From assembly GCA_964485795.1 (NCBI GenBank), contig CAZAJQ010000001.1:78014-142013 (forward strand): a stretch of DNA of 64,000 nucleotides. The letters run 5' to 3'. The DNA comes from an uncultured Gammaproteobacteria bacterium. GTDB taxonomy: Bacteria > Patescibacteriota > Patescibacteriia > VMEV01 > CAZAJQ01. Both the position numbers and the translations under genes were made by a program. This document shows, piece by piece, positions 1-64,000 of this stretch (positions are counted from its first letter, which is position 1; every line of letters begins with the position of its first letter). The notes under the pieces were generated by a model, which saw nothing but the letters and a program-made list of their open reading frames with translations, did not search any database and was not told the DNA's origin.

Positions 1-1370
1 ACGGTGAGCATTCCCTGCGAAATGTGAGGTTTGAACCCCAGAGACGCAAGAATTTCGCTGATTTGCGATTCCGGGATGGCGATACCGATTTTTTTTCGGA
101 TCATCTCGAGCGAAAGCGTCATTGACAAAGCCTTTTCTTTTTCGGGGGCGCGCATATCCGCGATGCGCGATGCCACGACCGCTTGCGGAATATGTTCGGT
201 GATCAGGGCTATGGCGCGTAAAAGCGCCAGACGAGTCGTTTCCGGATCAAGATTTTTTTCAAAACGCGAAGACGCTTCGGAACGCAATGCAAGCCGTTGT
301 GAAGTTTTTCGAATTTTTTTTGGATCAAAATGAGCGGCCTCGATGACAAGCGTGCGAGTGCCTTCATGCACTTCAGTATTTTTGCCCCCCATGATACCCG
401 CCAAATCAACCGTTGTATCTCCGACTGATATGACCAAATCATCGGCGAAAAGCGCATACGACTTGCCATTGATGGCTTCAAAATTTTCTCCGTTTTGCGC
501 CGTATGCACGGCGATCGTCTCTCCGCCCAATAAGTCGAAATCGTACATATGCAACGGCTGTCCGGTTTCCAGCATGACGAAATTTCCGATATCCACCAAA
601 ATGTTTTTCGGTCGCACGCCCAAAACGCGCAAACGCGAAGAGAGCCACTTCGGCGACGGACCAACCGAAACGTTATTGATCTTTACCGCCATGAAACGTT
701 CGGATAACGACGAATCCGAAATCCGCACCTCGAGAGGTTCTCTTCCCGCCGCGGCGGGTTCCTCCGCACGATAGTCTTTCAGAGAAGTTTTCAGGACGGC
801 CGCAAGCTCTCTTGCCATGCCGTAATGCCCCCAAAGATCGGGTCTATGCGTAATCGCCTTATGGTCCACCGTGAGAATGATATCGTCGAGTCCCAAAGCG
901 TCCGCGACCGTGCTTCCCACAGTCGCTTGCGACTCCGTAATATCCAAAACCGGTCTCTCGGACAAGGCTTGCTCGTCCATGCCAATCTCGCTTGCCGAGC
1001 AAATCATGCCCGAGCTCATGACGCCGCGAATCTTCGTTTCGCGGATTTCGACGAGCTCCTCTCCCCGCTTGACCTTGGCGCCGATATCGGCAAAAACCAC
1101 GAGCATATCCAAGCGCAGATTATCGCCTCCGCAAACGACTTCAACGGTCTTTGACGGTCCGATTTCCACGGAAACCACCTGCAGTTTATCCGCGTCCGGA
1201 TGGGGTTTGATCTCTACGGTACGGCCGACGACCATATGCTCGAGATTGGCTCCGAGCTTTTTGACATGATCGATCTCAACGCTTTTGGTCGTCAAAAACG
1301 TGGCGATTTCACCTGCCGTGAAATCGCCCGTATCGACGAATTGTTGGAGCCATTTGAGGGAGAGCAACAT
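1..1370 (-). CDS. pheT: phenylalanine--tRNA ligase beta subunit, N-terminal ~456 codons; gene runs off the window start. It is absent from the ORF track because no stop lies inside the window.
   Basis: Reverse-strand frame opens with ATG at 1368-1370 and reads MLLSLKWLQQFVDTGDFTAGEIATFLTTKSVEIDHVK. Further in, ...KIRGVMSSGMICSASEIGM is the tRNA-binding motif typical of PheT. The frame stays open to position 3 and lies directly downstream of pheS. Confidence 0.8.
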   Translation of the reverse strand, partial: MLLSLKWLQQFVDTGDFTAGEIATFLTTKSVEIDHVKKLGANLEHMVVGRTVEIKPHPDADKLQVVSVEIGPSKTVEVVCGGDNLRLDMLVVFADIGAKVKRGEELVEIRETKIRGVMSSGMICSASEIGMDEQALSERPVLDITESQATVGSTVADALGLDDIILTVDHKAITHRPDLWGHYGMARELAAVLKTSLKDYRAEEPAAAGREPLEVRISDSSLSERFMAVKINNVSVGPSPKWLSSRLRVLGVRPKNILVDIGNFVMLETGQPLHMYDFDLLGGETIAVHTAQNGENFEAINGKSYALFADDLVISVGDTTVDLAGIMGGKNTEVHEGTRTLVIEAAHFDPKKIRKTSQRLALRSEASSRFEKNLDPETTRLALLRAIALITEHIPQAVVASRIADMRAPEKEKALSMTLSLEMIRKKIGIAIPESQISEILASLGFKPHISQGMLT

Positions 1371-1444
1371 AGATAAAGCAGTACGTTCACCGTTTGGGGG
1401 CCACCATACGCTGATAATACTCACGCAGGGGAAGGCCGGACGAT

Positions 1445-2506
1445 TTAAAACTGCTGCAAAAATCGTATATCTCCGGAATTGAGGAGACGAATATCCGGTA
1501 TCCCGTACCTGAGAACCACGAGTCTCATCAAACCCAGCCCGAAAGCAAATCCCGAGTACTTGATATGGTCAATGCCGGCGTTTTCCAAAACTTGCGGATG
1601 AATCATGCCGCAACCCAAAGTCTCGACCCATCCGGAATGTTTGCATACTTGGCAACCTTTACCGCCGCAGATGAGGCAATCAATGTCCAGCTCAAAACCC
1701 GGCTCGACAAAAGGAAAGTAGCTCGGGCGAAGTCGCATCTGCACATCGCGCTTGAATATGCCCGACAGCATAGTCCGGAGCGTGCCGATCAAGTCCGTGA
1801 TGGAGATATTCTCATCCACGACGAATCCTTCGAGCTGATTGAGCGTATGCTCATGCGATGCGTCGGTGGCCTCATAACGGTACACGCGACCCGGAACAAT
1901 GCCGCGAAACGGAACGCCGTATTCGGTCAAAGCTCTCACCTGCATGGCCGACGTATGCGTGCGCAAAAGCAATGTATCATCGATCCAAAACGTATCATGC
2001 ATATCCCTCGCCGGATGCAAGAGAGGGATGTTGAGCGAGGTGAAATTCGCGTATTCGGAATCCACTTCCGGTCCGTCCAGCACGAGAAACCCCATGGACG
2101 TGAAGATGTCTTCGATCTCGTACTGAACCTGACTCAAAGGATGCAGATGTCCGAGCTCCTGCGGCACCATCCCCGGTAAGGTAATGTCCAATCGCTCACT
2201 CAGCCCGGCAATCGAAATCGCGGATAATTCGTCATGCTTATCCGCCAAAGCTTTTTCCAAAATCTCACGGGTTTTATTGGCGGCCGAGCCAATGGATTTT
2301 TTTTCTTCCGCGGAAAGATCTTTGATTTTTTTTAATATCTCATTGAGCTCTCCCTGTTTCCTACCCAAATATCGAGTATGAATATCCGAAAGCTCCGTCT
2401 TGGCAGCGGCTTTTTTGATCGCGAGCAGTGCATTTTTCTGGATTTCGGCAATGGATTCAAGCATAAGTATGACGGCCAGTATACCAAGGGAGGTTGGTTT
2501 TGACAA
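1445..2506 (-). CDS. pheS: phenylalanine--tRNA ligase alpha subunit
   Basis: 353-aa ORF with the class II aaRS core (FPFVEPGFELD, GLGLMRL) and a typical PheS N-terminal coiled region. Confidence 0.95.
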   Translation of the reverse strand: MSKPTSLGILAVILMLESIAEIQKNALLAIKKAAAKTELSDIHTRYLGRKQGELNEILKKIKDLSAEEKKSIGSAANKTREILEKALADKHDELSAISIAGLSERLDITLPGMVPQELGHLHPLSQVQYEIEDIFTSMGFLVLDGPEVDSEYANFTSLNIPLLHPARDMHDTFWIDDTLLLRTHTSAMQVRALTEYGVPFRGIVPGRVYRYEATDASHEHTLNQLEGFVVDENISITDLIGTLRTMLSGIFKRDVQMRLRPSYFPFVEPGFELDIDCLICGGKGCQVCKHSGWVETLGCGMIHPQVLENAGIDHIKYSGFAFGLGLMRLVVLRYGIPDIRLLNSGDIRFLQQF

Positions 2507-2540
2507 TATGGAATCCGTACGATAACGTGAAAAGAAGTCG

Positions 2541-2643
2541 AGTACTTAGTTCTCAGTTCTCAGTTCTCAGTACTCAGTACTTACTGCTGAGTACTTACTG
2601 CTGAGAACTGACTGCTGTGAACTTACTGCTGAGTACTGACTAC
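2541..2643. repeat. palindromic heptanucleotide repeat array, (AGTTCTC/AGTACTC)n switching to (ACTGCTG/AGTACTT)n. Family member 1 of 3.
   Basis: Seen directly: about 14 tandem 7-nt units built around CTCAGT/ACTGAG. CTCAGTACTGAG is self-complementary. The array sits between the divergent starts of pheS and trpS. Confidence 0.8.
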
Positions 2644-2653
2644 TTTCCCTCAT

Positions 2654-3640
2654 ATGAAACGCATCCTCAGCGGCATACAAGCCAGCGGAGATCTCCATAT
2701 CGGCAATTACTTGGGAGCCTTGAAACATTGGGTATCGCTTCAAAATGAACATGAGGCCTTGTACGGCATCGTGGATCTGCATGCCATCACGGTAAGTCAA
2801 AATCCGGAAGCCTTGCGAAAAAATACGATGGAAGCGGCAAAGATTTTTCTCGCTTGCGGAGTCGATCCGAAAAAAAGCGCCATATTCGTGCAATCCCATA
2901 TCCTTGAGCATGCCAATCTGGGATGGATTTTCACCACGCTCACCAAAATGTCGGAGATGAGTAAAATGACGCAATTCAAAGATAAATCGCAAAAGCACAG
3001 CGAAAACATCAATGTCGGACTTTTCTCCTACCCGATTCTCATGTCTGCCGATATTCTTCTGTACCGGGCCGATCTTGTTCCCGTGGGAGACGATCAGACC
3101 CAGCATCTTGAGTTTTGCCGCAATATCGCCGCGCGATTCAACCGCATCTATGGGAACACCTTTGTCGTCCCCGAGCAATACACGCCAAAAACCGGCGCAA
3201 GGATCATGGGGCTTGATGATCCGTCGGTAAAAATGTCAAAAAGCGCGTCATCGCCCAATAACTTCATCTCATTGCGCGACGATGCCGACACGATACGCAA
3301 AAAAATCGGCAGAGCCGTCACCGATTCGGGAAATGAAATTCGCGCCGGAAAAGATAAGCCGGCGATGAGCAATCTTGTCAATATTTACAGCGGATTTTCC
3401 GATCTTTCGGCTCCTGCCGTTCAAAGCCGATTTCAAGGGAAAACGTATAAGGAGTTCAAAGACTCCCTTGCCGAGCTTCTCATCGAAAACCTTTCCCCCA
3501 TCCAAGCGAAAATGGCCGACTATGATCGTCATGAGGACGCCGTGTTTGACGCGTTGAAAAAAGGCGCCGCAAAGGCCTCGGAGATCGCGACGAAAACGTA
3601 TGAGGAAGTGAAAGAAAAGATGGGATTTTTACCTTTATAA
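2654..3640 (+). CDS. trpS: tryptophan--tRNA ligase
   Basis: 328 aa with HIGN (HIGH) and KMSKS motifs, class I aaRS; the sequence is TrpS-like throughout. Confidence 0.95.
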   Translation: MKRILSGIQASGDLHIGNYLGALKHWVSLQNEHEALYGIVDLHAITVSQNPEALRKNTMEAAKIFLACGVDPKKSAIFVQSHILEHANLGWIFTTLTKMSEMSKMTQFKDKSQKHSENINVGLFSYPILMSADILLYRADLVPVGDDQTQHLEFCRNIAARFNRIYGNTFVVPEQYTPKTGARIMGLDDPSVKMSKSASSPNNFISLRDDADTIRKKIGRAVTDSGNEIRAGKDKPAMSNLVNIYSGFSDLSAPAVQSRFQGKTYKEFKDSLAELLIENLSPIQAKMADYDRHEDAVFDALKKGAAKASEIATKTYEEVKEKMGFLPL

Positions 3641-3661
3641 AAGAAATTTATCGTCAATGCA

Positions 3662-3695
3662 TAAAAAAAATCCTGCGCATGCGGGATTTTTTATT
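3662..3695. terminator. bidirectional Rho-independent terminator between trpS (+) and the histidine kinase (-)
   Basis: A-run, then an 8-bp stem aatcctgc / gcgggatt with loop gcat, then ttttttatt. Confidence 0.7.
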
Positions 3696-3708
3696 GATAA
3701 AAACATAC

Positions 3709-5679
3709 TTATGAAATTTTTGGCTTCAAAGGTATGCGAAACACAAACTTCGATCCTTTTCCGATGCCTTCACTCTCCGCCCAAATGCTCCCGCCATGGG
3801 CTTCTACGATTTTTTTGCCGACAAAAAGCCCCAGCCCCGTTCCCTCGGTGTGAACCACATGAATGCCCGAGCCTCGGGCGAATTTTTGAAAAAGTCGTCC
3901 GATATCCTGAGGTTCGATGCCGCGACCCGTATCTTGGCAGACAAACTCGATTTCAGATCCGAGCCGATTCATAAAAATGTCTATTTTCCCTTTGTCCGTA
4001 TATTTGACGGCATTGTCGATCACATTGAGGATCACCTGTCGAAGTTTTTGTTCATCCGCGTGAATCTTTGGCAATTTCTTTTTTGGAATATGGATTTCAA
4101 ATCCCAGTCCCTTGTTTTGCGCCATGCGATCCAGCCCTTCGGCCACGGATCGCACGAGTATTTCAAACGACAGCGGGGCAAACGAGTATTTCATGCGACC
4201 GCTTTCGATGCGTGAGATATCGAGCAGATCATTCACCAAGGCAATGAGCCGATCCGTGGATTCGACCACTTTTTGCAACACTTCCCGCAATTTTTGCGGC
4301 ACGACTCCAAAAAAATTCTCATTGACCATTGATAGGTATCCCTTGATGACGGTAAGCGGGGTTCGAAGCTGGTGGGACGCGATGGAGATGAACTCGGATT
4401 TCGCTTCGTCGAATTGTCGCAGCTGGTTATTCGCCGCCTCCAGTTCGGCCGATTTTTCCGCGAGTTCATTCACGTTTTTTTCGATTTGCGCGTACAGTTT
4501 CGTATTCTCAAGCGTCAGACCGAGATTGTTGGCGAAGTTGGTCACGATATCCTGATCTCTCTTCGTGATATCCGAACCGTTGCGACTGCAAACAAAAATC
4601 AATATCCCGACCGCAATGCCTCCGCGGGATCGCAGGGGCACGGCGATAACGCTTCGCGCCTTTGCGAGTTTTGCGATGGTTTCGATGATCCGAGACGAGA
4701 TGATGCCGGAAAAAGCTTTTGAAAAACCGTCGACGATATGGATCTCGTTTGACAAAAAGGTTTGAGCGAGAGGGTTTTTCGCATCTACCGGCAAGGTATA
4801 ATCGCGGAAATCCTTTTTGAGGAGTTTGAGGGATTTGTCCACGAGGTCGGATTTTGTGATGGCAAAAGCTCGGAGGTGATTGAGGTCTTTTTCATAAAGT
4901 GCTATGGTGGCGCTGGAATATTCCAAGTGCAAAAATTTCTGCGGCACGCTGTCCAAGATATTTTGCACGACTTCATTGGTTCTGAGGCTTGAGATGGAGA
5001 TTGTGGAAATTTGAAAAAGAGCTTGAAGGTCTTTGTTTTTGTTGTCGAGAGCCGTCACTTGCGACTCAATGCGTTCAAATGATTGAGCGTTGTTGATAGC
5101 TATGCCCGTAAATATAGAAAATGTATTAATTCCCCTTAGGTCTCGATGAGCTATTTTTCTAGAAAATGTAATTAATAGAACACCATTGATCTGATTTTGA
5201 AATTTTATTGGAAGACAAATACATGATTTAACATTGGAAATTTTTGACATTAGCCTAGCTGTAGTTATAGAAACAGTTGGAGATATAAAATCCTCCAGCT
5301 TATCACCAATAAAAATTTTATCTTTTTTTATGCACTCTCCTACATAATTTTTCGGATGAGCGTAATCAAAAAAATGTTCACGAAATGGTTTTCCTAAATA
5401 TTTTAAAGCATGCTTTACATTTCTATTAGAGGTCGTGACTGTATACGAAAAAGCCAATTGTTTGTTTTTATCAATTAAAAAAAGAACTCCACCAACGCCT
5501 CCAAGTCGCTCGTTCATTAAATCTACAATTTGTTGTGATAACAATCTAAAATCTAGATTACTAATGAGCAGCTGCCCAATTTCCTCAATCAAACTCAAAT
5601 AAGTATCGTCAAAATTTATACGACTATTTTTTTCAGAACTCAATTGAGTTTTTGATTTTTTGAAAAAATTAAAAAACAT
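3709..5679 (-). CDS. sensor histidine kinase with two GAF-like domains, a HisKA domain (SHQLRTPLT) and a HATPase_c domain
   Basis: 656 aa with ELEAANNQLRQFDEAKSEFISIASHQLRTPLTVIKGY followed by a DNAVKYT...DTGRGI...GTGLGL ATPase. The N-terminal ~195 aa are encoded in low-GC DNA. Confidence 0.9.
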   Translation of the reverse strand: MFFNFFKKSKTQLSSEKNSRINFDDTYLSLIEEIGQLLISNLDFRLLSQQIVDLMNERLGGVGGVLFLIDKNKQLAFSYTVTTSNRNVKHALKYLGKPFREHFFDYAHPKNYVGECIKKDKIFIGDKLEDFISPTVSITTARLMSKISNVKSCICLPIKFQNQINGVLLITFSRKIAHRDLRGINTFSIFTGIAINNAQSFERIESQVTALDNKNKDLQALFQISTISISSLRTNEVVQNILDSVPQKFLHLEYSSATIALYEKDLNHLRAFAITKSDLVDKSLKLLKKDFRDYTLPVDAKNPLAQTFLSNEIHIVDGFSKAFSGIISSRIIETIAKLAKARSVIAVPLRSRGGIAVGILIFVCSRNGSDITKRDQDIVTNFANNLGLTLENTKLYAQIEKNVNELAEKSAELEAANNQLRQFDEAKSEFISIASHQLRTPLTVIKGYLSMVNENFFGVVPQKLREVLQKVVESTDRLIALVNDLLDISRIESGRMKYSFAPLSFEILVRSVAEGLDRMAQNKGLGFEIHIPKKKLPKIHADEQKLRQVILNVIDNAVKYTDKGKIDIFMNRLGSEIEFVCQDTGRGIEPQDIGRLFQKFARGSGIHVVHTEGTGLGLFVGKKIVEAHGGSIWAESEGIGKGSKFVFRIPLKPKIS

Positions 5680-5946
5680 TTTATATGTTTATCTCCCCAG
5701 AACGTATCTCAACCGTAACAAAAGGACATCGAAACAGGCAAGGATATATGCTAAAGTTCAACTCCACTCCAGCAAAGATTTTTCAATGTCTGTAAAAATC
5801 GAGTCAATCTCTCTCCACCTCAATTTTGATGTATCATAATATCGATAAGAAAATTCTTCATGTTCGCATACCCCGAGTGAAGGTTTAGTTATTTTTTTAA
5901 CACGACTAAAAAGGCAAGACACTACATGCGCTGAATTTAGAATCTT

Positions 5947-7011
5947 TCAATATATCTTTAATAACTTATATACACGTTCTTTTACGAGAACATAGTTACT
6001 TGGAAATAAATCGGCATAGTAGAGGCTTAAATATTTGCCAAACGAATACAATGAAGTGCAGACATTATTATTAACTTTATTGCATGAAATAGTAAAATCT
6101 TCAACTATATTTGCATAGTCAACATAAGTTAATTTTAATGTCCTAATATAAGACCAATCCCCCGTTACATCATCCTCAAATATATCAGTTAATTGATCCC
6201 CTGCTACATTAATAACTTTCAAAAGTAATAATATTTTTTTTATTTCTTTGAGATCATCCAGAGAAATATAATTTGGATGTGACTGAACCCATTCAATAAG
6301 TAAAAAATAAAAAATTGCAGCAAGGGGAGTATTTGCTACAATTTGACAAGCAGAAAAGTTTTCTACATTTACTTTATTACATATTGACCTTAATTGATGA
6401 ATCTCCTGTGCTAAGTAATCATTATTTTGAAAAATTTTCTGAGACATTTTTTCTTTATAAAGTAATCTGCTCTCCCCAGCAATAATTTGCATCTTGCAAC
6501 AATTCTCTATTTCAAATACATAATATTCCTCTAAAATCTTAATTAACTGATTACGAATCAATGGCTTCCAAATTCGCGCTTTCCAGACCCACCTATTTAG
6601 GACTTCATCAATACCACCAAAATATTTAGAAATCTCTTTTTCAACTTTAATTTTTTTTCCTTGTCTCAAAAACGGGCTCCCTAATATTTTTAGATATAGG
6701 TTATCTAAACACTTATAATCATTCAATTTCATTTTATCAATTATATCGTCCAAAAGATCAAATAAAAAAATATTGTAAGATATGAATGATATTATTTTTC
6801 TCTGAGTCTCCGTGTTATCGAATAATAAAGAAAAATAAGAGGTTACTTTAGGGTACGGCTTTTTTAAAATTAGCGACTCGTGAATAAAGTTATAGGTTCT
6901 TTCTAAGATTAGCCCTTTGATTACATCCCGTTCAAGGCAAAAAAGTTCATTTTGAATTATTAAATCCACTTCAGTATTAATTTCTTCAATATTAAAATTT
7001 GCTCTTGACAT
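5947..7011 (-). CDS. hypothetical protein (354 aa) inside the low-GC island
   Basis: Long AT-rich ORF, K/N/I/Y-rich. It starts 3 nt after the stop of the upstream GAF gene (operon-like). No motif recognised. Confidence 0.55.
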   Translation of the reverse strand: MSRANFNIEEINTEVDLIIQNELFCLERDVIKGLILERTYNFIHESLILKKPYPKVTSYFSLLFDNTETQRKIISFISYNIFLFDLLDDIIDKMKLNDYKCLDNLYLKILGSPFLRQGKKIKVEKEISKYFGGIDEVLNRWVWKARIWKPLIRNQLIKILEEYYVFEIENCCKMQIIAGESRLLYKEKMSQKIFQNNDYLAQEIHQLRSICNKVNVENFSACQIVANTPLAAIFYFLLIEWVQSHPNYISLDDLKEIKKILLLLKVINVAGDQLTDIFEDDVTGDWSYIRTLKLTYVDYANIVEDFTISCNKVNNNVCTSLYSFGKYLSLYYADLFPSNYVLVKERVYKLLKIY

Positions 7012-7014
7012 ATT

Positions 7015-7908
7015 TTACAGCTTTGCTTTCAAATCTTCTTTTCGACTTTTTAAAGTTTTACTAATCACATGATATAAACTCCTTACATATAGATTATATT
7101 GTTGGGAGATACAATCAAATTCCTCTTCAAGATTCTTTAAATCCACAATACTTGCATCTTTTAATTTTGCAGAATAATTTGATATGTAGTCGGAATATTT
7201 TTCAACTTCATCAATAAAACACGCAAAAGCGTGGTTTATTTTCGTGAATTTTCGCTCAAGATTTTCATAATTATACTTTAACCCCAAGAGACTTCCTTGT
7301 AGAGAACTAAATCTTTCAATAAACTTGATATCATTATCTCCAAATTTCACCTTTCCATGCACTTGAATGACACCAAAAAATTCTCCATTACAAAATAATG
7401 GTACAGCCAATATATCTTTTATCCCTATAAACTTATTAATCCAAATCGAAAATTTTTTATTTACAATTGGAGCAATAAATTCAGAAATATCACTTCCTCT
7501 CATTTCCCTCTTATAGGACACCACATCAATAAGCTTATTTTTAACTGTGTTATCAAGTGGAAACTTATGCTTTTGGAAAGTCATCGGAAGCCTACTACTC
7601 ACCAAGACACTTTTCTTCGTTCTTGAAAAAGCAAAAGATTGCAAACAATTCTGATCTTTGAGATGAATATAAAATATTATTCCTGCGTATTTCTTCGGTA
7701 TATTCTTTACAAGCAAATCAACAACAATTTGAGCCAATTCATCAAAACTCATGTCCGTTAGGATTTCCTGAGTAATTTTTTCCAAAGCCTCCGCCAGCTT
7801 CTCGCCGGTTTGGTAACTCATGAGCTGTGACTCCTTCTCTTGGAGCAACTCTACCAGCTGAGCTTTGGTGTAATGTTGATATTTTTGCTTTTTCATAGAG
7901 TCAATCAT
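7015..7908 (-). CDS. GAF domain-containing protein
   Basis: 297 aa. DILAVPLFCNGEFFGVIQVHG is a typical GAF ligand-binding core. This is the first gene of a three-gene minus-strand unit ending in the histidine kinase. Confidence 0.65.
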   Translation of the reverse strand: MIDSMKKQKYQHYTKAQLVELLQEKESQLMSYQTGEKLAEALEKITQEILTDMSFDELAQIVVDLLVKNIPKKYAGIIFYIHLKDQNCLQSFAFSRTKKSVLVSSRLPMTFQKHKFPLDNTVKNKLIDVVSYKREMRGSDISEFIAPIVNKKFSIWINKFIGIKDILAVPLFCNGEFFGVIQVHGKVKFGDNDIKFIERFSSLQGSLLGLKYNYENLERKFTKINHAFACFIDEVEKYSDYISNYSAKLKDASIVDLKNLEEEFDCISQQYNLYVRSLYHVISKTLKSRKEDLKAKL

Positions 7909-8002
7909 ACCATATTTTCCCTCTTTTTTTGCTTTTTATGAAATCCCGTGAGATGATTCTTTTCAAGACCTTTCATCTTATTTTTTTCAATTTTCAAAAC
8001 CT

Positions 8003-10300
8003 ATGAAATTCCGCGCCACCCTCTGCACCACTCTCCTCCTCGGACTTTTCTCTCTTCCCTTCATCCCGCCGCTCTCGGCTCAAACGAGTTCTCCGGATCT
8101 GTATGTCAAGACGCTTGCATTCAGTAACTCCCAAGGCTATGACACCCTCGAAGCCGAAATCTGCAACAATGGCGGAGCCACTTCTTTCAGTCAGGTGACG
8201 TACGTGCGATTTGCCACACCGACGACGGTGTCCGATCCGTATGAATCCGTGATTTATTACCCGATTTCAACCAACAAATGCACCAAAATCTATTCCAACC
8301 CTTCGCTTCTCAAAAACGAAAAGGCCGGGACGCTGGAAGTGCAGGTGATGGTGGATCCGCAGAACCTTATCAAAGAATCCAATGAAACCAACAATGTCAC
8401 TACGGCAACCGTCACGATCCCCATCCTTGCCGATCGAATCGACCTGATAGTAAAGAATTTCACCGCCGAAGGCAAGAGCCTTATCGTCGAGGTATGCAAT
8501 CAATCCCAAGTGGCCACGGTTTCGGAAAACACCTATGTTTCCCTGAGCGCCGAGCTTAATCATCCCTCGCATCCGACGATTTTCGGATCCACTTCCGTCG
8601 CCGAGCAGCTCAAACCTCAAGCATGCACCAATGCCATCATCGAATTTTTCGAAACCATCATACCCGATACCTATGAAACGACCCTGACCGTGGATGATGT
8701 GGGCATCATCAAAGAAGCGGACGATGAGAATAACACCCTCGTCAAATCAATCGTCTTTGCGCCTTCGTTACCGACGCTTTCCGATCTTGAATTGCGAAAC
8801 GTCACCTTTTCGGACACCAAATCATCGAACCCCTTTGCGGCAAGCGGCCCCAGAGTCAGCGCGGATATCTGCAATCTCGGCGATACGCTGTGGAATTATT
8901 TTGATATTTCCTTTTTCCTTGACGGTACCTTTCTCGCAAGCCAAAACTTTTCGCAATTTGCAGATCATCATTGCACGAATCTCTGGGAAAATCTGCAAAA
9001 TTTCGTACCCGCGGGCGATCATGAGATCCGAGCCGCGATCAGCTTTTACGACGGCAATGATGCAAACCCGAACAATGACTCGGCGAGCGCAAGCGTAAAA
9101 CTTTTGAGAGATTATGCGCCGGACGTGACCATCAAAAATGTCTGGTTTTCAAAAACCATCGATCCCATCATGCTTTCCACAGCCGCCGGTGGCGGATTTT
9201 CGCAAACCGGGCCCTATATGCTCGCGGAAGTGTGCAATATCGGTGAAACCGTGATCGCCTCTTCACTGGACGTCTCATTTTTGCTCGGATCCGAAAACAT
9301 CTCGATTTCCTATTATCTCGCCTTGCGTCCGGGACGATGCGCCACGTCTTTGGCGGATCTGTACGGCAAAAACATCCCCAAGGGCACATACGACATCGTT
9401 GCGAACGCCGATTCGTTTCAATTCATCGCCGAAAGCAATGAAAAAAACAATTCTTTGAGCAAGTCCATCACCATCCCAAATGACATACTGCCTCCAAAAC
9501 TTGCCAACCTGCTGATCAATGAAATCGGCTTTGGCGAGCTTCCGGGAAGCGCGGACAAGAAACCGACGCTCTACGCAAAAATTTGCAATGAAGGGAAAAT
9601 AGACGTTCCCGCAAGCAGCGATGGCGTACTCCCCAATCTTTCCACTGCTTTTACCATCAATGATGAAGCTTGGAAGCAGGTCATCGTCCCCACCACCTTT
9701 GGATTTGCCGTCGGCGAATGCCGTTACATCGGTGTCGACATCCATGCCAATCAAAATTTCATCCCGTATGACGACAAGCCGCATTCCATCTCGATTTTTA
9801 CCGATTATTATTTCCAAATTCCGGAAACCGATGAATATGACAATTTTCGCGATACGGTGATGAACTTTCCTTTTCTTGATGCTTCCCTCCCCCCGTTTCC
9901 TGAAGGATCACTCTTAAAAAGCATCACCGGACCCAAAATCTATAAGATTGAAAAAGGAAAAAAGCGATGGATCGAAAATGAAAACGCTTTCAACCTCAAT
10001 AAATTCAAATGGGACGCCATTGTCGAGGTGGATGATACTGTTTTGGAACAGTATCCGGACGGATACCCGATAACGACCAAGCTTTCCACGGAAAAAAATC
10101 TTATCAAGGTCAATTTCAATCCGGACGTCTATCTCATCGAAAACGGACAACGAAGGCATATTGAAGACGAAGGAATCTTTTATACCTATGGATTCCGTTG
10201 GCAAGATATCATCACCGTCAGTCCCGAAGAGTTGGATTCCTATCCCTTGGGGGAACCCATCAATTATTCCAATCCTCCGAAACCCATTGCAATAAGTTAA
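8003..10300 (+). CDS. secreted multi-CARDB-domain surface protein with two C-terminal ~50-aa repeats
   Basis: Signal peptide MKFRATLCTTLLLGLFSLPFIPPLSAQ. Repeated ...DL.V......(I/V)CN.G motifs (ICNNGGA, VCNQSQ, ICNLGDT, VCNIGET, ICNEGK). Tandem C-terminal repeats KIYKIEKGKKRWIENENAF...YPDGYPI and VYLIENGQRRHIEDEGIF...YPLGEPI. Confidence 0.75.
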   Translation: MKFRATLCTTLLLGLFSLPFIPPLSAQTSSPDLYVKTLAFSNSQGYDTLEAEICNNGGATSFSQVTYVRFATPTTVSDPYESVIYYPISTNKCTKIYSNPSLLKNEKAGTLEVQVMVDPQNLIKESNETNNVTTATVTIPILADRIDLIVKNFTAEGKSLIVEVCNQSQVATVSENTYVSLSAELNHPSHPTIFGSTSVAEQLKPQACTNAIIEFFETIIPDTYETTLTVDDVGIIKEADDENNTLVKSIVFAPSLPTLSDLELRNVTFSDTKSSNPFAASGPRVSADICNLGDTLWNYFDISFFLDGTFLASQNFSQFADHHCTNLWENLQNFVPAGDHEIRAAISFYDGNDANPNNDSASASVKLLRDYAPDVTIKNVWFSKTIDPIMLSTAAGGGFSQTGPYMLAEVCNIGETVIASSLDVSFLLGSENISISYYLALRPGRCATSLADLYGKNIPKGTYDIVANADSFQFIAESNEKNNSLSKSITIPNDILPPKLANLLINEIGFGELPGSADKKPTLYAKICNEGKIDVPASSDGVLPNLSTAFTINDEAWKQVIVPTTFGFAVGECRYIGVDIHANQNFIPYDDKPHSISIFTDYYFQIPETDEYDNFRDTVMNFPFLDASLPPFPEGSLLKSITGPKIYKIEKGKKRWIENENAFNLNKFKWDAIVEVDDTVLEQYPDGYPITTKLSTEKNLIKVNFNPDVYLIENGQRRHIEDEGIFYTYGFRWQDIITVSPEELDSYPLGEPINYSNPPKPIAIS

Positions 10301-10444
10301 TTATGCAAAGTTTTCCACAGCACCAATCAGTGTTCGTAAGAAAATCAATGCGAATAGCATGAAATAATGGTAAGAAATAGAGCCACCTTTCCATTGACTG
10401 ATGTTTTAAATACGCTATACTCAAATCAGTACTTCACAAACAGC

Positions 10445-10484
10445 ATCCCCCAATCGTAGGCAACTCTTGGGGGATTTTGTTTTC
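10445..10484 (+). terminator. Rho-independent terminator downstream of the CARDB protein gene
   Basis: ATCCCCCAA, a 13-nt loop, TTGGGGGAT, then tttgtttt. Confidence 0.7.
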
Positions 10485-10643
10485 AGCGATACCTTTTGAA
10501 CGTATAAGGTCTTCGCAATCGTTCATTGAAAAACTTCATCCTTTTTTCAATCTAAAGTCCTTCACTGTGATTCTTTACTTCCCCCAAAGGAATCAAAGAA
10601 AGTACTTTAACAATTTCATGGTTTTGCAGAAAGGAAATCTGCC

Positions 10644-11462
10644 ATGACAAAGAGCTCAATCGTTCTCGCGCTGGCGCTATGCGTCTTTGCGACACTTACC
10701 GAACAGGCGCAAGCAAAAGCCCGCTCTCAAAAAACTTCTCAAGGGAATACTTTTCAGGTTCCCAAAGACGAAGACATGCCCAAGTATATCGAAGGATCCG
10801 TGGATGCCATCTTCACGTCAGGTTACTCTGAAATTCACCTTTTGGTTCGAGGAAAATACGACTTATTCGAATCAAAGGGGTTTAACATGGTTCCCTACGC
10901 GGAAATTTGTCACGACATGATCAAAATCGACGAGGCATGGGAAATCAACGGCCTCAAAGCTCCCTCACTTTCCAATACGCTTATTCTCTCGGAAAGCACA
11001 TTTTCCGGAGGCGTTGAATTGCTGTTGTGGAAATCTTGGTCATTACGCATTCTCTGCGGCGTTTCTCACTTTGAAGATTCGGATTATCGCTCCTATGAAA
11101 ATCCGGATCAACAGTGGAAATTGCGGTGGAGCTTCAAAGCGACCTACAAGCATTCCAAAGCGTTTACATGGAGCGCTCATGTGAGCTACCATCATGCGTT
11201 GCCTCATGTTTGGACATGGAACATCAACGCTCGGCTGCTTCCCGTCTGGGCTCAATGGCAAAAACGTCAATTCTTCCTCATGAATATGTTTTACGAAGGA
11301 TTGAAAGTGGATTCCATCTCAGTGCATAAGTATGGGGTCGCATTCATGGGAAAATTTCTTATCCACGAATTCGGACTGAAAGGAGGCATGTATGTCCAAA
11401 AACACAAGCTAGCGAATCGCTCGGGATTGTTCATCGGTTTCTCTGTTTCGATCTTATTTTAA
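10644..11462 (+). CDS. secreted hypothetical protein, W-rich, ending in ...GFSVSILF (beta-barrel-like C-terminal Phe)
   Basis: Signal peptide MTKSSIVLALALCVFATLTEQAQA. AAAGGA RBS upstream. Alternating-hydrophobic terminal strand. Confidence 0.6.
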   Translation: MTKSSIVLALALCVFATLTEQAQAKARSQKTSQGNTFQVPKDEDMPKYIEGSVDAIFTSGYSEIHLLVRGKYDLFESKGFNMVPYAEICHDMIKIDEAWEINGLKAPSLSNTLILSESTFSGGVELLLWKSWSLRILCGVSHFEDSDYRSYENPDQQWKLRWSFKATYKHSKAFTWSAHVSYHHALPHVWTWNINARLLPVWAQWQKRQFFLMNMFYEGLKVDSISVHKYGVAFMGKFLIHEFGLKGGMYVQKHKLANRSGLFIGFSVSILF

Positions 11463-11486
11463 AAACCTCACACAAGGAGTAAAAAC

Positions 11487-14201
11487 ATGAAGAGAACATG
11501 TTTTGTACTGAATTTGTTGTTCTTGGTGCTTATCCCTCATGTGGCTTCCGCTTCCGGATACCTGAATATCACGGCGCGCGATCAAAGCGGGAAAAACCTC
11601 ACGCCCATCATTTACTTGAGCGGGATATTCAAAGGGTTTCCTCCTCAGCTGATGACCTTGCCGGCGGGAAATTACTCTCTCAAATTGAGCGTCATCAACG
11701 GCTATACGGAGCAATTTACCAATCCGCAAACCATTACGATTTCGGAAGGCAAAACTCTGACCGTTGATCTGCTGTACACCTCCACAAACCTCGGGACACT
11801 CAATGTCTCGGCCGTGGATACGACGGGAAAATTCTTAGGCGCGCCGTTTTCTCTTGCCGGAACGTCAAAAGGGTCTACCGCGCAATCGCTCTCCCTGAAT
11901 TCCGGCACCTATCGCGTTTCGTTTGGAACTCTTGCCGGATACTCGCTGATCAGCCAAAAAGATGTGGATGCTACGGTGTTACCCGGCATCCCCACCTCGA
12001 TCAAGGCGACTTACCAGATCCTCATGAGCTTTCAAGACGTCACCGGTCCGGATATCGTCTTTCATTCTCCCCTGCCTTTTGGCACCGTGAATCAAAGCAG
12101 CATCCTGATCAAAGGATCCATCACGGATCAAAGTCGCATTACCGCGTTTTCCGTGAACAATGTATCTTCCATCAACATTGATGCCGGAAACTGGGAATGC
12201 GGAGTGAACCTCGCGTACGGGACGAATTCCATCGCGTTCAACGCTCAAGATGAATATGGAAACAGCACGGTGAAGTACCTCATTCTCGTGTATTCGCCTC
12301 CGGACACGACGGCTCCTCTCATCACGATTGACTCGCCGTCAAACAATACCGCGCTCACCACGGATACGGCGGTCATCAAAGGAACGATCAGCGACGCCAA
12401 TGCCATCACGTCTTTTACGCTCAATGGCACACTCGGCGTGCTGCCAAACGGCAATAATTGGCAAGTGACTCACAAGCTCATGGAAGGAATCAACCTTCTC
12501 AATTTCCGAGCTGTCGATGAGTACAACAACATTTCCGAAAAGCAGCTGATCCTCTCATATACGAGACCCTTGCCGCCTTCGGGAAACGTCGAAGCCGTCA
12601 TTTCGGATGCCAATGTCACCTATCTGGTGCAGGAAGACAATGAATCCAATGCCAACGTCAAAAAAAATGACTTGCAGTGGAAAACCGCTAATCTCGTTTC
12701 CGAAACCGTACTGGTGCGTCAGGGAAGATTGATACGATTTTCCGGTTACGGGAAAAGCGCCACCGTATCTCCGATCACCGCCTATCAATGGTATGTCATG
12801 GATAACGGGAAAAAAATCGTGCTGTCGGGCAATGCCAGCTTCTCAAGTCGATTTTTACCCTATATCAATTACCAAAGCACGAATGCGGTGCTGACGGTGT
12901 TCTTCGAAGTGCGGGAAAATGCAAACACATGGTCATATCCGGCTTCCATCACCATCACGTTCAAAAGATTCGTGAAATTGTATCCGGTTTTTACGGAACA
13001 TTGGATCGCATCCGGAAATCGCTATGGAGATACCGGCGAAGATCCTAAAAACAATACGCATCTCAAATACTTCGGATCCAAAATCAATGATAATTTCGCC
13101 ATTGATTTCAACTACGGTTCCGATCGAGATGATTATCAGCGAATCCTGGTATGTCCCTTCAAAAAGGGTCAAATAACCAAGGCGGACAACTACAGCGGAT
13201 GGGGTCGTCGAGTCGGAATTACGCCGCTGGATGACTTTGACCAGCCCATTACCGATCATCTTGGAAATCCATTTCTGTACATGATCTGCCACTGTGCGGT
13301 CGTTTCCGTTTCCGAAGGTGATATCGTCTTTCTCGGCAATGAACTCGGCACTTGCGGAGCCACCAATGTCACGCAGCATAGCAATGCCACAGACAATGAC
13401 ATGAAACCCCATGTTCACGGTGCTCTCTATACCGTACGCGGCGATTGGCTGGTCAGTGTGGCGCAAGAGCCGCTGTTTCTCAATCCTAGCGATGACGAAA
13501 AAGTCGTGGATATGCTCATGGACAAGGAAACTCCGTATGAGTCACAAAACACGTTAAAAAGAAATCCGGGTATCATCGTTGTGGATGATGGCGCGGCATC
13601 CGGACTCGTCTATGATCCGCTCTACGTATATTTCGGTTACAATCGAAGCCGATATTTTTCCGAAACCTCGGTGACAAGCTCGACGGTTGAGCACGTTTGG
13701 ACGCCGACCGTCGCAAGCTCGGGATTTTACATGATCGAAGTCCTTATCCCCTATCTCAAATCCGACTCTGAAAAAGCCGTTTATGAAATCTTCACGTCCG
13801 AAGGAAAGATATATACGGCTCAAGTCAATCAGAATCTGTATGTGAACGAATGGGTGAGATTGAAAACTTCGGATCATCAATTCACTTTTTACTTCTCGAA
13901 AGGAGACAAAAACTTCGTCAAACTCACGAATAAGACGGGTGAATCCGGAAAGACACTCAGCTTTGACGCCATTCGCTTCATACAAATCAGTTCCAGCGAA
14001 TTTGGCGGCGGAAATGACGCGACCGGATCAAGCACGGACACTCGGCAAAAAAATCGCGGAGGATGTTACATGAATGCAAATGTCACATGCGACTCTCGCA
14101 ATCAAAGTGAATCGCTTGAGGACATCTTCGAAAACTTTTTTGCTCTCTATCTGCCTCTCGCACTTTTGATCTTTACTATGTACATTGTGAAAAAACGTTA
14201 A
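11487..14201 (+). CDS. large secreted protein (904 aa) with PEGA-like repeats, two tandem Ig-like repeats and a C-terminal TM anchor plus basic tail
   Basis: AAGGAG RBS 8 nt upstream. Signal peptide. Repeats SPLPFGT...IKGSITD / SPSNNTALT...IKGTISD. C-terminus FFALYLPLALLIFTMYIVKKR. Confidence 0.75.
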   Translation: MKRTCFVLNLLFLVLIPHVASASGYLNITARDQSGKNLTPIIYLSGIFKGFPPQLMTLPAGNYSLKLSVINGYTEQFTNPQTITISEGKTLTVDLLYTSTNLGTLNVSAVDTTGKFLGAPFSLAGTSKGSTAQSLSLNSGTYRVSFGTLAGYSLISQKDVDATVLPGIPTSIKATYQILMSFQDVTGPDIVFHSPLPFGTVNQSSILIKGSITDQSRITAFSVNNVSSINIDAGNWECGVNLAYGTNSIAFNAQDEYGNSTVKYLILVYSPPDTTAPLITIDSPSNNTALTTDTAVIKGTISDANAITSFTLNGTLGVLPNGNNWQVTHKLMEGINLLNFRAVDEYNNISEKQLILSYTRPLPPSGNVEAVISDANVTYLVQEDNESNANVKKNDLQWKTANLVSETVLVRQGRLIRFSGYGKSATVSPITAYQWYVMDNGKKIVLSGNASFSSRFLPYINYQSTNAVLTVFFEVRENANTWSYPASITITFKRFVKLYPVFTEHWIASGNRYGDTGEDPKNNTHLKYFGSKINDNFAIDFNYGSDRDDYQRILVCPFKKGQITKADNYSGWGRRVGITPLDDFDQPITDHLGNPFLYMICHCAVVSVSEGDIVFLGNELGTCGATNVTQHSNATDNDMKPHVHGALYTVRGDWLVSVAQEPLFLNPSDDEKVVDMLMDKETPYESQNTLKRNPGIIVVDDGAASGLVYDPLYVYFGYNRSRYFSETSVTSSTVEHVWTPTVASSGFYMIEVLIPYLKSDSEKAVYEIFTSEGKIYTAQVNQNLYVNEWVRLKTSDHQFTFYFSKGDKNFVKLTNKTGESGKTLSFDAIRFIQISSSEFGGGNDATGSSTDTRQKNRGGCYMNANVTCDSRNQSESLEDIFENFFALYLPLALLIFTMYIVKKR

Positions 14202-14328
14202 TTCTATCTTGGGAGTTGCCTTTATCAAAAGGTAACTCCCTCTTTCGCTTTGTCGCGATCGCATGGGCTTCTCATCGAGACGGATATTTGAAACCGTTTC
14301 ATAAAAAATCTCATCATCGAAAAAATAT

Positions 14329-15159
14329 ATGCAAACCACCTTTCTCAAAGTCATTTTTTTCATCACTCTCGCGCTTTCCACGGCCGTGGTTTTGGAGAAC
14401 ATGAAGAACAATTCGCCGGAAACCGATCGGAATGTCGCTGGAACCGAACCCGTTCAAAAAGTCGAGGAGTCAAAAACGCCTGCCGAAATCGCTCAAACCC
14501 CGCCTGATACCGCCTCTCCGACAACAGGTGCCTCGACGACTCAACCAGATCCCGAAAAAAAGGAAGAAACCGCTCCCAAAACGCAAGCCGAAGTGAAAAA
14601 ACCCATAAAAACGACATCACCTATCCCGACCAGAGAAACCGTGACCGAAATCACCAGAATATCGGATAAACTCATTGGAGATATAGCTTTCAGTGCCGAA
14701 GAAAAAAAGTTACTCGATATGTCAACATGGAAAAAATTCACGCATCCGGATTGGCATTATTCGTTGATGATTCCGCCATTTTTGGAAATAAAAGAATCGG
14801 ATAGCTCGGATATAACCTCGTGGCGGGATCCGCAAAAGCGAATTTCGCTTTTCATCTGGTATCTCCCTGACGGGTATGGACCTTCATTTGATACGCTGTC
14901 ATATTCCTTCGAATGGGATGCCGAGAAAAATTTTATTTTTAAAAATAAAAAAAGGTATATTTATCCCATAAACCAAGAACCGCCGGTTGATTATGTCTCG
15001 TACGGGGCTTATATGAGTGTTGACAAAAAGAGAGGAGCTACCATCGACATTTCGGCTGGAGTGAAGGATGATTCGAAATTCTATCAAAAAATATTCGAAC
15101 AAATTGCGTTTTCATTTCAGCTCAAAACCGATCTTCGAGATGTTCGAGAGGTACCATAA
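14329..15159 (+). CDS. secreted hypothetical protein with a Pro/Thr/Glu-rich linker
   Basis: 276-aa ORF with an N-terminal hydrophobic signal and a low-complexity PETDRN...TTQPDPEKKEET region. Confidence 0.55.
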   Translation: MQTTFLKVIFFITLALSTAVVLENMKNNSPETDRNVAGTEPVQKVEESKTPAEIAQTPPDTASPTTGASTTQPDPEKKEETAPKTQAEVKKPIKTTSPIPTRETVTEITRISDKLIGDIAFSAEEKKLLDMSTWKKFTHPDWHYSLMIPPFLEIKESDSSDITSWRDPQKRISLFIWYLPDGYGPSFDTLSYSFEWDAEKNFIFKNKKRYIYPINQEPPVDYVSYGAYMSVDKKRGATIDISAGVKDDSKFYQKIFEQIAFSFQLKTDLRDVREVP

Positions 15160-15180
15160 ACGATGGCACTCGAGCGAAAT

Positions 15181-15217
15181 AAAAAAAGAACTCTATCGTG
15201 TGACTGTGATAGAGTTC
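15181..15217 (-). terminator. Rho-independent terminator for the minus-strand gene 15248..16180
   Basis: Perfect 10-bp inverted repeat GAACTCTATC / GATAGAGTTC with a 10-nt loop. On the minus strand the hairpin is followed by UUUUUUU (the A-run at 15181-15187 on plus). Confidence 0.7.
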
Positions 15218-15247
15218 CTGAAAGGGCAGATGAATGAAATCATTATT

Positions 15248-16180
15248 TTATTGTCTTTTCCCCCTGAAAAAGAATTCGATATTGATTCCCAAGAAAAAAT
15301 TGACCTCCTTGCCACTATCCTTGGGATTAGATTCGATGGTGAAACCAGCATAACTGAAAACATTGAATGCCGGAGTTTCAATCCGACATACCGCTTTCAG
15401 AACAAAGGAACTCGTTGCCTGAGGAATGTGGCTATACCCTGCCATTAATCCCCCCATTATAATTGATTTTTTTCCGGCGCATAGTCCGCCCTCCCAGCTG
15501 TAAAGATTCGGAATTTTTATGGTCGAGAACCCTTCCCCGAATATGGAGAAGTCGAGTCCACCAAGATTTCCCAAGTGAAAACTTAAGTTTCCACGGATCT
15601 CAGTAGTCTCAGCATTGGATGTTCCATATTTGTGTTCATCATTTTCATCACCCTGAACTATGGACATCCAGCCAAAAGTGCAATCCAGTCGGATTCGATG
15701 AGACTCTCCTCCCAAGGAAATTCCCCCCAAATATGAAACCCTTCGGAAGTCTTTCTTTTCATCACTTCGGGCGCTCCAGTTCACCACTTGAGCTCTTAAC
15801 CCCACTGGCAAATCCCCGAAGAAAAGAGAACTACCAAAATAATTTTCAAGGCTTCCGATTTTCTTTGAGATCTTCAGTTTAGATCCCGCAGAAACTTCAA
15901 GGATGTTGGAGTCCATTTCTCGCTCAAACTCCTTCAACCTCCTTCTTAGGTTTTCATTTTCCTTCTTTAATTTAGGAAAATGTTTCCTATAAAGTTCAAC
16001 TTCCTTTTTCTTGGTTTCTTCTTCAGCTCCCTCATCTTCCTCTTCAAAAGATTCAGAAGGTTTAGCTTTCTTCGCCGTTGAGTTGGCCTTTTTCACAGGA
16101 TTCTCCTCTTGAGCGAAAAGGGGTGATAAAGGAGAGATGGAAAACACAAGAATGAGAACCAGCACCAGTAAATTTTTCAT
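15248..16180 (-). CDS. secreted hypothetical protein with an acidic/coiled N-terminal region
   Basis: Signal peptide MKNLLVLVLILVFSISPLSPLFAQ. 310 aa. Confidence 0.6.
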   Translation of the reverse strand: MKNLLVLVLILVFSISPLSPLFAQEENPVKKANSTAKKAKPSESFEEEDEGAEEETKKKEVELYRKHFPKLKKENENLRRRLKEFEREMDSNILEVSAGSKLKISKKIGSLENYFGSSLFFGDLPVGLRAQVVNWSARSDEKKDFRRVSYLGGISLGGESHRIRLDCTFGWMSIVQGDENDEHKYGTSNAETTEIRGNLSFHLGNLGGLDFSIFGEGFSTIKIPNLYSWEGGLCAGKKSIIMGGLMAGYSHIPQATSSFVLKAVCRIETPAFNVFSYAGFTIESNPKDSGKEVNFFLGINIEFFFRGKRQ

Positions 16181-16368
16181 TGTTTAGCTCCTTTTTTTGC
16201 TAAATAATGTTGATAGATATAAGTTACAACCAATTAAAGAATGCAAAAACTTATCATATTTAGTGGTATTTGTCAAATAAATGTACTGCGGGGTCACTTT
16301 TCCTCTCCCTTGAAAAAAAACACATCTTCTTTTTTATGGCTAAAAACAAACAAAAATTCATTATTTTG

Positions 16369-16397
16369 TTGACAAATTTGTATTAATGTGATATTAT
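16369..16397 (+). promoter_or_regulatory. near-consensus sigma70-type promoter (TTGACA, 17 nt, TATTAT)
   Basis: TTGACA at 16369-16374, a 17-nt spacer, TATTAT at 16392-16397. It lies about 135 nt upstream of the lipoprotein gene, which has an AGGAAGGA RBS. Confidence 0.55.
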
Positions 16398-16534
16398 AGA
16401 TCGTAAGTAAACGATACCTTTTGATGGCCGACCGCTCATTACAATAGTATCTTAACGACAATATTCGATGCTTTCGAAACTTGTAGTTTGGGTTCTATTG
16501 TTTTTTTTATTTCCGTTTTAGGAAGGATACTCAA

Positions 16535-16885
16535 ATGGAAAAGTTATTGATCGTGCTCGCCCTCATCAGCCTCACCGGATGCTCCACTACTCAAACTCCC
16601 GTAACACCTATTGAATCATCAGCTCCAAAAATCGAACGATTCAAAAAGGGTTCATTTATTACTCAAGCATCAGAAGTTTTAACAAAAAATGGCATGAACT
16701 CAACTGCCATTGCGATGATGAATATCGAGCAAAGAGCATCGACGGTTGGTGAATATCTCGAACTGCTTGAAAATTTCGAAATGTTTTTTCTAAAAACAGG
16801 GAAGCTTGCAAACGCTTACGGAAACGAAATTTTTAGAACCAGAAACGAAGCAAAAAAATTCGGTAGGGAATATCCTGCTGAATAA
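16535..16885 (+). CDS. small lipoprotein, hypothetical
   Basis: Lipobox LISLTGCS after the signal. 116 aa. Confidence 0.6.
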   Translation: MEKLLIVLALISLTGCSTTQTPVTPIESSAPKIERFKKGSFITQASEVLTKNGMNSTAIAMMNIEQRASTVGEYLELLENFEMFFLKTGKLANAYGNEIFRTRNEAKKFGREYPAE

Positions 16886-17006
16886 TCAAAAAAATCTCAA
16901 AGTAAACCTCCTCCTATATCACCACAATTGAATAGATGAGACGGATTTACTATCATTCTTAAACAAACACAACAAACTTTACATCGTATTCCCCCGCCTC
17001 GACACA

Positions 17007-17405
17007 GTGATGTCTCCGCGAAGCTCATCTTCTCGGCAACATCGTTGTACCGAGAATTGGTCTTGGTACATGTTCTTAAGAAAAAGTGAGGATCAATTTC
17101 TGGAACTTTTCCCCTGCGATATCTTTAATGAGGGATGGAATCGATTTGGCCCATATGGTCAAGATCTCATTGATACGTTGTTAAAGGTACTGGAATCACC
17201 TCATGGCAAGGATGTATGGTTTAAGGTTGAAAAAATCTCTCAATCGTACGGAACTATGAGAAAACTCAATCTTGTTCATCCGCTCCTAAAGTGCGATGTG
17301 ATTATTGAGGATTCTTTTGAACACTATATCGATCGATCTGGCAAAATCAGCATTTATCCAGAAAAAATGATGAATTCACAAGAACTGGAAGAAGAATGCC
17401 TGTGA
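17007..17405 (+). CDS. hypothetical protein; the start is probably the internal MFLRKSEDQ
   Basis: ORF only; no motifs. Confidence 0.4.
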   Translation: MMSPRSSSSRQHRCTENWSWYMFLRKSEDQFLELFPCDIFNEGWNRFGPYGQDLIDTLLKVLESPHGKDVWFKVEKISQSYGTMRKLNLVHPLLKCDVIIEDSFEHYIDRSGKISIYPEKMMNSQELEEECL

Positions 17406-17509
17406 TAAAAATCGATCAATCCAAAGGTGCTCGTAGCATGCACTTCAAATTATGATGCTACAAAAAAAAGTTACGAGTATCTTCGGATTCTTATAACTTG
17501 GGGTTGTTT

Positions 17510-17548
17510 TAAAAAAAGCATTTCATATGACAGAAATGCTTCTCGATA
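17510..17548. terminator. bidirectional hairpin terminator. On the minus strand it is followed by a U8 run, ending the mevalonate operon after the DUF35 gene.
   Basis: AGCATTTC, loop atatgaca, GAAATGCT, flanked by A7 (plus strand), which reads as T-rich on the minus strand. Confidence 0.55.
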
Positions 17549-17654
17549 CTATTTTTTTCTTGAGAGCGGATTCATTCGATCTCCCAAGGGGTGCTTCATA
17601 AGCGGCCTCTTTTTTTTTATAAAAATTATTTTTTTATAACTGCCATAGTAGTCG

Positions 17655-17915
17655 TCATGAAGGAACTTTTATTGCCTTCACTCCATAGAGAATCAACCCT
17701 TCCTCGCTTTTTGAAATCTTTCTCTTCATCAATGTTACCTCCTGCCCGATTTTCACGTCTTCACCATCCGCAACCGTAACCATGATCCGCTCATGGGAAT
17801 CGGCCAGCTCAATCAAGGCAACCGTATACGGCGTTTCGGCAACCATTCCGCTTGGAGCTGAAAAGAGTTTTGAAAACGTCAAAACCTTTCCTTTTTTCCC
17901 GAGGAAAGCCCGCAT
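17655..17915 (-). CDS. DUF35-type OB-fold protein, the thiolase/HMG-CoA synthase partner. It lacks the usual N-terminal Zn ribbon.
   Basis: MRAFLGKKGKVLTFSKLF...PYTVALIELADSHERIMVTVADGEDVKIGQEVTL matches the DUF35 OB-fold. The ORF-track extension to 18047 contains no Cys and overlaps the repeat element, so the ATG at 17913-17915 is preferred. Confidence 0.65.
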   Translation of the reverse strand: MRAFLGKKGKVLTFSKLFSAPSGMVAETPYTVALIELADSHERIMVTVADGEDVKIGQEVTLMKRKISKSEEGLILYGVKAIKVPS

Positions 17916-17990
17916 TTTTTTATGCTGCCGCCATACAAAAGGCGGGGTATGAAAAAGTGTCATAGAAAAAATACGTAATGGTATGAATTT

Positions 17991-18260
17991 CCTCCCCTTG
18001 GACAAGGGGAGGTGGCCGAAGGCCGGAGGGGTGAGCTTCGTGAACATGGCGTTTACCGTGTCCGAAGCGGAGGGGTGAGCTTCGTGAACATGGCGTTTAC
18101 CGTGTCCGAAGCGAAGGGGTGAGCTCCGCGAAAATGGAGCTTACCGTGTCCGAGCCGGAGGCCTGGCTCTGGCAGGGGGGTGCTTCATGAGTAAGTGCCT
18201 ATTCAATGTTCCCGCCCCACCCCTCTGCCCTTCGGGCATCTCCCCTTGTCCAAGGGGAGA
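17991..18260. repeat. composite repeat element: a 22-nt hairpin CCTCCCCTTGGACAAGGGGAGG (17991-18012), a 3 x 44-bp tandem direct repeat (18025-18156; copies 1 and 2 identical, copy 3 diverged), and an inverted copy of the hairpin TCTCCCCTTGTCCAAGGGGAGA (18239-18260)
   Basis: Read directly from the sequence. Unit: GGAGGGGTGAGCTTCGTGAACATGGCGTTTACCGTGTCCGAAGC. Confidence 0.85.
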
Positions 18261-18270
18261 ATACGCAACG

Positions 18271-19416
18271 TTATACCTTACCCAAAAGATGCATCACACA
18301 TGTCGCGCCGCTGCCGCCCACATTATGCGTCAATGCATATTTCACGTCCGGAGCCTGCCGCTTCCCCGCCTGCCCTCGAAGCTGCCATGCGGCTTCCGCG
18401 ATCTGTTTCACGCCGGTGGCGCCGACCGGATGACCGCACGCTTTCAAACCTCCGGACGTATTGAACGCCGGCTTCATATCGGAATGATTCATCATTTTCA
18501 TAAGCAACGCGCCACCTTCTCCTTTGTTTGCAAACCCGATATCCTCAAGCGCCATAAGACCCGCAATGGAAAAACAATCATGCACTTCGACAAGATCAAT
18601 GTCCGCCGGCTTCAAATTCGCGGTAGCGAATATTTTACGGCTGGCTTCTTGCGTTGATTTCAGACCGATCAAAGTTTTTCTGCCCGATAGCGAAAGCGTA
18701 TCGCAGGCGACTTCACTTGCGACTATGCAAACATCATTATCGGTTTTTCGCGCTTCCTCTGCCGACAATATCACGGCGCCCGCTCCGTCTGAAATCGGAG
18801 AGCACTCAAGCAAGGTCAAAGGGTCTGCGATCATCGAGCTTTCCAAAACGTCGTTAACTGAAATTTCTTTTTGAAACTGCGCCAACGGATTTTTCGCACC
18901 ATTCCGATGCGAAATGATCGAAGCTGCGGCCAGCTGCTCGCGTGTCGTTCCAAACGTTTCCATATGCTCCCTTGCCATCATGGCGTACAAAGCCGGAAAA
19001 GTAGCGCCGGCGAGACGTTCTTCGCTTGACGCGGCCTGCATCAAAAATGAAGCGACGGTCTCGGCCGAAAAGTCCGTCATCTTCTCCACGCCCACTACCA
19101 ACACTTTTTTATACTGCTTCGCCTCAATCGAAGTAACCGCCCGATGCACCGCAAGTCCTCCGGACGCGCAGGCTCCTTCGACGCGAAAACATGGGATGTT
19201 CACGCCGTATTGTTCACAGAGCAAGGCTCCCGCATGACTTTGCATGGCCGTTTCTCCGCAAAGCATCGTTCCGACGAAACACGCCTCAATCTCTGAAACG
19301 TTCATGCCGGAATCAAGCAACGCCAAATCAACGGCTTCTCGAAAAAGATCTTCAAAGCTTTTGTCCCAAATTTCTCCAAAACGCGTCATGCCGATGCCGG
19401 AGATGATCGTGTACAT
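18271..19416 (-). CDS. archaeal-type acetoacetyl-CoA thiolase (thiolase-like/SCP-x family)
   Basis: 381 aa; GMTRFGE...CASGG...NTSGGL...GHPVGATG thiolase signatures. Adjacent to HMGCS and DUF35 as in archaea. Confidence 0.9.
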   Translation of the reverse strand: MYTIISGIGMTRFGEIWDKSFEDLFREAVDLALLDSGMNVSEIEACFVGTMLCGETAMQSHAGALLCEQYGVNIPCFRVEGACASGGLAVHRAVTSIEAKQYKKVLVVGVEKMTDFSAETVASFLMQAASSEERLAGATFPALYAMMAREHMETFGTTREQLAAASIISHRNGAKNPLAQFQKEISVNDVLESSMIADPLTLLECSPISDGAGAVILSAEEARKTDNDVCIVASEVACDTLSLSGRKTLIGLKSTQEASRKIFATANLKPADIDLVEVHDCFSIAGLMALEDIGFANKGEGGALLMKMMNHSDMKPAFNTSGGLKACGHPVGATGVKQIAEAAWQLRGQAGKRQAPDVKYALTHNVGGSGATCVMHLLGKV

Positions 19417-19424
19417 AGGGGAAG

Positions 19425-19540
19425 AGGTAGGAGTAAGTAGTCAATTCTCAGCTCTCAGGAGTAAGTTCTCAGTGCGTAAGCATAACTGCAAAACGTCGAT
19501 TCGGCAGCTGAGTACTGAGAACTGACTGCTGACGCACTTG
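19425..19540. repeat. GAGTAAG/CTCAG(T) heptamer-palindrome repeat, family member 2 of 3
   Basis: ...gagtaagtagtcaattctcagctctcaggagtaagttctcagtgcgtaag...gctgagtactgagaactgactgctgacgcacttg, between thiolase and HMGCS. Confidence 0.6.
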
Positions 19541-19544
19541 TTCC

Positions 19545-20582
19545 CTAACGCGACAATTTGCCGCGCATTTTTACGTACTGCGGATATGAAACGTATTTTT
19601 TCTCTCGAATCTGCTCCTGCAACGTATGATTTCTCTTGAAATTTTCAATATTCTTCGTGACTTCAAAAATAAAACTGTCCGAGCCCGAGCCCGAGCCGTA
19701 GGAAGTCATGAGGATTGATTCCCCCGCTTTCGCATGATCCAAAACGTTCGCAAGGCCGAGCATGCTGCATGCCGAGTAGGTATTTCCTATCTCGGATACG
19801 ATCATCCCCGCACGCAGCTGCTTTTCGGAAACTCCGAGCGTTTTTGCGGCCATTTGGGGAAATTTACCGTTGGGCATATGAAAAATCACATGATCGAAAT
19901 CGGAAACGCTTTTACCGTTTTTTTTCAAAATCTTTTTGGTCGCGGATACGACATGCTCGAAGTATGCGGGTTCACCGGTGAATCTCCCTCCGTGAGCGGG
20001 GTACTCGGACTTTGGCGCTCGCCAAAAATCGGGCGTATCGGAAGCCATGGAAAACGTATCTTTCATCTCGCAGATGATTTCATCTTTTTTATTTCCAAAA
20101 AGAAACGCGGCCGCGCCGCTCGCCGCCGTATACTCGAGCATATCCCCCGGTGCTCCTTGAGCCGTGTCAGCGCCTACGGCAAAGCCATACGCTATCATAT
20201 TCGAGCGAACCATTGAGGCAACGATTTGCATGGCCGCGGTTCCGGCTTTGCACGCGAATTCCAAGTCTGCGGAAAAATAATCTCGCATGCCGAGAGCCTG
20301 TCCCACGAGCGTTCCGCTTGGCTTCACGGCGTACGGATGACTTTCGGAGCCGATGAACATCGCTCCGATATCTGCGGACGATATCGAAACGCTTTCCAAA
20401 GCGTATATGGCCGCGCTCAAAGCCAAAGTCACCGTATCTTCGTCCGCGGACGCTACGGCTTTTTCTCGTAAAAGAAGTCCTCTCTTGATGTTTTCAGGAT
20501 CTTTCCCGTGCGCTTGGGCTATTTCATCAGCGGTAATGCGAAACATGGGAATAAAAGATCCATAGGTGATGATACCGGACAT
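19545..20582 (-). CDS. hydroxymethylglutaryl-CoA synthase (short archaeal type)
   Basis: 345 aa; active-site Cys context DLEFACKAGT; HMGCS/FabH fold motifs. Confidence 0.9.
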   Translation of the reverse strand: MSGIITYGSFIPMFRITADEIAQAHGKDPENIKRGLLLREKAVASADEDTVTLALSAAIYALESVSISSADIGAMFIGSESHPYAVKPSGTLVGQALGMRDYFSADLEFACKAGTAAMQIVASMVRSNMIAYGFAVGADTAQGAPGDMLEYTAASGAAAFLFGNKKDEIICEMKDTFSMASDTPDFWRAPKSEYPAHGGRFTGEPAYFEHVVSATKKILKKNGKSVSDFDHVIFHMPNGKFPQMAAKTLGVSEKQLRAGMIVSEIGNTYSACSMLGLANVLDHAKAGESILMTSYGSGSGSDSFIFEVTKNIENFKRNHTLQEQIREKKYVSYPQYVKMRGKLSR

Positions 20583-20680
20583 GAACGTGAAAATTTATCT
20601 TTTGATAAACAGCCTGTCCCGCATATCGGTGAACGAAGGATGACAAGGATAATTCCGGACTTATGGCACTGATATCTTCG

Positions 20681-21829
20681 CTACGAACGTTCACGGTAAC
20701 TCTTATGCACACGAGCCAAATCCTGCGAGGCGAGGCATGCAAGCAGAGATATTTCGCCGGCCAAGACGGCGCCGGCGATGATTTCAACGAAGGCGTGATG
20801 AGCGCTGCCAGGGTTACCCTCGTCGATGGTGATTCCCATCATGGCCAGCGATTCACTTTGCTTGGGAAGTCCGGTGCCTCCGCCCACGACCCCGCATACC
20901 ACGCTCGGCAAAAAAACATTGACATAGACGCCGCCGTCCTTTTCCTTCTCGACGGATGTGATCCCGAGACTTCCTTCCACGACATGCGCCATATCCTGCC
21001 CCGTCGCCAAAAAAATCGCGGAAATGATGTTTGCATAATGCGCATTCATGGCCATCGAACCGGCGGCAAGCGATCCGGCAACGATCTTGCTCTGATACAC
21101 GTCAAAAAATTCATCGGCATCGGTCTTGAGCACGTTTTTCAAAACATCCGCCGTCAATACGACCTCGGCGTTCACGGAATATCCGCGGCCTTCAAGCATA
21201 TGGGTGAATGCCGCCTTTTTATCGCTGCAATAATTTCCCGACAATGAGCGACATCGCACTTTTGTTTCGGGTTCGATGATGTGAGAAATGAGATGGTCGC
21301 ACGCGATCACCGCCATATTCATCCCCATGGCATCTTTGGGATCAAAGGTGAATTTCACAAAAACATTTCTCCCGATCTGCTTGCAAAAAATGCCGACGAG
21401 CTCCAAAAATCGGCTCGTCTTGCGAATTTCAGCGCCGAATCTCTCTTTGTTTTTCATGATAAAATCCATGAAATCCTTTCCCTGCCGCTGATGCAGCACT
21501 CGAAAAACCGGAGCGCGCGTGATGCCGACATGATGCGCCCTCACAGTCGCTCCTCCGGACAAGGTGATCGCTTTGCACCCGCGATTGACACTGGCGACGA
21601 GGCACCCCTCGGTCGTGGACAGCGTCAATATCCTTTCGTCGTTGACGATGTCTCCGTTGATTTTCAGCGGCCCGGCGATGCCGAGCGGAACGCTCACCGC
21701 GCCGATCATATTTTCGCAGTTCTTTGTCGCGCATCCGAGATACTCGTCGCTTCCGGCAAGAATCTTCGCGGCACTCACGCGACCGTACGATAATATTTTT
21801 TCTAATTTTTCACGGCTCTTTTCCGACAT
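20681..21829 (-). CDS. HMG-CoA reductase, class I-like catalytic domain
   Basis: 382 aa; ENMIGAVSVPLGIAGPL and DAMGMNM motifs. Confidence 0.9.
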   Translation of the reverse strand: MSEKSREKLEKILSYGRVSAAKILAGSDEYLGCATKNCENMIGAVSVPLGIAGPLKINGDIVNDERILTLSTTEGCLVASVNRGCKAITLSGGATVRAHHVGITRAPVFRVLHQRQGKDFMDFIMKNKERFGAEIRKTSRFLELVGIFCKQIGRNVFVKFTFDPKDAMGMNMAVIACDHLISHIIEPETKVRCRSLSGNYCSDKKAAFTHMLEGRGYSVNAEVVLTADVLKNVLKTDADEFFDVYQSKIVAGSLAAGSMAMNAHYANIISAIFLATGQDMAHVVEGSLGITSVEKEKDGGVYVNVFLPSVVCGVVGGGTGLPKQSESLAMMGITIDEGNPGSAHHAFVEIIAGAVLAGEISLLACLASQDLARVHKSYRERS

Positions 21830-22839
21830 AGGTGATGGCTGTAAAGCTGTTGACTTCCGAGACTTTTGAGATCTTTTGATCCGGTGGCGAACATGGTGAT
21901 TTTGAGTTCCAAAATCAATCGTTCGATGGTTTTCATGACTTGTTCATGGGATATTACCGCGCTTTGCAAAAAAGGCAAGGCGCAAGACGCATACTTGGCT
22001 CCGAGCGCAATGCATTTGGCGATGTCAAGCCCGGTGCGCACTCCCCCTCCGGCTATCACGTCCACACCGCTCACCCTTGACGCCTCAAGCACGGCAATGG
22101 GAGTCGGGATTCCGAAATTTCGAAACGTCTCTCCGATATCGCGATAATCGCTCCGTCGCTTGCCTTCGATCCACGCCCATGAAGTTCCGCCGCTTCCGGA
22201 AACATCGATGATCGAGATGCCTATATCTTTTAAACGTTTCACCGTTGATCGTGAAATCCCGGCACCGACTTCTTTCGCCATGAAGGGAATATCGAGGTGA
22301 GCGACAACGCGCTCCATTTTTTCCAGCAAACCAAAATAATTTTTATCTCCTTCAAACTGAACGGCTTCTTGCAAAGGGTTCAGATGAAAACACAGAGCAT
22401 CGGCTTTGACAATATCAATGATTTTCTTTATATCTTCGAGTGTCACTCCATAGTTGAGCTGCACCGCTCCGAGATTGGCGAAAACGGGAATGGTGGGTGC
22501 GAATTTTCTCACGACCGCAAAGGTTTTCTTTGCGTCTTCTTTTTCCAGCATGATGCGCTGCGATCCCACGCCCATGGGCAATCTCAGCTTTTCAGCCGCT
22601 TGCGCCAAATTCGCGTTGATCGTCTCCCCGTGTTGTGTTCCTCCGGTCATGGATCCTATAATAAGGGGGGCGGAAATTTTTTTTCCCAAAAAAATCGTTT
22701 CCGCGGAGATTTCGTCAAAATTTATTTCCGGAAGCGCATTGTTTTCAAAAAAAAGATCATCAAAATATCGCTGCTTGGTATCAACTTCTTCCGAAAGACA
22801 AATATCAATATGATGTTTTTTCCTTTCCGATAACGACAT
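21802..22839 (-). CDS. fni: type 2 isopentenyl-diphosphate isomerase (FMN-dependent IDI-2)
   Basis: Begins MSLSERKKHHIDICLSEEV, with GSMTGG and GGVRTGLD TIM-barrel motifs. The ORF-track N-terminal 231 aa (to 23532) are a shadow of mvk on the other strand, so the start is set at 22839. The 3' end overlaps the HMGR start by 28 nt. Confidence 0.85.
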   Translation of the reverse strand: MSLSERKKHHIDICLSEEVDTKQRYFDDLFFENNALPEINFDEISAETIFLGKKISAPLIIGSMTGGTQHGETINANLAQAAEKLRLPMGVGSQRIMLEKEDAKKTFAVVRKFAPTIPVFANLGAVQLNYGVTLEDIKKIIDIVKADALCFHLNPLQEAVQFEGDKNYFGLLEKMERVVAHLDIPFMAKEVGAGISRSTVKRLKDIGISIIDVSGSGGTSWAWIEGKRRSDYRDIGETFRNFGIPTPIAVLEASRVSGVDVIAGGGVRTGLDIAKCIALGAKYASCALPFLQSAVISHEQVMKTIERLILELKITMFATGSKDLKSLGSQQLYSHHLCRKRAVKN

Positions 22840-23760
22840 ATGGCTCTTGCACTCGCCCCCACAAAACTCATTCTCATCGGTGAACATGCGGTTGTGTACG
22901 GATATCCGGGACTTTCTTTGCCTTTGCCGCTTCTCACCACCGCCGAAGTGCTCCATCATGGTGAGCCCGACATTCATCTGGAAGCGAATTTCAAACTTGC
23001 GGAAGAAGTGGTCGACTGGCTCCACAAGCTCCTCGACCCGCTTTTCGATATTTTTCCAAATAAAAACAATCTCCTCGTCCGTCTTCATGTGACGGCCGAG
23101 GCAGGTTCGGGGATGGGCGTATCCGCAAGCGTTGCCGTGGCTTTGATACGCGCATTCTTTGATTATTATAATAAAAAACTGGACCAAAAGACACTTTTTG
23201 ATCTGGCTCGGCAGATGGAAACCGTCTCCCACGGAAAACCAAGCGGAATCGATCATACCACGATCATTGAGAATGAACCACTTTTTTTCAAAAAAATCAA
23301 CGGAAAGCTTTCCATTCGAAAAATTCCAAAACTTTTCAATCCCATGATTTTCAAACATTGCGCCATACTCTTCAGCGGAAAACCTATCGAAAGCACGAAA
23401 ACGATGGTTGAGCTCGTGAAAACGCGTCATGAACGCGATGAAAACTTGGTCAATGAAACGTTTGAGAACATCGAAAATCTCACCTATGCGCTTTTTACCA
23501 GCCTCATGATTTCCGACGAAACGCTTTTTCACGAGACGCTCGCTTACGCCGGAGATCAGCTCACGGCATTGGGAGTCGTCTCACCGACCGCTTCCCGCTT
23601 GCGAAAAAAGCTTGAAACGCTTGGAGTCGCTTCCAAAATTTCCGGAGCCGGAGGAGCATGCGCCGGATCGGGTATCCTTCTCTGCCATCATGAAGATCAA
23701 AACATCATCACGGATTTCGCGAACCGAAACGATATCAAGTTTTGGACTCCATGGGCTTGA
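22840..23760 (+). CDS. mvk: mevalonate kinase (GHMP kinase)
   Basis: APTKLILIGEHAVVYG, SGMGVSAS and KISGAGGGA motifs. Its ATG directly abuts the IDI-2 start codon on the other strand (CAT|ATG). Confidence 0.9.
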   Translation: MALALAPTKLILIGEHAVVYGYPGLSLPLPLLTTAEVLHHGEPDIHLEANFKLAEEVVDWLHKLLDPLFDIFPNKNNLLVRLHVTAEAGSGMGVSASVAVALIRAFFDYYNKKLDQKTLFDLARQMETVSHGKPSGIDHTTIIENEPLFFKKINGKLSIRKIPKLFNPMIFKHCAILFSGKPIESTKTMVELVKTRHERDENLVNETFENIENLTYALFTSLMISDETLFHETLAYAGDQLTALGVVSPTASRLRKKLETLGVASKISGAGGACAGSGILLCHHEDQNIITDFANRNDIKFWTPWA

Positions 23761-24547
23761 TGAGACTTCCGATGCACGGTGCTCCTTTCAACGCCGAAAA
23801 AAATCGTTCCGGTTCATTGCCGTTGATGATGAGCGTTTGCACTCCAACGTCGGCGAGCGCGAGAGCGGTTTCAAGTTTGTGTCGCATGCCGCCGGTCACA
23901 TCCGCGACCGTCGGTTCATGAATAAAGCGAAAAATCTCTTTCTGATTTTCTCTCGTGATGACGGGAACGACCTCGCCGCGGTCATCCGTGATCCCGTCCC
24001 TATCCGAAAGCATCAGAATGGTTTTGACGGGATATTTTTTCGTCTCCGTCCATGATTGTGCCAAATATTCAAGCGTGATTTCATTTGAATTGATGCTCAC
24101 TCCGACGGTTTTATCCACGATGACATCCCCGTAGACGACGGGCAGAAAACCTTTTTCCAAAGCTCCGCAAAGAACATCATCAAACAATGCGACGATATTT
24201 TTTTTGTCGTTCACGGTAAACCCGGAAGGAGCGAAAGACATGGCCGGAATATTCGCGAGAAGCAGCTCTTTCATCACCAGCCGATTGAGTCGAGCGACCG
24301 CATCATGCACAAGACAAGCCCCGAGTCTCCCGTACGCGTCGTGAAAACCGTTCGCGGTTCCAAACTTTTTTGCGGCCGGATGACCGAAAGACCCGGCTCC
24401 ATGACCCAAAACAAGAGAAACGTCGGGATAAGCCTTCATAAACCGCGACAATACACCGGCCAAATTTCGAACGGATTCTTCTCGAAACACTTCGACGTCT
24501 GATTTGTCCGTGATGACGCTTCCTCCCAGTTTAATAAGAATCATCAT
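23735..24547 (-). CDS. isopentenyl phosphate kinase (amino-acid kinase family)
   Basis: LIKLGGSVITDK and GHGAGSFGH. 270 aa. The 3' end overlaps the mvk 3' end convergently by 26 nt. Confidence 0.85.
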   Translation of the reverse strand: MMILIKLGGSVITDKSDVEVFREESVRNLAGVLSRFMKAYPDVSLVLGHGAGSFGHPAAKKFGTANGFHDAYGRLGACLVHDAVARLNRLVMKELLLANIPAMSFAPSGFTVNDKKNIVALFDDVLCGALEKGFLPVVYGDVIVDKTVGVSINSNEITLEYLAQSWTETKKYPVKTILMLSDRDGITDDRGEVVPVITRENQKEIFRFIHEPTVADVTGGMRHKLETALALADVGVQTLIINGNEPERFFSALKGAPCIGSLIKPMESKT

Positions 24548-24555
24548 ACAAAATT

Positions 24556-25575
24556 TTATTCGTTGACGGCTTCCAAAACGATTTTCGCTCCTTCCGCCGG
24601 CTTATTTTCGATCAGGGTAATCACCCCCGGCACCGACGCAAGCTCATTCTTGACGTTCAAAACGCAATCGCCTTCGCAAATGACGTGAACATTGGATCCG
24701 GCGTCAATCGTCGCATAGGCGAGTATTCCTTTTTCACGAAGCTCCCTGACGCGATCGAGCACTCTCATGGTGGAATCGTTCCAATAAAATATCGGGGGCT
24801 TTTGCGTCATGGCGATGCAATGCATGCAGACGCTGTCTTCTTCGATCACGGTTCCCAAAGCGCGAATGTCTTTTTTTTCTATCGCCTCCCGGCATCTTCG
24901 TAATCGATCCGGTATCGCGGATATCCTCGAGGGAAAGTGCGGACTGGTCTCGGCGGCTCGGTGTCCGTCGCTTGAAGACACTTTCTTTTTATCCACGGCG
25001 ACCACGGCCACGATATCGGCCAGATCCCAATGCTCATGCGTCGCGATTTACACGGAATGACAAGTATCGCGGCAATAATCCATGCAAGATTCCACAAAAC
25101 CGCCGTGACTGGATCGCATGGCGGACACCGAGCCGCCGAGACGAATGAGCTCGGAAAGTCTTTTCCTGTCATTCACGTATTCATCCAGTCCGTACGCTTG
25201 ACACAAAGCGAGCGTCAAAGCCGCAAATCCCGAGGCCGATGATGCGATACCGACATCGGAGGGGAAATTGTTTTCCGAACGGATATTCGCGAATCTCAAA
25301 TCGTTTCCCAACGCTCGAATTCGACCGATATGCTCAAACATCAAACGCTGCTTGATATCGCCTTCGTTTTTGACCCGTTGAAATTCTTTCCCGAAAAATT
25401 TCACCCTCACGTCATCGTCAATAGATTTTTCCATGATTTCAACGCTCGTCACCGTGAAACAATTCGAAAGGGTCATGGAAATGGTATTGGTATAAGGCAA
25501 AAAAATGGTCTTGTCTTTTTGACCCCAATATTTGATAAACGCGATATTTGCCGGTGCCCATGCCGTCGCTTTCAT
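24556..25575 (-). pseudogene. diphospho-/phospho-mevalonate decarboxylase homologue (GHMP family) interrupted by one in-frame TAA at 25048-25050. Seen as two same-frame ORFs, 175 aa and 151 aa.
   Basis: N-terminal part APANIAFIKYWGQKD...SSASGFAAL...RLGGSVSAMRS. C-terminal part ...KKVSSSDGHR...PPIFYWNDSTMRV...YATIDAGSNVHVIC. Both ORFs share a frame (25575, 25050 and 25011 are all 0 mod 3). The 12 codons between them (IATHEHWDLADI) have no stop. Confidence 0.8.
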
Positions 25576-25584
25576 ATGTGCTTT

Positions 25585-26655
25585 CTAAACGTCTCGATGT
25601 ATCATAAAATCAGCCAAATCTTTGAAAAATCGAAACCCTTCTTCCGAAAAAAATTTTGGATTCAAGTGCTCGATCGCTTCTTTGTGAAGTTTTTTCGCCA
25701 ACCTTTTCGAATACTGCAGCGAACCGGTTTCTTCCACGATCTTTTTGACCTTTCGGGCATCGTCAGCCGTAATATCCGGATTTCCCAAAGTCTTTTCAAA
25801 AATTTTTCGTTGCGACGGCGAGCAATTTTGCAAAGCCTTGACGATGAGCAGGGTTCTTTTTCCCTGTCTGAGGTCGGAAAGCACGCTTTTTCCGATTTTT
25901 TTTTCGTCTCCGAACAGTCCCAAAATATCATCCTGCAATTGAAACGCCACACCCACCGGAATCGCGTATGCGGTGAGATTTTCCATCACTTTTCGCGGCG
26001 CGTTCGCAAGCATGGCTCCGATATGCAGAGGCGCTTCCACCGAATACTTTCCCGTCTTGTACGTATGCACTTTCATGACATGATTGCGTGTGGCATCTTC
26101 ACGCATTTCAAGAAAAATGTCCAGCATTTGACCGATATTCACTTCTTTGATCACGTCCAAAAGATGCAGCATAAGATGATTTTTCACGTCCGAAGAAAAT
26201 TTCGTCTTGAGCACCGCCTCTTTTGCCACTTCGGAAAGCAAAATGCCGGCGATGATGCCCATGGAATTTCCGAAATGTTCTCGATTTTTGGCCGCGTAAT
26301 TTTTCCGATTCATCTTGCTGTACCGATAATGTATCGTGGGACATCCGCGTCGTTTCGTGTCCCGATCCATGATATCGTCATGAATCAATAAAAAACTGTG
26401 GATCAGCTCCATAGCCATCGCGACTTGAAAAACGTCTTCATCGTGTCCCTTACCTCCGCAGGCGAAGTATCCGAAATACACCAAAGCCCCGCGCATCTTT
26501 TTTCCTTTTCCCACGCAAATATCCTTGATATGGCGAAAAAGCTCGGCTCCCAGTGGTGTAATGAGACGCGCTTCTTCCATCTTTTCATTCAAATACGTCT
26601 CAAGATCGGCATCCATCTTTTTTTTGAAATCTGCCAATTGATCGGGTATCTTCAT
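25585..26655 (-). CDS. polyprenyl diphosphate synthase (FPP/GGPP synthase family)
   Basis: LIHDDIMD and FQLQDDILG aspartate-rich motifs. 356 aa. Confidence 0.9.
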   Translation of the reverse strand: MKIPDQLADFKKKMDADLETYLNEKMEEARLITPLGAELFRHIKDICVGKGKKMRGALVYFGYFACGGKGHDEDVFQVAMAMELIHSFLLIHDDIMDRDTKRRGCPTIHYRYSKMNRKNYAAKNREHFGNSMGIIAGILLSEVAKEAVLKTKFSSDVKNHLMLHLLDVIKEVNIGQMLDIFLEMREDATRNHVMKVHTYKTGKYSVEAPLHIGAMLANAPRKVMENLTAYAIPVGVAFQLQDDILGLFGDEKKIGKSVLSDLRQGKRTLLIVKALQNCSPSQRKIFEKTLGNPDITADDARKVKKIVEETGSLQYSKRLAKKLHKEAIEHLNPKFFSEEGFRFFKDLADFMIHRDV

Positions 26656-26680
26656 AGACTACAAAACTCCATTGAAACAC

Positions 26681-26707
26681 AAAAAACCCTTTACCACGGG
26701 TAAAGGG
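26681..26707 (-). terminator. Rho-independent terminator for the surface-protein gene 26715..28148
   Basis: CCCTTTACC, a 3-nt loop, GGTAAAGGG. The minus-strand hairpin is followed by U6. Confidence 0.65.
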
Positions 26708-26714
26708 TGAAACA

Positions 26715-28148
26715 TTATTGTAAATATTTCAAGTCCTCTTCCAGAGAATCGTCATCCAGCTCGCTTTTCTTTTTTCCTTTTTTCGAGGGTGATTTTTTGA
26801 TATTCGCTTCTGTCTTGGCTTTCTCTTCGTCATTTTCTTCCTTTTGAGGAATCTTTTCTTTCACTTCCTGATCCGTATCTTCGGACGATTCAGTTTTTTG
26901 CATATCATCTTCTCTCCCCTTCTTTTTGAAAAAATCATAAGGGATGGTCCTTTTTTCTTTTGCCAAAAAAAGCAAATACAGGGACAAAAGGAACAGCCCG
27001 AAGAAAAAAAGGATAATCAGCCACAAAATCCAATTGTCGCCATCGAAGAAGCTGATGGATATCGGATACTTGGCTTCGATCTTATTGCCTTCCTTGTCAA
27101 AGCCGGAAAGCGTCACCGTATATTCGCCGTATTTGGGAAAACGATGATCGATTTCCTGGCCGTAAAACACGCCGGTCTTGTCTCCAAAGTCCCATTCATG
27201 TGTCAATTCCGGTATATCCAAAATGTCCTCCGCCAAAGAAACGAAACGATACTCTTTCCACGATTTTTTGCTCACCTTCATGGCGTCAACGGAAAAAAGC
27301 TGAAGCGTTTCCGATGTGAAGGTCTCGGAAATGCTGTTCGAATCTTGTGAACTTTCGGAAGGCGTCACCGAATTTTCTTCGACGATTTGCGCTTCGGAAA
27401 GTTTTGGCGCGGTCTCTTGAACGGGTTTTTGAGTTTCCGGCGGTGTTTTCGGAAGAGGTTTTTCCTCCGCGGGCTGCGAAACGGGTGTCGGTTCCGCCGG
27501 AAGCTCGCTTTCGGCATTCGGATCGCAAGCATCTCCCTTGCCGTCTCCGTCACTGTCCTTTTGATCAGGATTTTTCAGAAGCAAACAATTATCTTTACCG
27601 TCCATGACTCCATCTCCATCCGTATCGGGATTGTTTGGGTTTGAACCGAAATTTTTTTCTTGCGCGTCCGGAATGCCGTCATTGTCGTTATCGTCGTCTT
27701 CGCCGTCCGGAATGCCGTCTTTGTCGGTATCCGGAAGCGGAACGAAAACGCTTGATATGGCGACATTGTTGCTGGCATCTTCGTCCCTTGGATCGGCGTT
27801 GCGAATCTCGACGCGGATATTGAAACTTCCGCTGGGAGCCACCCAGTCCACATACACTTCATCCGCAAAACCGTTCGCCCGCACGGTCACCACTTGCGAC
27901 GCGCCGATGACGATATTGTCGCCTTGATAAAAAACCACCATGGCGGCCGTGTCTTTTTTCCCGAGATTGTGAATGCGCGCGTAAAGGCGGATTTTTTGTC
28001 CGGCGACGATTTTTGATTCCGAAAAAAATATGTCATTGGAATATATGGCGAGATCATACTCCAGCGCCTGCGCAAAACTCCCGGTCACGACAAAAAATGA
28101 TGAGAAAAGCATCATTCCCAGCGCCGCCATGAATCGTTTCGAAAACAT
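26715..28148 (-). CDS. membrane-anchored surface protein: CARDB-like domain, thrombospondin type 3 Ca-binding repeats, PKD-like domain, C-terminal TM and a charged cytoplasmic tail
   Basis: Signal peptide. [22 protein letters not shown] and [17 protein letters not shown]3 repeats. WDFGDKTG...YTVTL PKD motif. [25 protein letters not shown] followed by a K/E/D-rich tail. Confidence 0.75.
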
Positions 28149-28233
28149 AGGTATTGTATTTTTATTTTGACATCATCAGTATAGCATGCGAAATTTTCTT
28201 CAAGAAACGGAAGTCGATGTAATATCGCAAAAT

Positions 28234-29673
28234 TCACTGACGTTGAGCTTCAAAAAAATTTCCGACGGCAAGCACGGTCGCTTCTCCCAGTCTCGGTCCG
28301 ATGATTTGCATGCCGATGGGAAGACCGCCCGAATCTTTGCCGCAAGGAAGCGACAGTGCGCAGACTCCGGCCACCGATGCGGGACTCAAAAAAATGTCGG
28401 CCAGATACATTTGCAAAGGATCCGCGGCTTTTTCTCCGATGGAAAAAGGAGCGAACGGAGATACCGGAGTGATCAAAACATCGACTTGTTTGAAAATGTC
28501 GTCCATTTCTTTTTTTATCAATGTGCGCACGGCCTGCGCTTTTTTGTAATACGCGTCATAATATCCGGCGGACAGAGCGTAGGTTCCGATCATGATTCGC
28601 CGCTTCACTTCGTCGGGAAATCCTATCGCCCGCGTTTTCGCATACGTTTCCAAAAGATCTTTCCCCTCTTTTTGCACGCCATACCGCATGCCGTCGAGCC
28701 GCGCCAAATTCGCGCTGTCTTCGCAAGGAACCACGACATAGTACACGGATATCGCATATTCGGTGAGAGGCAAAGACACGTCCACGATTTTCGCACCCGC
28801 TTTTTGAAAAACTCGGATCGACTCCGCAATAGCATCCGAAATTTCCTTATCGAGAGTTTTTGAAAAATATTCTTTTGGCACGCCGATCGTCAGCTCCGAC
28901 GCGGGAAAGTCGCTTGCGAGAAGCATTTCGGTATAACGAGGCACGATTTCGTCATAGGTCGTCGCGTCTTTCGCATCATAACCCGCGATGGTTTCCATGA
29001 TCGCCGCGAGATCCCATACGGATTTGGCCATCGGACCGGCGGTATCCAGAGACGAAGCCATCGGCATCAATCCATAGCGAGAAACGCGTCCGTAGCTGAC
29101 CTTGAGCCCCGCAATCCCGCAAAAAGCGGCGGGTTGCCGTATCGATCCTCCGGTATCTTCGGCGATGGCGTACATCGCCATATCGGCCGCCACGCTTGCG
29201 GCCGCTCCACCGCTGGATCCTCCGGCGACGCGGCGCACATCATACGGATTTTTCACCGGACCATAGTGCGAATTTTCATTGGAAGCGCCATGACCGAAAG
29301 CGTCGCAGTTGGTTTTTCCCAGAATCACGCCGCCTTTTTCCTGGATTTTGGCTATGACCGAAGCCGAGTACGGCGCTATATAATCGTCCAAAATCTTCGC
29401 CGCACCCGTCGAACGCATATTCTCGACGAGAATGGCATCCTTCACGCTGTACGGGATACCGGTCAAAACGCCCTGTGCGCCGGCGGCGATCAGCGCATCG
29501 GCTTTTTTCGCCTGACGAAGCGCCTCCTTTTCCGAAACCGTGATAAACGCGTTGAGTTCGTCGTTTTTTTCACGAATTCTCCGCAAACACGCCTCGGTCA
29601 ATTCAATCGAAGAAATCTCTTTTTTCGCCAAAAGTGCGGAAGCTTTGCGTAACGTGAGATCAAAAAGTTTCAT
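28234..29673 (-). CDS. gatA: Asp/Glu-tRNA amidotransferase subunit A
   Basis: Amidase signature [13 protein letters not shown]. 479 aa. Confidence 0.95.
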
Positions 29674-29760
29674 AATTCATTCTTTCAAAAGGATGCTGTT
29701 GTTGATTTTTTAAACGTCTTCTCATGTTCAATGAAGTCTCTTGAAACATTTCGGCAAATC

Positions 29761-30078
29761 CTATGCTTCAAATACCCCCTTCACCTTCAAATACCCGTTT
29801 TTTTCATGTGGAAAATTTTTCTTGATGGCGGCGACCACGGCTTCAAGACACGGCAGCGCCTCATCATCTCGTAAACGATTTTTTATGCCGGTCACTTGCG
29901 ATGTGGGTTCGATGTTTTTCGTCGGAACTTCATCGAGCTTTTTCACAAACGTCAGAATCTCGGAAAGCTGTTTTTGAAACATCTCCACCTCGTCTGAAGA
30001 AAGCTCTATTCTCGCGAGCTGAGCAATGTGAATCACTTCATCGTAAGAAAGCTGCATAGGTTTATGGTATAAACTCAA
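29761..30078 (-). CDS. gatC: Asp/Glu-tRNA amidotransferase subunit C
   Basis: 105 aa with SYDEVIHIAQLARIELSSDEVE, typical of GatC. Confidence 0.85.
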   Translation of the reverse strand: MSLYHKPMQLSYDEVIHIAQLARIELSSDEVEMFQKQLSEILTFVKKLDEVPTKNIEPTSQVTGIKNRLRDDEALPCLEAVVAAIKKNFPHEKNGYLKVKGVFEA

Positions 30079-30165
30079 ACTGAGAGTATGGTATCAGAGA
30101 ACCGGACGGGATAAAAGTCGATATCGGTTTTTCGGCATACGTCGGCGAATACCGCCGGCTCATGA

Positions 30166-32259
<2,094 letters not shown>

Positions 32260-32270
32260 TCATAGCAAAA

Positions 32271-32370
32271 TACTGAGAACTGAGTACTGAGTACTGAGTA
32301 CTGAGCACTGAGTACTGAGCACTGAGAACTGAGCACTGAGTACTGAGAACTGAGTACTCTGTTCTCAGCG
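32271..32370. repeat. (TACTGAG)n heptanucleotide array, ~14 units with A/C/T variation, ending in an inverted unit. Family member 3 of 3.
   Basis: tactgagaactgagtactgagtactgagtactgagcactgag...tactctgttctcag, between the ligA start and the end of the pilus-operon tail gene. Confidence 0.85.
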
Positions 32371-32383
32371 AGAGCCAAACGCG

Positions 32384-33115
32384 CTATGGCAAACCGCTCC
32401 ATGGAGTCGTAGCGGGCACGGTAACACGCAAAGCCTTCTGCGAATTTTTATACACTCCTTTACTCGTCATCGTCACAGGAACCGGAACGCTCAGCTCATT
32501 GCCCGACGGCGCACCGTCGGCGGCGTAAAACCTGACATGCAGATCAAGAGCGTCATCGTTTTTCGCTCGAATGCGGATTTGATACGCTGAATCGGCGGAC
32601 AATGCGCTCTCCACGATGTCATTGCACGGCGTTACGCCTCCGCAAAAATAAGTAGTGACGCTTTCGGCCGCAAAGCTGACACCGTCCCAAGTCCGCACCG
32701 TGACTTCAAGCTGCACGCCGATATTCCATGAAATCCGAAACGATTCGATGCCGGCCGGGACTCCGGTAACGCTTCCGGGAACATACACCTCCACTATTTC
32801 AAATTCATCTTCCGCGATTGCGTCAATGCCTATATCCGATGCCTGATCGATGACATCACGCTCCCATCTCACTTGGTTGCCGTACTCACCGCTTCCGTTC
32901 AATTCCGCCGCACCTTTCCCCTCCTTTCGAAGTCCGTACAAACCGGTTTCAATGGCCGCGTCCGCTCCGTAATAAGCCAAAAAAGCGTTTTCTATTTTTT
33001 TCGTAATTTGGGTTTGGCGCACAATGATTTCAGACACGATGACGCCGCCGGTAAGAATCAAGGATGTTATGAGAAGTGACGCTATGAGTATCACTCCTCG
33101 TTGATTTTGGCGCAT
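32384..33115 (-). CDS. hypothetical protein with an N-terminal TM; last gene of the pilus operon, possibly a minor pilin
   Basis: MRQNQRGVILIASLLITSLILTGG N-terminal hydrophobic segment. 243 aa. No canonical prepilin motif. Confidence 0.5.
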   Translation of the reverse strand: MRQNQRGVILIASLLITSLILTGGVIVSEIIVRQTQITKKIENAFLAYYGADAAIETGLYGLRKEGKGAAELNGSGEYGNQVRWERDVIDQASDIGIDAIAEDEFEIVEVYVPGSVTGVPAGIESFRISWNIGVQLEVTVRTWDGVSFAAESVTTYFCGGVTPCNDIVESALSADSAYQIRIRAKNDDALDLHVRFYAADGAPSGNELSVPVPVTMTSKGVYKNSQKALRVTVPATTPWSGLP

Positions 33116-33174
33116 AACTCTGTGAAAAAAAATTCTTTTTTGAAAAAATAATGAAATTTCAAAAACGCGGCTCC

Positions 33175-33816
33175 TTACCGCTCATACACCCGAGACGAAA
33201 TCGTGTTTTGCAAAAACAACGTATGATCGCCTTTTGCCGTTTGAAACGCGGCCGTGATCGTCACTTCGGGTTGCCGGTTTGAAGCATACGCTCCCCCGCT
33301 TCTTTCGAAAGGATTTTGCTGCGGCATGATGAAAAAACGCAGCGACGGCAATCGTACCCCTCGGGACGTCGCCGCATTCCAGCTGACGCCCTGATCATAG
33401 CTCACTTCCAGACACGGTGAACTGGAAAGATCGGGACATACCGAATCTCCGCTCCGATACACCACCGTGCTTCCCTCGTCATCAACGAGCGCCAGCTCCG
33501 ATGCTGGCAAGGTCAATCCCCCCGAATACCCGGAATAGGCATAGTCGATCGTATGCGTCTTGATATCGTCGATGAAACGGCCAAACACATTCTGCGCATC
33601 GGCCTGCAAACGAGCAACATTCAGCGTCTTATTTTGCGCACCCAAGGATCGTATCATGATCCCGGTCACCGTCACGATGAGAAAGGAAAAAATGGACATG
33701 GAAACGATCACCTCAACCAACGTGAATCCCGCGCCGTTGACAAACGACGTCTTTTTTTTATAACAAAAATTTTTATCAAATCTCCACATACATTGACCAT
33801 TCAAAACATATTTCAT
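33175..33816 (-). CDS. type IV prepilin-like protein (minor pilin)
   Basis: Leader ...KKKTSFVNGAG then FTLVEVIVSMSIFSFLIV, the class III signal with G/FTLVE. Confidence 0.75.
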   Translation of the reverse strand: MKYVLNGQCMWRFDKNFCYKKKTSFVNGAGFTLVEVIVSMSIFSFLIVTVTGIMIRSLGAQNKTLNVARLQADAQNVFGRFIDDIKTHTIDYAYSGYSGGLTLPASELALVDDEGSTVVYRSGDSVCPDLSSSPCLEVSYDQGVSWNAATSRGVRLPSLRFFIMPQQNPFERSGGAYASNRQPEVTITAAFQTAKGDHTLFLQNTISSRVYER

Positions 33817-33942
33817 TCATGTACTCCGACGTAACGCTTTCGAAAAAATTTTTATCTCCTTCACTTCCAAGCCTTTGCTCCGGCTTCGAAACGTTAGGGT
33901 CTGCCCTGAAGGAGAGCTCCCGTTGGTCGCACCCTTCAGGAT

Positions 33943-34530
33943 TTACCGCCAATGATAGAGTTCCCCGATCGCCATCACGCTGCGTTCCTTTCCCTTTTCC
34001 GTCCATCGCACCTCGGAGGTGATTTTTTTGCGAAAATCCGTGCCTTCGGGATCGATGGTGATAAGCCGCCGAAAAACGGTTGCGTTTCCGGTTGCGCCGG
34101 CCGTACTTTGCCGATATACGCCTTGATCGCGATACACCACGGCTGCGGCATCGGAAAAACCGCTCGGCGCAAAATCCAAAGTCCAGCTCCCCGCCTCCGG
34201 GTCAAACGCGGGAATGGCCGTGGTATCCGCAATCCCGGACATACCCGTATCCCACGGCGATTGAGAAAGCCAATTGGAGTCGCGAATATTTCTCACGACT
34301 TCCACGCCTTCCCATGCCAATTGCGAACCGATCATCGAAGACTGCAGCTCCCCGCTCTGACCAAGCGTTGACAATACGAGGCTGAAGCTTCCCAGCATCC
34401 CGAGGCCGATGATCGTGAAAGCCACGATGGTCTCCATGAGCCCCTGGCCTCGGGGCGATGCACGGAAGGTATGCTTATTTTTGAATAATCGCTTCATAAC
34501 GTTTTTCGAATTCTCATTCAAGTACGGCAT
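33943..34530 (-). CDS. pilin-like protein with an atypical prepilin N-terminus
   Basis: ...ASPRGQG then LMETIVAFTIIGLGMLGS: conserved Glu+5 and a hydrophobic helix after a Gly cleavage context. Confidence 0.6.
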   Translation of the reverse strand: MPYLNENSKNVMKRLFKNKHTFRASPRGQGLMETIVAFTIIGLGMLGSFSLVLSTLGQSGELQSSMIGSQLAWEGVEVVRNIRDSNWLSQSPWDTGMSGIADTTAIPAFDPEAGSWTLDFAPSGFSDAAAVVYRDQGVYRQSTAGATGNATVFRRLITIDPEGTDFRKKITSEVRWTEKGKERSVMAIGELYHWR

Positions 34531-34531
34531 A

Positions 34532-35467
34532 TCAAACGAACGAAGAAAAAAAACTCAATATTCTTTTCCTCGGTTTCATTTTTTTCGACTTTAAAATCAT
34601 ATGATCGACAATGGCGCCGGAAATATCTGTTTCGGAAAATTCTTGCGCTCTGGGAAAATAGCAAGGCATATTGACTTCCGCTATATACGGCTGATCGTCT
34701 TGATCGATGAGTATATCCACCCCTGCAAATTCATATCCCAAAACATTTGCGGCTTTCACCGCCAATTTTTCAACCTTGGATCCAAACTTTTTCACTGAAA
34801 TGGACAGATCATCTCCCCTATTGCTACGAAAATCATCTTTGAGACGAACATATTCAATACTCGAAACAACTTTATTGCCCAAAACGATCAGACGGGCATG
34901 TTCCTTGTAATGCAAAAATTTTCTCAGAATATATTTGCCGTTTTGTTTCGATAAATAATCGCAAACCGAAATCAACGACTCGAAGGAATCGATCTTCATG
35001 ACACCGATGCCATGCGCTCCGCCGATGGCTTTCACAATGATCGGAAATCCATTGAGCGCTCGAACGTATTTTTTCAGAAGTGCCGTGTCGGTCGTGATAG
35101 AAAAAACAGTCCGGATAATCGGCAATCCGCACTTTTCGTGAAAGAGAGCGGAGCCGACAAAATAATCCCGTCTCGCCATGCAATCGGTGAAATTCCTATA
35201 TAACGTGATCACTTCGGAGTTGATCAAAAGCTTTTCCAAGAGTGAGGAAGCATATCCGGAAGCAATTCTGTAAAGGCCGTCTTTACCGGTGAGATGCAAT
35301 CTTTGCGAAAAATCAAAATGATTCGCGTCAAGCGTTTCAACTTTCAATCCGCGACTCTCAGCCGATTGCTTGAGATAATCATATGAAGGATCATCCTGCA
35401 TGACGATAAGAAAAATTCTTTCCAAAATATTTTTCATATCAAATATGAATTGTGGCGATGCGGCCAA
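34532..35467 (-). CDS. ATP-grasp ligase, RimK/alpha-L-glutamate-ligase-like, embedded in the pilus operon
   Basis: GFPIIVKAIGGAHGIGV, ARLIVLGNKVV, FAGVDIL and YIAEVN motifs. Confidence 0.8.
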   Translation of the reverse strand: MAASPQFIFDMKNILERIFLIVMQDDPSYDYLKQSAESRGLKVETLDANHFDFSQRLHLTGKDGLYRIASGYASSLLEKLLINSEVITLYRNFTDCMARRDYFVGSALFHEKCGLPIIRTVFSITTDTALLKKYVRALNGFPIIVKAIGGAHGIGVMKIDSFESLISVCDYLSKQNGKYILRKFLHYKEHARLIVLGNKVVSSIEYVRLKDDFRSNRGDDLSISVKKFGSKVEKLAVKAANVLGYEFAGVDILIDQDDQPYIAEVNMPCYFPRAQEFSETDISGAIVDHMILKSKKMKPRKRILSFFSSFV

Positions 35468-35508
35468 GAGAGCAAACAGATGGTCAGCCTTTTCGCCGGC
35501 TTTTGCAT

Positions 35509-36054
35509 CTACTCCACGGAAATCTGTCCCGTAAGCCGATGAATGCGAACTTCTTTGTTTTTTCCGCTTTTTTCATCGCGTATGTGAATCACGGCCACAT
35601 CTTCGGAGGCGCATTCCCCGCTTGCGCTTGATTTGAAACAGATAAAAGGCTTGGGCGGTTTAAACGTCACATGGAGCGGAATAAACGGATCGGCGGAAAC
35701 GATTCGAACGTTTTTGGGGGTGAAAAAAACTTCCGTGTCCATGGCCTCCTGCGCGCCGTCATAATGAAGATTTCCGTTGACGTCGGCAAAAAGCCGATAC
35801 TCGCACGGAGGCGCGCCGCAAGCTCCGATGAAAAAACCGTATCCCCCTTCGGGAACTGCGCCCAGATACGGCTCACCCGTAATCGCAAACGCCTGCGCTT
35901 TTCGAATCGCGGACGCGAGCGCTTCGACGCTCAGATCCAGATCCCGTGAAGCGCCGCGATAATTGATAACCACGATGGTGGATAATATCCCGATAATGGT
36001 GATCGTCACGATCATTTCCAGCAGCGTAAATCCGCGCTCGTTGCTTATGTTCAT
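35509..36054 (-). CDS. type IV pilin/pseudopilin (GspG/PilE-like)
   Basis: MNISNERG then FTLLEMIVTITIIGILSTIVVINY. Confidence 0.85.
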   Translation of the reverse strand: MNISNERGFTLLEMIVTITIIGILSTIVVINYRGASRDLDLSVEALASAIRKAQAFAITGEPYLGAVPEGGYGFFIGACGAPPCEYRLFADVNGNLHYDGAQEAMDTEVFFTPKNVRIVSADPFIPLHVTFKPPKPFICFKSSASGECASEDVAVIHIRDEKSGKNKEVRIHRLTGQISVE

Positions 36055-36129
36055 AAAACGAAAAAGGCTAAAAAAATCGTCAATACTGTCGCAGGTTCGC
36101 GGTAATGTTCCCCCTGCACGATCGACATC

Positions 36130-37098
36130 TCAATCGCCGAACAGCAACCATGATATATCTTTCATGCTGTTCGCCACGTCGATCCAAGCATCCCCGTACA
36201 AAAGCATAAATCCCGTTCCGACGGCCAAAAAAGTCCCCATCGGAACTTCGGATTTCATGCCTTTCTTCTTCATGGCAAGCAAAACGACGCATACCAAAGA
36301 TCCGATCACATAGGAGATCAGCAAGGCAGCCAAAACTTTCGGCCAGGAAAGCATGACACCCATCAGCGCGCCCATGCGTATATCCCCGCCCCCCACCCAT
36401 GCGCCTCCGGAAACGGCATACTGCAGGAAAAAAAATCCGCCGGCGACGATTGCCGCCAAAAGCATTCTTTGCCACGATATTCCAAACCATGCATTGCAGA
36501 AAAAAACAAAAAATATCGAAGGAATCGTGATGATATCCGGCAAAAGAAAATATTTGAGATCAAAGAGAAAAAGCGCCAGAAGAATCATGACGAAAACGAC
36601 ATTTCTCAAAGCATAGAGAAACTCAAAAAAACCGAAACCGTATTTTTGCGTGATGAAATCGGCGGTTGCAAATGAATCCAAGGAAAAATAAGAAAATGGA
36701 GCGAAGCATGCGGCCACAAAAACAAAACCGGTCAATAATTCTGCGGCGGGATATTGCAAAGATATGTTTTTTTTACAGGTGCGACATTTTCCCCGAAGAA
36801 GGATATAGCTGACAATGGGGATAAGATCATAAGCATAAAGATCATGCCGGCAATTCGGACAATGCGACCTTCCCCAAACGAAATTTTCCCCCCGATACAT
36901 CCTCTCAATCAAAACATTCAAAAAGCTTCCAAAAAACAACCCGATGATAAACACAAAAATCACGAGACTCATAATCTTTATGAAAAAAAATTCATATTCC
37001 TTTCCAGTATAGAGGCTTTGGGGGATAAAAAAAATACCCGCCTGCCATGCCGCTTCCCTGAGGTAAGCGGCATATCGGCCAGCGGTATTTTTTTCCAT
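36130..37098 (-). CDS. pilD: prepilin peptidase (A24 family). An alternative start at 36972 (MSLVIFVF...) would give 281 aa.
   Basis: GSFLNVLIER, CPNCRHDL...C..C Zn-binding tetrad, GGGDIRMGALMG. Multiple TM helices. Confidence 0.85.
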   Translation of the reverse strand: MEKNTAGRYAAYLREAAWQAGIFFIPQSLYTGKEYEFFFIKIMSLVIFVFIIGLFFGSFLNVLIERMYRGENFVWGRSHCPNCRHDLYAYDLIPIVSYILLRGKCRTCKKNISLQYPAAELLTGFVFVAACFAPFSYFSLDSFATADFITQKYGFGFFEFLYALRNVVFVMILLALFLFDLKYFLLPDIITIPSIFFVFFCNAWFGISWQRMLLAAIVAGGFFFLQYAVSGGAWVGGGDIRMGALMGVMLSWPKVLAALLISYVIGSLVCVVLLAMKKKGMKSEVPMGTFLAVGTGFMLLYGDAWIDVANSMKDISWLLFGD

Positions 37099-37158
37099 GA
37101 ATGATCAACATGGAGTCGGAAGAATATTCATATTTCAGACCATCCCAAGCTGTGTAAC

Positions 37159-37647
37159 TTATATCGTTCCTCCCGGACTGGCTGTGCGAACCCCGGTCGG
37201 CAAACCTCCGGTACCGGATTCCAAGTAAAACTTGATGGTATAGGATGTTCCGGTGGAAACAAATGCGTAATCGCACACGGCCGTTGATGCGTCCGTACAT
37301 ACCGAAGCGGCTCCCGATTTACTCGGATCGCGAGGCACGCCTTGCATATACAAACTGCTCCCCGTGCACGTAGCCTCAAACCCAACATCCGTCAGACACA
37401 GGGCGGTTCCGCTCCCCAATGCCAGAGGACTGCCACCGTCGGACGGGTAGCTGTTGGCTTGCAAATAATACAGCTCCAAGGCTCCGCGGATATTGGCGAT
37501 ATTGGCCACTCGAGACGAATCCCTCGCCTTGGTCCTCGCGGTACCAAGCGCCAATACGGCCAATGTGGAAAGCAAACCGATGATGGACACCACGACCAAA
37601 AGTTCGATCAATGTGAAGCCCCGCGAAGAGTCTTTTTGTGTATGCAT
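37159..37647 (-). CDS. pilA: type IV major pilin
   Basis: MHTQKDSSRG then FTLIELLVVVSIIGLLSTLAVLALG. 162 aa; C-terminal Cys pair. Confidence 0.85.
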   Translation of the reverse strand: MHTQKDSSRGFTLIELLVVVSIIGLLSTLAVLALGTARTKARDSSRVANIANIRGALELYYLQANSYPSDGGSPLALGSGTALCLTDVGFEATCTGSSLYMQGVPRDPSKSGAASVCTDASTAVCDYAFVSTGTSYTIKFYLESGTGGLPTGVRTASPGGTI

Positions 37648-37686
37648 ACGACAAAAAATTAGAAAAAGTTAGAAGTGAATATTAAA

Positions 37687-38160
37687 TTACAAGACTCCAT
37701 CGGGTTTTGCGGTGCGAATTCCGGCTGAAAGATTGGCCACCGAGCTTTCCAGATAAAACAACAAGGTAAAGTCGCTTCCGTCGCCGCTTTGATAAGAATA
37801 ATCGCATACCGAAACCGAAGACACGGTGCACGGAGCATCAGCGTCGCGCAGAGACGGATCGCGTGGAATCACCAGCATGAAAGGGTTGGTGCAGCCGGCG
37901 GTCTTGAATCCCGTGGAATCAAGACACTTCCCTACCGTGCCAAGCGTCTTTGCCGTCGATTCGATGGGGTATTTGCCGTTTTCATTGTAATACAGTTCCA
38001 AAGCGTTCATGATCTGCCTCACGTCATTGGCTCTGCGCACGTCTCTGGCCTTCACCCGCGCGGATCCAAGCGCCACGACCGCAAGCGTCGAAAGCAATCC
38101 GATAATCGACACCACCACAAGAAGCTCCACCAATGTAAACCCCTTTGTTTTTTTATGCAT
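37687..38160 (-). CDS. type IV major pilin paralogue, tandem to pilA. The ORF track extends it to 38226; the internal start MHKKTKG is preferred.
   Basis: MHKKTKG then FTLVELLVVVSIIGLLSTLAVVALG. Shares ...ALELYY...CDY... with the neighbouring pilin. Confidence 0.8.
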   Translation of the reverse strand: MHKKTKGFTLVELLVVVSIIGLLSTLAVVALGSARVKARDVRRANDVRQIMNALELYYNENGKYPIESTAKTLGTVGKCLDSTGFKTAGCTNPFMLVIPRDPSLRDADAPCTVSSVSVCDYSYQSGDGSDFTLLFYLESSVANLSAGIRTAKPDGVL

Positions 38161-38229
38161 AGGATGAAAAAATAAAAAAGAAACAAATGTATGTAGCCTC
38201 TCAAAAACGGTTGATGCGTTTTTCAAAGG

Positions 38230-39426
38230 CTAAAAAGATCCGGCGAGATTGTACATCGGAAGAATGATCGCGGCCACCATGACTCCCACGGCGATACCCA
38301 TAAGAATCATCACGATCGGCTCTATTAAAGTTACCAAATTGTCAACAAGGCTGTCAATTTCCCTTCGATAAAAATTCGTTATTTTTTCAAGCACCAGATC
38401 GATCTTTCCGGTCTTTTCTCCCACACTGAGCATCTGCGACACCATGATGGGCATATACGGACTTTTTTCAAACACGGTTGCGATTGGACTGCCATCCTCC
38501 ACCTCGCGGATGGTTTCGTTGATCAGCTCTTCGTAAACGCTGTTTCCCACCACATCCGAAACGACCCGCAGCGCTTCGCTCAAGGGAACTTTTCCGGTGA
38601 TCAAGGTCGAAAGACTTTGCGTAAACCGCACGATATAAATGCGCTTCATGAGATTGCCAAACAGCGGCAACCTCAAGAGAATCGTATCAAATATTTTTTT
38701 CCCGGAAGGGTAATTCCACGCCACCCGTATGCCGATGACGACGCCGATCAACGATGCGATCACGAGCCACCAGTAGCCAACAAAAAAATCGCTGACCGCA
38801 ATGAGCATTCGCGTGGAAACGGGCAATGCGGTTCCTGTTTCGCGGAGTATGGAAGTGATCTTGGGAACCACAAAAACCATCATGATGATTCCGACGGCCA
38901 AAAGCCCGGCCATGAGAAATACCGGATATATCATGGCACCCTTGATGCGACTCATGAGGTCATGGTCTTTTTCCAGCTGATCCGCGAGATAATTGAGCAC
39001 GTCGGCGAGTTTTCCGGAAGTCTCGCCCGAACGGATCATGGCCACAAAAAAATTGCTGAACACCTTGGGATATTTCGAAAGCGAAAGCGAAAGCCTCGCT
39101 CCGCCCTCGACATCATCCGCGATATGGGAAAGTATTCCCCGAAGCGTAAGATTCGCGGTTTGATCCACGAGGATTCTCATGGCTTCGACGATGGGAACAT
39201 TGGCCGACACCATCACCGAAAGCTGACGGGCCATGATCACCACGTCGCGACTCGGAACACCGGAAAGAATCTGCAATTGAAAAACGCTCGTTTTTTTCAC
39301 GGAAAGGCTGACCACGGTAAGCTGATTTTCCAAGAGTACGGATGCGGCTTCTTCTTCACTTTCGGCTTCCACGATACCGGAAATCATTTCTCCTTCGGGA
39401 TTTTTGGCTTTGTAGTTAAAATACAT
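38230..39426 (-). CDS. pilC: type IV pilus platform protein (GspF family)
   Basis: 398 aa; two GspF repeats and three TM segments. Confidence 0.9.
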   Translation of the reverse strand: MYFNYKAKNPEGEMISGIVEAESEEEAASVLLENQLTVVSLSVKKTSVFQLQILSGVPSRDVVIMARQLSVMVSANVPIVEAMRILVDQTANLTLRGILSHIADDVEGGARLSLSLSKYPKVFSNFFVAMIRSGETSGKLADVLNYLADQLEKDHDLMSRIKGAMIYPVFLMAGLLAVGIIMMVFVVPKITSILRETGTALPVSTRMLIAVSDFFVGYWWLVIASLIGVVIGIRVAWNYPSGKKIFDTILLRLPLFGNLMKRIYIVRFTQSLSTLITGKVPLSEALRVVSDVVGNSVYEELINETIREVEDGSPIATVFEKSPYMPIMVSQMLSVGEKTGKIDLVLEKITNFYRREIDSLVDNLVTLIEPIVMILMGIAVGVMVAAIILPMYNLAGSF

Positions 39427-39436
39427 ACATTCAAGA

Positions 39437-41161
39437 TCATACCTGCATCACACGCAATACTTCTTCGTACGTGGTTACACCGGTCAAGACTTTCAGGAGA
39501 CCGTCTTGTCGCATGGAAATGGCCTTTTGCGAAATGAGTTCTTCATCGACCTCCTTTTGCTGAAATCCGCGGGCGATAATGCTCTGCATCTTTTCGGTCA
39601 CAAGAATCACTTCCGCTATGACCGTCCGACCTTTGTACCCCGAACCGTTGCATCGCACGCAACCTTTTCCTTTGAAAAACTTCATCTCCTCAAACGAAAC
39701 ATATTTCAGGTACTCTTTGGGAACCGACGCGACCTCTTCGCGTATGAGACGAATAGTCTCGTCATGAAGGCTGATTTCAGACTTGCAATTGGCGCAGATC
39801 TTTCTCACAAGACGCTGAGCCACCACGCCTTTCAAGGTGCTTGAAAGCAAAAAAGGTTCCACGTGCATATCCATCAATCTCGGAAAAGCGCCGATCGCGT
39901 TGTTCGTATGCAGGGTGGAAAAAACGATATGTCCGGTCAAGGCCGAATGCACGGCCAATTCCGCGGTTTCATTGTCACGTATTTCTCCCACCATGATGAT
40001 GTCCGGATCCTGCCGAAGGATGGCACGCAATCCCGAAGCGAAGTTGAATCCCACTTCAGCGTTCACTTGGGATTGATTGATGCCTTTGATATAGTATTCC
40101 GCCGGATCTTCCAAGGTCACGATATTGACGCCTTCTTCGTTGAGCAGATTGAGTACGGAATACAGCGTGGTTGATTTTCCCGCTCCCGTAGGTCCGCATA
40201 CGAGTATGAGACCGTACGCCTGATGGATGGACTTGTTTATCTTTTCGACGAACACATCACGGAAACCGAGCTGCTCAAGGGTCAAAACCACGCCCGAAGT
40301 GTCCAGAATTCTCATCACGACCTTTTCCTGCCCCAGAAGCGGCAAAGTCGATACGCGAAGATCGGCTTGGGCGCCTTCAAAATCGATTTTTATGCGTCCG
40401 TCTTGGGGTTTTCTCGTTTCGTCAAGCTTGAGATTGGCGAGCACCTTGATGCGAGACACGATCGCCGAATGCACATACATGGGAAGCACGGTTTTGACGC
40501 GCAAAATGCCGTCGATGCGATAGCGCACCTGACTCCCCTCCACCCGAGGCTCGATATGAATGTCCGATGCGCCGGCATCCACCGCGTGCTTGATGATCAC
40601 CGAAACGATTTTTGACACCGGTGCGCTCTTGATCACCTCTTCCATGGACTCTTCTTTTTTTTCCTCCGTTTTGGCTTCAAACTTCTCTTTTGCGCGGCCG
40701 AGGACGGCTTCGACTTCTTTGCCGAGAATCTTGTATTTTTTTATCAATGACAAAAAAGCCGTTTTTGCGATAAGAAAATACTCTACTTTCAAATCATGAT
40801 CCTTGGCGATAAACGCGGCCGCCTCAACGGCTTTGAAATTTTTTGGATCCAAAACTCCGACGGAGAGAGTTCCGTTTTCTTTTTTGAGAGGAATGATCGC
40901 ATAGGTTTTGGCGACTTCTTCTGGAATCAATGCCAATACGTCCTGCTGCACGTCCACGCGCGAAACGTCAAAAAACGGAATGCCGTAAATTTCGGATTTT
41001 ATCTTCACCGCATCGGTTTCCGCGACAAATCCGGAGTCAAAAAGCACATCGTCTTCGTTTTTCATCTCCGAAGCGATCTTTCTGACGAGATCGGTATACT
41101 GCGCTTCGGTAAGAAGCTTTTTTTCCCTGAGGCGGGATAACACGGGATAGGGTGTCGGCAT
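39437..41161 (-). CDS. pilB: type IV pilus assembly ATPase (GspE family)
   Basis: Walker A GPTGAGKST. T2SSE N-terminal domain. C-terminal CANCK...CVRCNGSGYKGR tetracysteine. Confidence 0.95.
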   Translation of the reverse strand: MPTPYPVLSRLREKKLLTEAQYTDLVRKIASEMKNEDDVLFDSGFVAETDAVKIKSEIYGIPFFDVSRVDVQQDVLALIPEEVAKTYAIIPLKKENGTLSVGVLDPKNFKAVEAAAFIAKDHDLKVEYFLIAKTAFLSLIKKYKILGKEVEAVLGRAKEKFEAKTEEKKEESMEEVIKSAPVSKIVSVIIKHAVDAGASDIHIEPRVEGSQVRYRIDGILRVKTVLPMYVHSAIVSRIKVLANLKLDETRKPQDGRIKIDFEGAQADLRVSTLPLLGQEKVVMRILDTSGVVLTLEQLGFRDVFVEKINKSIHQAYGLILVCGPTGAGKSTTLYSVLNLLNEEGVNIVTLEDPAEYYIKGINQSQVNAEVGFNFASGLRAILRQDPDIIMVGEIRDNETAELAVHSALTGHIVFSTLHTNNAIGAFPRLMDMHVEPFLLSSTLKGVVAQRLVRKICANCKSEISLHDETIRLIREEVASVPKEYLKYVSFEEMKFFKGKGCVRCNGSGYKGRTVIAEVILVTEKMQSIIARGFQQKEVDEELISQKAISMRQDGLLKVLTGVTTYEEVLRVMQV

Positions 41162-41167
41162 AGTTGA

Positions 41168-41458
41168 TTATGGTTCTACGGCAAAAGGATCCTGCTTGCC
41201 TTTTTGACCGATATCAAGGGCTCCAAGCGACGGCACGAGTCGCAAAAAACGATCGTCTGATAAAATATCTTTTTTAAAATCCACTGGAAACGGTTGCGCG
41301 GCGTGCGCGGGAACATTCAACGTTTGCCCCGCTTGGCTGCCAAACAACGCTTCCGTCAAAACATTGCGAAGCAAAAGCAGTACAACGGTGAACAGGACGA
41401 TCACGATAAGAAGAATCGTCAACGATTTGTTTTTTTTGGTTTCTTTGGTAAGCATCAT
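41168..41458 (-). CDS. small single-pass membrane protein in the pilus operon
   Basis: 96 aa, one TM (LTILLIVIVLFTVVLLLL). Confidence 0.45.
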   Translation of the reverse strand: MMLTKETKKNKSLTILLIVIVLFTVVLLLLRNVLTEALFGSQAGQTLNVPAHAAQPFPVDFKKDILSDDRFLRLVPSLGALDIGQKGKQDPFAVEP

Positions 41459-41482
41459 ACTTTCAGATTTTGGAAGCGTGAT

Positions 41483-42064
41483 TTATTTTTTGTCTTGAAA
41501 ATACACCCTCATCTCCACATCCGCGGTATCGCCTTTTCTTTGCACGGAAAAAGAAGTCACATCCATAAGCCGTTGATGATCTTCCAGCGAAATGATGAAG
41601 CTCTTCAAGGAAGCATAATTGACGGGTGAGACGGTGACCTTCACGTTCATGACTCCAGCATCCCGCAGATCCGAGGCGGCCGCTCCCTTGAGCTTCGCCG
41701 TTGCCGCCTGATCCGTCATGGTGACGCCAAGCACCACGAGCCCGCTTGACTGCGCGAGTTTTTCGATCTGCGCCAAAAGCAACGCTTCATTGCGATTTTT
41801 GGGAATAAACGACTCGATTTTTTCCCGATCCTGATCGGAAAGGCTTTCAAAATTTTCTTTCAAAACTCCAAGTTTCAGAAGCTTCGTCTTCAAAGTTTGA
41901 AGTTCAACCTCCTTCGCTGAAACGTCATTGACATTACCATTATAAAAACTTTTTGCTTTGGGAATAAGCACAAAAAAAGCGTATACGCCGACGATGAGAC
42001 CGACGATGACGATCGATGAAGCCGTAAAATGTTTTTGAAAAAATCCCTGTTCTTGATGTTTCAT
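41483..42064 (-). CDS. pilO: PilO-like pilus assembly protein
   Basis: Single TM, coiled coil, C-terminal domain. Sits between pilN and pilB. Confidence 0.65.
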   Translation of the reverse strand: MKHQEQGFFQKHFTASSIVIVGLIVGVYAFFVLIPKAKSFYNGNVNDVSAKEVELQTLKTKLLKLGVLKENFESLSDQDREKIESFIPKNRNEALLLAQIEKLAQSSGLVVLGVTMTDQAATAKLKGAAASDLRDAGVMNVKVTVSPVNYASLKSFIISLEDHQRLMDVTSFSVQRKGDTADVEMRVYFQDKK

Positions 42065-42094
42065 AAATTCTTCTTTTGAACCTCACAATGACTA

Positions 42095-42805
42095 TCATTG
42101 CCCTTTGGCCGTTTCCTTACGCATGAGAATGTCGGGACGCAACGAAAGCTTGAGGTCTATTTTCACGAGACTCAATTCCTTTCCATCCACATTTTCTTTC
42201 ACTTGGTTTGCCTTGCCTATTCCCAGGCCGGCAATGGCTTTTTCGGATGTTTGAAAAAGCTGAATCTGACGGGCAACGGTTCGATACGTCGGCCCCGCCG
42301 CCACCAGACGCACGTCATTGCCGTCTATGGACATTTCCGTATAAAAAACGTCATGCAACGTATTTTGCTCCAAAAATTGAAAAAGAAACGACCAATTCAG
42401 GTGCGAATCCAAAAGTTTTTCGGCCGTTACAAATTGCTTTTGAAGCCTTTCCGCATCTTGCTTCGTCGCATCAAAAAGCCGAATCTGGTCGTTGATTTTT
42501 TGGATATCATAATTCAGACGGGAAATTTCAGCGGACGCTTTTTTCCCTTGAATATCCAAAAACAAATGCGCCCCCGCCGTAAGAAAAACTGCCAAAGATG
42601 CCCAGATAAACATCATCAATCCCTTTTTTCGATTTTGTTCCGGACTCATGACCAAAAAACGCTCGGGCATGAGATTCACCTGCGGAGTAAATTCGTTCAT
42701 TTCCTTTTTCGCTCGATATCGGACGCCTCCTCCCCGTACGGTCGTTCCGGACGAAACTTCACTTTGAATGGATGAGAGATGGTAAGCGTCTTTTTTCATA
42801 CGCAT
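42095..42805 (-). CDS. pilN: PilN-like pilus assembly protein; the likely true start is MNEFTPQVNLMPE at 42700
   Basis: The VNLMPE N-terminal motif matches the PilN INLLP motif. TM plus coiled coil. Confidence 0.7.
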   Translation of the reverse strand: MRMKKDAYHLSSIQSEVSSGTTVRGGGVRYRAKKEMNEFTPQVNLMPERFLVMSPEQNRKKGLMMFIWASLAVFLTAGAHLFLDIQGKKASAEISRLNYDIQKINDQIRLFDATKQDAERLQKQFVTAEKLLDSHLNWSFLFQFLEQNTLHDVFYTEMSIDGNDVRLVAAGPTYRTVARQIQLFQTSEKAIAGLGIGKANQVKENVDGKELSLVKIDLKLSLRPDILMRKETAKGQ

Positions 42806-42851
42806 GCTGATGTTTGTTTATGATTCTCCAAAAAAAACTTCAAAATCGTTG

Positions 42852-43964
42852 TCATGAAGAAACGATATTGCGGAGGCTGCATCCGATGGCGACGGAAAAT
42901 GAGGGCCCGAGCTCCTCGAGTACGGGACGCAATTCTTCGGGATAAGAAACTTTTGCGAAAGGGTCTCCGATTAAAACTTGAATATCCAATATCTTCGAAA
43001 GAAACTCCGGCATCCCAGAAAAATAAGCCACTCCGCCGGAGAGGATAATTTTCTGAATTCGCCTCTGCGCGTCATCGTCGGACAAGGTCAAGCTGTGACT
43101 TTCCGTCTGATAAAGGTTCAATATGTATCGAATTTCATTGACGATCGGCAAAAAGGCGTTCTCGAGAAGCTTGGGCATATCCTGCCCGGTCGGAAGCACG
43201 AAATCTTTTTTCACGACCTCGGAGTCAAGGAAATCAACGCCCAGCGTTTCGGCGATTTTTTCGGAAATCTGTCTTCCGGCCACATCAATGCTGCGATTGA
43301 GAACCGGAATACCCCTGTCGACGATCGAAATATTGGTCGTCACCGCGCCGATATCCACGAGCATGAGAATATCCGGATCATTGCCCACGAGAGCATGTAT
43401 CTGAGCGAACACCTCGCTTTCCAATATCATGAGATTGAGATTGGCTTTTTTGAAAATTTTCACATAGCGTTCCACGAGATCTTTCGGAGCCGACGTAAGC
43501 AACACTCGAATGTTTTTTTTCGACTCGGAAATGATAACGCCTTTTTCTTGTGGCCGGATCGACTTTTTTTCACCTTCATCCAACGGTTTGAGCGTTTTCC
43601 AATCCAGCACCATTTCTTCCAAAGGCAAAGGGATGACCTTTTTTGCCTCCCATTGCACCGCGGACGCGATGTCTTTTTGCGGCATGTCCGGCAAGGTGAT
43701 GATGGAACTGAAAACAGAAAAAGCGGGCAAAGCCGCTATGACGTTTTTTGACTGAATACGCGAAACCTTTACGATTTCTTTGATCGTTTTCGCGACTTCA
43801 TCTTCGGATAATTTTTTGTGTCTTTGTTCGCTGCTTTCCTGATCGGAAAATCCGTAGGAAAGAAGCTTGGCGGTTTTACCTTCGGAAGCGAGCTCAACGA
43901 TTTTCACGGAAGCCGTGCCCAGGTCAACGCCCACGATGCTTTGTTTTGGTGTAAAGAAGGCCAT
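42852..43964 (-). CDS. pilM: type IV pilus assembly protein PilM (actin-like ATPase). The ORF track starts at a TTG at 44000; the ATG at 43964 is preferred.
   Basis: SIVGVDLGTASVKIVEL N-terminus; actin/HSP70-fold motifs. Confidence 0.85.
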   Translation of the reverse strand: MAFFTPKQSIVGVDLGTASVKIVELASEGKTAKLLSYGFSDQESSEQRHKKLSEDEVAKTIKEIVKVSRIQSKNVIAALPAFSVFSSIITLPDMPQKDIASAVQWEAKKVIPLPLEEMVLDWKTLKPLDEGEKKSIRPQEKGVIISESKKNIRVLLTSAPKDLVERYVKIFKKANLNLMILESEVFAQIHALVGNDPDILMLVDIGAVTTNISIVDRGIPVLNRSIDVAGRQISEKIAETLGVDFLDSEVVKKDFVLPTGQDMPKLLENAFLPIVNEIRYILNLYQTESHSLTLSDDDAQRRIQKIILSGGVAYFSGMPEFLSKILDIQVLIGDPFAKVSYPEELRPVLEELGPSFSVAIGCSLRNIVSS

Positions 43965-44002
43965 ACAAAAACGATGTTCGGAGTATTGCGCCGTATGCAA
44001 AG

Positions 44003-44040
44003 ATTATACCACAGAAAACGATCCGCTCATAAACATATCA
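44003..44040 (-). promoter_or_regulatory. candidate promoter of the pilus operon with an extended -10 (TGGTATAAT)
   Basis: Minus-strand ...TTATGA, 17 nt, TGGTATAAT about 40 nt upstream of the pilM ATG. Confidence 0.45.
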
Positions 44041-44146
44041 CTCGGCATATCCGTGATTTTTGCTTCTCGGGACGTCTCATTGATCCGAGTACGATTTTGC
44101 GATATTCTTTCTTTAACCTATCCTTCATAGGCAAATCCCATTTTTT

Positions 44147-44524
44147 ATGCCAGAAAAATTTTCCGACACATTCGATCCGTCACGCGCGAATGAAACGCTT
44201 CATTCCGAGGAATCTTCCGAAAAAAAAGAATCTCCGGAAAAATCTCTCGAAAACTTGAAGCAACTTCTGGATACCCTCGAACCGCAAGCAGCTCGATTGG
44301 ACGACTTCATGAAAAAAGTCTCTTCCACCTTTGAAAAATTCTCCTCGCATATCGACCGTCTGGATGACAAGACGGATCAAGAACTCATCAACACCTATCA
44401 AGAGCTCAAAACCTCGTTTCAATCTTGTAAAAAACTGTTTGATACGTTTGGAGCATGGTGGTTTGACAACGTGTCTCACCCCATGAAAAAATTTTTACAC
44501 GAATCATGGCATGGGAAAAAATGA
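44147..44524 (+). CDS. hypothetical protein
   Basis: 125-aa ORF; acidic, helical. Confidence 0.4.
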   Translation: MPEKFSDTFDPSRANETLHSEESSEKKESPEKSLENLKQLLDTLEPQAARLDDFMKKVSSTFEKFSSHIDRLDDKTDQELINTYQELKTSFQSCKKLFDTFGAWWFDNVSHPMKKFLHESWHGKK

Positions 44525-44541
44525 AGACGGCCATCAAACGA

Positions 44542-44787
44542 TCATCTCGCCGGATATTCCGGTCGGATTTTTCGAATTTTTTCAAACAGTTTCTCAATCC
44601 TCTCTTGTATCTCGGGGTGCTCTGAAAGGAGCGCTTTTTCCTTTTCATCACCTACCATTTCCTCAAGCAATTTCAAAAAGCCGCTGAAATCTTTCCCAAA
44701 CAGCTTTGCATGACTCATGAGGAGTTCAATTTCATTTTTGAGCATGGGGATCGTCATAAAGAGTGCTGCGCCTTCACGACATAACAC
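44542..44787 (-). CDS. hypothetical small protein
   Basis: 81-aa ORF, convergent with the preceding gene. Confidence 0.35.
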   Translation of the reverse strand: MLCREGAALFMTIPMLKNEIELLMSHAKLFGKDFSGFLKLLEEMVGDEKEKALLSEHPEIQERIEKLFEKIRKIRPEYPAR

Positions 44788-45073
44788 GATGAACGTTCGA
44801 TATCTTTATAAAACCCCCATGGCTTATCGACTCTGGGCATGTAATTTTGTTACCGTTACTTGGAATGATAGCACGTTCGCAACAAGGAACCAGAAAAATT
44901 ATCAAGAGTATCCCTACATGACGCAAAGAGTTAGGGAAACCCTACGGGTTTTGTTATTATCTCTACACCTCATAAACTCAAAAAAATCGCTCAAACAAGA
45001 GAAAAGTTTGACTTTTTATGCTTTTTTTCTTATATTTTCCTTGATTCCGACTTCTTATCATTAACTTTTCCCT

Positions 45074-45625
45074 ATGTCAGGCATTATTTTTCTTATCATC
45101 ATCATTGCCATCCTCCTCTGGGGCATATCCATTTACAATGGCCTCATCACTTCGAAAAACCGGACCCAAGAAGCATGGGCCGACATTGACGTGCAGCTTA
45201 AGCGAAGGCATGATCTCATCCCCAATCTTATCGAAACCGTCAAGGGATACAGTAAACACGAATCCGAAGTCTTTCGCAAGGTGACGGAAGCGCGAGCGGC
45301 GGCTTTGGCGGCTTCGGGTACGGCCGCGAAGGCTCGGGCGGAAAATGCGCTCAATGAAACCCTCAAATCGCTTTTTGCCATCAGCGAAAATTATCCCGAG
45401 CTCAAAGCGTCGCAAAATTTTCTTGCTCTTCAAGACGAACTCTCGGATACAGAAAACAAAATTCAATCCTCGCGAAGGTTTTACAATGCCAATGTTCGCG
45501 ATTTCAATACTCTTCTTGAAGTGTTTCCGCAAAATCTGATCGCCGGCATGATCAATTTCAAAAAGAAAGAATTTTTTGAAATCGCGGATATCAATGAACG
45601 GGAAACACCTTCCGTAAAATTTTAA
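45074..45625 (+). CDS. lemA: LemA family protein
   Basis: N-terminal TM, then the LITSKNRTQEAWADIDVQLKRRHDLIPNL LemA signature. Confidence 0.85.
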   Translation: MSGIIFLIIIIAILLWGISIYNGLITSKNRTQEAWADIDVQLKRRHDLIPNLIETVKGYSKHESEVFRKVTEARAAALAASGTAAKARAENALNETLKSLFAISENYPELKASQNFLALQDELSDTENKIQSSRRFYNANVRDFNTLLEVFPQNLIAGMINFKKKEFFEIADINERETPSVKF

Positions 45626-45704
45626 ATGCCCCTCTTGGGCCTGTTTTCTTTATCTTTTATTCTTTTGACAATGTTCGCGGTGCGGCATTGTCAATTTTTT
45701 CTCC

Positions 45705-46592
45705 ATGTATAAAAACATAGACGCCAATAAAAGAAAAAGCGCCTTGCTTATGGCTCTCTTTATAGGATTTATCCTGATGGTGGGCTATGTGTTTGGGCAA
45801 ATCACGGACGCCGGAATCGCTCCGGTGTTTATCGCCGGTCTTTTTTCGTTTTTCATGACCGGGACAAGCTATTTTTATGGCGATGCGATCGCTTTGGCGG
45901 CATCCGGAGCGGTTCGCATCGAAAAACAGGATCATCCGTACGTTTATCGTATGGTGGAAAATCTCTGCATCACGGCCGGACTCCCCATGCCAAAAGTGCA
46001 TATCATCCCCGATAAAGCCATGAACGCCTTTGCCACCGGCAGGGATCCGAAACACGCTTCCATCGCACTGACGACAGGCATCATCGAAACGCTGAAAAAC
46101 GAAGAGCTCGAAGGCGTCATAGCGCATGAGCTTTCCCACGTGCAAAATTATGACATTCGCCTCATGACCGTCATCATCGTGCTTATAGGACTGGTCACGT
46201 TGCTCTCGGACTGGATGATGAGAAGTCTTCTCTTTCGGAGAAACGACGACCGAAACAATATTCATCCCGTTCTGGTTATCGTCGGTGTCCTCCTCATGAT
46301 TCTTTCGCCTATCATTGCTCAGCTCATCCAGCTCGCCGTTTCCAGAAAAAGGGAATTTCTCGCGGATGCGTCCGGCGCCTTACTGACGCGATATCCCGAA
46401 GGTCTGGCATCCGCTCTCGAAAAAATCGCCGCGCAAAACCGTCCCCTCATGACCGCCAATTCCGCAACCGCTCATCTCTTCTTTTCCAATCCATTCGCAA
46501 AAAAAACCAAATTTTTCTCAAAACTTTTTCAGACGCATCCGCCCATAGAAGAGCGCATCGCTGCCCTTCGAAACATGAACATTTCTTCATAA
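45705..46592 (+). CDS. htpX: M48 family zinc metalloprotease
   Basis: HELSH zinc motif, four TM helices. The LemA-HtpX pairing is common. Confidence 0.9.
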   Translation: MYKNIDANKRKSALLMALFIGFILMVGYVFGQITDAGIAPVFIAGLFSFFMTGTSYFYGDAIALAASGAVRIEKQDHPYVYRMVENLCITAGLPMPKVHIIPDKAMNAFATGRDPKHASIALTTGIIETLKNEELEGVIAHELSHVQNYDIRLMTVIIVLIGLVTLLSDWMMRSLLFRRNDDRNNIHPVLVIVGVLLMILSPIIAQLIQLAVSRKREFLADASGALLTRYPEGLASALEKIAAQNRPLMTANSATAHLFFSNPFAKKTKFFSKLFQTHPPIEERIAALRNMNISS

Positions 46593-46597
46593 TTCAT

Positions 46598-49081
46598 ATG
46601 TCCACGACTTCAAAATTCACAAAAAATCTTTCACGGGTCATCGAACAAGCCTGCCTTTTTGCGATGAAAAAAAACAAAAAAACCGTTGATCTGGCCGAGG
46701 TGGTGGATGCGCTTCTTTTTCAAAAAAAATCTCTCGCGTCGCAGATATTGCATCAGCATCCGGCTTTGATCAAAAAAACCGTTCTTTCGGCGAATCATGA
46801 AAATCTTCCGGAGCGCATCCCTGACTTTTCGGAAGAGCTCTCTCGAGCGCTTGGAAAAGCGACGATCATCGCCTATGTGTACGAGCACCGTTACTTGGGA
46901 ACCGAGCATCTTCTGGCCGCGCTTCTCGAACTCTTCAAGCCGAGCCTCGGAGCCATGCTCGGACTCGGCGTGTCCGACCTGCACTTTTTGGAACAAAAAA
47001 TCATCGCCGTGCTCAAAAACACGTCGAAATTGCCTGATTTGGAAGAAATCCTCTCGATGGCAAAAGAAAAGCAAACCCTTCGCAAAGAATATTCTCAAAA
47101 AACTTCGACTTCCTATCTCGATACCTGCACTGAAAATATCACGCAAAAAGCTTTTGAAAAAAAACTCGATCCTTGCGTGGCTCGAGACGCGGAAATCAAC
47201 CGCATCATCCAAATCCTCGGAAGAAGGAGAAAAAACAATCCCATCCTTTTGGGCCAGCCCGGGGTGGGGAAAACCGCCATCGTCGAAGGCCTTGCGTCTC
47301 GAATCGTCCGCGGGGACGTTCCCGATTTTCTCAAAAGGGGCAATATCCTGTCACTGGACACCAGCGCACTCGTGGCCGGAAGTTTTCATCGCGGGGAATT
47401 TGAATATCGTCTCAAGTATCTTCTCAATGAAATCCAAAAAAATCCGAACCTCATCCTTTTCATCGACGAGATTCACACCATTCTCGGCATCGGCTCTCAT
47501 GAAGGAAGCGTGGATATGGCCAATATCCTCAAACCATCATTGGCGCGAGGGGAGATACGCTGCATCGGCGCCACGACCTTTGACGATTATCGTAAATATT
47601 TCGAGCGCGACGCCGCATTGACTCGCAGATTTCAGCCCATCCATATTCATGAGCCGAGCACCGAGGAAACCGCGCTGATGCTCAAAAACATGAAAAAAGT
47701 CTATGAACAATTTCACAAGGTGAAAATTTCCGACGATGCCATTCAGAGCACCGTGAAACTCGCGGATTCTCATATTCCCGAAAGATTTTTTCCCGACAAG
47801 GCTCTGGATGTGATCGACGAGGCCGCATCGCAGCTCAAACTTTCGATGCCGCAAAGCGCGCTCGAAAGAAAGCTTTCGGAGCTCACCGCAAAAATGGTTC
47901 AAATGAAGGACAAAAAACGTGAGGCGTTACTGGCGGAAAATTTTCTTTTGACGAAAAAATTCAAAACGCAGGAAAAAAAAATGGAGATGCAACTGCAAAA
48001 AATATCTTCGCAAATCCAAAGCGCCCCGAGTACCATGCCTCTGCTTTCCAGCGATCATATCGGGCAGACGATTTCCATGATGACCCATATTCCTCTCGAT
48101 CATTTTCATGAAAAGACCGAAAACTCGTACCGAGATCTGGAAAAAAAGCTTCTAAAAAAAATCATCGGTCAAGAAAAAGCGATTCAAAACATCGCAAAAG
48201 CCGTGCGCATTCACAAGGCCGGCATTCGCGAGCAAGAGCGTCCTTTGAGTTTACTTTTTATCGGACCCGCCGGCGTGGGAAAAACCGCCGCGGCAAAAGC
48301 GGTTGCCGATATCCTCTATCCGAACGCATCCTCGTTTTTGCGTCTGGATATGTCCGAATACACGGAAGCCTTCCATGTTTCCAAGCTCATCGGCGCGCCG
48401 GCGGGATACATCGGATATCGTGAAAGCGGGCTGCTTTCCAATTTCATCTCGGAAAATCCGCATGCGGTCATCGTCTTTGATCGCATGGAAAAAGCGCATC
48501 CGGATGTGAAAAGCATCGTACTGCAGCTCATCGACGAAGGCGGATTGCGCGACGCAGCCGGGAAAAAGGTGAATGCCAAAAATTCGATATTCATCTTCAC
48601 GGTCGCCACATCCTCAAAGGAGGATTCCGTGATTTCAGGATTTGAAAAAAACGATGATCTTGGACGGACGAAAAAAATCAACACCTCCGCACAATCTTGT
48701 GAAACGGCGAAAAAGATATTTTCTTCGGAGTTTATGGACATGCTGGGTGAAATCATCGAATTTCGACCTTTTGACAAAAAAGATCTTCTGGCTTTCGCAA
48801 AGAACGCATTGGATCAGATTCGGAATCACCTTCTCACGCGCGGGAAAAATATCACCTTTGATGAAAAAGTGTATAATACTCTTATCCAGCACTCGGAGGA
48901 TACGAACATCAGCGTCAAAACGTTAAAAAAACACATCTCGGATCGAATCGAAGAATCGCTTGCCGACCTTTTGTTGACACATCATTGCGAGCATATTCAC
49001 GTCGGAGTGAAAAAAGAAAAAATAACGTTTAAGCTCAAGAAACATGACTCCAGAAGAAGCTCAAAATCAGGCTCTCGATGA
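46598..49081 (+). CDS. ClpB/ClpC-family AAA+ chaperone ATPase with two nucleotide-binding domains
   Basis: Clp_N-like N-terminus. Walker A GQPGVGKT and GPAGVGKT. Short middle coiled-coil. 827 aa. Confidence 0.9.
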   Translation: MSTTSKFTKNLSRVIEQACLFAMKKNKKTVDLAEVVDALLFQKKSLASQILHQHPALIKKTVLSANHENLPERIPDFSEELSRALGKATIIAYVYEHRYLGTEHLLAALLELFKPSLGAMLGLGVSDLHFLEQKIIAVLKNTSKLPDLEEILSMAKEKQTLRKEYSQKTSTSYLDTCTENITQKAFEKKLDPCVARDAEINRIIQILGRRRKNNPILLGQPGVGKTAIVEGLASRIVRGDVPDFLKRGNILSLDTSALVAGSFHRGEFEYRLKYLLNEIQKNPNLILFIDEIHTILGIGSHEGSVDMANILKPSLARGEIRCIGATTFDDYRKYFERDAALTRRFQPIHIHEPSTEETALMLKNMKKVYEQFHKVKISDDAIQSTVKLADSHIPERFFPDKALDVIDEAASQLKLSMPQSALERKLSELTAKMVQMKDKKREALLAENFLLTKKFKTQEKKMEMQLQKISSQIQSAPSTMPLLSSDHIGQTISMMTHIPLDHFHEKTENSYRDLEKKLLKKIIGQEKAIQNIAKAVRIHKAGIREQERPLSLLFIGPAGVGKTAAAKAVADILYPNASSFLRLDMSEYTEAFHVSKLIGAPAGYIGYRESGLLSNFISENPHAVIVFDRMEKAHPDVKSIVLQLIDEGGLRDAAGKKVNAKNSIFIFTVATSSKEDSVISGFEKNDDLGRTKKINTSAQSCETAKKIFSSEFMDMLGEIIEFRPFDKKDLLAFAKNALDQIRNHLLTRGKNITFDEKVYNTLIQHSEDTNISVKTLKKHISDRIEESLADLLLTHHCEHIHVGVKKEKITFKLKKHDSRRSSKSGSR

Positions 49082-49646
49082 TGAAAGCATGGCCGAGCAA
49101 ATCGCCGCCAATCAACGTTATGTGATGCAACAAAAGCAGCTGCAAAGTCAGCAAGCCGCGGCTCTCGCCGCCGAGCAAACTCCGAGCTATGGTGAAAATT
49201 TCCGAAAAAGGAGCAGAAATTTTCTCGGTACTCAAGGTATCGCCATGGTCACGAGCATGGGAATATCGTCCATCGTTTCATTTTTTTACATCATCTTTCA
49301 TTTTCTCTGCGCCGAAGTAGCCCATTCGTCGTATTTTTCAAAACTTGGAGAGGAATGGGTCGTGAAGCTGTATCCTACCGTTCGCGACGAAAAAGACATC
49401 AAGCGTCTCTCTTGGGGATTTCGTTATTTGGATTTTTTATTGCTCGGCATCACGGGAATGCTGATGATGATCATCATCGGGTTTCTCGTTGTCAATATTT
49501 CCCTGATTGTCGGCGTTTTTCAATGCATGCCGGAAATTTACAAGGTCGTCCCCATTCTCGGCTATATCCTTCGCGTCGCTTGCAGCGGTGTTCGCTTCAT
49601 TTATGATGCCGGCGTTTACGGATATGAGCTTATCAAGGGCGAATAA
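49044..49646 (+). CDS. hypothetical membrane protein
   Basis: 200 aa, Q-rich N-terminus, 3-4 TM segments. Overlaps the clp gene end by 38 nt. Confidence 0.45.
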   Translation: MTPEEAQNQALDDESMAEQIAANQRYVMQQKQLQSQQAAALAAEQTPSYGENFRKRSRNFLGTQGIAMVTSMGISSIVSFFYIIFHFLCAEVAHSSYFSKLGEEWVVKLYPTVRDEKDIKRLSWGFRYLDFLLLGITGMLMMIIIGFLVVNISLIVGVFQCMPEIYKVVPILGYILRVACSGVRFIYDAGVYGYELIKGE

Positions 49647-49708
49647 CACCCATTCATTTCTTTTAAAAACTCAATCATTCTCATACCCTTAGAAAAAAAA
49701 CAAACTCT

Positions 49709-50974
49709 ATGCCACGTTTCTCACTTCGTCAATGGGCGCTTATCGGACTTCTCATCCTCTCGGCCGCCTTTGTGGGTTTTCTCATCTATGTCATCTTTTT
49801 TCAAGCCGTGCCGCCTTCCGTGACGACTCAAATACCGATCACCCAAGCTCCCGCGCAAGCTCCGGGCGGCTTGCTGGGACTTCCATCGGCACCCGTCGGA
49901 GCGCCTACCGCGCTTCCGGGTGCGCCGGAAGCGCCGCTCACCCCCGAGAAAGTGCGCCGATTGCAAGAAACCAGCGCAAAGGCTTCAGAAATCGCGAGAG
50001 GAGGAGTGACGAAAATCGCATCTACAACAGCCGCAAAAACTTTGAGTCCAAAAATCTCAAATGGCGGTCGCACCATACAATACTACAATGCGAACGACAG
50101 TACGTTTTACAGCATGGACCAAAACGGCAAAACCGTGAAACTCAGCGAAAAAACTTTTTTCGGCGTCGACTCCGTCACATGGAGTCCGGATGGCGGCAAG
50201 TCGATACTCGAATTCCCCGACGGAGCCAATATCCTCTACGATTTTGCAACCCAGGAACAGGTAACGTTGCCCAAGCATTGGCAGGAATTCTCCTTTTCCG
50301 CGCAGGGGGATCGCATCGTTTTCAAAAGCATCCCGATTGATGAGGAAGACAATTGGCTCGCGGTATCAAACATAGACGGTTCAAAGACGAAACTCATCGA
50401 AAATCTCGGCGGCGACCCGGGCAAAGTAAACGTGGATTGGTCGCCGAACAATCTCATGATCGCCACCTATACCGAGAGTTTGGATTTTGACCGATCGGAA
50501 CTTTTTTTCCTCGGACTCAATCAGGAAAATTTCCGGCTTACCGTCGTGGAGGGGCATGGATTTGAAGGCAGCTGGTCGCCCGACGGCGATAAAATTTTGT
50601 ACAGCGTATACAGCGCTCGCGATGATTTCAAGCCGCATCTGTGGATGGTGGACGCATTGCCCGACCGTATCGGAAACAATCGCCGAGATCTGAACCTCGC
50701 CACATGGTCGGACAAGTGCACGTTTGCCGGCGACACCACCCTGTACTGCGCTGCGCCGCTGGAACTCACGGAAGGCGCGGGGCTGGATCGCAGCTTGGCT
50801 TCCGAAACGCCGGATTTGATCTACAAACTCGACGTGGCCACCGGCACTCGCCAGCTCCTCGCGGTTCCCGACACCGAAATCACCGTCCAAAGCCTGATGA
50901 TCAACGAAGATGAATCGATCCTCTACCTCGTGGATGCCAAGGATCAGTCGCTCAAGCAGGTGAATTTGAAATGA
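49709..50974 (+). CDS. membrane-anchored TolB-like beta-propeller protein
   Basis: N-terminal TM, Pro/Ala-rich linker, repeated WSPDG/SPN beta-propeller blades. Confidence 0.7.
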   Translation: MPRFSLRQWALIGLLILSAAFVGFLIYVIFFQAVPPSVTTQIPITQAPAQAPGGLLGLPSAPVGAPTALPGAPEAPLTPEKVRRLQETSAKASEIARGGVTKIASTTAAKTLSPKISNGGRTIQYYNANDSTFYSMDQNGKTVKLSEKTFFGVDSVTWSPDGGKSILEFPDGANILYDFATQEQVTLPKHWQEFSFSAQGDRIVFKSIPIDEEDNWLAVSNIDGSKTKLIENLGGDPGKVNVDWSPNNLMIATYTESLDFDRSELFFLGLNQENFRLTVVEGHGFEGSWSPDGDKILYSVYSARDDFKPHLWMVDALPDRIGNNRRDLNLATWSDKCTFAGDTTLYCAAPLELTEGAGLDRSLASETPDLIYKLDVATGTRQLLAVPDTEITVQSLMINEDESILYLVDAKDQSLKQVNLK

Positions 50975-51015
50975 AAGACGAAATGCCTTTTTGTGGAATA
51001 CCGTGAACCATATCC

Positions 51016-51780
51016 ATGCGTTTAAAAAAATTGTCACTTCTGTTCATCCCCTCTTTTCTCATCGTCTTCATCGGAATACTTTTTTTATTTTCCCGAAAAA
51101 CTTCGGCTTTGGAATTCCCCACCGATAAACTCTCGGTCCCCATCCCCACCCTTGAGCTCTCAACGCCCAAGGAATCCGGCGGACTCATCACCAATACATG
51201 GATTTCCGACTACCTCATCGGATTCTATCGTTTTTCATTGTACTTTGTCGGTATTGTCGGCGTCTTGTTTCTCATCGCCGGCGGTATTCTCTATACGACT
51301 TCCGGAGGTGATTCGGGGAAAATAGATTCCGCAAAAGAAATGATATTTGGCGCGGCGATGGGCATCATCATCATGTTCGGTTCTTATCTCGTTTTAAGCA
51401 CCGTCAACCCCGATCTGGTGAAATTCCCCGGACTTTCGATTTCGAAAGTGAAAGCAATTCCAAAATCATCGAAAGAAAAGTATCCGGGCACCGAAGGGTG
51501 CTGTCTCATATCACAATTTCTCTATTCAAAAACAGGAATCTCCTATTACGCACACTCATGCTATGCTCCTTCGGAAGAAACCATTTGCAATAATCTTGCA
51601 AATGGAAAAGGAAAAGAACCATTTGTGAAATACACATACCAACCGATCCGCCCCAAAGGTGATAACACTCCGGAATTTACATGCGAAAACGCTTCCACAC
51701 TTGAAAAAAAAGCATATCTCGAACAGGCGAAAGTAATCAATAAGGATTCTCAGCTCCGTTGCATGAGCACCATTGATTAA
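51016..51780 (+). CDS. TrbC/VirB2-like (T4SS-type) pilin domain protein with a Cys-rich C-terminal domain
   Basis: ...LSVPIPTL...YRFSLYFVGIVGVLFLIAGGILYTTSGGDSGKIDSAKEMIFGAAMGIIIMFGSYLVLSTVNPDLV (two TM helices with an AGG...SGGDS...AK loop), then GCCLIS... with 7 Cys. Confidence 0.75.
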   Translation: MRLKKLSLLFIPSFLIVFIGILFLFSRKTSALEFPTDKLSVPIPTLELSTPKESGGLITNTWISDYLIGFYRFSLYFVGIVGVLFLIAGGILYTTSGGDSGKIDSAKEMIFGAAMGIIIMFGSYLVLSTVNPDLVKFPGLSISKVKAIPKSSKEKYPGTEGCCLISQFLYSKTGISYYAHSCYAPSEETICNNLANGKGKEPFVKYTYQPIRPKGDNTPEFTCENASTLEKKAYLEQAKVINKDSQLRCMSTID

Positions 51781-51789
51781 GGCCTTCTT

Positions 51790-52530
51790 GTGAAGGTAAT
51801 GCCAAATGATTCCAACATGCAAACTTTTCTGCCCTACATTCTCTCCCGTTCGCTCGCACATCTGAAGTGGAAAATTCTTTTCATGTTTTTTTTCTTTTCC
51901 GTATTTTTTCCGCGTCATCTCTTCGCCGCCGCAAATATCGAAATCCCGACGCTTTCCGTGCCTTTCCTGTCCGACATATTGACAAAACCCGATGCCGGCG
52001 GTCGAATCACATGGATCACGGATTATGCGAGCGCTTTATACCGTTTCGGATTTTTGATCTGCGGGCTGGTGGCCGTGTTTTTTCTCATAGCGGGCGGCAT
52101 ACAATGGACGCTTTCCGCCGGAGACAGCGGAAGGGTCGAGCAGGCCAAAGAATACATTTCCGGAAGCATCATGGGCATGGTCATTCTTTTTTCTTCGTAT
52201 CTCATTTTGTATACCATCAATCCCGGGCTGGTAACCTTTGCTGGGCTTCGCATCCAAGGGCCTCCGCCTCCCGAAAAAGTAGAGGCAAAGGGTTGCTGTG
52301 CGCTCATTCATCCCCACCTTGCCGGAACCACCTATAAATGCGATGCAAATACCTACAGCAATAACTGCGAATATGTCGCAAAAACCGAAGGCTGGAGAAA
52401 TTGGTATTTTATCCCGGTCGGAAGCGAGAAAAGTATCTGCGTGGATAAAAAAACGAATCAACGTTCTGAATCATTTTATGTCTTATCCTCTCAAGGAGAT
52501 GTCACTTACACATGCGAATCCGTAAAATAG
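51790..52530 (+). CDS. TrbC/VirB2-like pilin domain protein with a Cys-rich C-terminal domain; paralogue of 51016..51780
   Basis: ...LSVPFLS...YRFGFLICGLVAVFFLIAGGIQWTLSAGDSGRVEQAKEYISGSIMGMVILFSSYLILYTINPGLV, then GCCALIHPHL...C..C...C...C. Confidence 0.75.
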   Translation: MKVMPNDSNMQTFLPYILSRSLAHLKWKILFMFFFFSVFFPRHLFAAANIEIPTLSVPFLSDILTKPDAGGRITWITDYASALYRFGFLICGLVAVFFLIAGGIQWTLSAGDSGRVEQAKEYISGSIMGMVILFSSYLILYTINPGLVTFAGLRIQGPPPPEKVEAKGCCALIHPHLAGTTYKCDANTYSNNCEYVAKTEGWRNWYFIPVGSEKSICVDKKTNQRSESFYVLSSQGDVTYTCESVK

Positions 52531-52533
52531 CCT

Positions 52534-54363
52534 ATGGTTTTTTTTTCAAAAAAAAATACCCTCAAACCCAATGAACGGCTCTTGCGATTCGCTCATAAGA
52601 GCTTCATCTTGACACTTTTGTTGGGCGCATTTTTTTGTTTTATCATACCCGCCCGAGCGCAAAATCAGGAAATCAAACTTTCCGTGCCGCTTTCGGATCA
52701 GCCGGTGAAAAATTACGGAGATTACATCTATTACAGCTTCCAATTTTTCACATTTGCTGCGAGCGTTATAGCGGTATTCATGCTCTTGGTCGGCGGAGTG
52801 CGCTGGATCGTGTCTGCCGGAAAAACCGATGAAATTTCCGAAGCGAAAAGCATGATATCCGGCGCCGTGGTGGGGCTCATCATTTTGCTGCTTGCCTATC
52901 TCATCTTGAATACGGTCAATGCGAATCTCGTCAAACTCCGAGCCCCCATCACCGGAGGCATATCGGAAGCCGAGCAAAAAGCCGCCGAATCGCTGACGTC
53001 GCAAGAAGCCGCATTAAAACTCATAAAAGAGGAGCAAAATCCAATCGAACCGCCTCGTGCGCTCGATGCCGGTGAAGCGGTTGCCCCCGCTACCAAAGGA
53101 ATTAAGGTCGCCGTGCCTTTTCCTTTTTTACCGGAAAATCTGCAAAACTTCGGACAGTATATCTCGGCTTTTTATCGATTCGGCTTTTTTGTCGCCGCCA
53201 TTATCGCGGTGTTGATGGCGATTTTTGGCGGGGTGCAGTGGACGCTTTCGGCGGGCAACAGCGAAAAAATCAGCGAAGCAAAGTCTTTTCTTGCAAACGG
53301 CCTCCTCGGGCTTGCTTTGCTTCTCTCCTCCTTTCTCATCCTCAATACGCTCAATCCCTCGCTTGTCAATGAATTCAGCCCTCTCAATATTTTAAACTCC
53401 CGCTCCCCCCTTCCCCCCACACCCGTTTTGACACCCCCAAAGGGGAACCAAATTCCCTTATCCGTACCGCTTCCAAACGCGCTTTATGTCTCGGATACGT
53501 TTGACTATATCGTCAAAATCTTTGAGTTCAGTCTCTACGCCCTCGCGATATTTGCCGTGCTCATGATCATCATCGCCGGATATATCTCCCTCACTTCAAT
53601 GGGAAGTTCGGAAGGAATACAAAAATCAAAAGAATTCATCGGCGGAGCCGTGATCGGCCTCGTCATCCTTCTTTGCGCGACCTTGCTTCTCAATACCATC
53701 GACACGGAATTGACGAGACTGGGCTTGAGCAAAGGACTGGCCGTGCCGGTGGTGGCGAAACGCTTCCTGTGCTGCAAAGATAAACTCGGAACCGTCAAGC
53801 GCGATCAATTTCACTATTCTTGCGCCGACCTCGGTCTCCTTGATGCCGATCCAAAGGAATGTTTTTCGGAAACGACGACCACCGGCTGCTGTCCGGTGCC
53901 AAAACTTGGAGGCCTCTATGATTGCAAGGATGGATATACCCGAGATATTTGCCAAAAACGCACGCTTGACGCCAGCGGCGCGGAAATCGTCACACAGTAT
54001 GACTTTTATCCCAAGCAGCAATGCAAAGACCTCGGCCGCATCTGCACAGGCGGCCAAAACGGTGACGTATGCGAAAAAAACAGCGACTGCGCCTCGTCGT
54101 TTTGCGTGGATGTGTGTGTCTTTCACAACCGAGCTTGGCTTCCGAATTATTTCAGATACTCGGGAAAATATTGCGCCCCATCCGAGGGTTTTCGATGCAT
54201 CAATTACAATCGCGACACCGAAACGCTCTCAAAAAATCCAAACTGTTCGTACGCTTTGCCAGTTATCGGAGAAGATGTGCTTTCAAAAGAACGATGTCTC
54301 GAATACTCAAAAGAAAACGATCCGACCATACCTGCAAGGATAAAGGCATGGAATCAGCTATGA
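52534..54363 (+). CDS. triple tandem TrbC/VirB2-like pilin-domain polyprotein with a ~210-aa Cys-rich C-terminal domain
   Basis: Three copies of the (LSVP..)-TM-[VGG/FGG][VRW/VQW][IVS/TLS]AG.[TDE/SEK]ISEAKS...-TM-LNT.NP.LV module at about aa 45-125, 190-275 and 300-385. About 25 Cys follow from FLCCKDKLG onward. The stop overlaps the radA start (ATGA). Confidence 0.8.
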   Translation: MVFFSKKNTLKPNERLLRFAHKSFILTLLLGAFFCFIIPARAQNQEIKLSVPLSDQPVKNYGDYIYYSFQFFTFAASVIAVFMLLVGGVRWIVSAGKTDEISEAKSMISGAVVGLIILLLAYLILNTVNANLVKLRAPITGGISEAEQKAAESLTSQEAALKLIKEEQNPIEPPRALDAGEAVAPATKGIKVAVPFPFLPENLQNFGQYISAFYRFGFFVAAIIAVLMAIFGGVQWTLSAGNSEKISEAKSFLANGLLGLALLLSSFLILNTLNPSLVNEFSPLNILNSRSPLPPTPVLTPPKGNQIPLSVPLPNALYVSDTFDYIVKIFEFSLYALAIFAVLMIIIAGYISLTSMGSSEGIQKSKEFIGGAVIGLVILLCATLLLNTIDTELTRLGLSKGLAVPVVAKRFLCCKDKLGTVKRDQFHYSCADLGLLDADPKECFSETTTTGCCPVPKLGGLYDCKDGYTRDICQKRTLDASGAEIVTQYDFYPKQQCKDLGRICTGGQNGDVCEKNSDCASSFCVDVCVFHNRAWLPNYFRYSGKYCAPSEGFRCINYNRDTETLSKNPNCSYALPVIGEDVLSKERCLEYSKENDPTIPARIKAWNQL

Positions 54364-55733
54364 AATCGCAAGAACCGTTTTATTCCTGCACGCATTGCGA
54401 CGCCCAATTTTCGAAATGGTCGGGAAAATGCTCGAAATGCGGACAATGGGGAAGTTTGCAAAAAGAATCGGAAGGAGCCGCTGCGGGAGTGAATCATGCG
54501 AAAGTCATGGCTTTCGATAAGATTGAGAAATCATTCTTGGAAAAAATCAGTACCGGCATTGCCGAGCTTGATACCGTACTCGGCGGAGGCATAGTCCCCG
54601 GAAGTCTGACACTGCTCGGCGGTGAACCCGGCATCGGCAAATCAACTTTGGTATTGCAAATCATGCACGGCCTTCTGCGCGATGCCGAAAATATGGTGCT
54701 CAAAGCTTCGGGTGAACGAAGCGGCCTCTACGTCTCCGGCGAAGAATCGGGTTTTCAGATCAAAACGCGCATTTCTCGACTCGGAATACCCTGCGACCGC
54801 ATGCTCTTCCTTGCGGAAACTCATATCGAAAGCGTTGCATCCGCGATCGTCAAGCTGCGTCCCGTGATCGTCATCATCGACTCGATACAAACCATGTATT
54901 CGGATCAGAACCCCGCCGAAGCCGGAAGCGTGAACCAGATACGCATCTGCACCGTGAAGCTGCTCGAAATCGCAAAACGCGAAAATATCCCGATCGTCGT
55001 CATCGGTCATATCACAAAAGACGGCGCCGTTGCGGGGCCAAAGACGCTCGAACACCTTGTGGACACCGTGCTGTATCTCGAAGGCGATCGGCATCATCTC
55101 TATCGCCTTCTTCGGGGGGTGAAAAACCGTTTCGGAGCGACGGATGAAGTCGGAGTCTTTGAGATGACGAAAAAAGGTCTCGCCGAAGTGCAAAACCCGT
55201 CCGCCATTTTTCTCGACCGTCACGAATCCCCGATACCGGGTACGGTGATTTCCGCGGTTTCTGAAGGCAATAAGCCGTTTCTCGTCGAAATCCAAGCTCT
55301 CGCGACGAAATCCGTTTTCGGCATACCGCAACGAAAGACTTCGGGATTTGACCTCAGCCGTTTTCAGATGCTGATCGCCGTGCTGTCAAAACGCGGCGGA
55401 CTGATGCTCCATGACAAGGATCTTCATCTCAATGTGGTGGGAGGCTATAAAATCAAAGATACGGGCGCGGACATGGCGGTATGCGCGAGCCTCATCCTCG
55501 CGGTAAAAAATACCAGCATGAATGAAAAAACCCTGCTTCTCGGCGAAGTGGGTCTGGGAGGGGAAATACGAAACGCGACGCATATGGCTCAAAAACTGAA
55601 AGAAGCCGAAAAACTCGGCTTCACAAAAGCGATTTTACCGCATAACCAGCATATCCGTTCAAAACTTCAACTTCTCACCATAAAAACTCTTGACGAATTG
55701 ATGTCAAAACTCGGAATTGAAGACGAAATATAA
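54360..55733 (+). CDS. radA: DNA repair protein RadA/Sms
   Basis: N-terminal C4 zinc finger CTHCDAQFSKWSGKCSKCGQW. RecA-like Walker A GEPGIGKST. KNRFG motif. Lon-like C-terminal domain. The ORF-track start at 54069 is an out-of-context extension. Confidence 0.9.
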   Translation: MKSQEPFYSCTHCDAQFSKWSGKCSKCGQWGSLQKESEGAAAGVNHAKVMAFDKIEKSFLEKISTGIAELDTVLGGGIVPGSLTLLGGEPGIGKSTLVLQIMHGLLRDAENMVLKASGERSGLYVSGEESGFQIKTRISRLGIPCDRMLFLAETHIESVASAIVKLRPVIVIIDSIQTMYSDQNPAEAGSVNQIRICTVKLLEIAKRENIPIVVIGHITKDGAVAGPKTLEHLVDTVLYLEGDRHHLYRLLRGVKNRFGATDEVGVFEMTKKGLAEVQNPSAIFLDRHESPIPGTVISAVSEGNKPFLVEIQALATKSVFGIPQRKTSGFDLSRFQMLIAVLSKRGGLMLHDKDLHLNVVGGYKIKDTGADMAVCASLILAVKNTSMNEKTLLLGEVGLGGEIRNATHMAQKLKEAEKLGFTKAILPHNQHIRSKLQLLTIKTLDELMSKLGIEDEI

Positions 55734-55818
55734 TATTTTCTGCCGACGTCAAAACGAGCAAAGTTGCTCTAACCCGTATCCTTTTTTCTCCTATGTTTCA
55801 AAAGCCTCAATACTTCTT

Positions 55819-56526
55819 CTACATTTTTTCATCAGGCGCCTCCTGTGGCTGTTCTTCCGGATGAAACTGACTTTCCCATGCTATGAAATCTTGATACGCT
55901 CTTTGCTCTCTCGCTCCCTTTCCTTTGATCTGCTGCGAACGTATCGGCAAGCCCGGCTGCTCGACATATTTGTTATTGTGCGACGAAAATCTATAAAACA
56001 GCAATTTCCGCATTGTATCTCCGGTGAAAAGATGATCTTTGTATTTTTCAAAATACCGCGGTTCGAGTACCATCTTGCCCATTTCCATGCGATTTGCATC
56101 GAGACTTTCGCCTTCTTTCAAAAAAGATCGGTCCAAATCTATCGACCATTCTTCAAGCGTTTTATATGGAATATTGGCCTTTGCGATTTCATGATGCGTG
56201 ATTCCTTGACGTTTTTCTTTTCCTTTCAGAAGGCTTACCATTCCATCCTCATTTGAGGTGACGGTCCATCCAAAGGTGCCCTCAAACATCGCGTTTTTCA
56301 TGTTTTTTTTCCCCAACATGTCGAGTATCTTTTCATGGTATCTCTTTTTCTCTTGCTCCGAAGGTCTCGCTGTTATGAACTCTTTCTTGAGCGCGTCAAG
56401 CTCCTTGAACGCACCAAGAGCTTTCAGTTTTTCAAGATTTTCTTGTATTTTTGCGAAAGGGTCATCTGATCCACTGGATTGGAACTTTTCAGCATCGGGC
56501 GGTATGTATTTTTCATCATCATGCAT
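55819..56526 (-). CDS. hypothetical protein
   Basis: 235-aa ORF; no recognised motif. Confidence 0.5.
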   Translation of the reverse strand: MHDDEKYIPPDAEKFQSSGSDDPFAKIQENLEKLKALGAFKELDALKKEFITARPSEQEKKRYHEKILDMLGKKNMKNAMFEGTFGWTVTSNEDGMVSLLKGKEKRQGITHHEIAKANIPYKTLEEWSIDLDRSFLKEGESLDANRMEMGKMVLEPRYFEKYKDHLFTGDTMRKLLFYRFSSHNNKYVEQPGLPIRSQQIKGKGAREQRAYQDFIAWESQFHPEEQPQEAPDEKM

Positions 56527-56664
56527 AAAAAGGCGTTAATAATTACGATTTCATAATATCATAAATAAATCTTGCCAAATAGTTGACATTTATATACTAT
56601 TCAGTCATAGTAGCACATCGTTATTTTTACCTATTTCTTTGTTTTTTTAAAAAAGGAGCTTTCC

Positions 56665-56991
56665 ATGGAAGAGCACTGGAAAGAGGACGGATTCGAATTT
56701 TTGCGCGATGACAAGCTCGGTGCGTTTCTGGATTCGATAAGAGTCAACCATGACCGTCCGAATGATGATACACTCACGATCGGCGTCAAGGATATGGTGT
56801 ATCGCATCGATTGCTCGGGATTGCGAAAGCGTATCATCGAGATCCTGACGCCGCTTGGGCATCAGGAAATTATGCTCTGCAAAAATCAGATTGAAAAAAA
56901 AATTGAAGGAGTCGATTCACAAAAAGAATTTGAATCCTCTTTTCTTTTTCAATACATACTCCGTCTCATAGAGATGGAATTTCATGTCTAA
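56665..56991 (+). CDS. hypothetical protein
   Basis: 108 aa; AAAGGAG RBS 7 nt upstream. Confidence 0.45.
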   Translation: MEEHWKEDGFEFLRDDKLGAFLDSIRVNHDRPNDDTLTIGVKDMVYRIDCSGLRKRIIEILTPLGHQEIMLCKNQIEKKIEGVDSQKEFESSFLFQYILRLIEMEFHV

Positions 56992-56995
56992 TATC

Positions 56996-57027
56996 AAAAA
57001 GACCCGTTACCAGGGTCTTTTCTTATT
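56996..57027. terminator. bidirectional Rho-independent terminator between the hypothetical gene (+) and recG (-)
   Basis: AAGACCC, loop gttacca, GGGTCTT, with A5 before and ttcttatt after. Confidence 0.7.
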
Positions 57028-57051
57028 ATCCCAATACTCACTCACTTGACG

Positions 57052-59175
57052 TCATTCCAGATGCAGATTTCGCGCTTTTGCCGCGATTCTTTTTTGCAAA
57101 GCGGGAAACGCATTCAAGTCCTTATCGATACGAAATATTTCCTCGGCTTCTTTTCTGCAGGTAAGAATCAAATCCGTATCCGAAATATCGGCGACTCTGA
57201 GCTCAATCGATCCGGATTGACGCATGCCCAGAATTTCCCCGGCTCCGCGAAACCGCAAATCCCGTTCAGCGAGTTCGAAACCGTCATGACAGTCGGCGAG
57301 AAGCTTCAACCGATAGACGTTTGAAACATCCTTTGACGGAAAAAGAAAGCAGTACGATTGATGATCTCCCCTTCCGACGCGACCGCGAAACTGATGCAGC
57401 TGCGCGAGGCCAAATCGCTCCGCTCCTTCGATCATCATGATGGTCGCATTCGGCACATCGATACCCACCTCGATCACGGATGTCGAAACCAAAATATCAG
57501 CCTCTTTTTTTTTAAAAACTTCAAGCTTTGAATTTTTTTCGCCATTTTTCATTTTACCATGCAAAAAATCGACTTTCAGCTCCGGGAAAATCTTCTTTTG
57601 CAAAAACTCATATTCTTTTGTGGCGGCTTTCACTCCCAGAGCGTCCGAATGTTCGATCAGAGGACATATGACAAAAACCTGCCGACCTTTTTTCACCTCT
57701 TGCCGGATAAATCGATACGCCGCGTCCCTCCCGAACTCGGCTACAACTCGAGTGAATACGGGTTTTCGATATTTGGGCATTTCACGAAGCGAAGTGATAT
57801 CCAGATCACCATACATCGTGAGCGCAAGACTTCTCGGTATCGGAGTCGCGGTCATGGACAGCAAATGCGGCTCCTCCGATTTTTCCTTGATCGCCTTACG
57901 TTGTTTCACTCCAAATCGATGCTGCTCGTCGATGACCGCAAGTCCGAGTTTTGTAAAGCAGACCTGATCCGTGATCAATGCATGCGTACCGATGACCACG
58001 TCGACATCACCGCTCCGTATCGCTTTTCGAACCGTTTCCTTTGAACAAGAAGTTTGCTTTTCCACATGCTCTTTTTGATCACGTTCATCTCTTTTTTGAC
58101 CGTCTAAACGGTCAAACGCGCATATCTCATGATTGCTCCCGGTCATCAGCGCGAGCCTCAAACGCGTATCGCAAAAGAAATTTTTCGCGTTTTCAAAATG
58201 TTGCCGAGCCAAAACTTCGGTGGGTACCATGAATGCCGCCTGAAATCCCGCAAGGCAGGCGTTCAGCATCGCCGCGAAAGCCACTACGGTTTTGCCGCTT
58301 CCCACGTCGCCTTGAAGAAGCCGATTCATGGGAACGTTTTTACTCATATCGACGGAGATTTCCTTGATAGCATTTTTTTGATCGTCGGTGAGAGTAAACG
58401 GAAGCTTGGTCAAACATTCCTGCGTTTCTTTATGAAAAAAATTCATCGCAAACGATGAAGACGATCGTCTCTCGATACGCATTTTTTGCATCAGGCATTG
58501 CATTTCAAAAAGTTCGGAAAAAGCAAACCTCTTACGAGCCCGCTCGGCTTCCACCATTGCATGCGGAACATGGATTTTTTTCAACGCATCAAAAAGAGAC
58601 AAAAAACCGTACTTTCGTACGATTTCATCCGGAAGCCACTCGTTTTCTTGTTGCGTTTGTTCCATGCCATACTGCACCAAAAAACGCATTTGCTTTTGCG
58701 TGATATTCGCGGTCGTATGATATATGGGTAATATTTTCCCGACCGTTTTCGCATTTTCCACGGACACATTCACCTCATAGAGCGGCGAAACGAATTGCTT
58801 GGCGAATGCGTCAATGCTGACTTCTCCGGAAACGATGATATCATCGCCCCTGTCGATGTAATGAGAAACATAAGGCTGATGAAACCAGACAAGCTTCACC
58901 TGTCCCGTATCGTCGCTTATGATCGCTTCGGTGATGATCATCCTTTTTTTTGCCGATCGGCGGCTCTCGATCATCTCGACTTTACCGACGACGGTGGCAA
59001 AATCACCGGCTTTGAGCTCGGAAACTTTCACGACGCGACTGTAATCTTCATAACGAAAAGGAAAATGGTAGACAACGTCTTCAATCGTGTGAATGTCCAG
59101 TTTCTTCAATCGCGAAGAGAATTTTTTTGCGATTAAGGGAATTTCAAAAAGCGGAGTTTGAGCTTGCAAGGGCAT
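57052..59175 (-). CDS. recG: ATP-dependent DNA helicase RecG
   Basis: 707 aa; OB wedge domain; helicase motifs GDVGSGKT and DEQHRFGV; TRG motif region. Confidence 0.95.
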   Translation of the reverse strand: MPLQAQTPLFEIPLIAKKFSSRLKKLDIHTIEDVVYHFPFRYEDYSRVVKVSELKAGDFATVVGKVEMIESRRSAKKRMIITEAIISDDTGQVKLVWFHQPYVSHYIDRGDDIIVSGEVSIDAFAKQFVSPLYEVNVSVENAKTVGKILPIYHTTANITQKQMRFLVQYGMEQTQQENEWLPDEIVRKYGFLSLFDALKKIHVPHAMVEAERARKRFAFSELFEMQCLMQKMRIERRSSSSFAMNFFHKETQECLTKLPFTLTDDQKNAIKEISVDMSKNVPMNRLLQGDVGSGKTVVAFAAMLNACLAGFQAAFMVPTEVLARQHFENAKNFFCDTRLRLALMTGSNHEICAFDRLDGQKRDERDQKEHVEKQTSCSKETVRKAIRSGDVDVVIGTHALITDQVCFTKLGLAVIDEQHRFGVKQRKAIKEKSEEPHLLSMTATPIPRSLALTMYGDLDITSLREMPKYRKPVFTRVVAEFGRDAAYRFIRQEVKKGRQVFVICPLIEHSDALGVKAATKEYEFLQKKIFPELKVDFLHGKMKNGEKNSKLEVFKKKEADILVSTSVIEVGIDVPNATIMMIEGAERFGLAQLHQFRGRVGRGDHQSYCFLFPSKDVSNVYRLKLLADCHDGFELAERDLRFRGAGEILGMRQSGSIELRVADISDTDLILTCRKEAEEIFRIDKDLNAFPALQKRIAAKARNLHLE

Positions 59176-59212
59176 ACGCGTTTCATCTTTCTCATAATCA
59201 CTTTCACATTTT

Positions 59213-59596
59213 TCACTTCATACTGTGCAATCCTATAAAATTGCCTTCGGAATCGACGATAAAGGCGATGAAACCGTTTTCACCGATCGAAAGCCGCCCC
59301 TTGGAGATTTTACCGCCGGCTTTTTCAGTTTTTTCCAGCACTTCATCGATCATTCCTTCGCAATTGAGATAAATCCTCACCCCTTGCTCTCCAGGTTCGA
59401 ATCCTTTTCCAAAATCGGGAGCGAGCAACGCTCCGCCAACGCCTTCTTTGCCTTCCATCGGGAAAAAGGCCATTTTCTTGCCCATGAAATCTTGGACATG
59501 AAATGCGATTCCCAAAATCTCGCCATAAAAATTCATGGCTCGATCGAAATTTTTCGTCGGGATCTCAAACCAGGTAATGACATTTTTGTGAACCAT
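59213..59596 (-). CDS. VOC/glyoxalase-family protein
   Basis: 127 aa; ITWFEIPTKNFDRAMNFYGEILG and a beta-alpha-beta-beta-beta module duplication. Confidence 0.7.
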   Translation of the reverse strand: MVHKNVITWFEIPTKNFDRAMNFYGEILGIAFHVQDFMGKKMAFFPMEGKEGVGGALLAPDFGKGFEPGEQGVRIYLNCEGMIDEVLEKTEKAGGKISKGRLSIGENGFIAFIVDSEGNFIGLHSMK

Positions 59597-59618
59597 ATGG
59601 GTGACAAAAAAATAAAAC

Positions 59619-60458
59619 TCACTTGGCGCTCAAACTCAAACGTTGGGCTTCAACGTTTTCTTTGTGAATGAATACGAAACGCGATTTTTTCAGTATCAAA
59701 AATACGGGATACAAAAGGATGGTCGTCATGACGTTAAACGGTATGATAAGCGTGATCAAGCTGGCGAAAACGGCCACCGCACTTGCGGAAGCCATCACCG
59801 CTTGATTGGGTACGAGATACTTCGCGTTTATCGACGCTATGGATTCATGCCAAGACGTTTCAATCTGTTTCTCGGCGGTTTTTCTTTCCGCGGGCGGCAA
59901 TTTATTCAGATTTGAATCTTTGCTCCACCCAATGATCTTTTGCTCGTACCTCGGCGAAACCACGATCTGATTTTGCGATGCGAGTTTCTCGACGCCGTAA
60001 TAAAAACCCATGCTGATGATCGCCAGAATGCCGATAAGCAACGGTATTCTGCCCGCCGACAACGATGTGACGGAAAAACGAATGCGCGACGATATTTCAT
60101 GGTCAACGCGTTTGAGCGTAAAGAAGGCGAAAACAAAAAGCACCACCGCACCGATGATATGAGGAGAAGCAAAAAACATCGCGAGAGATGAAAACAAAAA
60201 AATCGTCAGCGCATACGAAAAAGGTCTTACCACCGCCACGACAATATCAATGCTCATGATCAGGAGCATTTGCGCAATCGCAAAATGGATGACGATGGGG
60301 ATGATGGCGAAATCAAGGGCTCCTATCATGGCCGGTATGCCTTCGACCTTGCTGATGCTCCATCCGAAATAATACGCTAAAATGATGCACACGATACCCA
60401 AACTCACGATTTTTACGAGCGATTCGGGTGCCGGCTTTTGAACTTGTGTTTTTGACAT
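59619..60458 (-). CDS. hypothetical polytopic membrane protein
   Basis: 279 aa, about 6 TM segments. Confidence 0.55.
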   Translation of the reverse strand: MSKTQVQKPAPESLVKIVSLGIVCIILAYYFGWSISKVEGIPAMIGALDFAIIPIVIHFAIAQMLLIMSIDIVVAVVRPFSYALTIFLFSSLAMFFASPHIIGAVVLFVFAFFTLKRVDHEISSRIRFSVTSLSAGRIPLLIGILAIISMGFYYGVEKLASQNQIVVSPRYEQKIIGWSKDSNLNKLPPAERKTAEKQIETSWHESIASINAKYLVPNQAVMASASAVAVFASLITLIIPFNVMTTILLYPVFLILKKSRFVFIHKENVEAQRLSLSAK

Positions 60459-60476
60459 AGAAATATTAATTTTTGT

Positions 60477-61187
60477 TTAATCCAAATAAAGTCCTATTTC
60501 CGAGGCATATCGATCTTTATTCCAGCTTTCCGGAGATTTGAGCACGCGACTGCCGTTTTTGAGAAATACCTTGGTATGCTGATAAGCAATGCCAAATTCA
60601 CGCGCCACATTCTTTTCATCTTCATCGGTTTCATTGTCATTGAAATTCACTTGAAATCCGATGACCTGATCGGTGTCAAGCTCATTGAACGCCGGATACA
60701 ACGCCGTTGAAACTTCAGCCTTGCAAATGGGACACCAATTGGCGTAAAAATAAAGCACCACGATTTTCCCGGATTTGAGAGCCGCCTCATAGTCAACGCC
60801 ATTGAACTCCAGCAATAAGGTTCTTTTCCCGGCGATGACTTTGCCCGTGAAGAGTTGCTGCTCTTTTTTCGGTTCAACGATTTTTCCATCGGTATCCTTT
60901 GATTGCGTCGCTTCTCCGTCTGAGGGAGCGGGTAAGTTATCATCCTTTTTTTTCATCTCGGCGTTTGGATCGATCGGCTTCGCGTCGGTGCCGACGTTTT
61001 CCGTTTTTTCGATTGAAACAGCTTCGTTGCTCACCGATTTGTTTTTCTTTGCCTCATCACCAGACTTGTCAGCCACGCGACTTTGAAATCGGCTCAGACC
61101 ATAAGCTCCGGCCACAAAAACAACGGCTAGTATAATAAAAACAAGAAACATGGAACTCACGCCTTTTTGACGATATGAAAACATCAT
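60477..61187 (-). CDS. membrane-anchored thioredoxin-like protein (TlpA/ResA-like)
   Basis: N-terminal TM; WCPICK CxxC motif in a thioredoxin fold. Confidence 0.8.
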   Translation of the reverse strand: MMFSYRQKGVSSMFLVFIILAVVFVAGAYGLSRFQSRVADKSGDEAKKNKSVSNEAVSIEKTENVGTDAKPIDPNAEMKKKDDNLPAPSDGEATQSKDTDGKIVEPKKEQQLFTGKVIAGKRTLLLEFNGVDYEAALKSGKIVVLYFYANWCPICKAEVSTALYPAFNELDTDQVIGFQVNFNDNETDEDEKNVAREFGIAYQHTKVFLKNGSRVLKSPESWNKDRYASEIGLYLD

Positions 61188-61196
61188 AATGTTGTA

Positions 61197-62045
61197 TTAT
61201 ATTTCAAAAATTTTTGACATCAATTCATTCACAAAATCAAAATCCCCATCCCCTTCCAACAAAACGTCAAAATTTCTTTCATATTCGGTTTTGTCTTCAT
61301 CATAATGCGTATTCAAAAAACCGATTTTGAGAATCGTATTATGCGATCTTCCTTTCAACATCGCAAGATCAGACACACTGTCTCCCAGAAGCAGCACATT
61401 TTTTCTGTCCTCAATGATTTTTTTTATTTCCGGAACATTTTCAATGACCGCTTCGTCTTTATTGAAGGAATGAATGATCTCGCCTCGCGTTCGAACGGCA
61501 ATGCCTGCTTGATCCCAGACGAATCGATTGGTTATGAAATAAATATTGGCGTATCTCTTTCCGATTTTTTCAAACATCATCGCGATCGCATCCCCGCAAC
61601 CGCTTGCGGAAATGATAATGAGCGGGATGTTTTTTTCATGAAGCCGATCGAGAAAATCCGAAACTCCTTCCCGAAATTTCAGCTTCCCATTTTTCACGAT
61701 ATCCAAGAGATCAACCTTGCGCAATCCCGAAGCAATCAAAAGCTCATTATGCTTTTGCCACCATTCTTTCATGGCGCTTTTTCGTTCTTCAAAGGGAATT
61801 GGCAGATTGGCTTCAAACGGATGGTATTTTTCAAAAAGTTCATGGGCCTTGCGAGCGTAATCCGGAGTCAAATGATTGCCGTCGCGCAGCATGGAAATAA
61901 TCGAAGGCGTTTTTACGCCATCAACCGCGCCATACGTAAGGGTCCGATCAAAATCCGTGAGAACATAAAAATGATCGAGGCCTGCCGACTTCATGGCCGA
62001 CTTTTTCCGTAAAAATTCGGATTTTCTGGGAATATGAACAAGCAC
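61197..62045 (-). CDS. HAD-superfamily hydrolase, pyrimidine 5'-nucleotidase (UMPH-1)-like
   Basis: DFDRTLT motif I, IISASG motif II, GDSVSD motif IV. Confidence 0.75.
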   Translation of the reverse strand: MLVHIPRKSEFLRKKSAMKSAGLDHFYVLTDFDRTLTYGAVDGVKTPSIISMLRDGNHLTPDYARKAHELFEKYHPFEANLPIPFEERKSAMKEWWQKHNELLIASGLRKVDLLDIVKNGKLKFREGVSDFLDRLHEKNIPLIIISASGCGDAIAMMFEKIGKRYANIYFITNRFVWDQAGIAVRTRGEIIHSFNKDEAVIENVPEIKKIIEDRKNVLLLGDSVSDLAMLKGRSHNTILKIGFLNTHYDEDKTEYERNFDVLLEGDGDFDFVNELMSKIFEI

Positions 62046-62055
62046 ATCTAATAAA

Positions 62056-62490
62056 TCATCTGATCGATGCCAAAATCATCCCCATCACCAATAAAAGCAC
62101 AAGCCAATATCCTGCGTTGATAAACCACAGCTTCCATGGTCTTGCTTCCCAAAAAACACTCCCAACGGTAACAGGGACGATAAATCCGAGCCAATTCCAA
62201 AAACCGGTCTGCAACCCTGCGGAAATTCCCGATATCCGAAGATAGGTGGAAGCAAAAACCAAAGAATATGTAAGCACCGAGGCCATGAAAAGAGCGCCGA
62301 CAAAACTTCCGAGGTATCCGGGCATGGCTTTTTTCTGCATCTCTTTCATGGCTTCGGGAGGATCGATCTTATACCCCATCATTTTGGACCATGGTTTACC
62401 AAACAGCGGCCCGTACCAAAGGGAACCGAGGATAATGCTGGTAATTCCGCAAAGTAAAATCGCCCAATAATTGATGATGACTTCTGGCAT
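62056..62490 (-). CDS. DUF1761-like small membrane protein
   Basis: 144 aa, 4 TM, WYGPLFGKPW motif. Confidence 0.6.
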   Translation of the reverse strand: MPEVIINYWAILLCGITSIILGSLWYGPLFGKPWSKMMGYKIDPPEAMKEMQKKAMPGYLGSFVGALFMASVLTYSLVFASTYLRISGISAGLQTGFWNWLGFIVPVTVGSVFWEARPWKLWFINAGYWLVLLLVMGMILASIR

Positions 62491-62578
62491 AGAGTAAGAT
62501 TAAGAATAAGTTCCTAGAGTGTTCACGAGGTCATGATAACAGATTTACTGAACCTGTGCGTGTTCGCTTGAGCAAATA

Positions 62579-62665
62579 CGGAGAGGGTGGGATTCGAACC
62601 CACGGAACCCTTGCGGGCTCTCCGGTTTTCAAGACCGGTGCTTTCAACCGCTCAGCCACCTCTCC
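62579..62665 (-). tRNA. tRNA-Ser (anticodon UGA)
   Basis: The reverse complement folds as GGAGAGG acceptor, anticodon arm CCGGT-CTTGAAA-ACCGG (U33, UGA, A37), long variable arm, T-arm GTGGGTTCGAATCCCAC, discriminator G. No encoded CCA. Confidence 0.9.
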
Positions 62666-62673
62666 ATTTCATA

Positions 62674-62706
62674 GAGTCTAGAATCTAGAGCCTAGATTCT
62701 AGACTC
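62674..62706. repeat. perfect 15-bp inverted repeat GAGTCTAGAATCTAG-agc-CTAGATTCTAGACTC, followed by further TCTAGA copies. It lies 9 nt upstream of tRNA-Ser(UGA).
   Basis: Read directly. TCTAGA occurs 5 times in 62674-62730. Confidence 0.85.
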
Positions 62707-62934
62707 AAAATTTCATACTCTAGACTCTCGCTCAAATTCTTTGAAATGCTCATTGTTCGCAAGTGACTCAACCGAAATCATGCCATTCAAATCAACAGCT
62801 GCATTGTAGACCATTCACCTTCGGCATTCAAGCGTAAATTCATTGTATCAGACAATCATCATTGACACTCTGGAGCGGCATGGGATAAAGTCAATTTGAG
62901 CTATTTTAGAGCTTTTTTTATTCGAAAAATATGT

Positions 62935-63029
62935 GGAGAGGTACCCAAGAGGCTGAAGGGGGGAGTTTGCTAAACTCCTAGGTCGGGGTTTTTCCCGGCG
63001 CGAGGGTTCGAATCCCTCCCTCTCCGCCA
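62935..63029 (+). tRNA. tRNA-Ser (anticodon GCU) with encoded CCA
   Basis: GGAGAGG acceptor, anticodon arm GGAGT-TTGCTAA-ACTCC, long variable arm, GAGGGTTCGAATCCCTC T-arm, G73 then CCA. Confidence 0.9.
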
Positions 63030-63213
63030 AGTTTTACATTCAGTATAAAGTTTGAGCCGAAATTTTTAAAAAATGCGCGGATTTACTGGGCTATCTCTGA
63101 GACAAGGAGGGAACACATTCAAAGGACGATTCGTGGACTCAAAGAAGAAATACGACGCCCTTGTTGTTGGAAAAGTAGGTTAAGCTGTATTTATTACCTA
63201 TCAAAAATAACCT

Positions 63214-63699
63214 ATGAACAAAAGTTCAACAATATTTCTTCAGGTCGTCGTTGTACTTATCGGCATAGTGGCACTGGCCATTATGATCCGGTTTCCTTTG
63301 ACAGAAGGAAGAGCTACAAACTTAGACCTGTTTAGTATTTACGCTGATCCATTCATAATCTATGGGTATCTATCGTCTATCACATTTTTTGCCGCCCTCT
63401 ATCAGGCGTTCAAATTGCTCGGATATGTCAGGCAAAATAAAGTATTCTCACGAAGCTCTGCAAGGGCTTTAAGGAATATAAAATATTGCGCAATCATACA
63501 GAGTGTCTTAATTGTGATAGCGGCAATATACATAAGGGTATCCTTTAATGGTAACTCGGATGACGATCCTGCAGGTTTTATTGCTGTGTCTATTGTGGCT
63601 ACCTTTATTTCTATCGCAGTCGCCGCTACAGCGGCTGTGTTTGAAAGAACCTTGCAAAGTGCCGTGGATATAAAATCCGAGAACGACTTAACAGTATAA
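63214..63699 (+). CDS. DUF2975-family membrane protein
   Basis: 161 aa, 4 TM. This protein usually pairs with a YozG-like XRE regulator, which is the next ORF. Confidence 0.65.
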   Translation: MNKSSTIFLQVVVVLIGIVALAIMIRFPLTEGRATNLDLFSIYADPFIIYGYLSSITFFAALYQAFKLLGYVRQNKVFSRSSARALRNIKYCAIIQSVLIVIAAIYIRVSFNGNSDDDPAGFIAVSIVATFISIAVAATAAVFERTLQSAVDIKSENDLTV

Positions 63700-63709
63700 T
63701 CAAACCAAC

Positions 63710-63948
63710 ATGGCAATCATCATTAACATCGACGTCATGTTGGAAAAAGGAAAATGAGCGTCACCGAACTTGCCGAGAAAGTCGGTATCACAATGGCCAA
63801 TATTTCCATCTTGAAAAATGAAAAAGCACGGCAAATCCGCGGCGGCAGAACATCCCGGCGTTCCGCGAGAATGGCGTGTGGAAAATCGGTGAGAGTTTTG
63901 CGTATAAACGAGCAAGCGCAAAGTAAAGACGAGGGTGATCCGTCCTGA
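63710..63948 (+). pseudogene. YozG-like XRE/Cro-C1 HTH regulator with a homopolymer frameshift. MAIIINIDVMLEKGK (frame 2, stop at 63755) is followed by MSVTELAEKVGITMANISILKNEKARQIR (frame 1). The C-terminal part is also poorly conserved.
   Basis: The two pieces together match the family N-terminus MAIIVNLDVMLAKRKMS..ELAE..GIT..NLSILKTGKAKAIR. They are separated by a 1-nt change in the A-run GGAAAAAGGAAAATG (63742-63756). Confidence 0.55.
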
Positions 63949-64000
63949 TTATTTTATTCTTTTCACGTTTATGTTTTCAATAACGTGAAATAAGGTGACA

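Follow-up and report, generated by a model that had tools for sequence, protein, structure and literature searches.

Heptanucleotide arrays in three gene junctions of a Parcubacteria-group genome: probable slippage products tolerated as structured spacers

Three intergenic spacers in a 64,000-nt stretch of bacterial DNA (the window) are occupied by arrays of imperfect heptanucleotide units. With a probability of roughly 0.6, these arrays are simple sequence repeats (SSRs) with the consensus NACTGAG that were generated by slippage, accompanied by inverted duplication, and that are tolerated as structured spacers in gene junctions. They constitute a local case of a class of heptanucleotide repeats that is common across bacterial phyla. 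The window matches the metagenome-assembled genome GCA_016204025.1, which is labelled 'Parcubacteria group bacterium'.

The NACTGAG family in the window

All three arrays are intergenic and lie between confirmed genes. According to NCBIfam, site 1 is flanked by pheS and trpS, site 2 by HMG-CoA synthase and thiolase, and site 3 by ligA and a pilin-like ORF, in agreement with the neighbors named in a preliminary description of this DNA. Heptamer arrays had been placed at these three positions, and a NACTGAG/CTCAGTN family can indeed be read at all of them. The arrays measure 103 nt at site 1, about 105 nt at site 2, and 98 nt at site 3, and they are laid out differently: site 1 consists of two abutting arms, site 2 of two arms and a unique spacer, and site 3 of one arm. 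Within the window, the sequence CTGAGNACTGAG occurs 15 times against an expectation of 0.02. Together with the repeat periods called by TRF, this enrichment confirms the earlier classification as an intergenic microsatellite. An autocorrelation scan of the window for periods of 4–12 yielded 7 as the sole period with long arrays. The hexamer ACTGAG is present in 22 copies, 18 inside the three arrays and 4 elsewhere, where about 13 are expected window-wide; as dispersed single copies, it is without enrichment in the window. The commonest unit, GAGTACT, includes the palindrome AGTACT. The self-complementary core that had originally been proposed, CTCAGTACTGAG, is absent from the window, in which only GAGTACTC is found, a single time, at position 32352.

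The window also contains a heptamer array of a different unit, TCTAGAN, at position 62672. When this array is included, approximately one heptamer array is encountered per 20 kb in the ~80 kb of genome examined. No further ACTGAG arrays were found in ~16 kb beyond the window ends (~7 kb on the left and 8.5 kb on the right).

Architecture of the three arrays

Site 1 separates two divergently oriented genes, pheS on the minus strand and trpS on the plus strand. The features of this region are as follows.

2478 to 2506, minus strand: pheS promoter-like site (TTGTCA, 17 nt, TG-TATACT) with 10/12 matches; no second such site in the region
2541 to 2582, minus strand: site 1 left arm, six heptamer units reading ACTGAGN on the minus strand and pointing towards pheS
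2576 to 2643, plus strand: site 1 right arm, 4.7 copies of a 14-nt compound unit (AGNACTT + ACTGCTG)

In direct reading of the plus strand, the left arm is composed of AGTACTT, three AGTTCTC units, AGTACTC, and AGTACTT, with four occurrences of ACTGAG on the minus strand; TRF calls it at 2541-2581 with period 7, 5.9 copies, and 91% matches. The right arm, called at 2576-2641 with period 14, 4.7 copies, and a score of 97, stops 10 nt short of the trpS ATG (2654). An inverted-repeat search revealed 76% complementarity between the arms across 41 nt. Moreover, the AGNACT variants of the right arm mirror the order of those in the left arm, running T, A, A, (A), T from the center outwards, which is the product expected from inverted duplication of an already diversified array. 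Since the pheS promoter-like site is located between the array and pheS, the array lies upstream of this putative promoter and outside the pheS leader. Promoter scans around the three sites gave promoter-like sites for pheS and ligA alone and no convincing promoter for trpS; if the trpS promoter is positioned upstream of 2541, the whole site 1 hairpin would form part of the trpS leader.

Site 2 resides in the mevalonate operon and comprises three segments.

19430 to 19473, minus strand (operon sense strand): site 2 thiolase-side arm, ~6 degenerate units
19474 to 19506, no strand assigned: non-repeat spacer between the arms, loop region of the predicted hairpin
19507 to 19534, plus strand: site 2 HMG-CoA synthase-side arm, 4 units adjoining the stop codon of the HMG-CoA synthase gene

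On the minus strand, the thiolase-side arm reads ACTGAGA ACTTACT CCTGAGA GCTGAGA ATTGACT ACTTACT, and the thiolase ATG (19416) is found 13 nt past its end. The HMG-CoA synthase-side arm, reading GCTGAGT ACTGAGA ACTGACT GCTGACG on the plus strand, is in reverse orientation in the operon transcript. No second copy of the 32-nt spacer exists in the window, even when 3 mismatches are allowed. The units of site 2 are too degenerate to exceed the threshold of TRF, which made no call there.

Site 3, at the junction of the pilus operon and ligA, is essentially unidirectional.

32271 to 32358, plus strand: site 3 main array, 12.6 units of (T/A/C)ACTGAG
32356 to 32368, minus strand: site 3 inverted end, ACTCTGTTCTCAG, pairing with the final units of the main array

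TRF assigns this array period 7, 12.6 copies, and a score of 134, and ACTGAG occurs in it 12 times consecutively. In the minus-strand transcript running from the pilus-operon ORF into ligA, the units appear in reverse, as CTCAGTN, and 29 nt separate the end of the site from the ligA ATG. The inverted end forms an inverted repeat of 13 nt whose arms are 92% complementary and joined without a gap; because the unit carries the palindrome AGTACT, the one-directional array can in addition pair with itself. The preliminary description had ascribed 10–14 units and an orientation switch partway through to each array. Site 2 is not such an array, being made up of ~6 and ~4 units around the 32-nt spacer, and site 3 does not switch partway, inversion being confined to its final ~13 nt (32356-32368).

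Segments common to sites 1 and 2

Two longer segments are common to sites 1 and 2. The 17-mer CTGAGAACTGACTGCTG is present in exact form at 19515-19531 and 2601-2617, and the 20-mer CTGAGNACTTACTSCTGAGA, with two degenerate positions, at 19453-19472 (minus strand) and 2587-2606 (plus strand). At the sequence level, these segments suggest shared descent, gene conversion, or transfer of copies from one site to the other. Simple independent slippage is unlikely to have produced them twice, and they therefore count against the slippage explanation favored here. The exact compound segments can be accommodated if the arrays instead go back to a small REP/REPIN- or MITE-like element, non-autonomous and spread by a transposase encoded elsewhere in the genome, an explanation that would also be in line with the inverted arms and the strictly intergenic sites. 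Such an origin is nevertheless improbable: the arrays lack a common length, defined ends, and target-site duplications, their architectures differ, and the only non-repeat core, that of site 2, occurs just once in the window. Furthermore, a compound 25-mer of sites 1 and 2 has no match in JGI metagenomes, and no transposase or RAYT (IS200/IS605-like) gene was detected among the ORFs inspected, Pfam lists included, within the window and its ~16 kb flanks.

REPs are imperfect palindromes of 20–40 nt with constant sequence that occur in hundreds of dispersed copies and are mobilized by RAYT transposases. The arrays resemble the REP, REPIN, and BIME elements of Proteobacteria in being intergenic and hairpin-forming and in their location inside operons, where REPs can stabilize the upstream mRNA. 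In contrast to REP or REPIN palindromes, nothing in them is constant past 7 nt, and the hexamer is not enriched as dispersed single copies. The earlier suggestion of a REP-like element is thus not sustained, given the lack of a constant unit with defined ends, the uniqueness of the site 2 core in the window, the non-dispersed hexamer, and the lack of a transposase- or RAYT-like gene among the larger ORFs of the window. The arrays also do not conform to MITEs, as the interior of site 2 recurs nowhere else in the window, the layouts differ, and no flanking duplications are visible.

Predicted folds and position relative to the neighboring genes

All three spacers are predicted to adopt long imperfect hairpins, with energies of -45 to -53 kcal/mol, on the presumably transcribed strand. 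The values are -53.4 kcal/mol (z -7.4) for the plus-strand RNA of site 1, -45.0 kcal/mol (z about -4.4; -4.35) for the sense-strand RNA of the whole site 2 spacer, and -52.7 kcal/mol (z -4.9) for the minus-strand RNA of site 3. The preliminary description had anticipated long imperfect hairpins, and this expectation is borne out at every site.

Strong predicted hairpins at 3/3 sites on the transcribed strand speak for the main rival explanation, according to which the hairpins have been selected as structural elements of RNA or DNA, acting as operon insulators or processing sites at particular junctions, with the repeat sequence as mere raw material. Elements of this kind might attenuate read-through, direct RNase cleavage, or protect the upstream mRNA, as E. 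coli REP stem-loops do. In favor of this possibility, 18 G-U pairs are present in the sense folds of six elements versus 3 in the antisense folds, counts that are non-independent owing to the repeats; this excess hints at a constraint at the RNA level. The sense strand is, however, not consistently the more stable one, the fold energies of the six elements favoring sense in three cases and antisense in two, with one tie. Also in favor of selection, a short AUUUUG follows the stem of site 3 on the sense strand; none is found at the other two sites. A terminator scan passed no terminator-like site at any of the three, and the G+C-rich stem-loop and U-tract of an intrinsic (Rho-independent) terminator are absent from the sites, so that they do not qualify as such terminators. 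Rfam 15 returned no family at any site, only two tRNA-Ser genes reaching the gathering score window-wide. In addition, the genes concerned are unrelated housekeeping genes, which speaks against selection for structure. Although it is the foremost competitor of the slippage explanation, the selected-structure reading is considered unlikely.

The location of the arms close to start codons raises the alternative that the repeats are cis-regulatory leaders, similar to the TAACTGA repeats of Beggiatoaceae, through which a ribosomal or RNA-binding protein (of the S1, Csp, or CsrA type) controls the translation of genes without a Shine-Dalgarno motif. The trpS and thiolase arms are in forward orientation (ACTGAG), 10 and 13 nt from the respective ATG, and both genes lack a Shine-Dalgarno motif; in addition, the ACTGA core is common to the unit and to TAACTGA (PMC4679880). 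On the other hand, most genes in the window have no Shine-Dalgarno motif, whether or not they are associated with repeats, and repeats are found at just 3 of ~60 genes. Site 3 is reversed and 29 nt away from the ligA ATG; at site 1, the left arm is upstream of the promoter-like site of pheS; and the predicted hairpins would sequester the forward arms. A role as translational leaders must consequently be regarded as quite improbable.

Identity of the arrays among assemblies

In 3–5 other assemblies, including GCA_016204025.1 and Logan assemblies of up to four runs, all three intergenic sequences match those of the window at every base. Short repeats are in principle open to mis-assembly, and nothing else was found in favor of an assembly or sequencing artefact. 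Sequence identity between the NCBI metagenome-assembled genome and the independent Logan assemblies, array lengths below that of one read, and the occurrence of similar arrays in isolate and closed genomes effectively refute this reading.

No variation in unit number was observed among the 3–5 further assemblies, which is a weak test since the flanks are also ~100% identical and the assemblies thus represent one clone. The observation bears on the idea that the arrays are contingency loci, in which gain or loss of 7-nt units would alter promoter spacing or leader length and thereby switch or tune expression. Perfect 7-bp arrays with documented length variation lie upstream of the adhesin genes hmw1A and hmw2A of Haemophilus influenzae, between promoter and start codon, where the number of units could tune expression (PMC8262952); heptanucleotide phase variation is thus documented. 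Tandem 7-nt units are prone to slippage, site 1 is placed between divergent genes, and units in the CTCAGTT orientation resemble -35 hexamers; the final unit of site 3 supplies the -35-like TTCTCA of a promoter-like site directly before ligA. Although both systems consist of tandem heptamers, the arrays described here differ from those at hmw1A and hmw2A in that they are imperfect and interrupted, hence stabilized, and invariant in the one clone represented. Their neighbors encode housekeeping functions (tRNA synthetases, DNA ligase, mevalonate enzymes) rather than surface or host-interaction proteins. Phase variation is accordingly a very improbable function of these arrays.

The pilus-operon/ligA junction in relatives

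The comparison of orthologous sites covers the ligA junction; identity to the closest homolog is 59% for HMG-CoA synthase and 55% for LigA. Parcubacteria relatives share the gene order pilus operon, ORF, ligA, gatC, gatA. In L521, the ORF and ligA overlap, and in L515, L523, L516, and L517, they are separated by 1–14 nt, versus 142 nt in the window; L522 has 38 nt before ligA, where the preceding gene is a different one. In L514, the junction measures 69–71 nt and contains four AGCTNNN units that a loop separates from four complementary ones, with a predicted fold of -34.8 kcal/mol (z -4.95). This array begins at the stop codon (TAG-CT...), as if it had been seeded locally. The flanks of L515 are 93–99% identical to those of L514, and the hairpin is missing in L515 and in the close relative L523. 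A further inverted array, with 8-nt units (TTAGCTNN), is predicted to form a hairpin between pilM and the next gene in L516.

The presence of the hairpins is lineage-specific. Comparison of these junction sequences indicates that repeat hairpins are gained or lost quickly in the clade, each genome having its own unit, and that the same ORF/ligA junction acquired a repeat hairpin twice, independently, in the window and in L514. Variation of the arrays over longer time is supported indirectly by the hairpin of L514 and its lack in L515 and L523. An entire hairpin in one close relative that is missing from others would also be compatible with a mobile element; the local seeding suggested by the L514 stop codon argues against such an element.

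With regard to neutrality, different repeat hairpins at an identical junction in two lineages could reflect selection for structure, and the hairpin after pilM in L516 may be taken in the same sense. Against this stands that close relatives manage without a spacer at the same junction and that the coincidence extends to two lineages only. In a more far-reaching version, short-tandem-repeat hairpins of any unit would be recurrently recruited at the same operon junctions throughout the Parcubacteria clade, where they would uncouple or process the transcript. This proposal is speculative and unlikely; if it is true, slippage plus inverted duplication would provide a fast route to new RNA structural elements in reduced genomes.

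Recurrence in other genomes and viral contigs

The preliminary description regarded the repeat as genome-specific. A scan of one genome per species, however, detected four-unit ACTGAGN arrays in at least 120 stretches from more than ten phyla, and such arrays are also present in 36 viral contigs. The ACTGAG repeat is thus not private to its source genome, and the earlier impression is corrected. Among the matches listed, Acidobacteriota are the most numerous, followed in no particular order by Chloroflexota, Planctomycetota, Verrucomicrobiota, Bacteroidota, Cyanobacteria, several proteobacterial classes, Gemmatimonadota, Actinobacteria, and others; isolates and closed chromosomes are represented as well, for example, the Egbenema sp. 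chromosome and Fulvivirga imtechensis AK7.

The same four-unit scan of viral contigs retrieved controls of identical composition at similar frequencies: 79 contigs for AGTCAGN, 20 for CAGGATN, and 8 for GATGCAN, versus the 36 for ACTGAGN. With five fixed bases, 70 were found for ATCGANN, the listings for ACTGANN and AGTCANN being lower bounds, and a period-8 version of the ACTGAG core was found in 11. The ACTGAG loci of other genomes also hold many unrelated period-7 arrays. The recurrence is therefore without sequence specificity: heptamer arrays of almost any sequence are common, and the occurrence of ACTGAGN across phyla needs no special explanation. A conserved pan-bacterial ACTGAG element was considered and rejected, since viral contigs carry the control heptamers at roughly similar frequency and unrelated heptamer arrays occur at the same loci.

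Of 104 classifiable arrays in other genomes, 84 are intergenic according to rough ORF calls. Between co-directional genes, forward arrays outnumber reverse arrays approximately twofold (38 versus 19, with rough ORF calls and non-independent loci), a bias that would be in keeping with the cis-regulatory leaders discussed above. An inverted partner at a distance of up to 150 nt accompanies ~10% of the arrays in other genomes. The commonest variant in other phyla, ACTGAGG, is devoid of a palindrome. A palindromic core as a general requirement was rejected on this ground; it holds only for the examples from the candidate phyla radiation (CPR), namely AGTACT, TCTAGA, and AGCT.

Proposed origin and significance

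In the slippage explanation preferred here, arrays would expand in situ through slipped-strand mispairing at replication. Diverged adjacent units would now and then be re-amplified as 14-mers, and fold-back or template switching would sometimes give rise to an inverted copy of an arm. Template switching is able to generate hairpins (PMC8794818), and inverted copying would be favored by the palindrome AGTACT within the commonest unit. The outcome would be a spacer of 100–140 nt placed in an otherwise tight gene junction. Transcribed in the trpS leader and in two long co-directional strings of genes, the array would probably fold as a long imperfect hairpin, and its main effect may be that of a structured spacer, which uncouples adjacent cistrons and supplies a stem for RNA processing or protection. 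The arrays would accordingly represent tolerated, fast-evolving by-products of replication rather than a dedicated sequence-specific element.

More is to be learned from the comparison with relatives, which appears to catch arrays arising in tight gene junctions. If the recurrence at the junction reflects selection, these genomes offer a simple system for studying the birth of RNA hairpins by slippage and template switching. If it is not selected, the arrays are neutral markers, which may be of use for strain typing, and potential trouble spots for assembly.

Comparison with known repeat systems

The STRR sequences of heterocystous cyanobacteria are composed of the heptamers CCCCAGT, TTGGTCA, or CAACAGT. 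The unit described here differs from them, and its source organism is labelled Parcubacteria/Patescibacteria.

Direct repeats of TAACTGA have been described in Beggiatoaceae, Cyanobacteria, and Bacteroidetes (MacGregor 2015, PMC4679880). They are intergenic, often stand in forward orientation a few nucleotides before starts without a Shine-Dalgarno motif, are mixed with other heptamers, and show indels in 7-nt steps between strains (PMC4679880). Despite the common ACTGA core, the unit found here, G(T/A/C)ACTGA in the same register, is not TAACTGA, with which it agrees at 5 of 7 positions at best. Forward placement near a start is seen at trpS (10 nt) and thiolase (13 nt) and is absent at ligA and pheS. 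The present arrays are also longer, with 6–13 units versus mostly 2–6 for TAACTGA (PMC4679880), and, in contrast to the TAACTGA repeats, they possess inverted arms, with one site being reversed.

GGGAATC repeats in Xanthomonas and GGGGA(T/C)T repeats in Nostoc form intergenic arrays of 2–26 units (Rehm et al. 2015, PMC4692102), some of which occur as inverted pairs with the potential to form stem-loops or cruciforms; the arrays vary in length and sequence between close species (PMC4692102). Whereas these units are G-rich and quadruplex-forming, the unit described here lacks a G-run and relies on Watson-Crick pairing through the AGTACT palindrome.

TIGR arrays (TIGR-Tas), which are frequent in CPR bacteria and transcribed, consist of ~36-nt units with two alternating repeats of 8–12 nt and variable spacers of 9 nt, and are adjacent to a gene with a Nop domain (PMC12045711). 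The present arrays were rejected as candidates for this system, having a period of 7 or 14, a single variable position, and pheS, trpS, mevalonate genes, and ligA as neighbors.

The closest correspondence is with long heptanucleotide SSRs as a class. As reported in PMC4679880, heptanucleotide units represent the most abundant class of long SSRs in most genomes (Mrazek 2007), and polymerase slippage has been proposed as the origin of such repeats (Mrazek, Guo and Shah 2007, as cited in PMC4679880 and PMC4692102). As summarized in these two papers, the work is a statistical survey that covers neither the NACTGAG unit nor Patescibacteria nor an inverted hairpin architecture. The arrays share with the SSRs summarized there (Mrazek, Guo and Shah 2007, via PMC4679880 and PMC4692102) a head-to-tail arrangement of 7-nt units, a length beyond chance, a mainly intergenic location, and a scattered phylogenetic distribution. 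They add a compact-genome bacterium of the candidate phyla radiation to the known carriers of intergenic heptanucleotide microsatellites.

Further repeats and structured spacers in the window

Outside the three intergenic NACTGAG arrays, heptameric repetition also occurs beside a tRNA gene:
62672-62706: array of five TAGANTC heptamers
62578-62666, minus strand: tRNA-Ser(tga), with the array starting 6 nt upstream
The unit of this array, which includes the palindrome TCTAGA, differs from the NACTGAG heptamer, and the five copies are predicted to form a perfect 15-bp hairpin of -23 kcal/mol. The mevalonate operon, one of whose intergenic regions carries a NACTGAG array, contains another structured region:
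17964-18270: spacer from the thiolase stop codon to the DUF35/OB-fold gene
Within this spacer lies a 44-nt tandem repeat of 3.1 copies (18024-18161), flanked on each side by one copy of the palindrome CCCCTTG-NN-CAAGGGG (17994-18009 and 18242-18257). The predicted fold of the entire 313 nt reaches -150.6 kcal/mol (fold-energy z-score, z, -8.1). The spacer is a second structured insertion in the operon, unrelated to the heptamer array there.

The window also shows a set of archaeal-type mevalonate genes in a genome labelled Parcubacteria:
17655-26655: genes for HMG-CoA synthase, thiolase, DUF35, HMG-CoA reductase, type 2 IPP isomerase, an amino-acid-kinase-family (IPK-like) protein and polyprenyl synthase
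The closest homologues of the HMG-CoA synthase are archaeal, with at most 59% identity. The Parcubacteria relative L521 likewise has MVD-like, IPK-like and IDI2 genes, adjoining gatA.

Gene starts and base composition

Throughout the window, Shine-Dalgarno motifs are rare at gene starts (examples at 2464, 32241, 45074 and 61187), and many start codons are preceded by ...CCT or ...CT. At pheS and ligA, promoter-like -10 boxes are located just 6-13 nt ahead of the ATG, a spacing that suggests a possibly frequent use of near-leaderless mRNAs in this organism.

G+C content is 0.30 across 6001-8000 as against about 0.47 elsewhere. Neither of the two ORFs (354 and 297 aa) in 5947-7908 has a Pfam or NCBIfam match, and this segment may represent a horizontally acquired island.

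Inverted short-period arrays in relatives

Arrays with other periods are found in two Parcubacteria relatives:
L522, 12130-12219 and 13141-13210: inverted arrays with a 10-nt period (unit AGGTTGNNNN and complement)
L516, 790-883: inverted array of 8-nt units (4.5 copies of TTAGCTNN, a loop, then complementary units)
The L522 arrays, about 900 nt apart on either side of gatC and a 23S_rRNA_IVP-family gene, are one more type of inverted short-period array in this Parcubacteria clade. The L516 array (predicted fold -39.5 kcal/mol, z -5.3) occupies the space separating pilM from the pilus gene that follows it. In the relative L514 these two genes overlap and the spacer is absent.

Follow-up and report, generated by a model that had tools for sequence, protein, structure and literature searches.

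Mevalonate genes in CPR bacteria and a route to isoprenoids via isopentenyl phosphate have both been published already, and the type of pathway considered here is known. In Haloferax volcanii, a phosphomevalonate decarboxylase (PMD) and an isopentenyl phosphate kinase (IPK) act in this route (VanNice et al., 2014, as cited in PMC11052028). Among bacteria, it is represented in Chloroflexi by the MVK-MPD-IPK set of Roseiflexus castenholzii (Dellas et al., 2013; PMC3857490) and the phosphomevalonate decarboxylase (MPD) of Anaerolinea thermophila (6N0X/6N0Y). The archaeal-like early enzymes of CPR bacteria, together with an 'enigmatic' IPK, have been described (Hoshino and Gaucher, 2018; PMC6107057), and closed Peribacteria genomes are reported to contain every mevalonate step except the conversion of mevalonate 5-phosphate to mevalonate 5-diphosphate (Anantharaman et al., 2016; PMC4736985). 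For the earliest steps, the archaeal thiolase/HMG-CoA synthase/DUF35 channelling complex (6ESQ/6ET9) provides a structural reference (Vögeli et al., 2018, as described in PMC12960953).

Results

Profile searches matched nine mevalonate-pathway genes at 17655-26655 of the 64-kb stretch of DNA analysed here (the window), with family E-values of 1e-9 to 1e-143, scores that are far beyond chance (Table 1). These matches confirm the genes listed in the initial annotation, their order and strands and the outer limits of the locus, and support its reading as a full mevalonate operon from a CPR organism; the CPR-like host that it proposed is named 'Parcubacteria group bacterium' at NCBI. Motif inspection found catalytic motifs in every enzyme of the operon, and the genes other than the decarboxylase (8/8) are intact. 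The operon is self-contained, leading from acetyl-CoA to isoprenoid precursors in a CPR (Parcubacteria-group) bacterium. The host is a groundwater organism with a tiny genome. The hairpin between the operon and its upstream neighbour is weak evidence of a terminator, as the whole hairpin scan did not rise above shuffled expectation.

Table 1. Features of the mevalonate operon, in window positions
Feature	Position	Strand	Evidence or description
OB-fold-only DUF35-type protein	17655..17963	-	PF01796, 7.6e-9
Repeat insertion	17992..18259		42-nt inverted arms around three tandem 44-nt units; between thiolase and OB-fold genes
Archaeal-type acetoacetyl-CoA thiolase	18271..19416	-	NF004720 457 bits, above cut-off; NF053570 441 bits
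Archaeal-type HMG-CoA synthase	19545..20582	-	TIGR00748 (HMG_CoA_syn_Arc) 435 bits, cut-off 353; NF003274 475 bits, above cut-off
Class I HMG-CoA reductase	20681..21829	-	PF00368 2e-101; TIGR00533 (NADPH, class I) 352 bits
IDI-2, type 2 (FMN) isopentenyl-diphosphate isomerase	21802..22839	-	TIGR02151 393 bits, cut-off 281
Mevalonate kinase, 'K1' type	22840..23760	+	TIGR00549 150.8 bits, cut-off 163
Isopentenyl phosphate kinase (IPK)	23735..24547	-	NF040647 (IPPK_Arch) 187 bits, cut-off 120
MVD/PMD-family decarboxylase, predicted phosphomevalonate decarboxylase	24556..25575	-	PF22700 + PF18376
trans-Polyprenyl diphosphate synthase (short-chain, FPP/GGPP synthase-like)	25585..26655	-	PF00348, 5.5e-57; operon's first gene
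Terminator-like hairpin	26686..26708	-	10-bp stem, then T run; between upstream gene and operon's first gene

The thiolase keeps its CxS, HDxF and GHP motifs, and one of the models that it matches, NF053570, describes the thiolase of the Methanothermococcus thermolithotrophicus type. The HMG-CoA synthase (HMGCS) retains the E-C-H-N tetrad as defined in PMC12960953. Their small partner is ∼102 residues long and contains zero Cys; orthologues in other CPR bacteria measure 96-102 residues, and most of them are likewise devoid of Cys. A profile of these CPR orthologues matches chain E of 6ESQ/6ET9 at 9e-21 over residues 46-128, and also covers an N-terminal WR helix. The OB-fold protein is an orthologue of the archaeal thiolase/HMGCS scaffold subunit from which the zinc ribbon has been deleted. 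The initial annotation had equated the trio with the archaeal complex: orthologues of all three subunits are indeed present, but the DUF35 protein is without its N-terminal zinc ribbon, a feature overlooked there together with a premature stop in the decarboxylase (see below). The thiolase and OB-fold genes, which abut or overlap in related loci, are separated here by a repeat insertion. The core of its arms occurs only at this site in the window (0 expected by chance), and three single-run assemblies are broken at 18236, within one arm.

The HMG-CoA reductase (HMGR) carries a DAMGMN motif and scores 39 bits against the class II model TIGR00532, compared with 352 bits for class I. The start of its gene overlaps the end of the IDI-2 gene, whose product has 345 aa in the public record, by 28 nt. 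The prenyl synthase has the aspartate-rich motifs DDIMD and DDILG, and its top NCBIfam models are GGPP and FPP synthases, each scoring under its cut-off.

The IPK gene lies 8 nt downstream of the decarboxylase, and its product conserves Lys6, Gly8, Gly9, Lys15, the catalytic His of GSFGH and the DVTGG motif (residue list from PMC3857490). Divergent from IDI-2, with back-to-back start codons, and overlapping IPK by 26 nt at the 3′ ends is K1, the only GHMP kinase in the 64-kb window. The solved relatives of K1 are all mevalonate kinases, it contains the motifs GEH and HGKPSGID, and it scores 30 bits against the phosphomevalonate kinase (PMK) model. Its homologues outside CPR, in Lactobacillales and Clostridia, are annotated as mevalonate kinase. 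Every related locus with a recognized kinase has K1, the single-kinase loci without exception, while a second type, K2, is restricted to two-kinase loci or the cut end of a locus. As K2 resembles archaeal mevalonate kinase more than K1 does (131 vs 65 bits), the assignment of K1 as the mevalonate kinase (MVK) rests on distribution and operon logic. No PMK, MEP, AcnX or UbiD genes were found in the 64-kb window, and the presence of IPK and absence of PMK that had been noted for the window are both borne out; we infer that PMK and the MEP pathway are absent genome-wide.

The closest solved relative of the decarboxylase is A. thermophila MPD (6N0X; 1.4e-63, 218 bits), while classical mevalonate diphosphate decarboxylase (MDD) structures match at 1e-40 or weaker. 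In MDDs, Lys21 (Staphylococcus epidermidis numbering) is an invariant ligand of the terminal phosphate, and the equivalent residue in MPDs is not Lys (Dellas et al., 2013, Table 4; PMC3857490). In the window enzyme, Gln19 replaces this Lys, which binds the diphosphate in classical enzymes, and His205, characteristic of the phosphomevalonate type, occupies the position of a classical Met; the catalytic residues (S/R/K197/D291) are kept. The specificity of a PMD has been switched to that of a DMD by mutagenesis (PMC9254496), and precisely two aligned positions distinguish the engineered 6N0Z from 6N0X, N to K and H to M; the window protein carries Gln and His there. This combination of no Lys with His has served as a PMD-like signature (PMC11052028). 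Among the positions listed by Dellas et al., 1/6 discriminates for the window decarboxylase, and position 25 is Phe, corresponding to neither type. Taken with the closest structure, Gln19 and His205 favour phosphomevalonate specificity. Against the NCBIfam model for diphosphomevalonate decarboxylase, the protein exceeds the cut-off (210 bits vs 171); against the haloarchaeal PMD equivalog NF040704 it falls far short (161 bits, cut-off 475), and membership of the latter was rejected.

A neighbour-joining tree places the decarboxylase in a clade whose members mostly have Gln19 and all have His205; where the context is known (P0001/L006 and P0016), the decarboxylase gene lies beside IPK and the locus has one kinase. 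For the decarboxylase, kinase and IPK, identity to the closest relatives is 36-51%, and the relatives that carry a source name come from bacteria, mostly CPR. Nothing here points to a recent inter-domain transfer, one of the origins suggested in the initial annotation.

Genomic context was compared across 80 related loci. IPK is immediately adjacent to 44 decarboxylases without Lys at position 19 and to 6 with it, whereas two GHMP kinases without IPK accompany 11 Lys and 1 non-Lys enzymes; the association of non-Lys decarboxylases with IPK has an odds ratio of 81 (Fisher test, p = 2.6e-7, without phylogenetic correction). All Gln19 loci (10/10, including the public copy of the window locus) have the gene next to IPK. 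Matched CPR loci share an HMGR-HMGS-thiolase-OB-K1-decarboxylase backbone, to which three (L084, L086 and L042) add IPK and have Gln or Asn at position 19, and five (L017, L027, L044, L067 and L074) add K2 without IPK and have Lys19, with Met205 in 4/5. Neither residue is a perfect marker, because His205 also occurs in many Lys19 enzymes beside a second kinase and six Lys19 enzymes are found next to IPK.

Those six enzymes also mean that adjacency alone is no proof of the alternative route. In the classical PMK-DMD route, a PMK encoded elsewhere in the genome would supply mevalonate 5-diphosphate to the decarboxylase, and IPK would only salvage isopentenyl phosphate, as proposed for plants; CPR clusters have been interpreted in this way in the literature. 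The score above the diphosphomevalonate decarboxylase cut-off agrees with such a scheme, Hoshino and Gaucher (PMC6107057) list MVK, PMVK and DPMD in CPR along with an IPK of unknown role, and genes can be missing from view in a draft MAG such as this one. We nevertheless consider the classical route unlikely: the terminal-phosphate-binding Lys is missing from the decarboxylase, which clusters apart from the CPR clade with a second kinase; no K2-type kinase lies within 10 kb on either side in any IPK-adjacent locus; in two-kinase loci, K2 is located between K1 and the decarboxylase; and with IPK in use the operon covers all steps from acetyl-CoA to a prenyl diphosphate.

Alternatively, the decarboxylase could accept both mevalonate 5-phosphate and 5-diphosphate, with only the monophosphate branch being fed in this genome. 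The Chloroflexota enzyme of A. thermophila, the closest solved relative, is said to have both activities (Thomas et al., according to PMC11052028), and the window enzyme shares its pattern of no Lys with His and resembles it at 218 bits. Sequence cannot separate this reading from that of a dedicated phosphomevalonate decarboxylase; without PMK, no diphosphate substrate would be available, and we judge dual specificity to be improbable.

The decarboxylase gene is interrupted in the window by an in-frame TAA at 25048-25050 (minus strand, codon 176), leaving open reading frames at 25048-25575 (175 aa) and 24556-25011 (151 aa), and an NCBI contig of 210,515 bp lists each half as a called protein of its own. 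In GCA_016204025.1 and two single-run assemblies, these positions read CAA, encoding Gln, the family consensus at this codon, within an intact gene of 339 codons. An intact allele exists in the same population. The window differs from these assemblies at three clustered positions (25050, 25052 and 25068), the gene being otherwise identical. Either the pathway cannot run to its end in the strain variant represented in the window, or the stop site is misassembled. In the former case, the decarboxylase would be a pseudogene in a decaying pathway, and the strain would depend on a host for lipids or isoprenoid precursors. The in-frame stop and the separately recorded halves agree with decay, as do the repeat element inserted into the same operon and a break in one single-run assembly 38 nt from the variant site; in addition, the neighbouring substitutions (D170 and V175) are common family residues and look more like a natural haplotype than random error. 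On the other hand, an error in consensus building or assembly could account for three substitutions within 19 nt of an otherwise identical gene, the allele is intact in three other assemblies of the population, and the remaining eight genes are uninterrupted and keep their catalytic motifs. Decay is a real but tentative possibility.

Discussion

From residues and gene context, we predict that the operon probably encodes the less common PMD-IPK route of the haloarchaeal and Chloroflexi type, via isopentenyl phosphate. This alternative route, already proposed in the initial annotation, remains the best reading given the similarity of the decarboxylase, Gln19/His205, the adjacent IPK, the single kinase and the context of the 80 loci. 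HMG-CoA would come from thiolase and HMG-CoA synthase, which the small OB-fold protein probably holds together, and class I HMGR would reduce it to mevalonate. The single GHMP kinase would yield mevalonate 5-phosphate and the decarboxylase, its specificity inferred from two residues and context, would convert this to isopentenyl phosphate. IPK would then generate IPP, IDI-2 would isomerize it to DMAPP, and the trans-prenyltransferase would produce FPP or GGPP. The locus adds another member to a known type of pathway and is not a new kind of pathway.

As in M. thermolithotrophicus, the thiolase, HMGCS and DUF35 genes are present and adjacent, and the proteins of both share the HMGCS E-C-H-N tetrad and the thiolase CxS, HDxF and GHx motifs. 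The OB-fold protein aligns with the DUF35 subunit, but neither it nor the other CPR orthologues have the rubredoxin-like zinc ribbon, which spans ∼residues 20-45 in the archaeal protein. The archaeal trio is a channelling complex; the CPR counterpart may form a similar one.

The predicted reaction order, decarboxylation of mevalonate 5-phosphate followed by phosphorylation of isopentenyl phosphate, is that of Haloferax volcanii, although the decarboxylase falls outside the haloarchaeal equivalog. The Chloroflexi pathway likewise has a bacterial host and shares one GHMP kinase, an MDD-family decarboxylase without the Lys21 ligand, an IPK with its catalytic His, and IDI-2. In contrast to the single operon of the window, the decarboxylase is isolated in the Chloroflexi loci retrieved for this comparison, where neither IPK nor a kinase lies within 10 kb; position 19 is Leu, Val or Met there and Gln here, position 149 is Ala in R. 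castenholzii and Ser here, and the host here is a CPR bacterium.

Within CPR, the clusters of Hoshino and Gaucher (2018) also combine archaeal-type thiolase and HMGCS, class I HMGR, GHMP enzymes and a syntenic IPK, and the backbone described above recurs in Gottesmanbacteria and other Microgenomates loci. Their typical cluster, however, has a second kinase (PMVK), IDI-1 and a cis-prenyltransferase, whereas the window has no second kinase, IDI-2 and a trans-prenyltransferase, and its decarboxylase has Gln instead of Lys at the phosphate-binding position. The 'near-complete' pathway of Peribacteria, CPR bacteria as well, lacks just the step from 5-phosphate to 5-diphosphate. This gap agrees with the route predicted here; it was not read as an IPK route in that study (PMC4736985).

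The mevalonate operon

The interval 17655–26655 was analysed with an ORF list and two profile libraries, and all nine genes named in the initial annotation were found on the strands it had given. Every operon enzyme keeps its catalytic motifs, a statement that for the decarboxylase refers to the intact public allele (GCA_016204025.1). The isopentenyl phosphate kinase (IPK) identified earlier is borne out by its profile score and by its catalytic histidine; of the residues tabulated for this enzyme (PMC3857490), K6, G8, G9, K15, the histidine of GSFGH and the DVTGG motif were all found.

Genes of the mevalonate operon, with the profile matches that support their assignment
Gene product	Position	Strand	Profile match
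trans-prenyl diphosphate synthase	25585-26655	-	
MDD/PMD-family decarboxylase	24556-25575	-	
IPK	23735-24547	-	NF040647, 187 bits (cut-off 120)
mevalonate kinase (putative)	22840-23760	+	TIGR00549, 150.8 bits; PMK model, 30 bits
IDI-2	21802-22839	-	above NCBIfam cut-off
class I HMGR	20681-21829	-	
archaeal-type HMGCS	19545-20582	-	TIGR00748, 435 bits (above cut-off)
thiolase	18271-19416	-	NF004720, 457 bits (above cut-off); NF053570, 441 bits (below cut-off of 600)
small OB-fold protein	17655-17963	-	PF01796, 7.6e-9

Spacers of 9 and 8 nt separate the synthase, decarboxylase and IPK genes, and over 28 nt the end of the IDI-2 gene is overlapped by the HMGR gene. The plus-strand kinase gene converges on the IPK gene, with 3′ ends that overlap by 26 nt (23735–23760), a layout also present in another close relative. 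The start codons of the kinase and IDI-2 genes stand back-to-back (22839/22840; 22837–22842) with zero intergenic bases, so that each promoter must sit within the coding sequence of the other gene; the same divergent layout is found in the closest relative. Scans for consensus promoters and terminators gave no excess over shuffled expectation. The thiolase and OB genes abut in relatives, unlike in the window, where they are separated by a MITE-like repeat element of 268 nt (17992–18259) whose 42-nt inverted arms (90% complementary) enclose three 44-nt tandem units. No second copy lies within the window; three single-run assemblies stop at 18236, within one of the arms, which suggests that the genome holds multiple copies of the element.

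As first noted, the window has no PMK: no PMK of any type was found among the genes of its 64 kb, nor in the part of the public contig read just past its end, and no MEP-pathway genes occur within the 64 kb. Closed Peribacteria genomes are described as encoding all steps except the conversion of mevalonate 5-phosphate to the 5-diphosphate (PMC4736985), which shows that sets without PMK do exist, at least in some CPR. The archaeal AcnX/UbiD route was rejected because its genes are missing (neither aconitase-X nor the UbiD/UbiX families occur among the window genes) and an MDD-family decarboxylase is present instead. A Thermoplasma-type route was rejected as well, since the single MDD-family gene keeps Asp291 and a second homologue is absent; the M3K model gives the decarboxylase 34 bits against a cut-off of 440, and the bisphosphomevalonate decarboxylase model gave zero matches.

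Decarboxylase specificity

The window decarboxylase exceeds the cut-off of the broad NCBIfam model for diphosphomevalonate decarboxylase (MDD or DMD) and is far from the cut-off of the haloarchaeal model for mevalonate 5-phosphate decarboxylase (PMD or MPD), which explains its public annotation as the former; automatic pipelines frequently misannotate PMD and DMD (PMC11052028). When the intact protein was compared with all solved structures, the best match was the Anaerolinea thermophila MPD (6N0X/6N0Y, 1.4e-63), and classical diphosphomevalonate decarboxylases matched at 1e-40 or weaker. An engineered form of the A. thermophila enzyme (6N0Z) shows exactly two differences in the printed alignments: its YWGxxD motif has Lys in place of Asn, and its SSxxG(H/M) motif has Met in place of His. 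The corresponding residues of the window protein are Gln19 and His205. We took the specificity residues from this difference between 6N0X and 6N0Z and from the statements of citing papers, one of which relates that mutagenesis turned PMD specificity into DMD specificity (PMC9254496). Position 19 corresponds to Lys21 of the S. epidermidis MDD; as a terminal-phosphate ligand this Lys is invariant among MDDs, and the position is non-Lys in MPDs (Dellas et al., PMC3857490, Table 4); with Gln19, the window decarboxylase is missing this classical-type ligand. A 2024 survey describes the PMD-like pattern in the same terms, as loss of the conserved DMD lysine with retention of the conserved PMD histidine (PMC11052028). 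Other positions listed by Dellas et al. do not discriminate: Tyr16, Ser149, Ser151 and Ser201 are common to both types, and Phe25 belongs to neither. The initial annotation had proposed a key-residue analysis of this enzyme, and its outcome, Gln rather than Lys at position 19 and His rather than Met at position 205, favours the phosphomevalonate type. Together with the A. thermophila MPD as nearest structure and the association with IPK described below, these residues favour a predicted specificity for mevalonate 5-phosphate.

Decarboxylase type and gene context in related loci

One genome per species was scanned for related loci. The scan yielded 80, each with flanks of 10 kb, and their sources are CPR, Chloroflexota, Acidobacteriota (mainly Thermoanaerobaculia), Gemmatimonadota and several bins with a Gammaproteobacteria label. 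The loci were searched with the nine window proteins, and the active-site positions of each decarboxylase were read. Where IPK is directly adjacent, position 19 is non-Lys in 44 loci and Lys in 6; where two GHMP kinases lie nearby and IPK is absent, it is Lys in 11 and non-Lys in 1 (Fisher odds ratio 81, p = 2.6e-7, with loci treated as independent of ancestry). Gln19 loci, among them the public copy of the window locus, are IPK-adjacent in 10 of 10 cases. In a neighbour-joining tree the window decarboxylase falls within a clade that is mostly Gln19 and entirely His205, and the clade members of known context (homologues P0001, from locus L006, and P0016) combine decarboxylase–IPK adjacency with one kinase; P0016 also shares the convergent kinase layout. 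The two-kinase Lys19 enzymes form a separate clade, with Met205 in five. The automatic label of diphosphomevalonate decarboxylase is probably wrong for the clade of the window enzyme.

The comparison that is most telling for the route is between CPR loci with a matched backbone, which runs HMGR–HMGCS–thiolase–OB–kinase–decarboxylase. In three such loci (L084, L086 and L042) the backbone is followed by IPK and position 19 is Gln or Asn; in five others (L017, L027, L044, L067 and L074) a second kinase precedes the decarboxylase, IPK is absent and position 19 is Lys. These arrangements suggest that the CPR backbone exists in two forms, form A with IPK and a non-Lys decarboxylase and form B with a second type of GHMP kinase (K2) and a Lys (often Met) decarboxylase, and that closely related CPR operons may differ by a simple module swap. 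If true, the two forms would be a natural record of a switch between the isopentenyl-phosphate and classical routes, and the pattern would account for the IPK of CPR that has been called 'enigmatic'. The two-module pattern is a more interesting lead than the single operon, and the operon relatives supply concrete enzyme pairs for assay.

Operons that place a non-Lys decarboxylase next to IPK are found in some of the CPR, in Gemmatimonadota, and in Acidobacteriota, both Thermoanaerobaculia and others. The window operon and these relatives suggest that the isopentenyl-phosphate route operates in some CPR lineages and in several further bacterial phyla. In the Acidobacteriota and Gemmatimonadota a conserved operon comprises IDI-2, HMGR, the first type of GHMP kinase (K1), a non-Lys decarboxylase and IPK (loci L024, L031-L033, L036, L039, L043, L047, L051, L054-L057, L059-L061, L064, L066, L073, L075 and L082), preceded in most cases by a prenyl synthase. 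This operon suggests that the PMD–IPK route is widespread beyond Chloroflexi.

Three further features of the related loci were observed. At L007:11027-11617 a guanylate-kinase-family gene lies exactly at the IPK site of other loci, beside an Arg19 decarboxylase and one kinase and without IPK; it could be an ordinary gmk or an unrelated phosphotransferase that fills the IPK role. In a Microgenomates locus (L027:8580-10004) K2 continues at its C terminus into a fused Nudix-like domain of IDI-1 appearance, giving a protein of 474 aa. CPR-type decarboxylase–IPK or operon loci also occur in bins titled 'uncultured Gammaproteobacteria' or Pseudomonadales (L009, L010, L014, L021 and others), the taxonomic labels of which may be unreliable.

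Identity of the GHMP kinase

The window contains a single GHMP kinase, and the second (PMVK) of the classical CPR set is not present. Both kinases of two-kinase loci score best as mevalonate kinase (MVK), and we split the K1 and K2 families by BLAST scores. K1, to which the window kinase belongs, is found in every kinase-bearing related locus, including all single-kinase IPK-linked loci. K2 is confined to two-kinase loci or cut locus ends (11 related loci with both kinases, and three more at cut ends). Motifs GEH and HGxPSGxD, an MVK motif, are present in K1; the solved relatives of the window kinase are all mevalonate kinases, as are the named K1 homologues outside CPR, from Lactobacillales and Clostridia. 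PMK models give K2 85 bits and K1 38 bits, and K2 matches the ERG8 model too. Against this stands the resemblance to archaeal mevalonate kinase, which is stronger for K2 (131 bits) than for K1 (65 bits). From distribution and operon logic we infer that K1 is the MVK and K2 an added PMK; K1 as PMK would be far less economical, since it would leave an operon without MVK and with a superfluous IPK. The possibility that the window kinase is the 'PMVK' of CPR was judged less likely in view of the distribution of K1, its HGxPSGxD motif and its named MVK relatives.

A stop codon in the decarboxylase gene

The decarboxylase gene spans 340 codons in one frame, of which codon 176 is TAA (25048–25050). 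The public contig and two independent single-run assemblies, SRR12113383 and SRR12113384, equal the window across the gene apart from three positions in a 19-nt stretch (25050, 25052 and 25068), where they encode Asn170, Glu175 and Gln176 and the window encodes Asp, Val and stop. All three carry an intact 339-aa decarboxylase, and the public allele has the active-site residues S149/S151, R154, K197, S201 and D291. Another NCBI contig (210,515 bp) carries the two halves as separately called proteins of 175 and 151 aa. The decarboxylase is broken in at least one recorded variant of the organism. Because the family consensus at position 176 is Gln, and Asp170 and Val175 are frequent family residues, the window haplotype has the appearance of natural variation in which the nonsense mutation is derived. 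The stop could also be an artefact of assembly. A third single-run contig terminates at a distance of 38 nt from the variant site, as fits strain heterogeneity in this region. Recoding of TAA was rejected, as the other assemblies have CAA, the family consensus is Gln and the window holds no other sign of reassignment.

The window and GCA_016204025.1 differ by about 8 substitutions in about 54 kb, six of which form two tight clusters of three. One cluster (25050–25068) takes in the decarboxylase stop, and the other (13369–13381) alters a surface protein of 904 aa (G628V, K629T and I632S); the remaining two differences are located within 47052–64000. The clusters look like strain micro-heterogeneity or small recombination patches.

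Thiolase, HMGCS and the OB protein

HMGCS keeps its E-C-H-N tetrad, with motifs GSES, FACK, HMPNG and GNTY, and the thiolase keeps CxS, HDxF and GHx as CAS, HDCF and GHP. The tetrad and the thiolase motifs distinguish mevalonate-type enzymes from repurposed bacterial acyltransferase complexes (PMC12960953), and a complex of the latter kind (PhlABC/MucABC) was rejected by these criteria given the retained tetrad and HDxF. The OB protein has 102 aa and zero cysteines, and its CPR orthologues are of 96–102 aa, most of them cysteine-free. A profile built from these orthologues finds, at 9e-21, the DUF35 subunit (6ESQ chain E) of the complex from M. thermolithotrophicus (6ESQ/6ET9). The match spans the OB fold (residues 46–128), the N-terminal WR helix is weakly matched, and the zinc ribbon (about residues 22–45) is skipped in the alignment. 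An OB-fold match that lacks the ribbon indicates an orthologue of the scaffold subunit from which the zinc ribbon has been deleted. The initial annotation had described the three proteins as the archaeal substrate-channelling trio; this stands for the thiolase and HMGCS, which match archaeal models, and for the OB fold, but not for the DUF35 zinc ribbon. The archaeal thiolase/HMGCS/DUF35 complex, with which the window shares the C-terminal OB fold, is a channelling complex with a shared CoA-binding site, whereas that of the window is putative and predicted from its genes. If the reading is true, the ribbon-less OB protein would be a minimal channelling scaffold.

Host and origin of the operon

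The window is almost identical to NCBI contig JACQLO010000002.1 (GCA_016204025.1), whose organism name is 'Parcubacteria group bacterium', within the Patescibacteria/CPR. Genes around the operon include those for NAD-dependent DNA ligase, GatCAB, RecG, RecQ and ClpB, a type IV pilus cluster, and genes for large CARDB/PKD surface proteins. This gene set fits a bacterial, CPR-like host, in line with the host first proposed. As the operon shows, a reduced-genome bacterium invests in its own synthesis of isoprenoid precursors. Rfam matches in the window are two tRNA-Ser genes only. Between 6001 and 8000 GC falls sharply to 30%, against about 48% elsewhere; this stretch spans ORFs 5947–7011 and 7015–7908, with family matches that are absent or limited to a weak GAF.

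Identity to the closest relatives is 41–51% for the decarboxylase, 36% for the kinase and about 40% for IPK. Named close relatives of the decarboxylase are mostly CPR (Woese-, Dojka- and Gottesmanbacteria), with a few Chloroflexi and other bacterial MAGs; the source-named closest relatives overall are bacterial, mainly CPR and, for IPK, also Nostocales. An inter-domain transfer or an ancient shared origin had been considered at first; these relatives give no hint that the genes came from archaea recently. That the early enzymes have archaeal affinity is a deep pattern of CPR and already published (PMC6107057). IPK homologues of about 35–40% identity (P0280, P0320, P0331, P0354, P0360 and P0361) occur in heterocystous cyanobacteria (Nostoc, Calothrix and Tolypothrix), which are MEP-pathway organisms, and fit a salvage role of IPK in some bacteria.

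Comparison with known mevalonate routes

As judged by sequence analysis, the isopentenyl-phosphate route put forward in the initial annotation holds as the main reading of the operon. The PMD–IPK route, established for haloarchaea and Chloroflexi (PMC3857490, PMC9254496), may be more than a peculiarity of these groups and represent a common form of the pathway in bacteria. That the route is common in bacteria, that CPR backbones have two interchangeable forms and that the OB protein is a minimal scaffold is a joint reading we offer tentatively, giving it slightly less than an even chance. It touches on a live question, the origin of mevalonate variants that phosphorylate and then decarboxylate, or the reverse. 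In the literature searched we found no paper that assigns the PMD–IPK route to CPR. The published CPR set was read as the classical pathway plus an IPK of unexplained role, and its typical members include IDI-1 and a cis-prenyltransferase (PMC6107057). By way of comparison with those clusters, the window operon has no second kinase, carries IDI-2 and a trans-prenyltransferase, and joins a non-Lys decarboxylase to IPK. The pathway type is known already; the window operon adds a member to it, with a decarboxylase allele that is broken in the window copy.

Follow-up and report, generated by a model that had tools for sequence, protein, structure and literature searches.

An inverted doublet of putative intrastrand triplex motifs enclosing a 44-bp minisatellite in the mevalonate operon of a Parcubacteria MAG

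Our analysis of a 64-kb stretch of DNA (hereafter the window) from a CPR (Parcubacteria) MAG suggests that a 270-bp element at positions 17991-18260, situated between the thiolase and DUF35 genes of the mevalonate operon, is an inverted doublet of triplex motifs of the BoxC/PIT/TM class whose interior has been expanded by a 44-bp minisatellite, a reading to which we assign a probability of roughly 0.6. The element has a G+C content of 62 % in comparison to 46 % window-wide, and it is bounded by a hairpin, CCTCCCCTTGGACAAGGGGAGG (17991-18012), and its inverted partner, TCTCCCCTTGTCCAAGGGGAGA (18239-18260). The hairpin pattern occurs in 2 places in the 64-kb window, both of them in the element, where shuffled sequences give an expectation of 0. 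The inverted repeat reaches 42-43 nt per arm (17992-18033 and 18218-18259; 90 % complementary), and the 184-186 nt between the arms consist almost entirely of 44-bp units, three of which lie in tandem at 18024-18067, 18068-18111 and 18112-18155 (identity 100/100/82 %; TRF score 220). A preliminary description of this DNA had reported the 22-nt hairpin with its inverted copy flanking an array of three 44-bp units, two identical and one diverged, and both observations were confirmed. Folding of the element region in comparison to shuffles gave z = -9.2 as RNA and -9.3 as DNA, with a predicted RNA fold of -150.6 kcal/mol. Over 21 kb, 6 SNPs separate the window from a second assembly (GCA_016204025.1, a Parcubacteria-group MAG); 0 of them fall inside the element, which is base-for-base identical in both.

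Judged by its sequence, each arm is more than a hairpin and would constitute a G/C-rich class II intrastrand triplex motif. Motifs of class II run Y, R, RH from 5' to 3' (PMC4666352), and each arm here is ordered as a C/T-rich pyrimidine domain (Y), a loop, a purine domain pairing with Y (R), a hairpin loop and a G-rich reverse-Hoogsteen domain that mirrors R (RH). In the left motif, on the plus strand, Y is CCTCCCCTT (17991..17999), loop 1 is GGAC (18000..18003), R is AAGGGGAGG (18004..18012; in Watson-Crick pairing with Y), loop 2 (18013..18024) contains the mini-hairpin GGCC-GAA-GGCC and RH is GGAGGGGTG (18025..18033), which mirrors R with 8/8 allowed triplets. The right motif is read on the minus strand and comprises the RH domain AGAGGGGTG (18218..18226), loop 2 (18227..18238) with the mini-hairpin GCCC-GAA-GGGC, the R domain AAGGGGAGA (18239..18247), loop 1 (18248..18251) and the Y domain TCTCCCCTT (18252..18260). 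When AAGGGGAGG is mirrored it gives GGAGGGGAA, and the tail observed is GGAGGGGT(T/G), a mirror image and not a complement; the rule that the tail follows is that of the antiparallel purine-motif triple helix, G·G-C, A·A-T and T·A-T. RH is predicted to be able to form these same triplets when the DNA is single-stranded, by folding back along the purine arm of the hairpin. The palindrome of the preliminary description would hereby be placed in a defined and experimentally studied class, that of intrastrand triplex motifs. A G-quadruplex was also considered for the G runs and was rejected because the runs lie ~40 nt from each other.

The window was scanned for Y-R-RH motifs with a Y of at least 8 nt of pyrimidine, a perfect Watson-Crick R, a loop 2 of at most 32 nt and an RH that conforms to the triplet rule. 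In the 64 kb, the two arms were the only G/C-rich motifs with 8/8 perfect triplets; the same scan of 30 block-shuffles gave 0 matches in 29 and 1 match in one. Structurally, class II is defined by a stem of at least 8 nt with no more than one mismatch, and both arms have stems of 8/8 triplets, or of 9 with 1 mismatch. Loop 1 is 4 nt long, and loop 2, at 12 nt and with a 4-bp hairpin of its own, extends beyond the published loop limits of 1-6 nt (ITxF) and 0-10 nt (Hoyne et al. 2000) (PMC4666352). The published limits on loop length reflect how the searches were set up and are not demanded by the structure; with a loop 2 of 12 nt the element would be missed by searches allowing loops of up to 6 or 10 nt.

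The two arms differ at 5/43 positions and all five differences keep the fold: three of them form the outermost triple Y1/R9/RH1, which is C-G·G on the left and T-A·A on the right, and two form a pair in the loop-2 hairpin, which is G-C on the left and a compensated C-G on the right. The probability that five random substitutions keep the fold is 4.5e-4, or 1.5e-6 when all five lie in constrained positions. In the stem that the arms would form with each other as terminal inverted repeats, the same five differences are uncompensated mismatches. Because the differences are compensated within arms and mismatched between them, the conserved object appears from the sequence to be each arm's own fold and not the arm-to-arm stem or a transposase-binding sequence. 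The compensated triple between arms, taken together with the co-variation across the hairpin family, is simple evidence for a constraint on triple-helix geometry, and the element, while of modest interest for genome biology, is a clean example of compensated base triples.

The hairpin belongs to a family that is widely distributed. Its core, CTCCCCTTGNNCAAGGGGAG, was found at more than 110 loci from many phyla among the matches listed (one genome per species), and in most of these listed loci a G-rich tail, for example GGAGGGGT, GGGTGGGGTT or GGTGAGGGGTT, lies on one side of the hairpin. The distance from tail to hairpin, which corresponds to loop 2, ranged from 1 to 28 nt in the listed loci, where long linkers are themselves hairpins of unrelated sequence. 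An RH core (at most 1 mismatch, within 45 nt) accompanied 100/235 oriented instances among the matches listed, in comparison to 8.7 % in a random control. Co-variation was also counted outside the core, which is fixed by the search pattern, and none of these counts is corrected for relatedness: among the unique modules in the matches listed, G at R+1 was accompanied by G at RH-1 in 37/40, and A at R+1 by A or T at RH-1 in 10/12. The mirror rule is also kept by partner motifs that have other hairpins (AAGGAGGGG/GGGGTGGT, AAGGGGGAG/GAGGGGGTT and AAGGGAGAGG/GGTGAGGGTT). Inverted doublets with RH facing inward and 13-73 nt apart are the common arrangement, seen at about 25 loci among those fetched, and one locus from a CPR Uhrbacteria (L070) has two of them. 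The doublet studied here is arranged in this way too, but with 184-186 nt in its interior. Other genomes carry multiple copies of this hairpin family. In the JGI metagenomes the hairpin-plus-tail pattern had 3 matches, all of them solitary modules or short doublets, and none of the 3 was accompanied by the 44-bp array. These distributions invite the tentative proposal, which we hold to be somewhat doubtful, that triplex-motif doublets with a loop-2 hairpin are a cross-phylum DNA element missed by loop limits of 6-10 nt. If this were true, the three-way co-variation of a Y-R pair with a mirrored third strand, between the arms here and across families, would be comparative evidence of in vivo selection on a triple-helical fold. 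The present doublet would then have given rise, within an essential operon of a reduced CPR genome, to a minisatellite in which its own third strand is repeated, and triplex-driven repeat expansion would have a natural example.

The array is organized around this third strand. Each of the three 44-bp units (18024..18155, plus strand; starts at 18024, 18068 and 18112) contains an RH-like motif and a hairpin GCTTCG...CGAAGC, and each opens with the RH motif, which is GGAGGGGTG at 18025 and 18069 and GAAGGGGTG at 18113. The array begins exactly at the RH of the left arm, and the left RH domain (18025..18033) doubles as the start of tandem unit 1. Positions 18156..18217 (plus strand) hold a fourth, degenerate unit (CGGAGG...GGGGGGTGCTTCATGA...) together with a unique spacer, TRF counting 3.1 copies to position 18161. 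A protein-coding role for the tandem units was rejected, since 44 bp is not a whole number of codons and homologues were not found. When six-frame peptides of the element were compared with 5.8 billion proteins, there was no match at E <= 10, which is a weak negative, and the query recovered no spurious ORFs from sister copies. The preliminary description had regarded the ORFs inside the element as artefacts, and this judgement agrees with the six-frame result and with the alignment of DUF35 to its relatives, which starts only at Met29.

Since each unit starts with another copy of the third strand, the 44-bp array is most simply read as a product of replication slippage. Whenever the DNA is single-stranded during replication, repair or transcription, the arms may fold and hinder the polymerase, and slippage between reiterated RH motifs may then have generated the array. 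PIT elements block DNA polymerase in vitro and TMECO, the E. coli family, is associated with locally increased genomic variability (PMC4666352), both of which are consistent with slippage. Units 1 and 2 are identical, and their duplication would therefore be recent, with unit 3 and the decayed fourth unit probably being older; the graded divergence of the units, from identical through 82 % to decayed, points to repeated rounds of duplication. The doublet itself would have arrived, or arisen, between two genes that overlap or lie 1 nt apart in the relatives checked. The nearest relative with comparable data has a thiolase identity of only 60 %, and it is across this distance that we infer an insertion. 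Once in place, the element would be transcribed together with the operon genes into a stretch of RNA that folds strongly, and would probably have no dedicated regulatory role.

The element was compared with the known classes of short bacterial repeats. BoxC/PIT/TMECO (Hoyne et al. 2000; Holder et al. 2015, PMC4666352) resemble it in having a C-rich arm, a G-rich arm and a mirroring second G-rich arm on one strand, 9-nt stems, an intergenic location, loops that are less conserved than stems and an occurrence in closely spaced inverted pairs that combine two variants, and the class is likewise linked to local sequence instability. TMECO is always intergenic and has five closely spaced inverted pairs in E. 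coli, which always combine two variants, type A and type B; as a single strand it forms a stable triplex in vitro, and none was detected in vivo (PMC4666352). The TMECO consensus is CCCTCNCCC N3-6 GGGNGAGGG N3 GGGNGAGGG (PMC4666352), against which the sequence here reads CCTCCCCTT / AAGGGGAGG / GGAGGGGTG rather than CCCTCNCCC / GGGNGAGGG / GGGNGAGGG, with a loop 2 of 12 nt that contains its own hairpin rather than one of 3 nt. The stems and loop 2 thus differ from the consensus, and the element is not a member of the TMECO sequence family. Further differences from BoxC/PIT/TMECO are the spacing of 184-186 nt between the two motifs, the 44-bp minisatellite between them with its repeated third-strand motif, and the host, a CPR (Parcubacteria) MAG. 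The BoxC/PIT/TM class is also defined by many copies per genome, whereas a single doublet was found here in 72.5 kb. If our reading is correct, the triplex-motif class would be extended to CPR bacteria, to motifs with a loop-2 hairpin and to a doublet enclosing a minisatellite built on the third strand.

Pneumococcal BOX elements are composed of boxA, boxB(n) and boxC, with a boxB of ~45 bp, and exceed 100 copies per genome. In architecture, which alone was compared, they are similar in placing partly complementary end modules around variable tandem units of ~45 bp, and they too are intergenic, non-coding and strongly folding when transcribed. The ends of BOX are not described as triplex motifs. 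REP/REPIN doublets, which are mobilised by RAYT transposases, are similar in being inverted doublets of short G/C-rich extragenic palindromes; the element appears to have no conserved GTAG-type head, however, and REPs are not known to have a mirror-image third strand. From these comparisons, the element appears closest to BoxC/PIT/TM in how it would work, and in architecture it resembles pneumococcal BOX.

The genes surrounding the element form a mevalonate operon on the minus strand, consisting of IDI2 (type-2 IPP isomerase), HMG-CoA reductase (20681-21829), HMG-CoA synthase (19545-20582), thiolase (18271..19416; stop codon 18271-18273) and a DUF35-type OB-fold gene of 102 aa (17655..17963; PF01796; start MTLFHTPPFVWRQHK). 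The thiolase gene lies upstream of the element and is separated from it by a 10-nt spacer (18261..18270, minus strand), and between the element and the DUF35 ATG lies an A/T-rich leader of 27 nt without a Shine-Dalgarno sequence (17964..17990, minus strand). The distance from the thiolase stop to the DUF35 start at 17963 is 307 nt, and the element lies within it and is intergenic. In four of the five relatives whose operons were compared, among them a Daviesbacteria MAG and another Patescibacteria MAG, this junction is an ATGA overlap or a 1-nt gap in contrast to the 307 nt found here, and in the fifth (L006) an Rce1-like gene separates thiolase from DUF35.

The preliminary description had placed the element where the N-terminus of DUF35 should be and suggested that it may have deleted or replaced a zinc ribbon; we found no overlap, the element being confined to the spacer upstream of the gene. 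The suggestion, in which the element would be a remnant of the ribbon coding sequence or its replacement, draws on the canonical DUF35 being described in PMC2954200 as having an N-terminal zinc ribbon, and on the archaeal DUF35 of the thiolase/HMGCS complex (6ESQ_E) being ~27 residues longer at its N-terminus than the protein here. The OB fold was correctly described as intact: the only Pfam match is PF01796, the C-terminal OB fold (E = 7.6e-9), and residues 20-100 align with residues 47-128 of 6ESQ_E. No zinc ribbon was detected in this DUF35 or in those of the five relatives, either as a Pfam match or as CxxC. The proposed alignment of orthologues was decisive, as the five relatives (thiolase identity 60 % to about 51 %) encode OB-only DUF35 proteins of 98-104 aa that have the N-terminal motif P-x-x-(V/I/N)-W-R in common with the present one and have no element in their operons. 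The lost-ribbon reading therefore fails and its probability is negligible, and the alternative that had been offered beside it, a natively ribbon-less DUF35, is correct; DUF35 is intact at 102 aa and natively without a ribbon. In comparison to the canonical proteins (SSO2064; PDB 6ESQ/6ET9), it has the C-terminal OB fold PF01796 and a gene that adjoins those of thiolase and HMG-CoA synthase, but the N-terminal four-Cys zinc ribbon is absent here and in all Patescibacteria relatives examined. A false lead is thereby removed, DUF35 not being disrupted; among the Patescibacteria mevalonate operons examined, the OB-only form is the usual one, and it is relevant to the scaffolding of the thiolase/HMG-CoA synthase complex in Patescibacteria. 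The alignment also corrects the annotation: the N-terminus matches the relatives from Met29 of a 130-aa ORF, and because the common N-terminal motif starts there, 102 aa is the true length, which makes the 63-aa call of one NCBI assembly of the two too short. A survey of upstream regions found no Shine-Dalgarno sequence for most genes of the operon, and the leader of DUF35 is therefore not abnormal in lacking one; the gene would be untouched by the element and is probably still translated from its A/U-rich leader.

A non-autonomous transposable element mobilised in trans, whether MITE-like or modular like pneumococcal BOX, is an unlikely alternative. A transposase would then bind the 42-nt terminal inverted repeats, and the element would have inserted at the operon junction with its internal module variably reiterated. 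Bacterial MITEs such as Chunjie of Geobacter, which is inserted within an operon, are likewise small, non-coding and bounded by terminal inverted repeats, and lie between co-transcribed genes without breaking them. The 270 bp without coding capacity, the 42 nt of 90 % complementary terminal repeat, the G+C of 62 % in a window of 46 %, the position between genes that overlap in relatives and a possible 6-nt direct repeat, AATACG, would all suit such an origin, as would the ending of three Logan assemblies inside the right arm, since repeats often cause such breaks. The direct repeat is a weak match, however (shuffle p ~0.016). One copy abuts the right end of the element, but 16 nt separate the left copy from the arm, and no convincing target-site duplication was found around the element; an empty site would read TAAcgttgcgtatt joined directly to ttttttctATG. 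The search for further copies that the preliminary description had proposed covered 72.5 kb of genome sequence (the 64-kb window and 8.5 kb beyond), the operon loci of five relatives and several databases. No second copy of the element or further G/C-rich triplex motif was found in the 72.5 kb, and neither was found in the five operon loci. The 44-bp unit pattern had 0 matches in the JGI metagenomes, the hairpin-plus-tail pattern extended into the array (tail + GAGC) had 0 in IMG/VR, and blastn of the 281-nt element region gave no match among plasmids and phages. In addition to showing no other copy, clear target-site duplication or cognate IS in the sequence searched, the element differs from MITEs in that its arms keep their own fold, and their differences are compensated within arms rather than conserved as a protein-binding sequence. 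Of the earlier wording, "MITE-like or minisatellite", the palindromes flanking a 3 x 44-bp array stand, while the MITE-like character is doubtful because no other copy and no convincing target-site duplication were found in the sequence searched and the differences are compensated within each arm. The sequence evidence points to a self-folding triplex-motif repeat rather than to transposase-bound terminal repeats, and TMECO has not been found associated with mobile elements (PMC4666352).

The position of the element inside the operon and on its transcribed strand, its fold of -150.6 kcal/mol (z = -9.2) and its replacement of a translationally coupled junction could also be explained by a cis-acting RNA element of the operon transcript, in which a long stem-loop between cistrons would act as an RNase III/exonuclease barrier or a translational uncoupler and determine how much DUF35 scaffold protein is made relative to the enzymes. 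We regard this as quite improbable. The co-variation obeys the purine-triplex rule, and purine-motif triplexes are reported not to form in RNA; PIT/TM motifs, TMECO included, showed no promoter or terminator activity (PMC4666352). The differences in the arm-to-arm stem are uncompensated and the element is absent from the operons of the five relatives. A scan for promoters and terminators found nothing within the element, which has no terminator-like U tract to complete the hairpin and U tract of an intrinsic terminator. Rfam had no family covering the module, whether the window was searched at the gathering threshold, the region permissively or 14 loci of other genomes; the best Rfam match, D12-methyl, scored 18 bits against a threshold of 57 bits and was dismissed as chance.

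An artefact of assembly, whether a chimeric join or a repeat that was collapsed or duplicated, is very improbable. The flanks of the element are syntenic with the relatives, the sequence is identical in two NCBI assemblies and the identical stretch is 88 nt, which typical read lengths exceed. The observation in favour of an artefact is a shared end point, since each of three independent Logan short-read assemblies stops at 18236, in loop 2 of the right arm. Such breaks could arise if coverage drops out at a strong structure, if other copies cause a branch in the assembly graph, or if the population is heterogeneous. Elements of this kind coincide with breaks in short-read assemblies, which matters for the quality of MAGs.

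The DUF35 gene of the mevalonate operon (minus strand, window 17655-17963) is annotated at two different lengths in the two NCBI assemblies of this organism, as 102 aa in one and 63 aa in the other (protein records P0001 and P0002), the shorter annotation beginning at an internal Met. Alignment with relatives supports 102 aa as the length of the protein. DUF35 proteins of 98-104 aa comprising only the OB domain were found in all five Patescibacteria/CPR mevalonate operons examined (loci L006, L007, L008, L122 and L124), and in each of them an N-terminal P-x-x-(V/I/N)-W-R motif was conserved in place of the zinc ribbon. DUF35 overlapped or directly followed the thiolase gene in four of these operons, the exception being L006, where an Rce1-like gene separates the two. 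In the MAG itself the mevalonate gene set is complete and of archaeal type (window 22840-23760, plus strand, with the rest of the operon followed through locus L001), consisting of mevalonate kinase, an MVD-like enzyme, isopentenyl phosphate kinase, IDI2, HMGR, HMGCS, thiolase, DUF35 and polyprenyl synthase.

The triplex motif (Y, loop 1, R, loop 2, RH) that forms both arms of the spacer element between thiolase and DUF35 (17991-18260) also belongs to a family present in other genomes. A locus of Candidatus Uhrbacteria (CPR) contains two triplex-motif doublets (L070:7015-7122 and L070:7596-7709) located approximately 470 nt apart, each pairing a CCCCTCCTT-type with a CCTCCCCTT-type motif, and the sequence flanking them is common to both. 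As these two doublets with shared flanks occur in another CPR genome, the triplex-motif family is therefore a repeat in CPR. Arrays of 336-403-nt units were observed at L030:4156-5107, and also at loci L029, L041, L104 and L118 (Maribacter sp. 2307ULW6-5). Every unit holds a single triplex motif whose loop 2 contains a 28-nt hairpin (TTTTCCAC...GTGGAAAA), and 66-nt tandem sub-repeats also occur in the arrays. These arrays are a further instance of tandem reiteration beside triplex motifs.

Logan assemblies of SRR12113383, SRR12113384 and SRR12113385 (L002, L003 and L004) all stop at the same base, window 18236, which lies in the right triplex motif, within its loop 2; this common end could stem from a gap in coverage, from a branch in the graph or from heterogeneity. 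Comparison of the window with the second assembly, GCA_016204025.1, identified only six differences over 21 kb. These are SNPs grouped tightly at two sites, three at each (13369-13381 and 25050-25068), a pattern that points to local strain variation or to a mixed consensus.

Two intergenic 7/14-nt tandem repeat arrays of the heptamer family TACTGAG/CACTGAG/AACTGAG, at 2541-2641 and 32271-32358, are 30 kb apart and in mutually opposite orientation, and the former ends 13 nt ahead of an ATG. At 62672-62706, a 15-nt perfect palindrome (GAGTCTAGAATCTAG/CTAGATTCTAGACTC) inside a short 7-mer array directly adjoins tRNA-Ser(TGA) (62578-62666).

Follow-up and report, generated by a model that had tools for sequence, protein, structure and literature searches.

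An in-frame stop codon in the mevalonate pathway decarboxylase gene of a CPR bacterium is missing from three further assemblies of its population

The mevalonate pathway decarboxylase gene of a CPR ("Parcubacteria group") bacterium is interrupted by an in-frame TAA in the window (the whole stretch of DNA analysed here, 64 kb in length). From comparison with other assemblies of the same population, this stop is probably a local assembly or consensus error in one MAG which creates a false pseudogene. Several observations favour this reading, among them that three other assemblies have CAA at this codon, that the two NCBI assemblies differ from each other only in clusters, that Gln is the majority residue of the family at this column, and that the gene carries no other lesion. 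Taken at face value, the stop would imply either the loss of the sole route to isoprenoid precursors in a CPR bacterium or readthrough of UAA. Neither pathway loss nor readthrough is a safe conclusion, because the gene is intact in the three other assemblies. The stop is ordinary either way, and involves no readthrough, recoding or fixed loss of the pathway.

The minus-strand frame covering 24553-25575 contains one internal stop only. Its translation runs from MKATAW to CRDTCHSV, is broken by the stop, and resumes with IATHEHWDLADIVAVVAVDKKKVSSSDG to finish with EAVNE and the terminal stop. The decarboxylase ORF opens at an ATG at 25575 and reaches the internal TAA (25050-25048, codon 176) after 175 codons; the same frame then runs on with no further stop to a terminal TAA at 24558-24556. 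The two ORFs listed for this region, 25048..25575 (175 aa) and 24556..25011 (151 aa), had been predicted to share one frame, and the minus-strand translation bears this out, the shorter ORF being the tail of the decarboxylase frame read from an internal GTG at 25011. The joined product, with X at the stop, is 339 aa long and not about 326 aa as first estimated. The gene is made up of the following parts:

25051..25575, minus strand, decarboxylase codons 1-175, an MVD-like N-terminal GHMP domain, identical to the public intact gene except at codons 170 and 175
25048..25050, minus strand, the in-frame TAA at codon 176, which is CAA (Gln) in the other three assemblies
24556..25047, minus strand, decarboxylase codons 177-339 and the terminal TAA, an MDD_C domain carrying the invariant K197 and the DAG-motif Asp D291

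Homology flanks the stop on both sides. In the joined 339-aa sequence, the Pfam family MVD-like_N (PF22700) matches residues 7-168 (E 1.4e-36, 126 bits, cut-off 27) and MDD_C (PF18376) matches residues 188-312 (E 9.6e-21, 74.9 bits, cut-off 23.2), and the internal stop is located in the linker between these two domains. The joined sequence also matches the diphosphomevalonate decarboxylase family TIGR01240 (209.7 bits, cut-off 171.35). The original prediction of a GHMP-family decarboxylase whose homology continues through the stop is confirmed by these matches.

There is no second lesion in the gene, and every invariant residue of the family is kept. K197 and D291 (in the DAG motif) are each invariant in 120 of 120 homologues and both are present here, downstream of the stop. 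The conserved Asp is catalytic and, in both DMD and PMD, a Lys on the beta9-alpha8 loop contacts the ATP gamma-phosphate (PMC9254496). The 175-aa product lacks the invariant K197 and D291 and would therefore be inactive. The decarboxylase is predicted to be an ordinary, functional-looking mevalonate 5-phosphate/diphosphate decarboxylase.

The gene lies inside a mevalonate cluster that is mostly on the minus strand. Family matches of the neighbouring genes support both the predicted operon context and the statement that the rest of the operon is intact:

25585..26655, minus strand, polyprenyl diphosphate synthase, immediately upstream of the decarboxylase (PF00348, E 5.5e-57)
24556..25575, minus strand, decarboxylase (Pfam, TIGR01240)
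23735..24547, minus strand, isopentenyl phosphate kinase (IPK), immediately downstream of the decarboxylase (NF040647, 187 bits, cut-off 120; AA_kinase)
22840..23760, plus strand, mevalonate kinase, inverted in the operon (TIGR00549, 150.8 bits, just under the cut-off of 163; GHMP_kinases_N)
21802..22839, minus strand, type 2 IPP isomerase (TIGR02151, 272 bits over the C-terminal 252 aa; full length of 345 aa according to the gene call of the sibling record)
20681..21829, minus strand, HMG-CoA reductase (PF00368, E 2e-101)
19545..20582, minus strand, HMG-CoA synthase of the archaeal/CPR type (PF08540, PF08541)
18271..19416, minus strand, acetoacetyl-CoA thiolase (Thiolase_N, Thiolase_C)
17655..17963, minus strand, DUF35/OB-fold protein (OB_ChsH2_C), the usual partner of archaeal-type thiolase and HMG-CoA synthase (mapped from the sibling gene call and Pfam)

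The packing of this cluster is tight around the inverted gene. The ATG of the mevalonate kinase gene (22840) abuts the start of the divergent type 2 isomerase gene (22839) with zero spacer, so the promoters of both genes must be inside coding sequence, and the last 26 nt of the mevalonate kinase gene (23735-23760) are shared with the 3' end of the convergent IPK gene. Between the thiolase and DUF35 genes there is a 44-bp tandem repeat of 3.1 copies (18024-18161), which has a hairpin-forming palindrome on each side, CTCCCCTTGGACAAGGGGAG at 18237-18256 and CCTCCCCTTGTCCAAGGGGAGG at about 17990-18011, the two being near-identical. The repeat-plus-palindrome element (17990-18256) resembles a small MITE/REP-type insert, and it has no match in Rfam.

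Mevalonate clusters have already been described in CPR bacteria (Hoshino & Gaucher 2018, PMC6107057), and the operon in the window is a standard example of them. It shares with them the archaeal-type thiolase and HMG-CoA synthase, HMGR-I, the mevalonate kinase, a DPMD/MPD homologue, an IPK in synteny and a linked isoprenyl diphosphate synthase. In that survey IDI-I is the usual isomerase and IDI-II is sparse, whereas the operon in the window has IDI-II. The survey also reports PMVK in CPR; none is seen in the 64-kb window.

The operon is probably of the type that combines PMD with IPK. The closest solved structure to the decarboxylase is that of Anaerolinea thermophila PMD (6N0X, which is AthPMD; PMC9254496), with 218 bits over nearly the full length (residues 2-335); classical diphosphomevalonate decarboxylases reach at most 143 bits. 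Both the catalytic Asp of the DAG motif and the GHMP motifs of AthPMD (PDB 6N0X/6N0Y/6N0Z) are conserved in the window gene; unlike AthPMD, the window copy carries a stop, and a preference for MVA-5-P over MVA-5-PP, or the reverse, is here a prediction from sequence. The classical enzymes, such as Staphylococcus epidermidis MVD (PDB 2HK2), have the same two-domain architecture, and their model TIGR01240 scores above its cut-off, whereas the NCBIfam PMD model NF040704, built on haloarchaeal PMD, reaches 158 bits, far under its cut-off of 475. The classical DMDs are nevertheless more distant than AthPMD, and here an IPK gene is adjacent and the Pfam lists across the 64-kb window contain no phosphomevalonate kinase (PMK). 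The decarboxylase would thus probably be a PMD that works with the adjacent IPK. The closeness of AthPMD, the adjacent IPK and the lack of a PMK in the window make a route from mevalonate kinase to PMD to IPK the most likely one, and the pairing of the decarboxylase gene with an IPK gene is as in the haloarchaea/Chloroflexi-type pathway.

Elsewhere in the window there is a large type IV pilus cluster at about 32000-44000, which includes a PilM-like protein, a T2SSE ATPase, a T2SSF platform protein, a prepilin peptidase and several N_methyl pilins. Separate T4SS_pilin-like genes are found further along, at 51790-54363. Two divergent tRNA genes are present at 62579-62665 (minus strand, 87 nt) and 62935-63026 (plus strand, 92 nt); these lengths indicate types with a long variable arm.

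The comparison with sister genomes that the original prediction proposed can be made with three other assemblies, and in all three codon 176 is CAA. The first is NCBI assembly GCA_016204025.1, in which contig JACQLO010000002.1 ("Parcubacteria group bacterium") carries an intact decarboxylase gene of 339 aa. The window comes from another MAG of the population that this assembly represents, one that is more contiguous. Across window positions 17735-30547 (12,813 aligned bases) the two differ at 25050, 25052 and 25068 only. The change had been described as a single substitution, but three bases differ, and they form a 19-nt patch (25050..25068) of window-specific substitutions:

25068, plus strand C in the window versus T in the public sequence, coding GAT (D170) versus AAT (N)
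25052, plus strand A versus T, coding GTG (V175) versus GAG (E)
25050, plus strand A versus G, coding TAA (stop 176) versus CAA (Q)

The other two are independent run-level assemblies from Logan. A 5.2-kb contig of run SRR12113383 holds the intact 339-aa gene, and a contig of run SRR12113424 holds its first 180 codons; both have N170/E175/Q176 and are otherwise identical to the window. The CAA codon is thus seen in three other assemblies from at least two runs. The reading frame is interrupted in the window copy and uninterrupted in the three sibling assemblies. The intact protein, MBI4117517.1, is found in NCBI, Logan and nr. The truncated products (P0122, 175 aa; P0123, 151 aa), like the window versions of P0125 and P0127, are recorded for one NCBI MAG contig only, which is 210,515 bp long and is the source of the window. 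The truncated product occurs in no Logan assembly, where contigs represent the dominant path per run only, and a minor TAA allele may be present in those runs. Exact 40-mer scans for both alleles in the genome-contig and metagenome-contig collections gave 0 matches. Protein-guided scans of the same collections returned relatives at 39-44% identity only, which say nothing on codon 176 beyond the family alignment.

In the family alignment the stop column holds a sense residue in 120 of 120 homologues, most often Gln (83), then Ser (17) and Glu (8). In solved structures the residue is Pro (S. epidermidis) or Ser (Anaerolinea). The local consensus around the stop is SYAxQIA, and its Tyr aligns with H173, three residues upstream. 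The expectation of a Tyr codon at the stop, one step from TAA, is therefore a mis-registration; the majority residue is Gln, and the change is CAA to TAA, a C-to-T substitution. The other two changed codons behave differently. At codon 170 the D of the window is found in 40 of 120 homologues, against 9 of 120 for the public N, and at codon 175 the V of the window is found in 50 of 120, against 12 of 120 for the public E. In both cases the window residue is the family majority, and the chance that two random errors would both give family-majority residues is about 1 in 81. This is unexpected under random error and hints that the patch may be a real allele.

The window was compared with the sibling NCBI assembly over about 63.3 kb, with Logan contigs overlapping parts of it. 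Window positions 1-5613 match the end of JACQLO010000011.1, and JACQLO010000002.1 begins at position 6230, its compared loci extending from 8271 to 64000; the 616 bases at 5614-6229 are in neither sibling contig. The junction falls in an AT-rich island at 5000-8000 (GC 0.28-0.32, about 0.47 elsewhere), where sibling NCBI and Logan contigs break, with ends at 5613, 6230 and 6309. The island contains two ORFs, 5947-7011 and 7015-7908, the second of which has no Pfam family on record.

Over the compared length there are 10 substitutions and no indels, and the substitutions fall without exception into four clusters:

5603/5608, 5-10 nt from the end of sibling contig 11 (JACQLO010000011.1)
13369/13372/13381, in a 904-aa surface-like protein, window V628/T629/S632 versus public G/K/I
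25050/25052/25068, the decarboxylase patch
63682/63722, with window N157 versus public H in a DUF2975 protein at 63682; 63722 is intergenic

Six gaps between adjacent substitutions are of 41 nt or less, a number that never exceeded three in 1e6 random placements. All nine of the coding differences are non-synonymous, and no substitution stands alone; among random substitutions in these genes, 77% would be expected to be non-synonymous and 3.9% nonsense. A pattern of clusters only, without synonymous changes, fits unselected local consensus errors and is a poor fit to selected polymorphism or ordinary strain divergence. The differences at 5603/5608 are probably a tip error of the sibling assembly. 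Their position 5-10 nt from a contig end indicates that assembly does produce clusters of this kind in this data set. At the cluster in the 904-aa protein, a Logan assembly likewise carries the public version and none carries that of the window; no homologues of this protein usable for a family consensus were found.

Gene conversion or a diversity-generating retroelement would require a donor copy. No donor or template copy was found in the window, with up to 3 mismatches allowed, for either the decarboxylase patch or the patch in the 904-aa protein. As for an origin by template switch at a quasi-palindrome, each allele gives a different short palindrome with 6-bp arms, which by eye cannot be told from chance. 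Cross-mapped reads from a relative were also considered and are implausible as a source of near-identical flanks, because the protein database contains no relative above about 51% protein identity.

The original prediction offered a very recent nonsense mutation, an assembly error or readthrough as explanations of the stop; of these, assembly error is favoured, a recent private allele is its main rival and readthrough is unsupported. What is observed is that the stop is missing from three assemblies of the same population and that the two NCBI assemblies differ in tight clusters only. In the favoured explanation, a 19-nt consensus patch with three wrong bases would have arisen in the MAG, one of these bases converting CAA (Gln176) to TAA. 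The clusters would be assembly or consensus artefacts, for example from poor quality at the ends of reads or from graph paths that were resolved badly, at low coverage. Local errors of this kind occur in MAG scaffolds. The differences seen here resemble them in being short patches that are unsupported elsewhere, clustered and indifferent to codon position, with one at a contig end. They are unlike them in that two of the three residues changed in the decarboxylase are family-majority residues.

It is possible, if somewhat unlikely, that the TAA is instead genuine, a nonsense allele of very recent origin private to the source sample, in which the dominant or a substantial strain would carry a clustered three-base change that truncates the decarboxylase at codon 176. 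The product would lack K197 and Asp291 and the strain would lack that step of IPP synthesis, while the intact allele persists elsewhere. Small-genome CPR symbionts often lose biosynthetic steps. The TAA is present in the deposited NCBI sequence, the residues D170 and V175 are those of the family majority, and the freedom of the gene from other lesions is as expected for a very recent event. This explanation has to accommodate the CAA found in three other assemblies from at least two runs and the lack of a Logan assembly with the truncated product. It also sits poorly with the form of the differences, which are clusters of 2-3 substitutions with none isolated or synonymous, unlike strain divergence, and to place three independent mutations within 19 nt, in genomes that are identical otherwise, would take an unusual multi-nucleotide event. 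An organism unable to complete IPP synthesis, as was first suggested, is not supported, since the gene is intact in sibling assemblies. A fixed pseudogene was likewise rejected: there is one lesion only, and it is absent from GCA_016204025.1 and from two Logan runs.

We consider it improbable that all four clusters are real. They would then belong to a near-clonal CPR population with a process that makes patches of 2-3 substitutions over about 10-40 nt and hardly any changes of a single base. Through one of these patches a subpopulation would just have lost its decarboxylase, and it would then have to obtain isoprenoid precursors from neighbours or a host.

Programmed readthrough, or a reassignment of TAA (for example to Gln), by which the full-length enzyme would still be made, is effectively refuted. 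Homology does continue in frame through the stop, the sibling codon CAA encodes Gln, and TAA is read as Gln in some ciliate nuclear codes. The stop, however, is not conserved even within the population, being CAA in three assemblies. TAA also ends 25 of the 50 large non-overlapping ORFs of the window, including the decarboxylase itself, and the tetranucleotide TAA-A, in which the internal stop sits, is the most frequent terminator context (12 of 50). Long ORFs densely cover the window under the standard table 11, and the folding of the 131 nt that surround and follow the stop does not exceed that of shuffled sequence (z = 0.10). In bacteria, UAA generally leaks less than the other stop codons.

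Hardly credible is a functional split enzyme, in which the N- and C-terminal domains would assemble from polypeptides of 175 aa and 151 aa: the stop does lie in the linker between the two Pfam domains and the in-frame GTG at 25011 does open a 151-aa ORF, but a restart there loses residues 176-188, including the nearly invariant W183, L185 and D187, none of the 120 listed homologues (304-369 aa) is split, and the sibling gene is fused in otherwise identical DNA, which leaves no time for adaptation to a split.

If the stop is, as we favour, a consensus error, the lesson is one of data quality: the clustered consensus differences of a MAG, one of them a false pseudogene, would mislead metabolic reconstructions and pseudogene counts.
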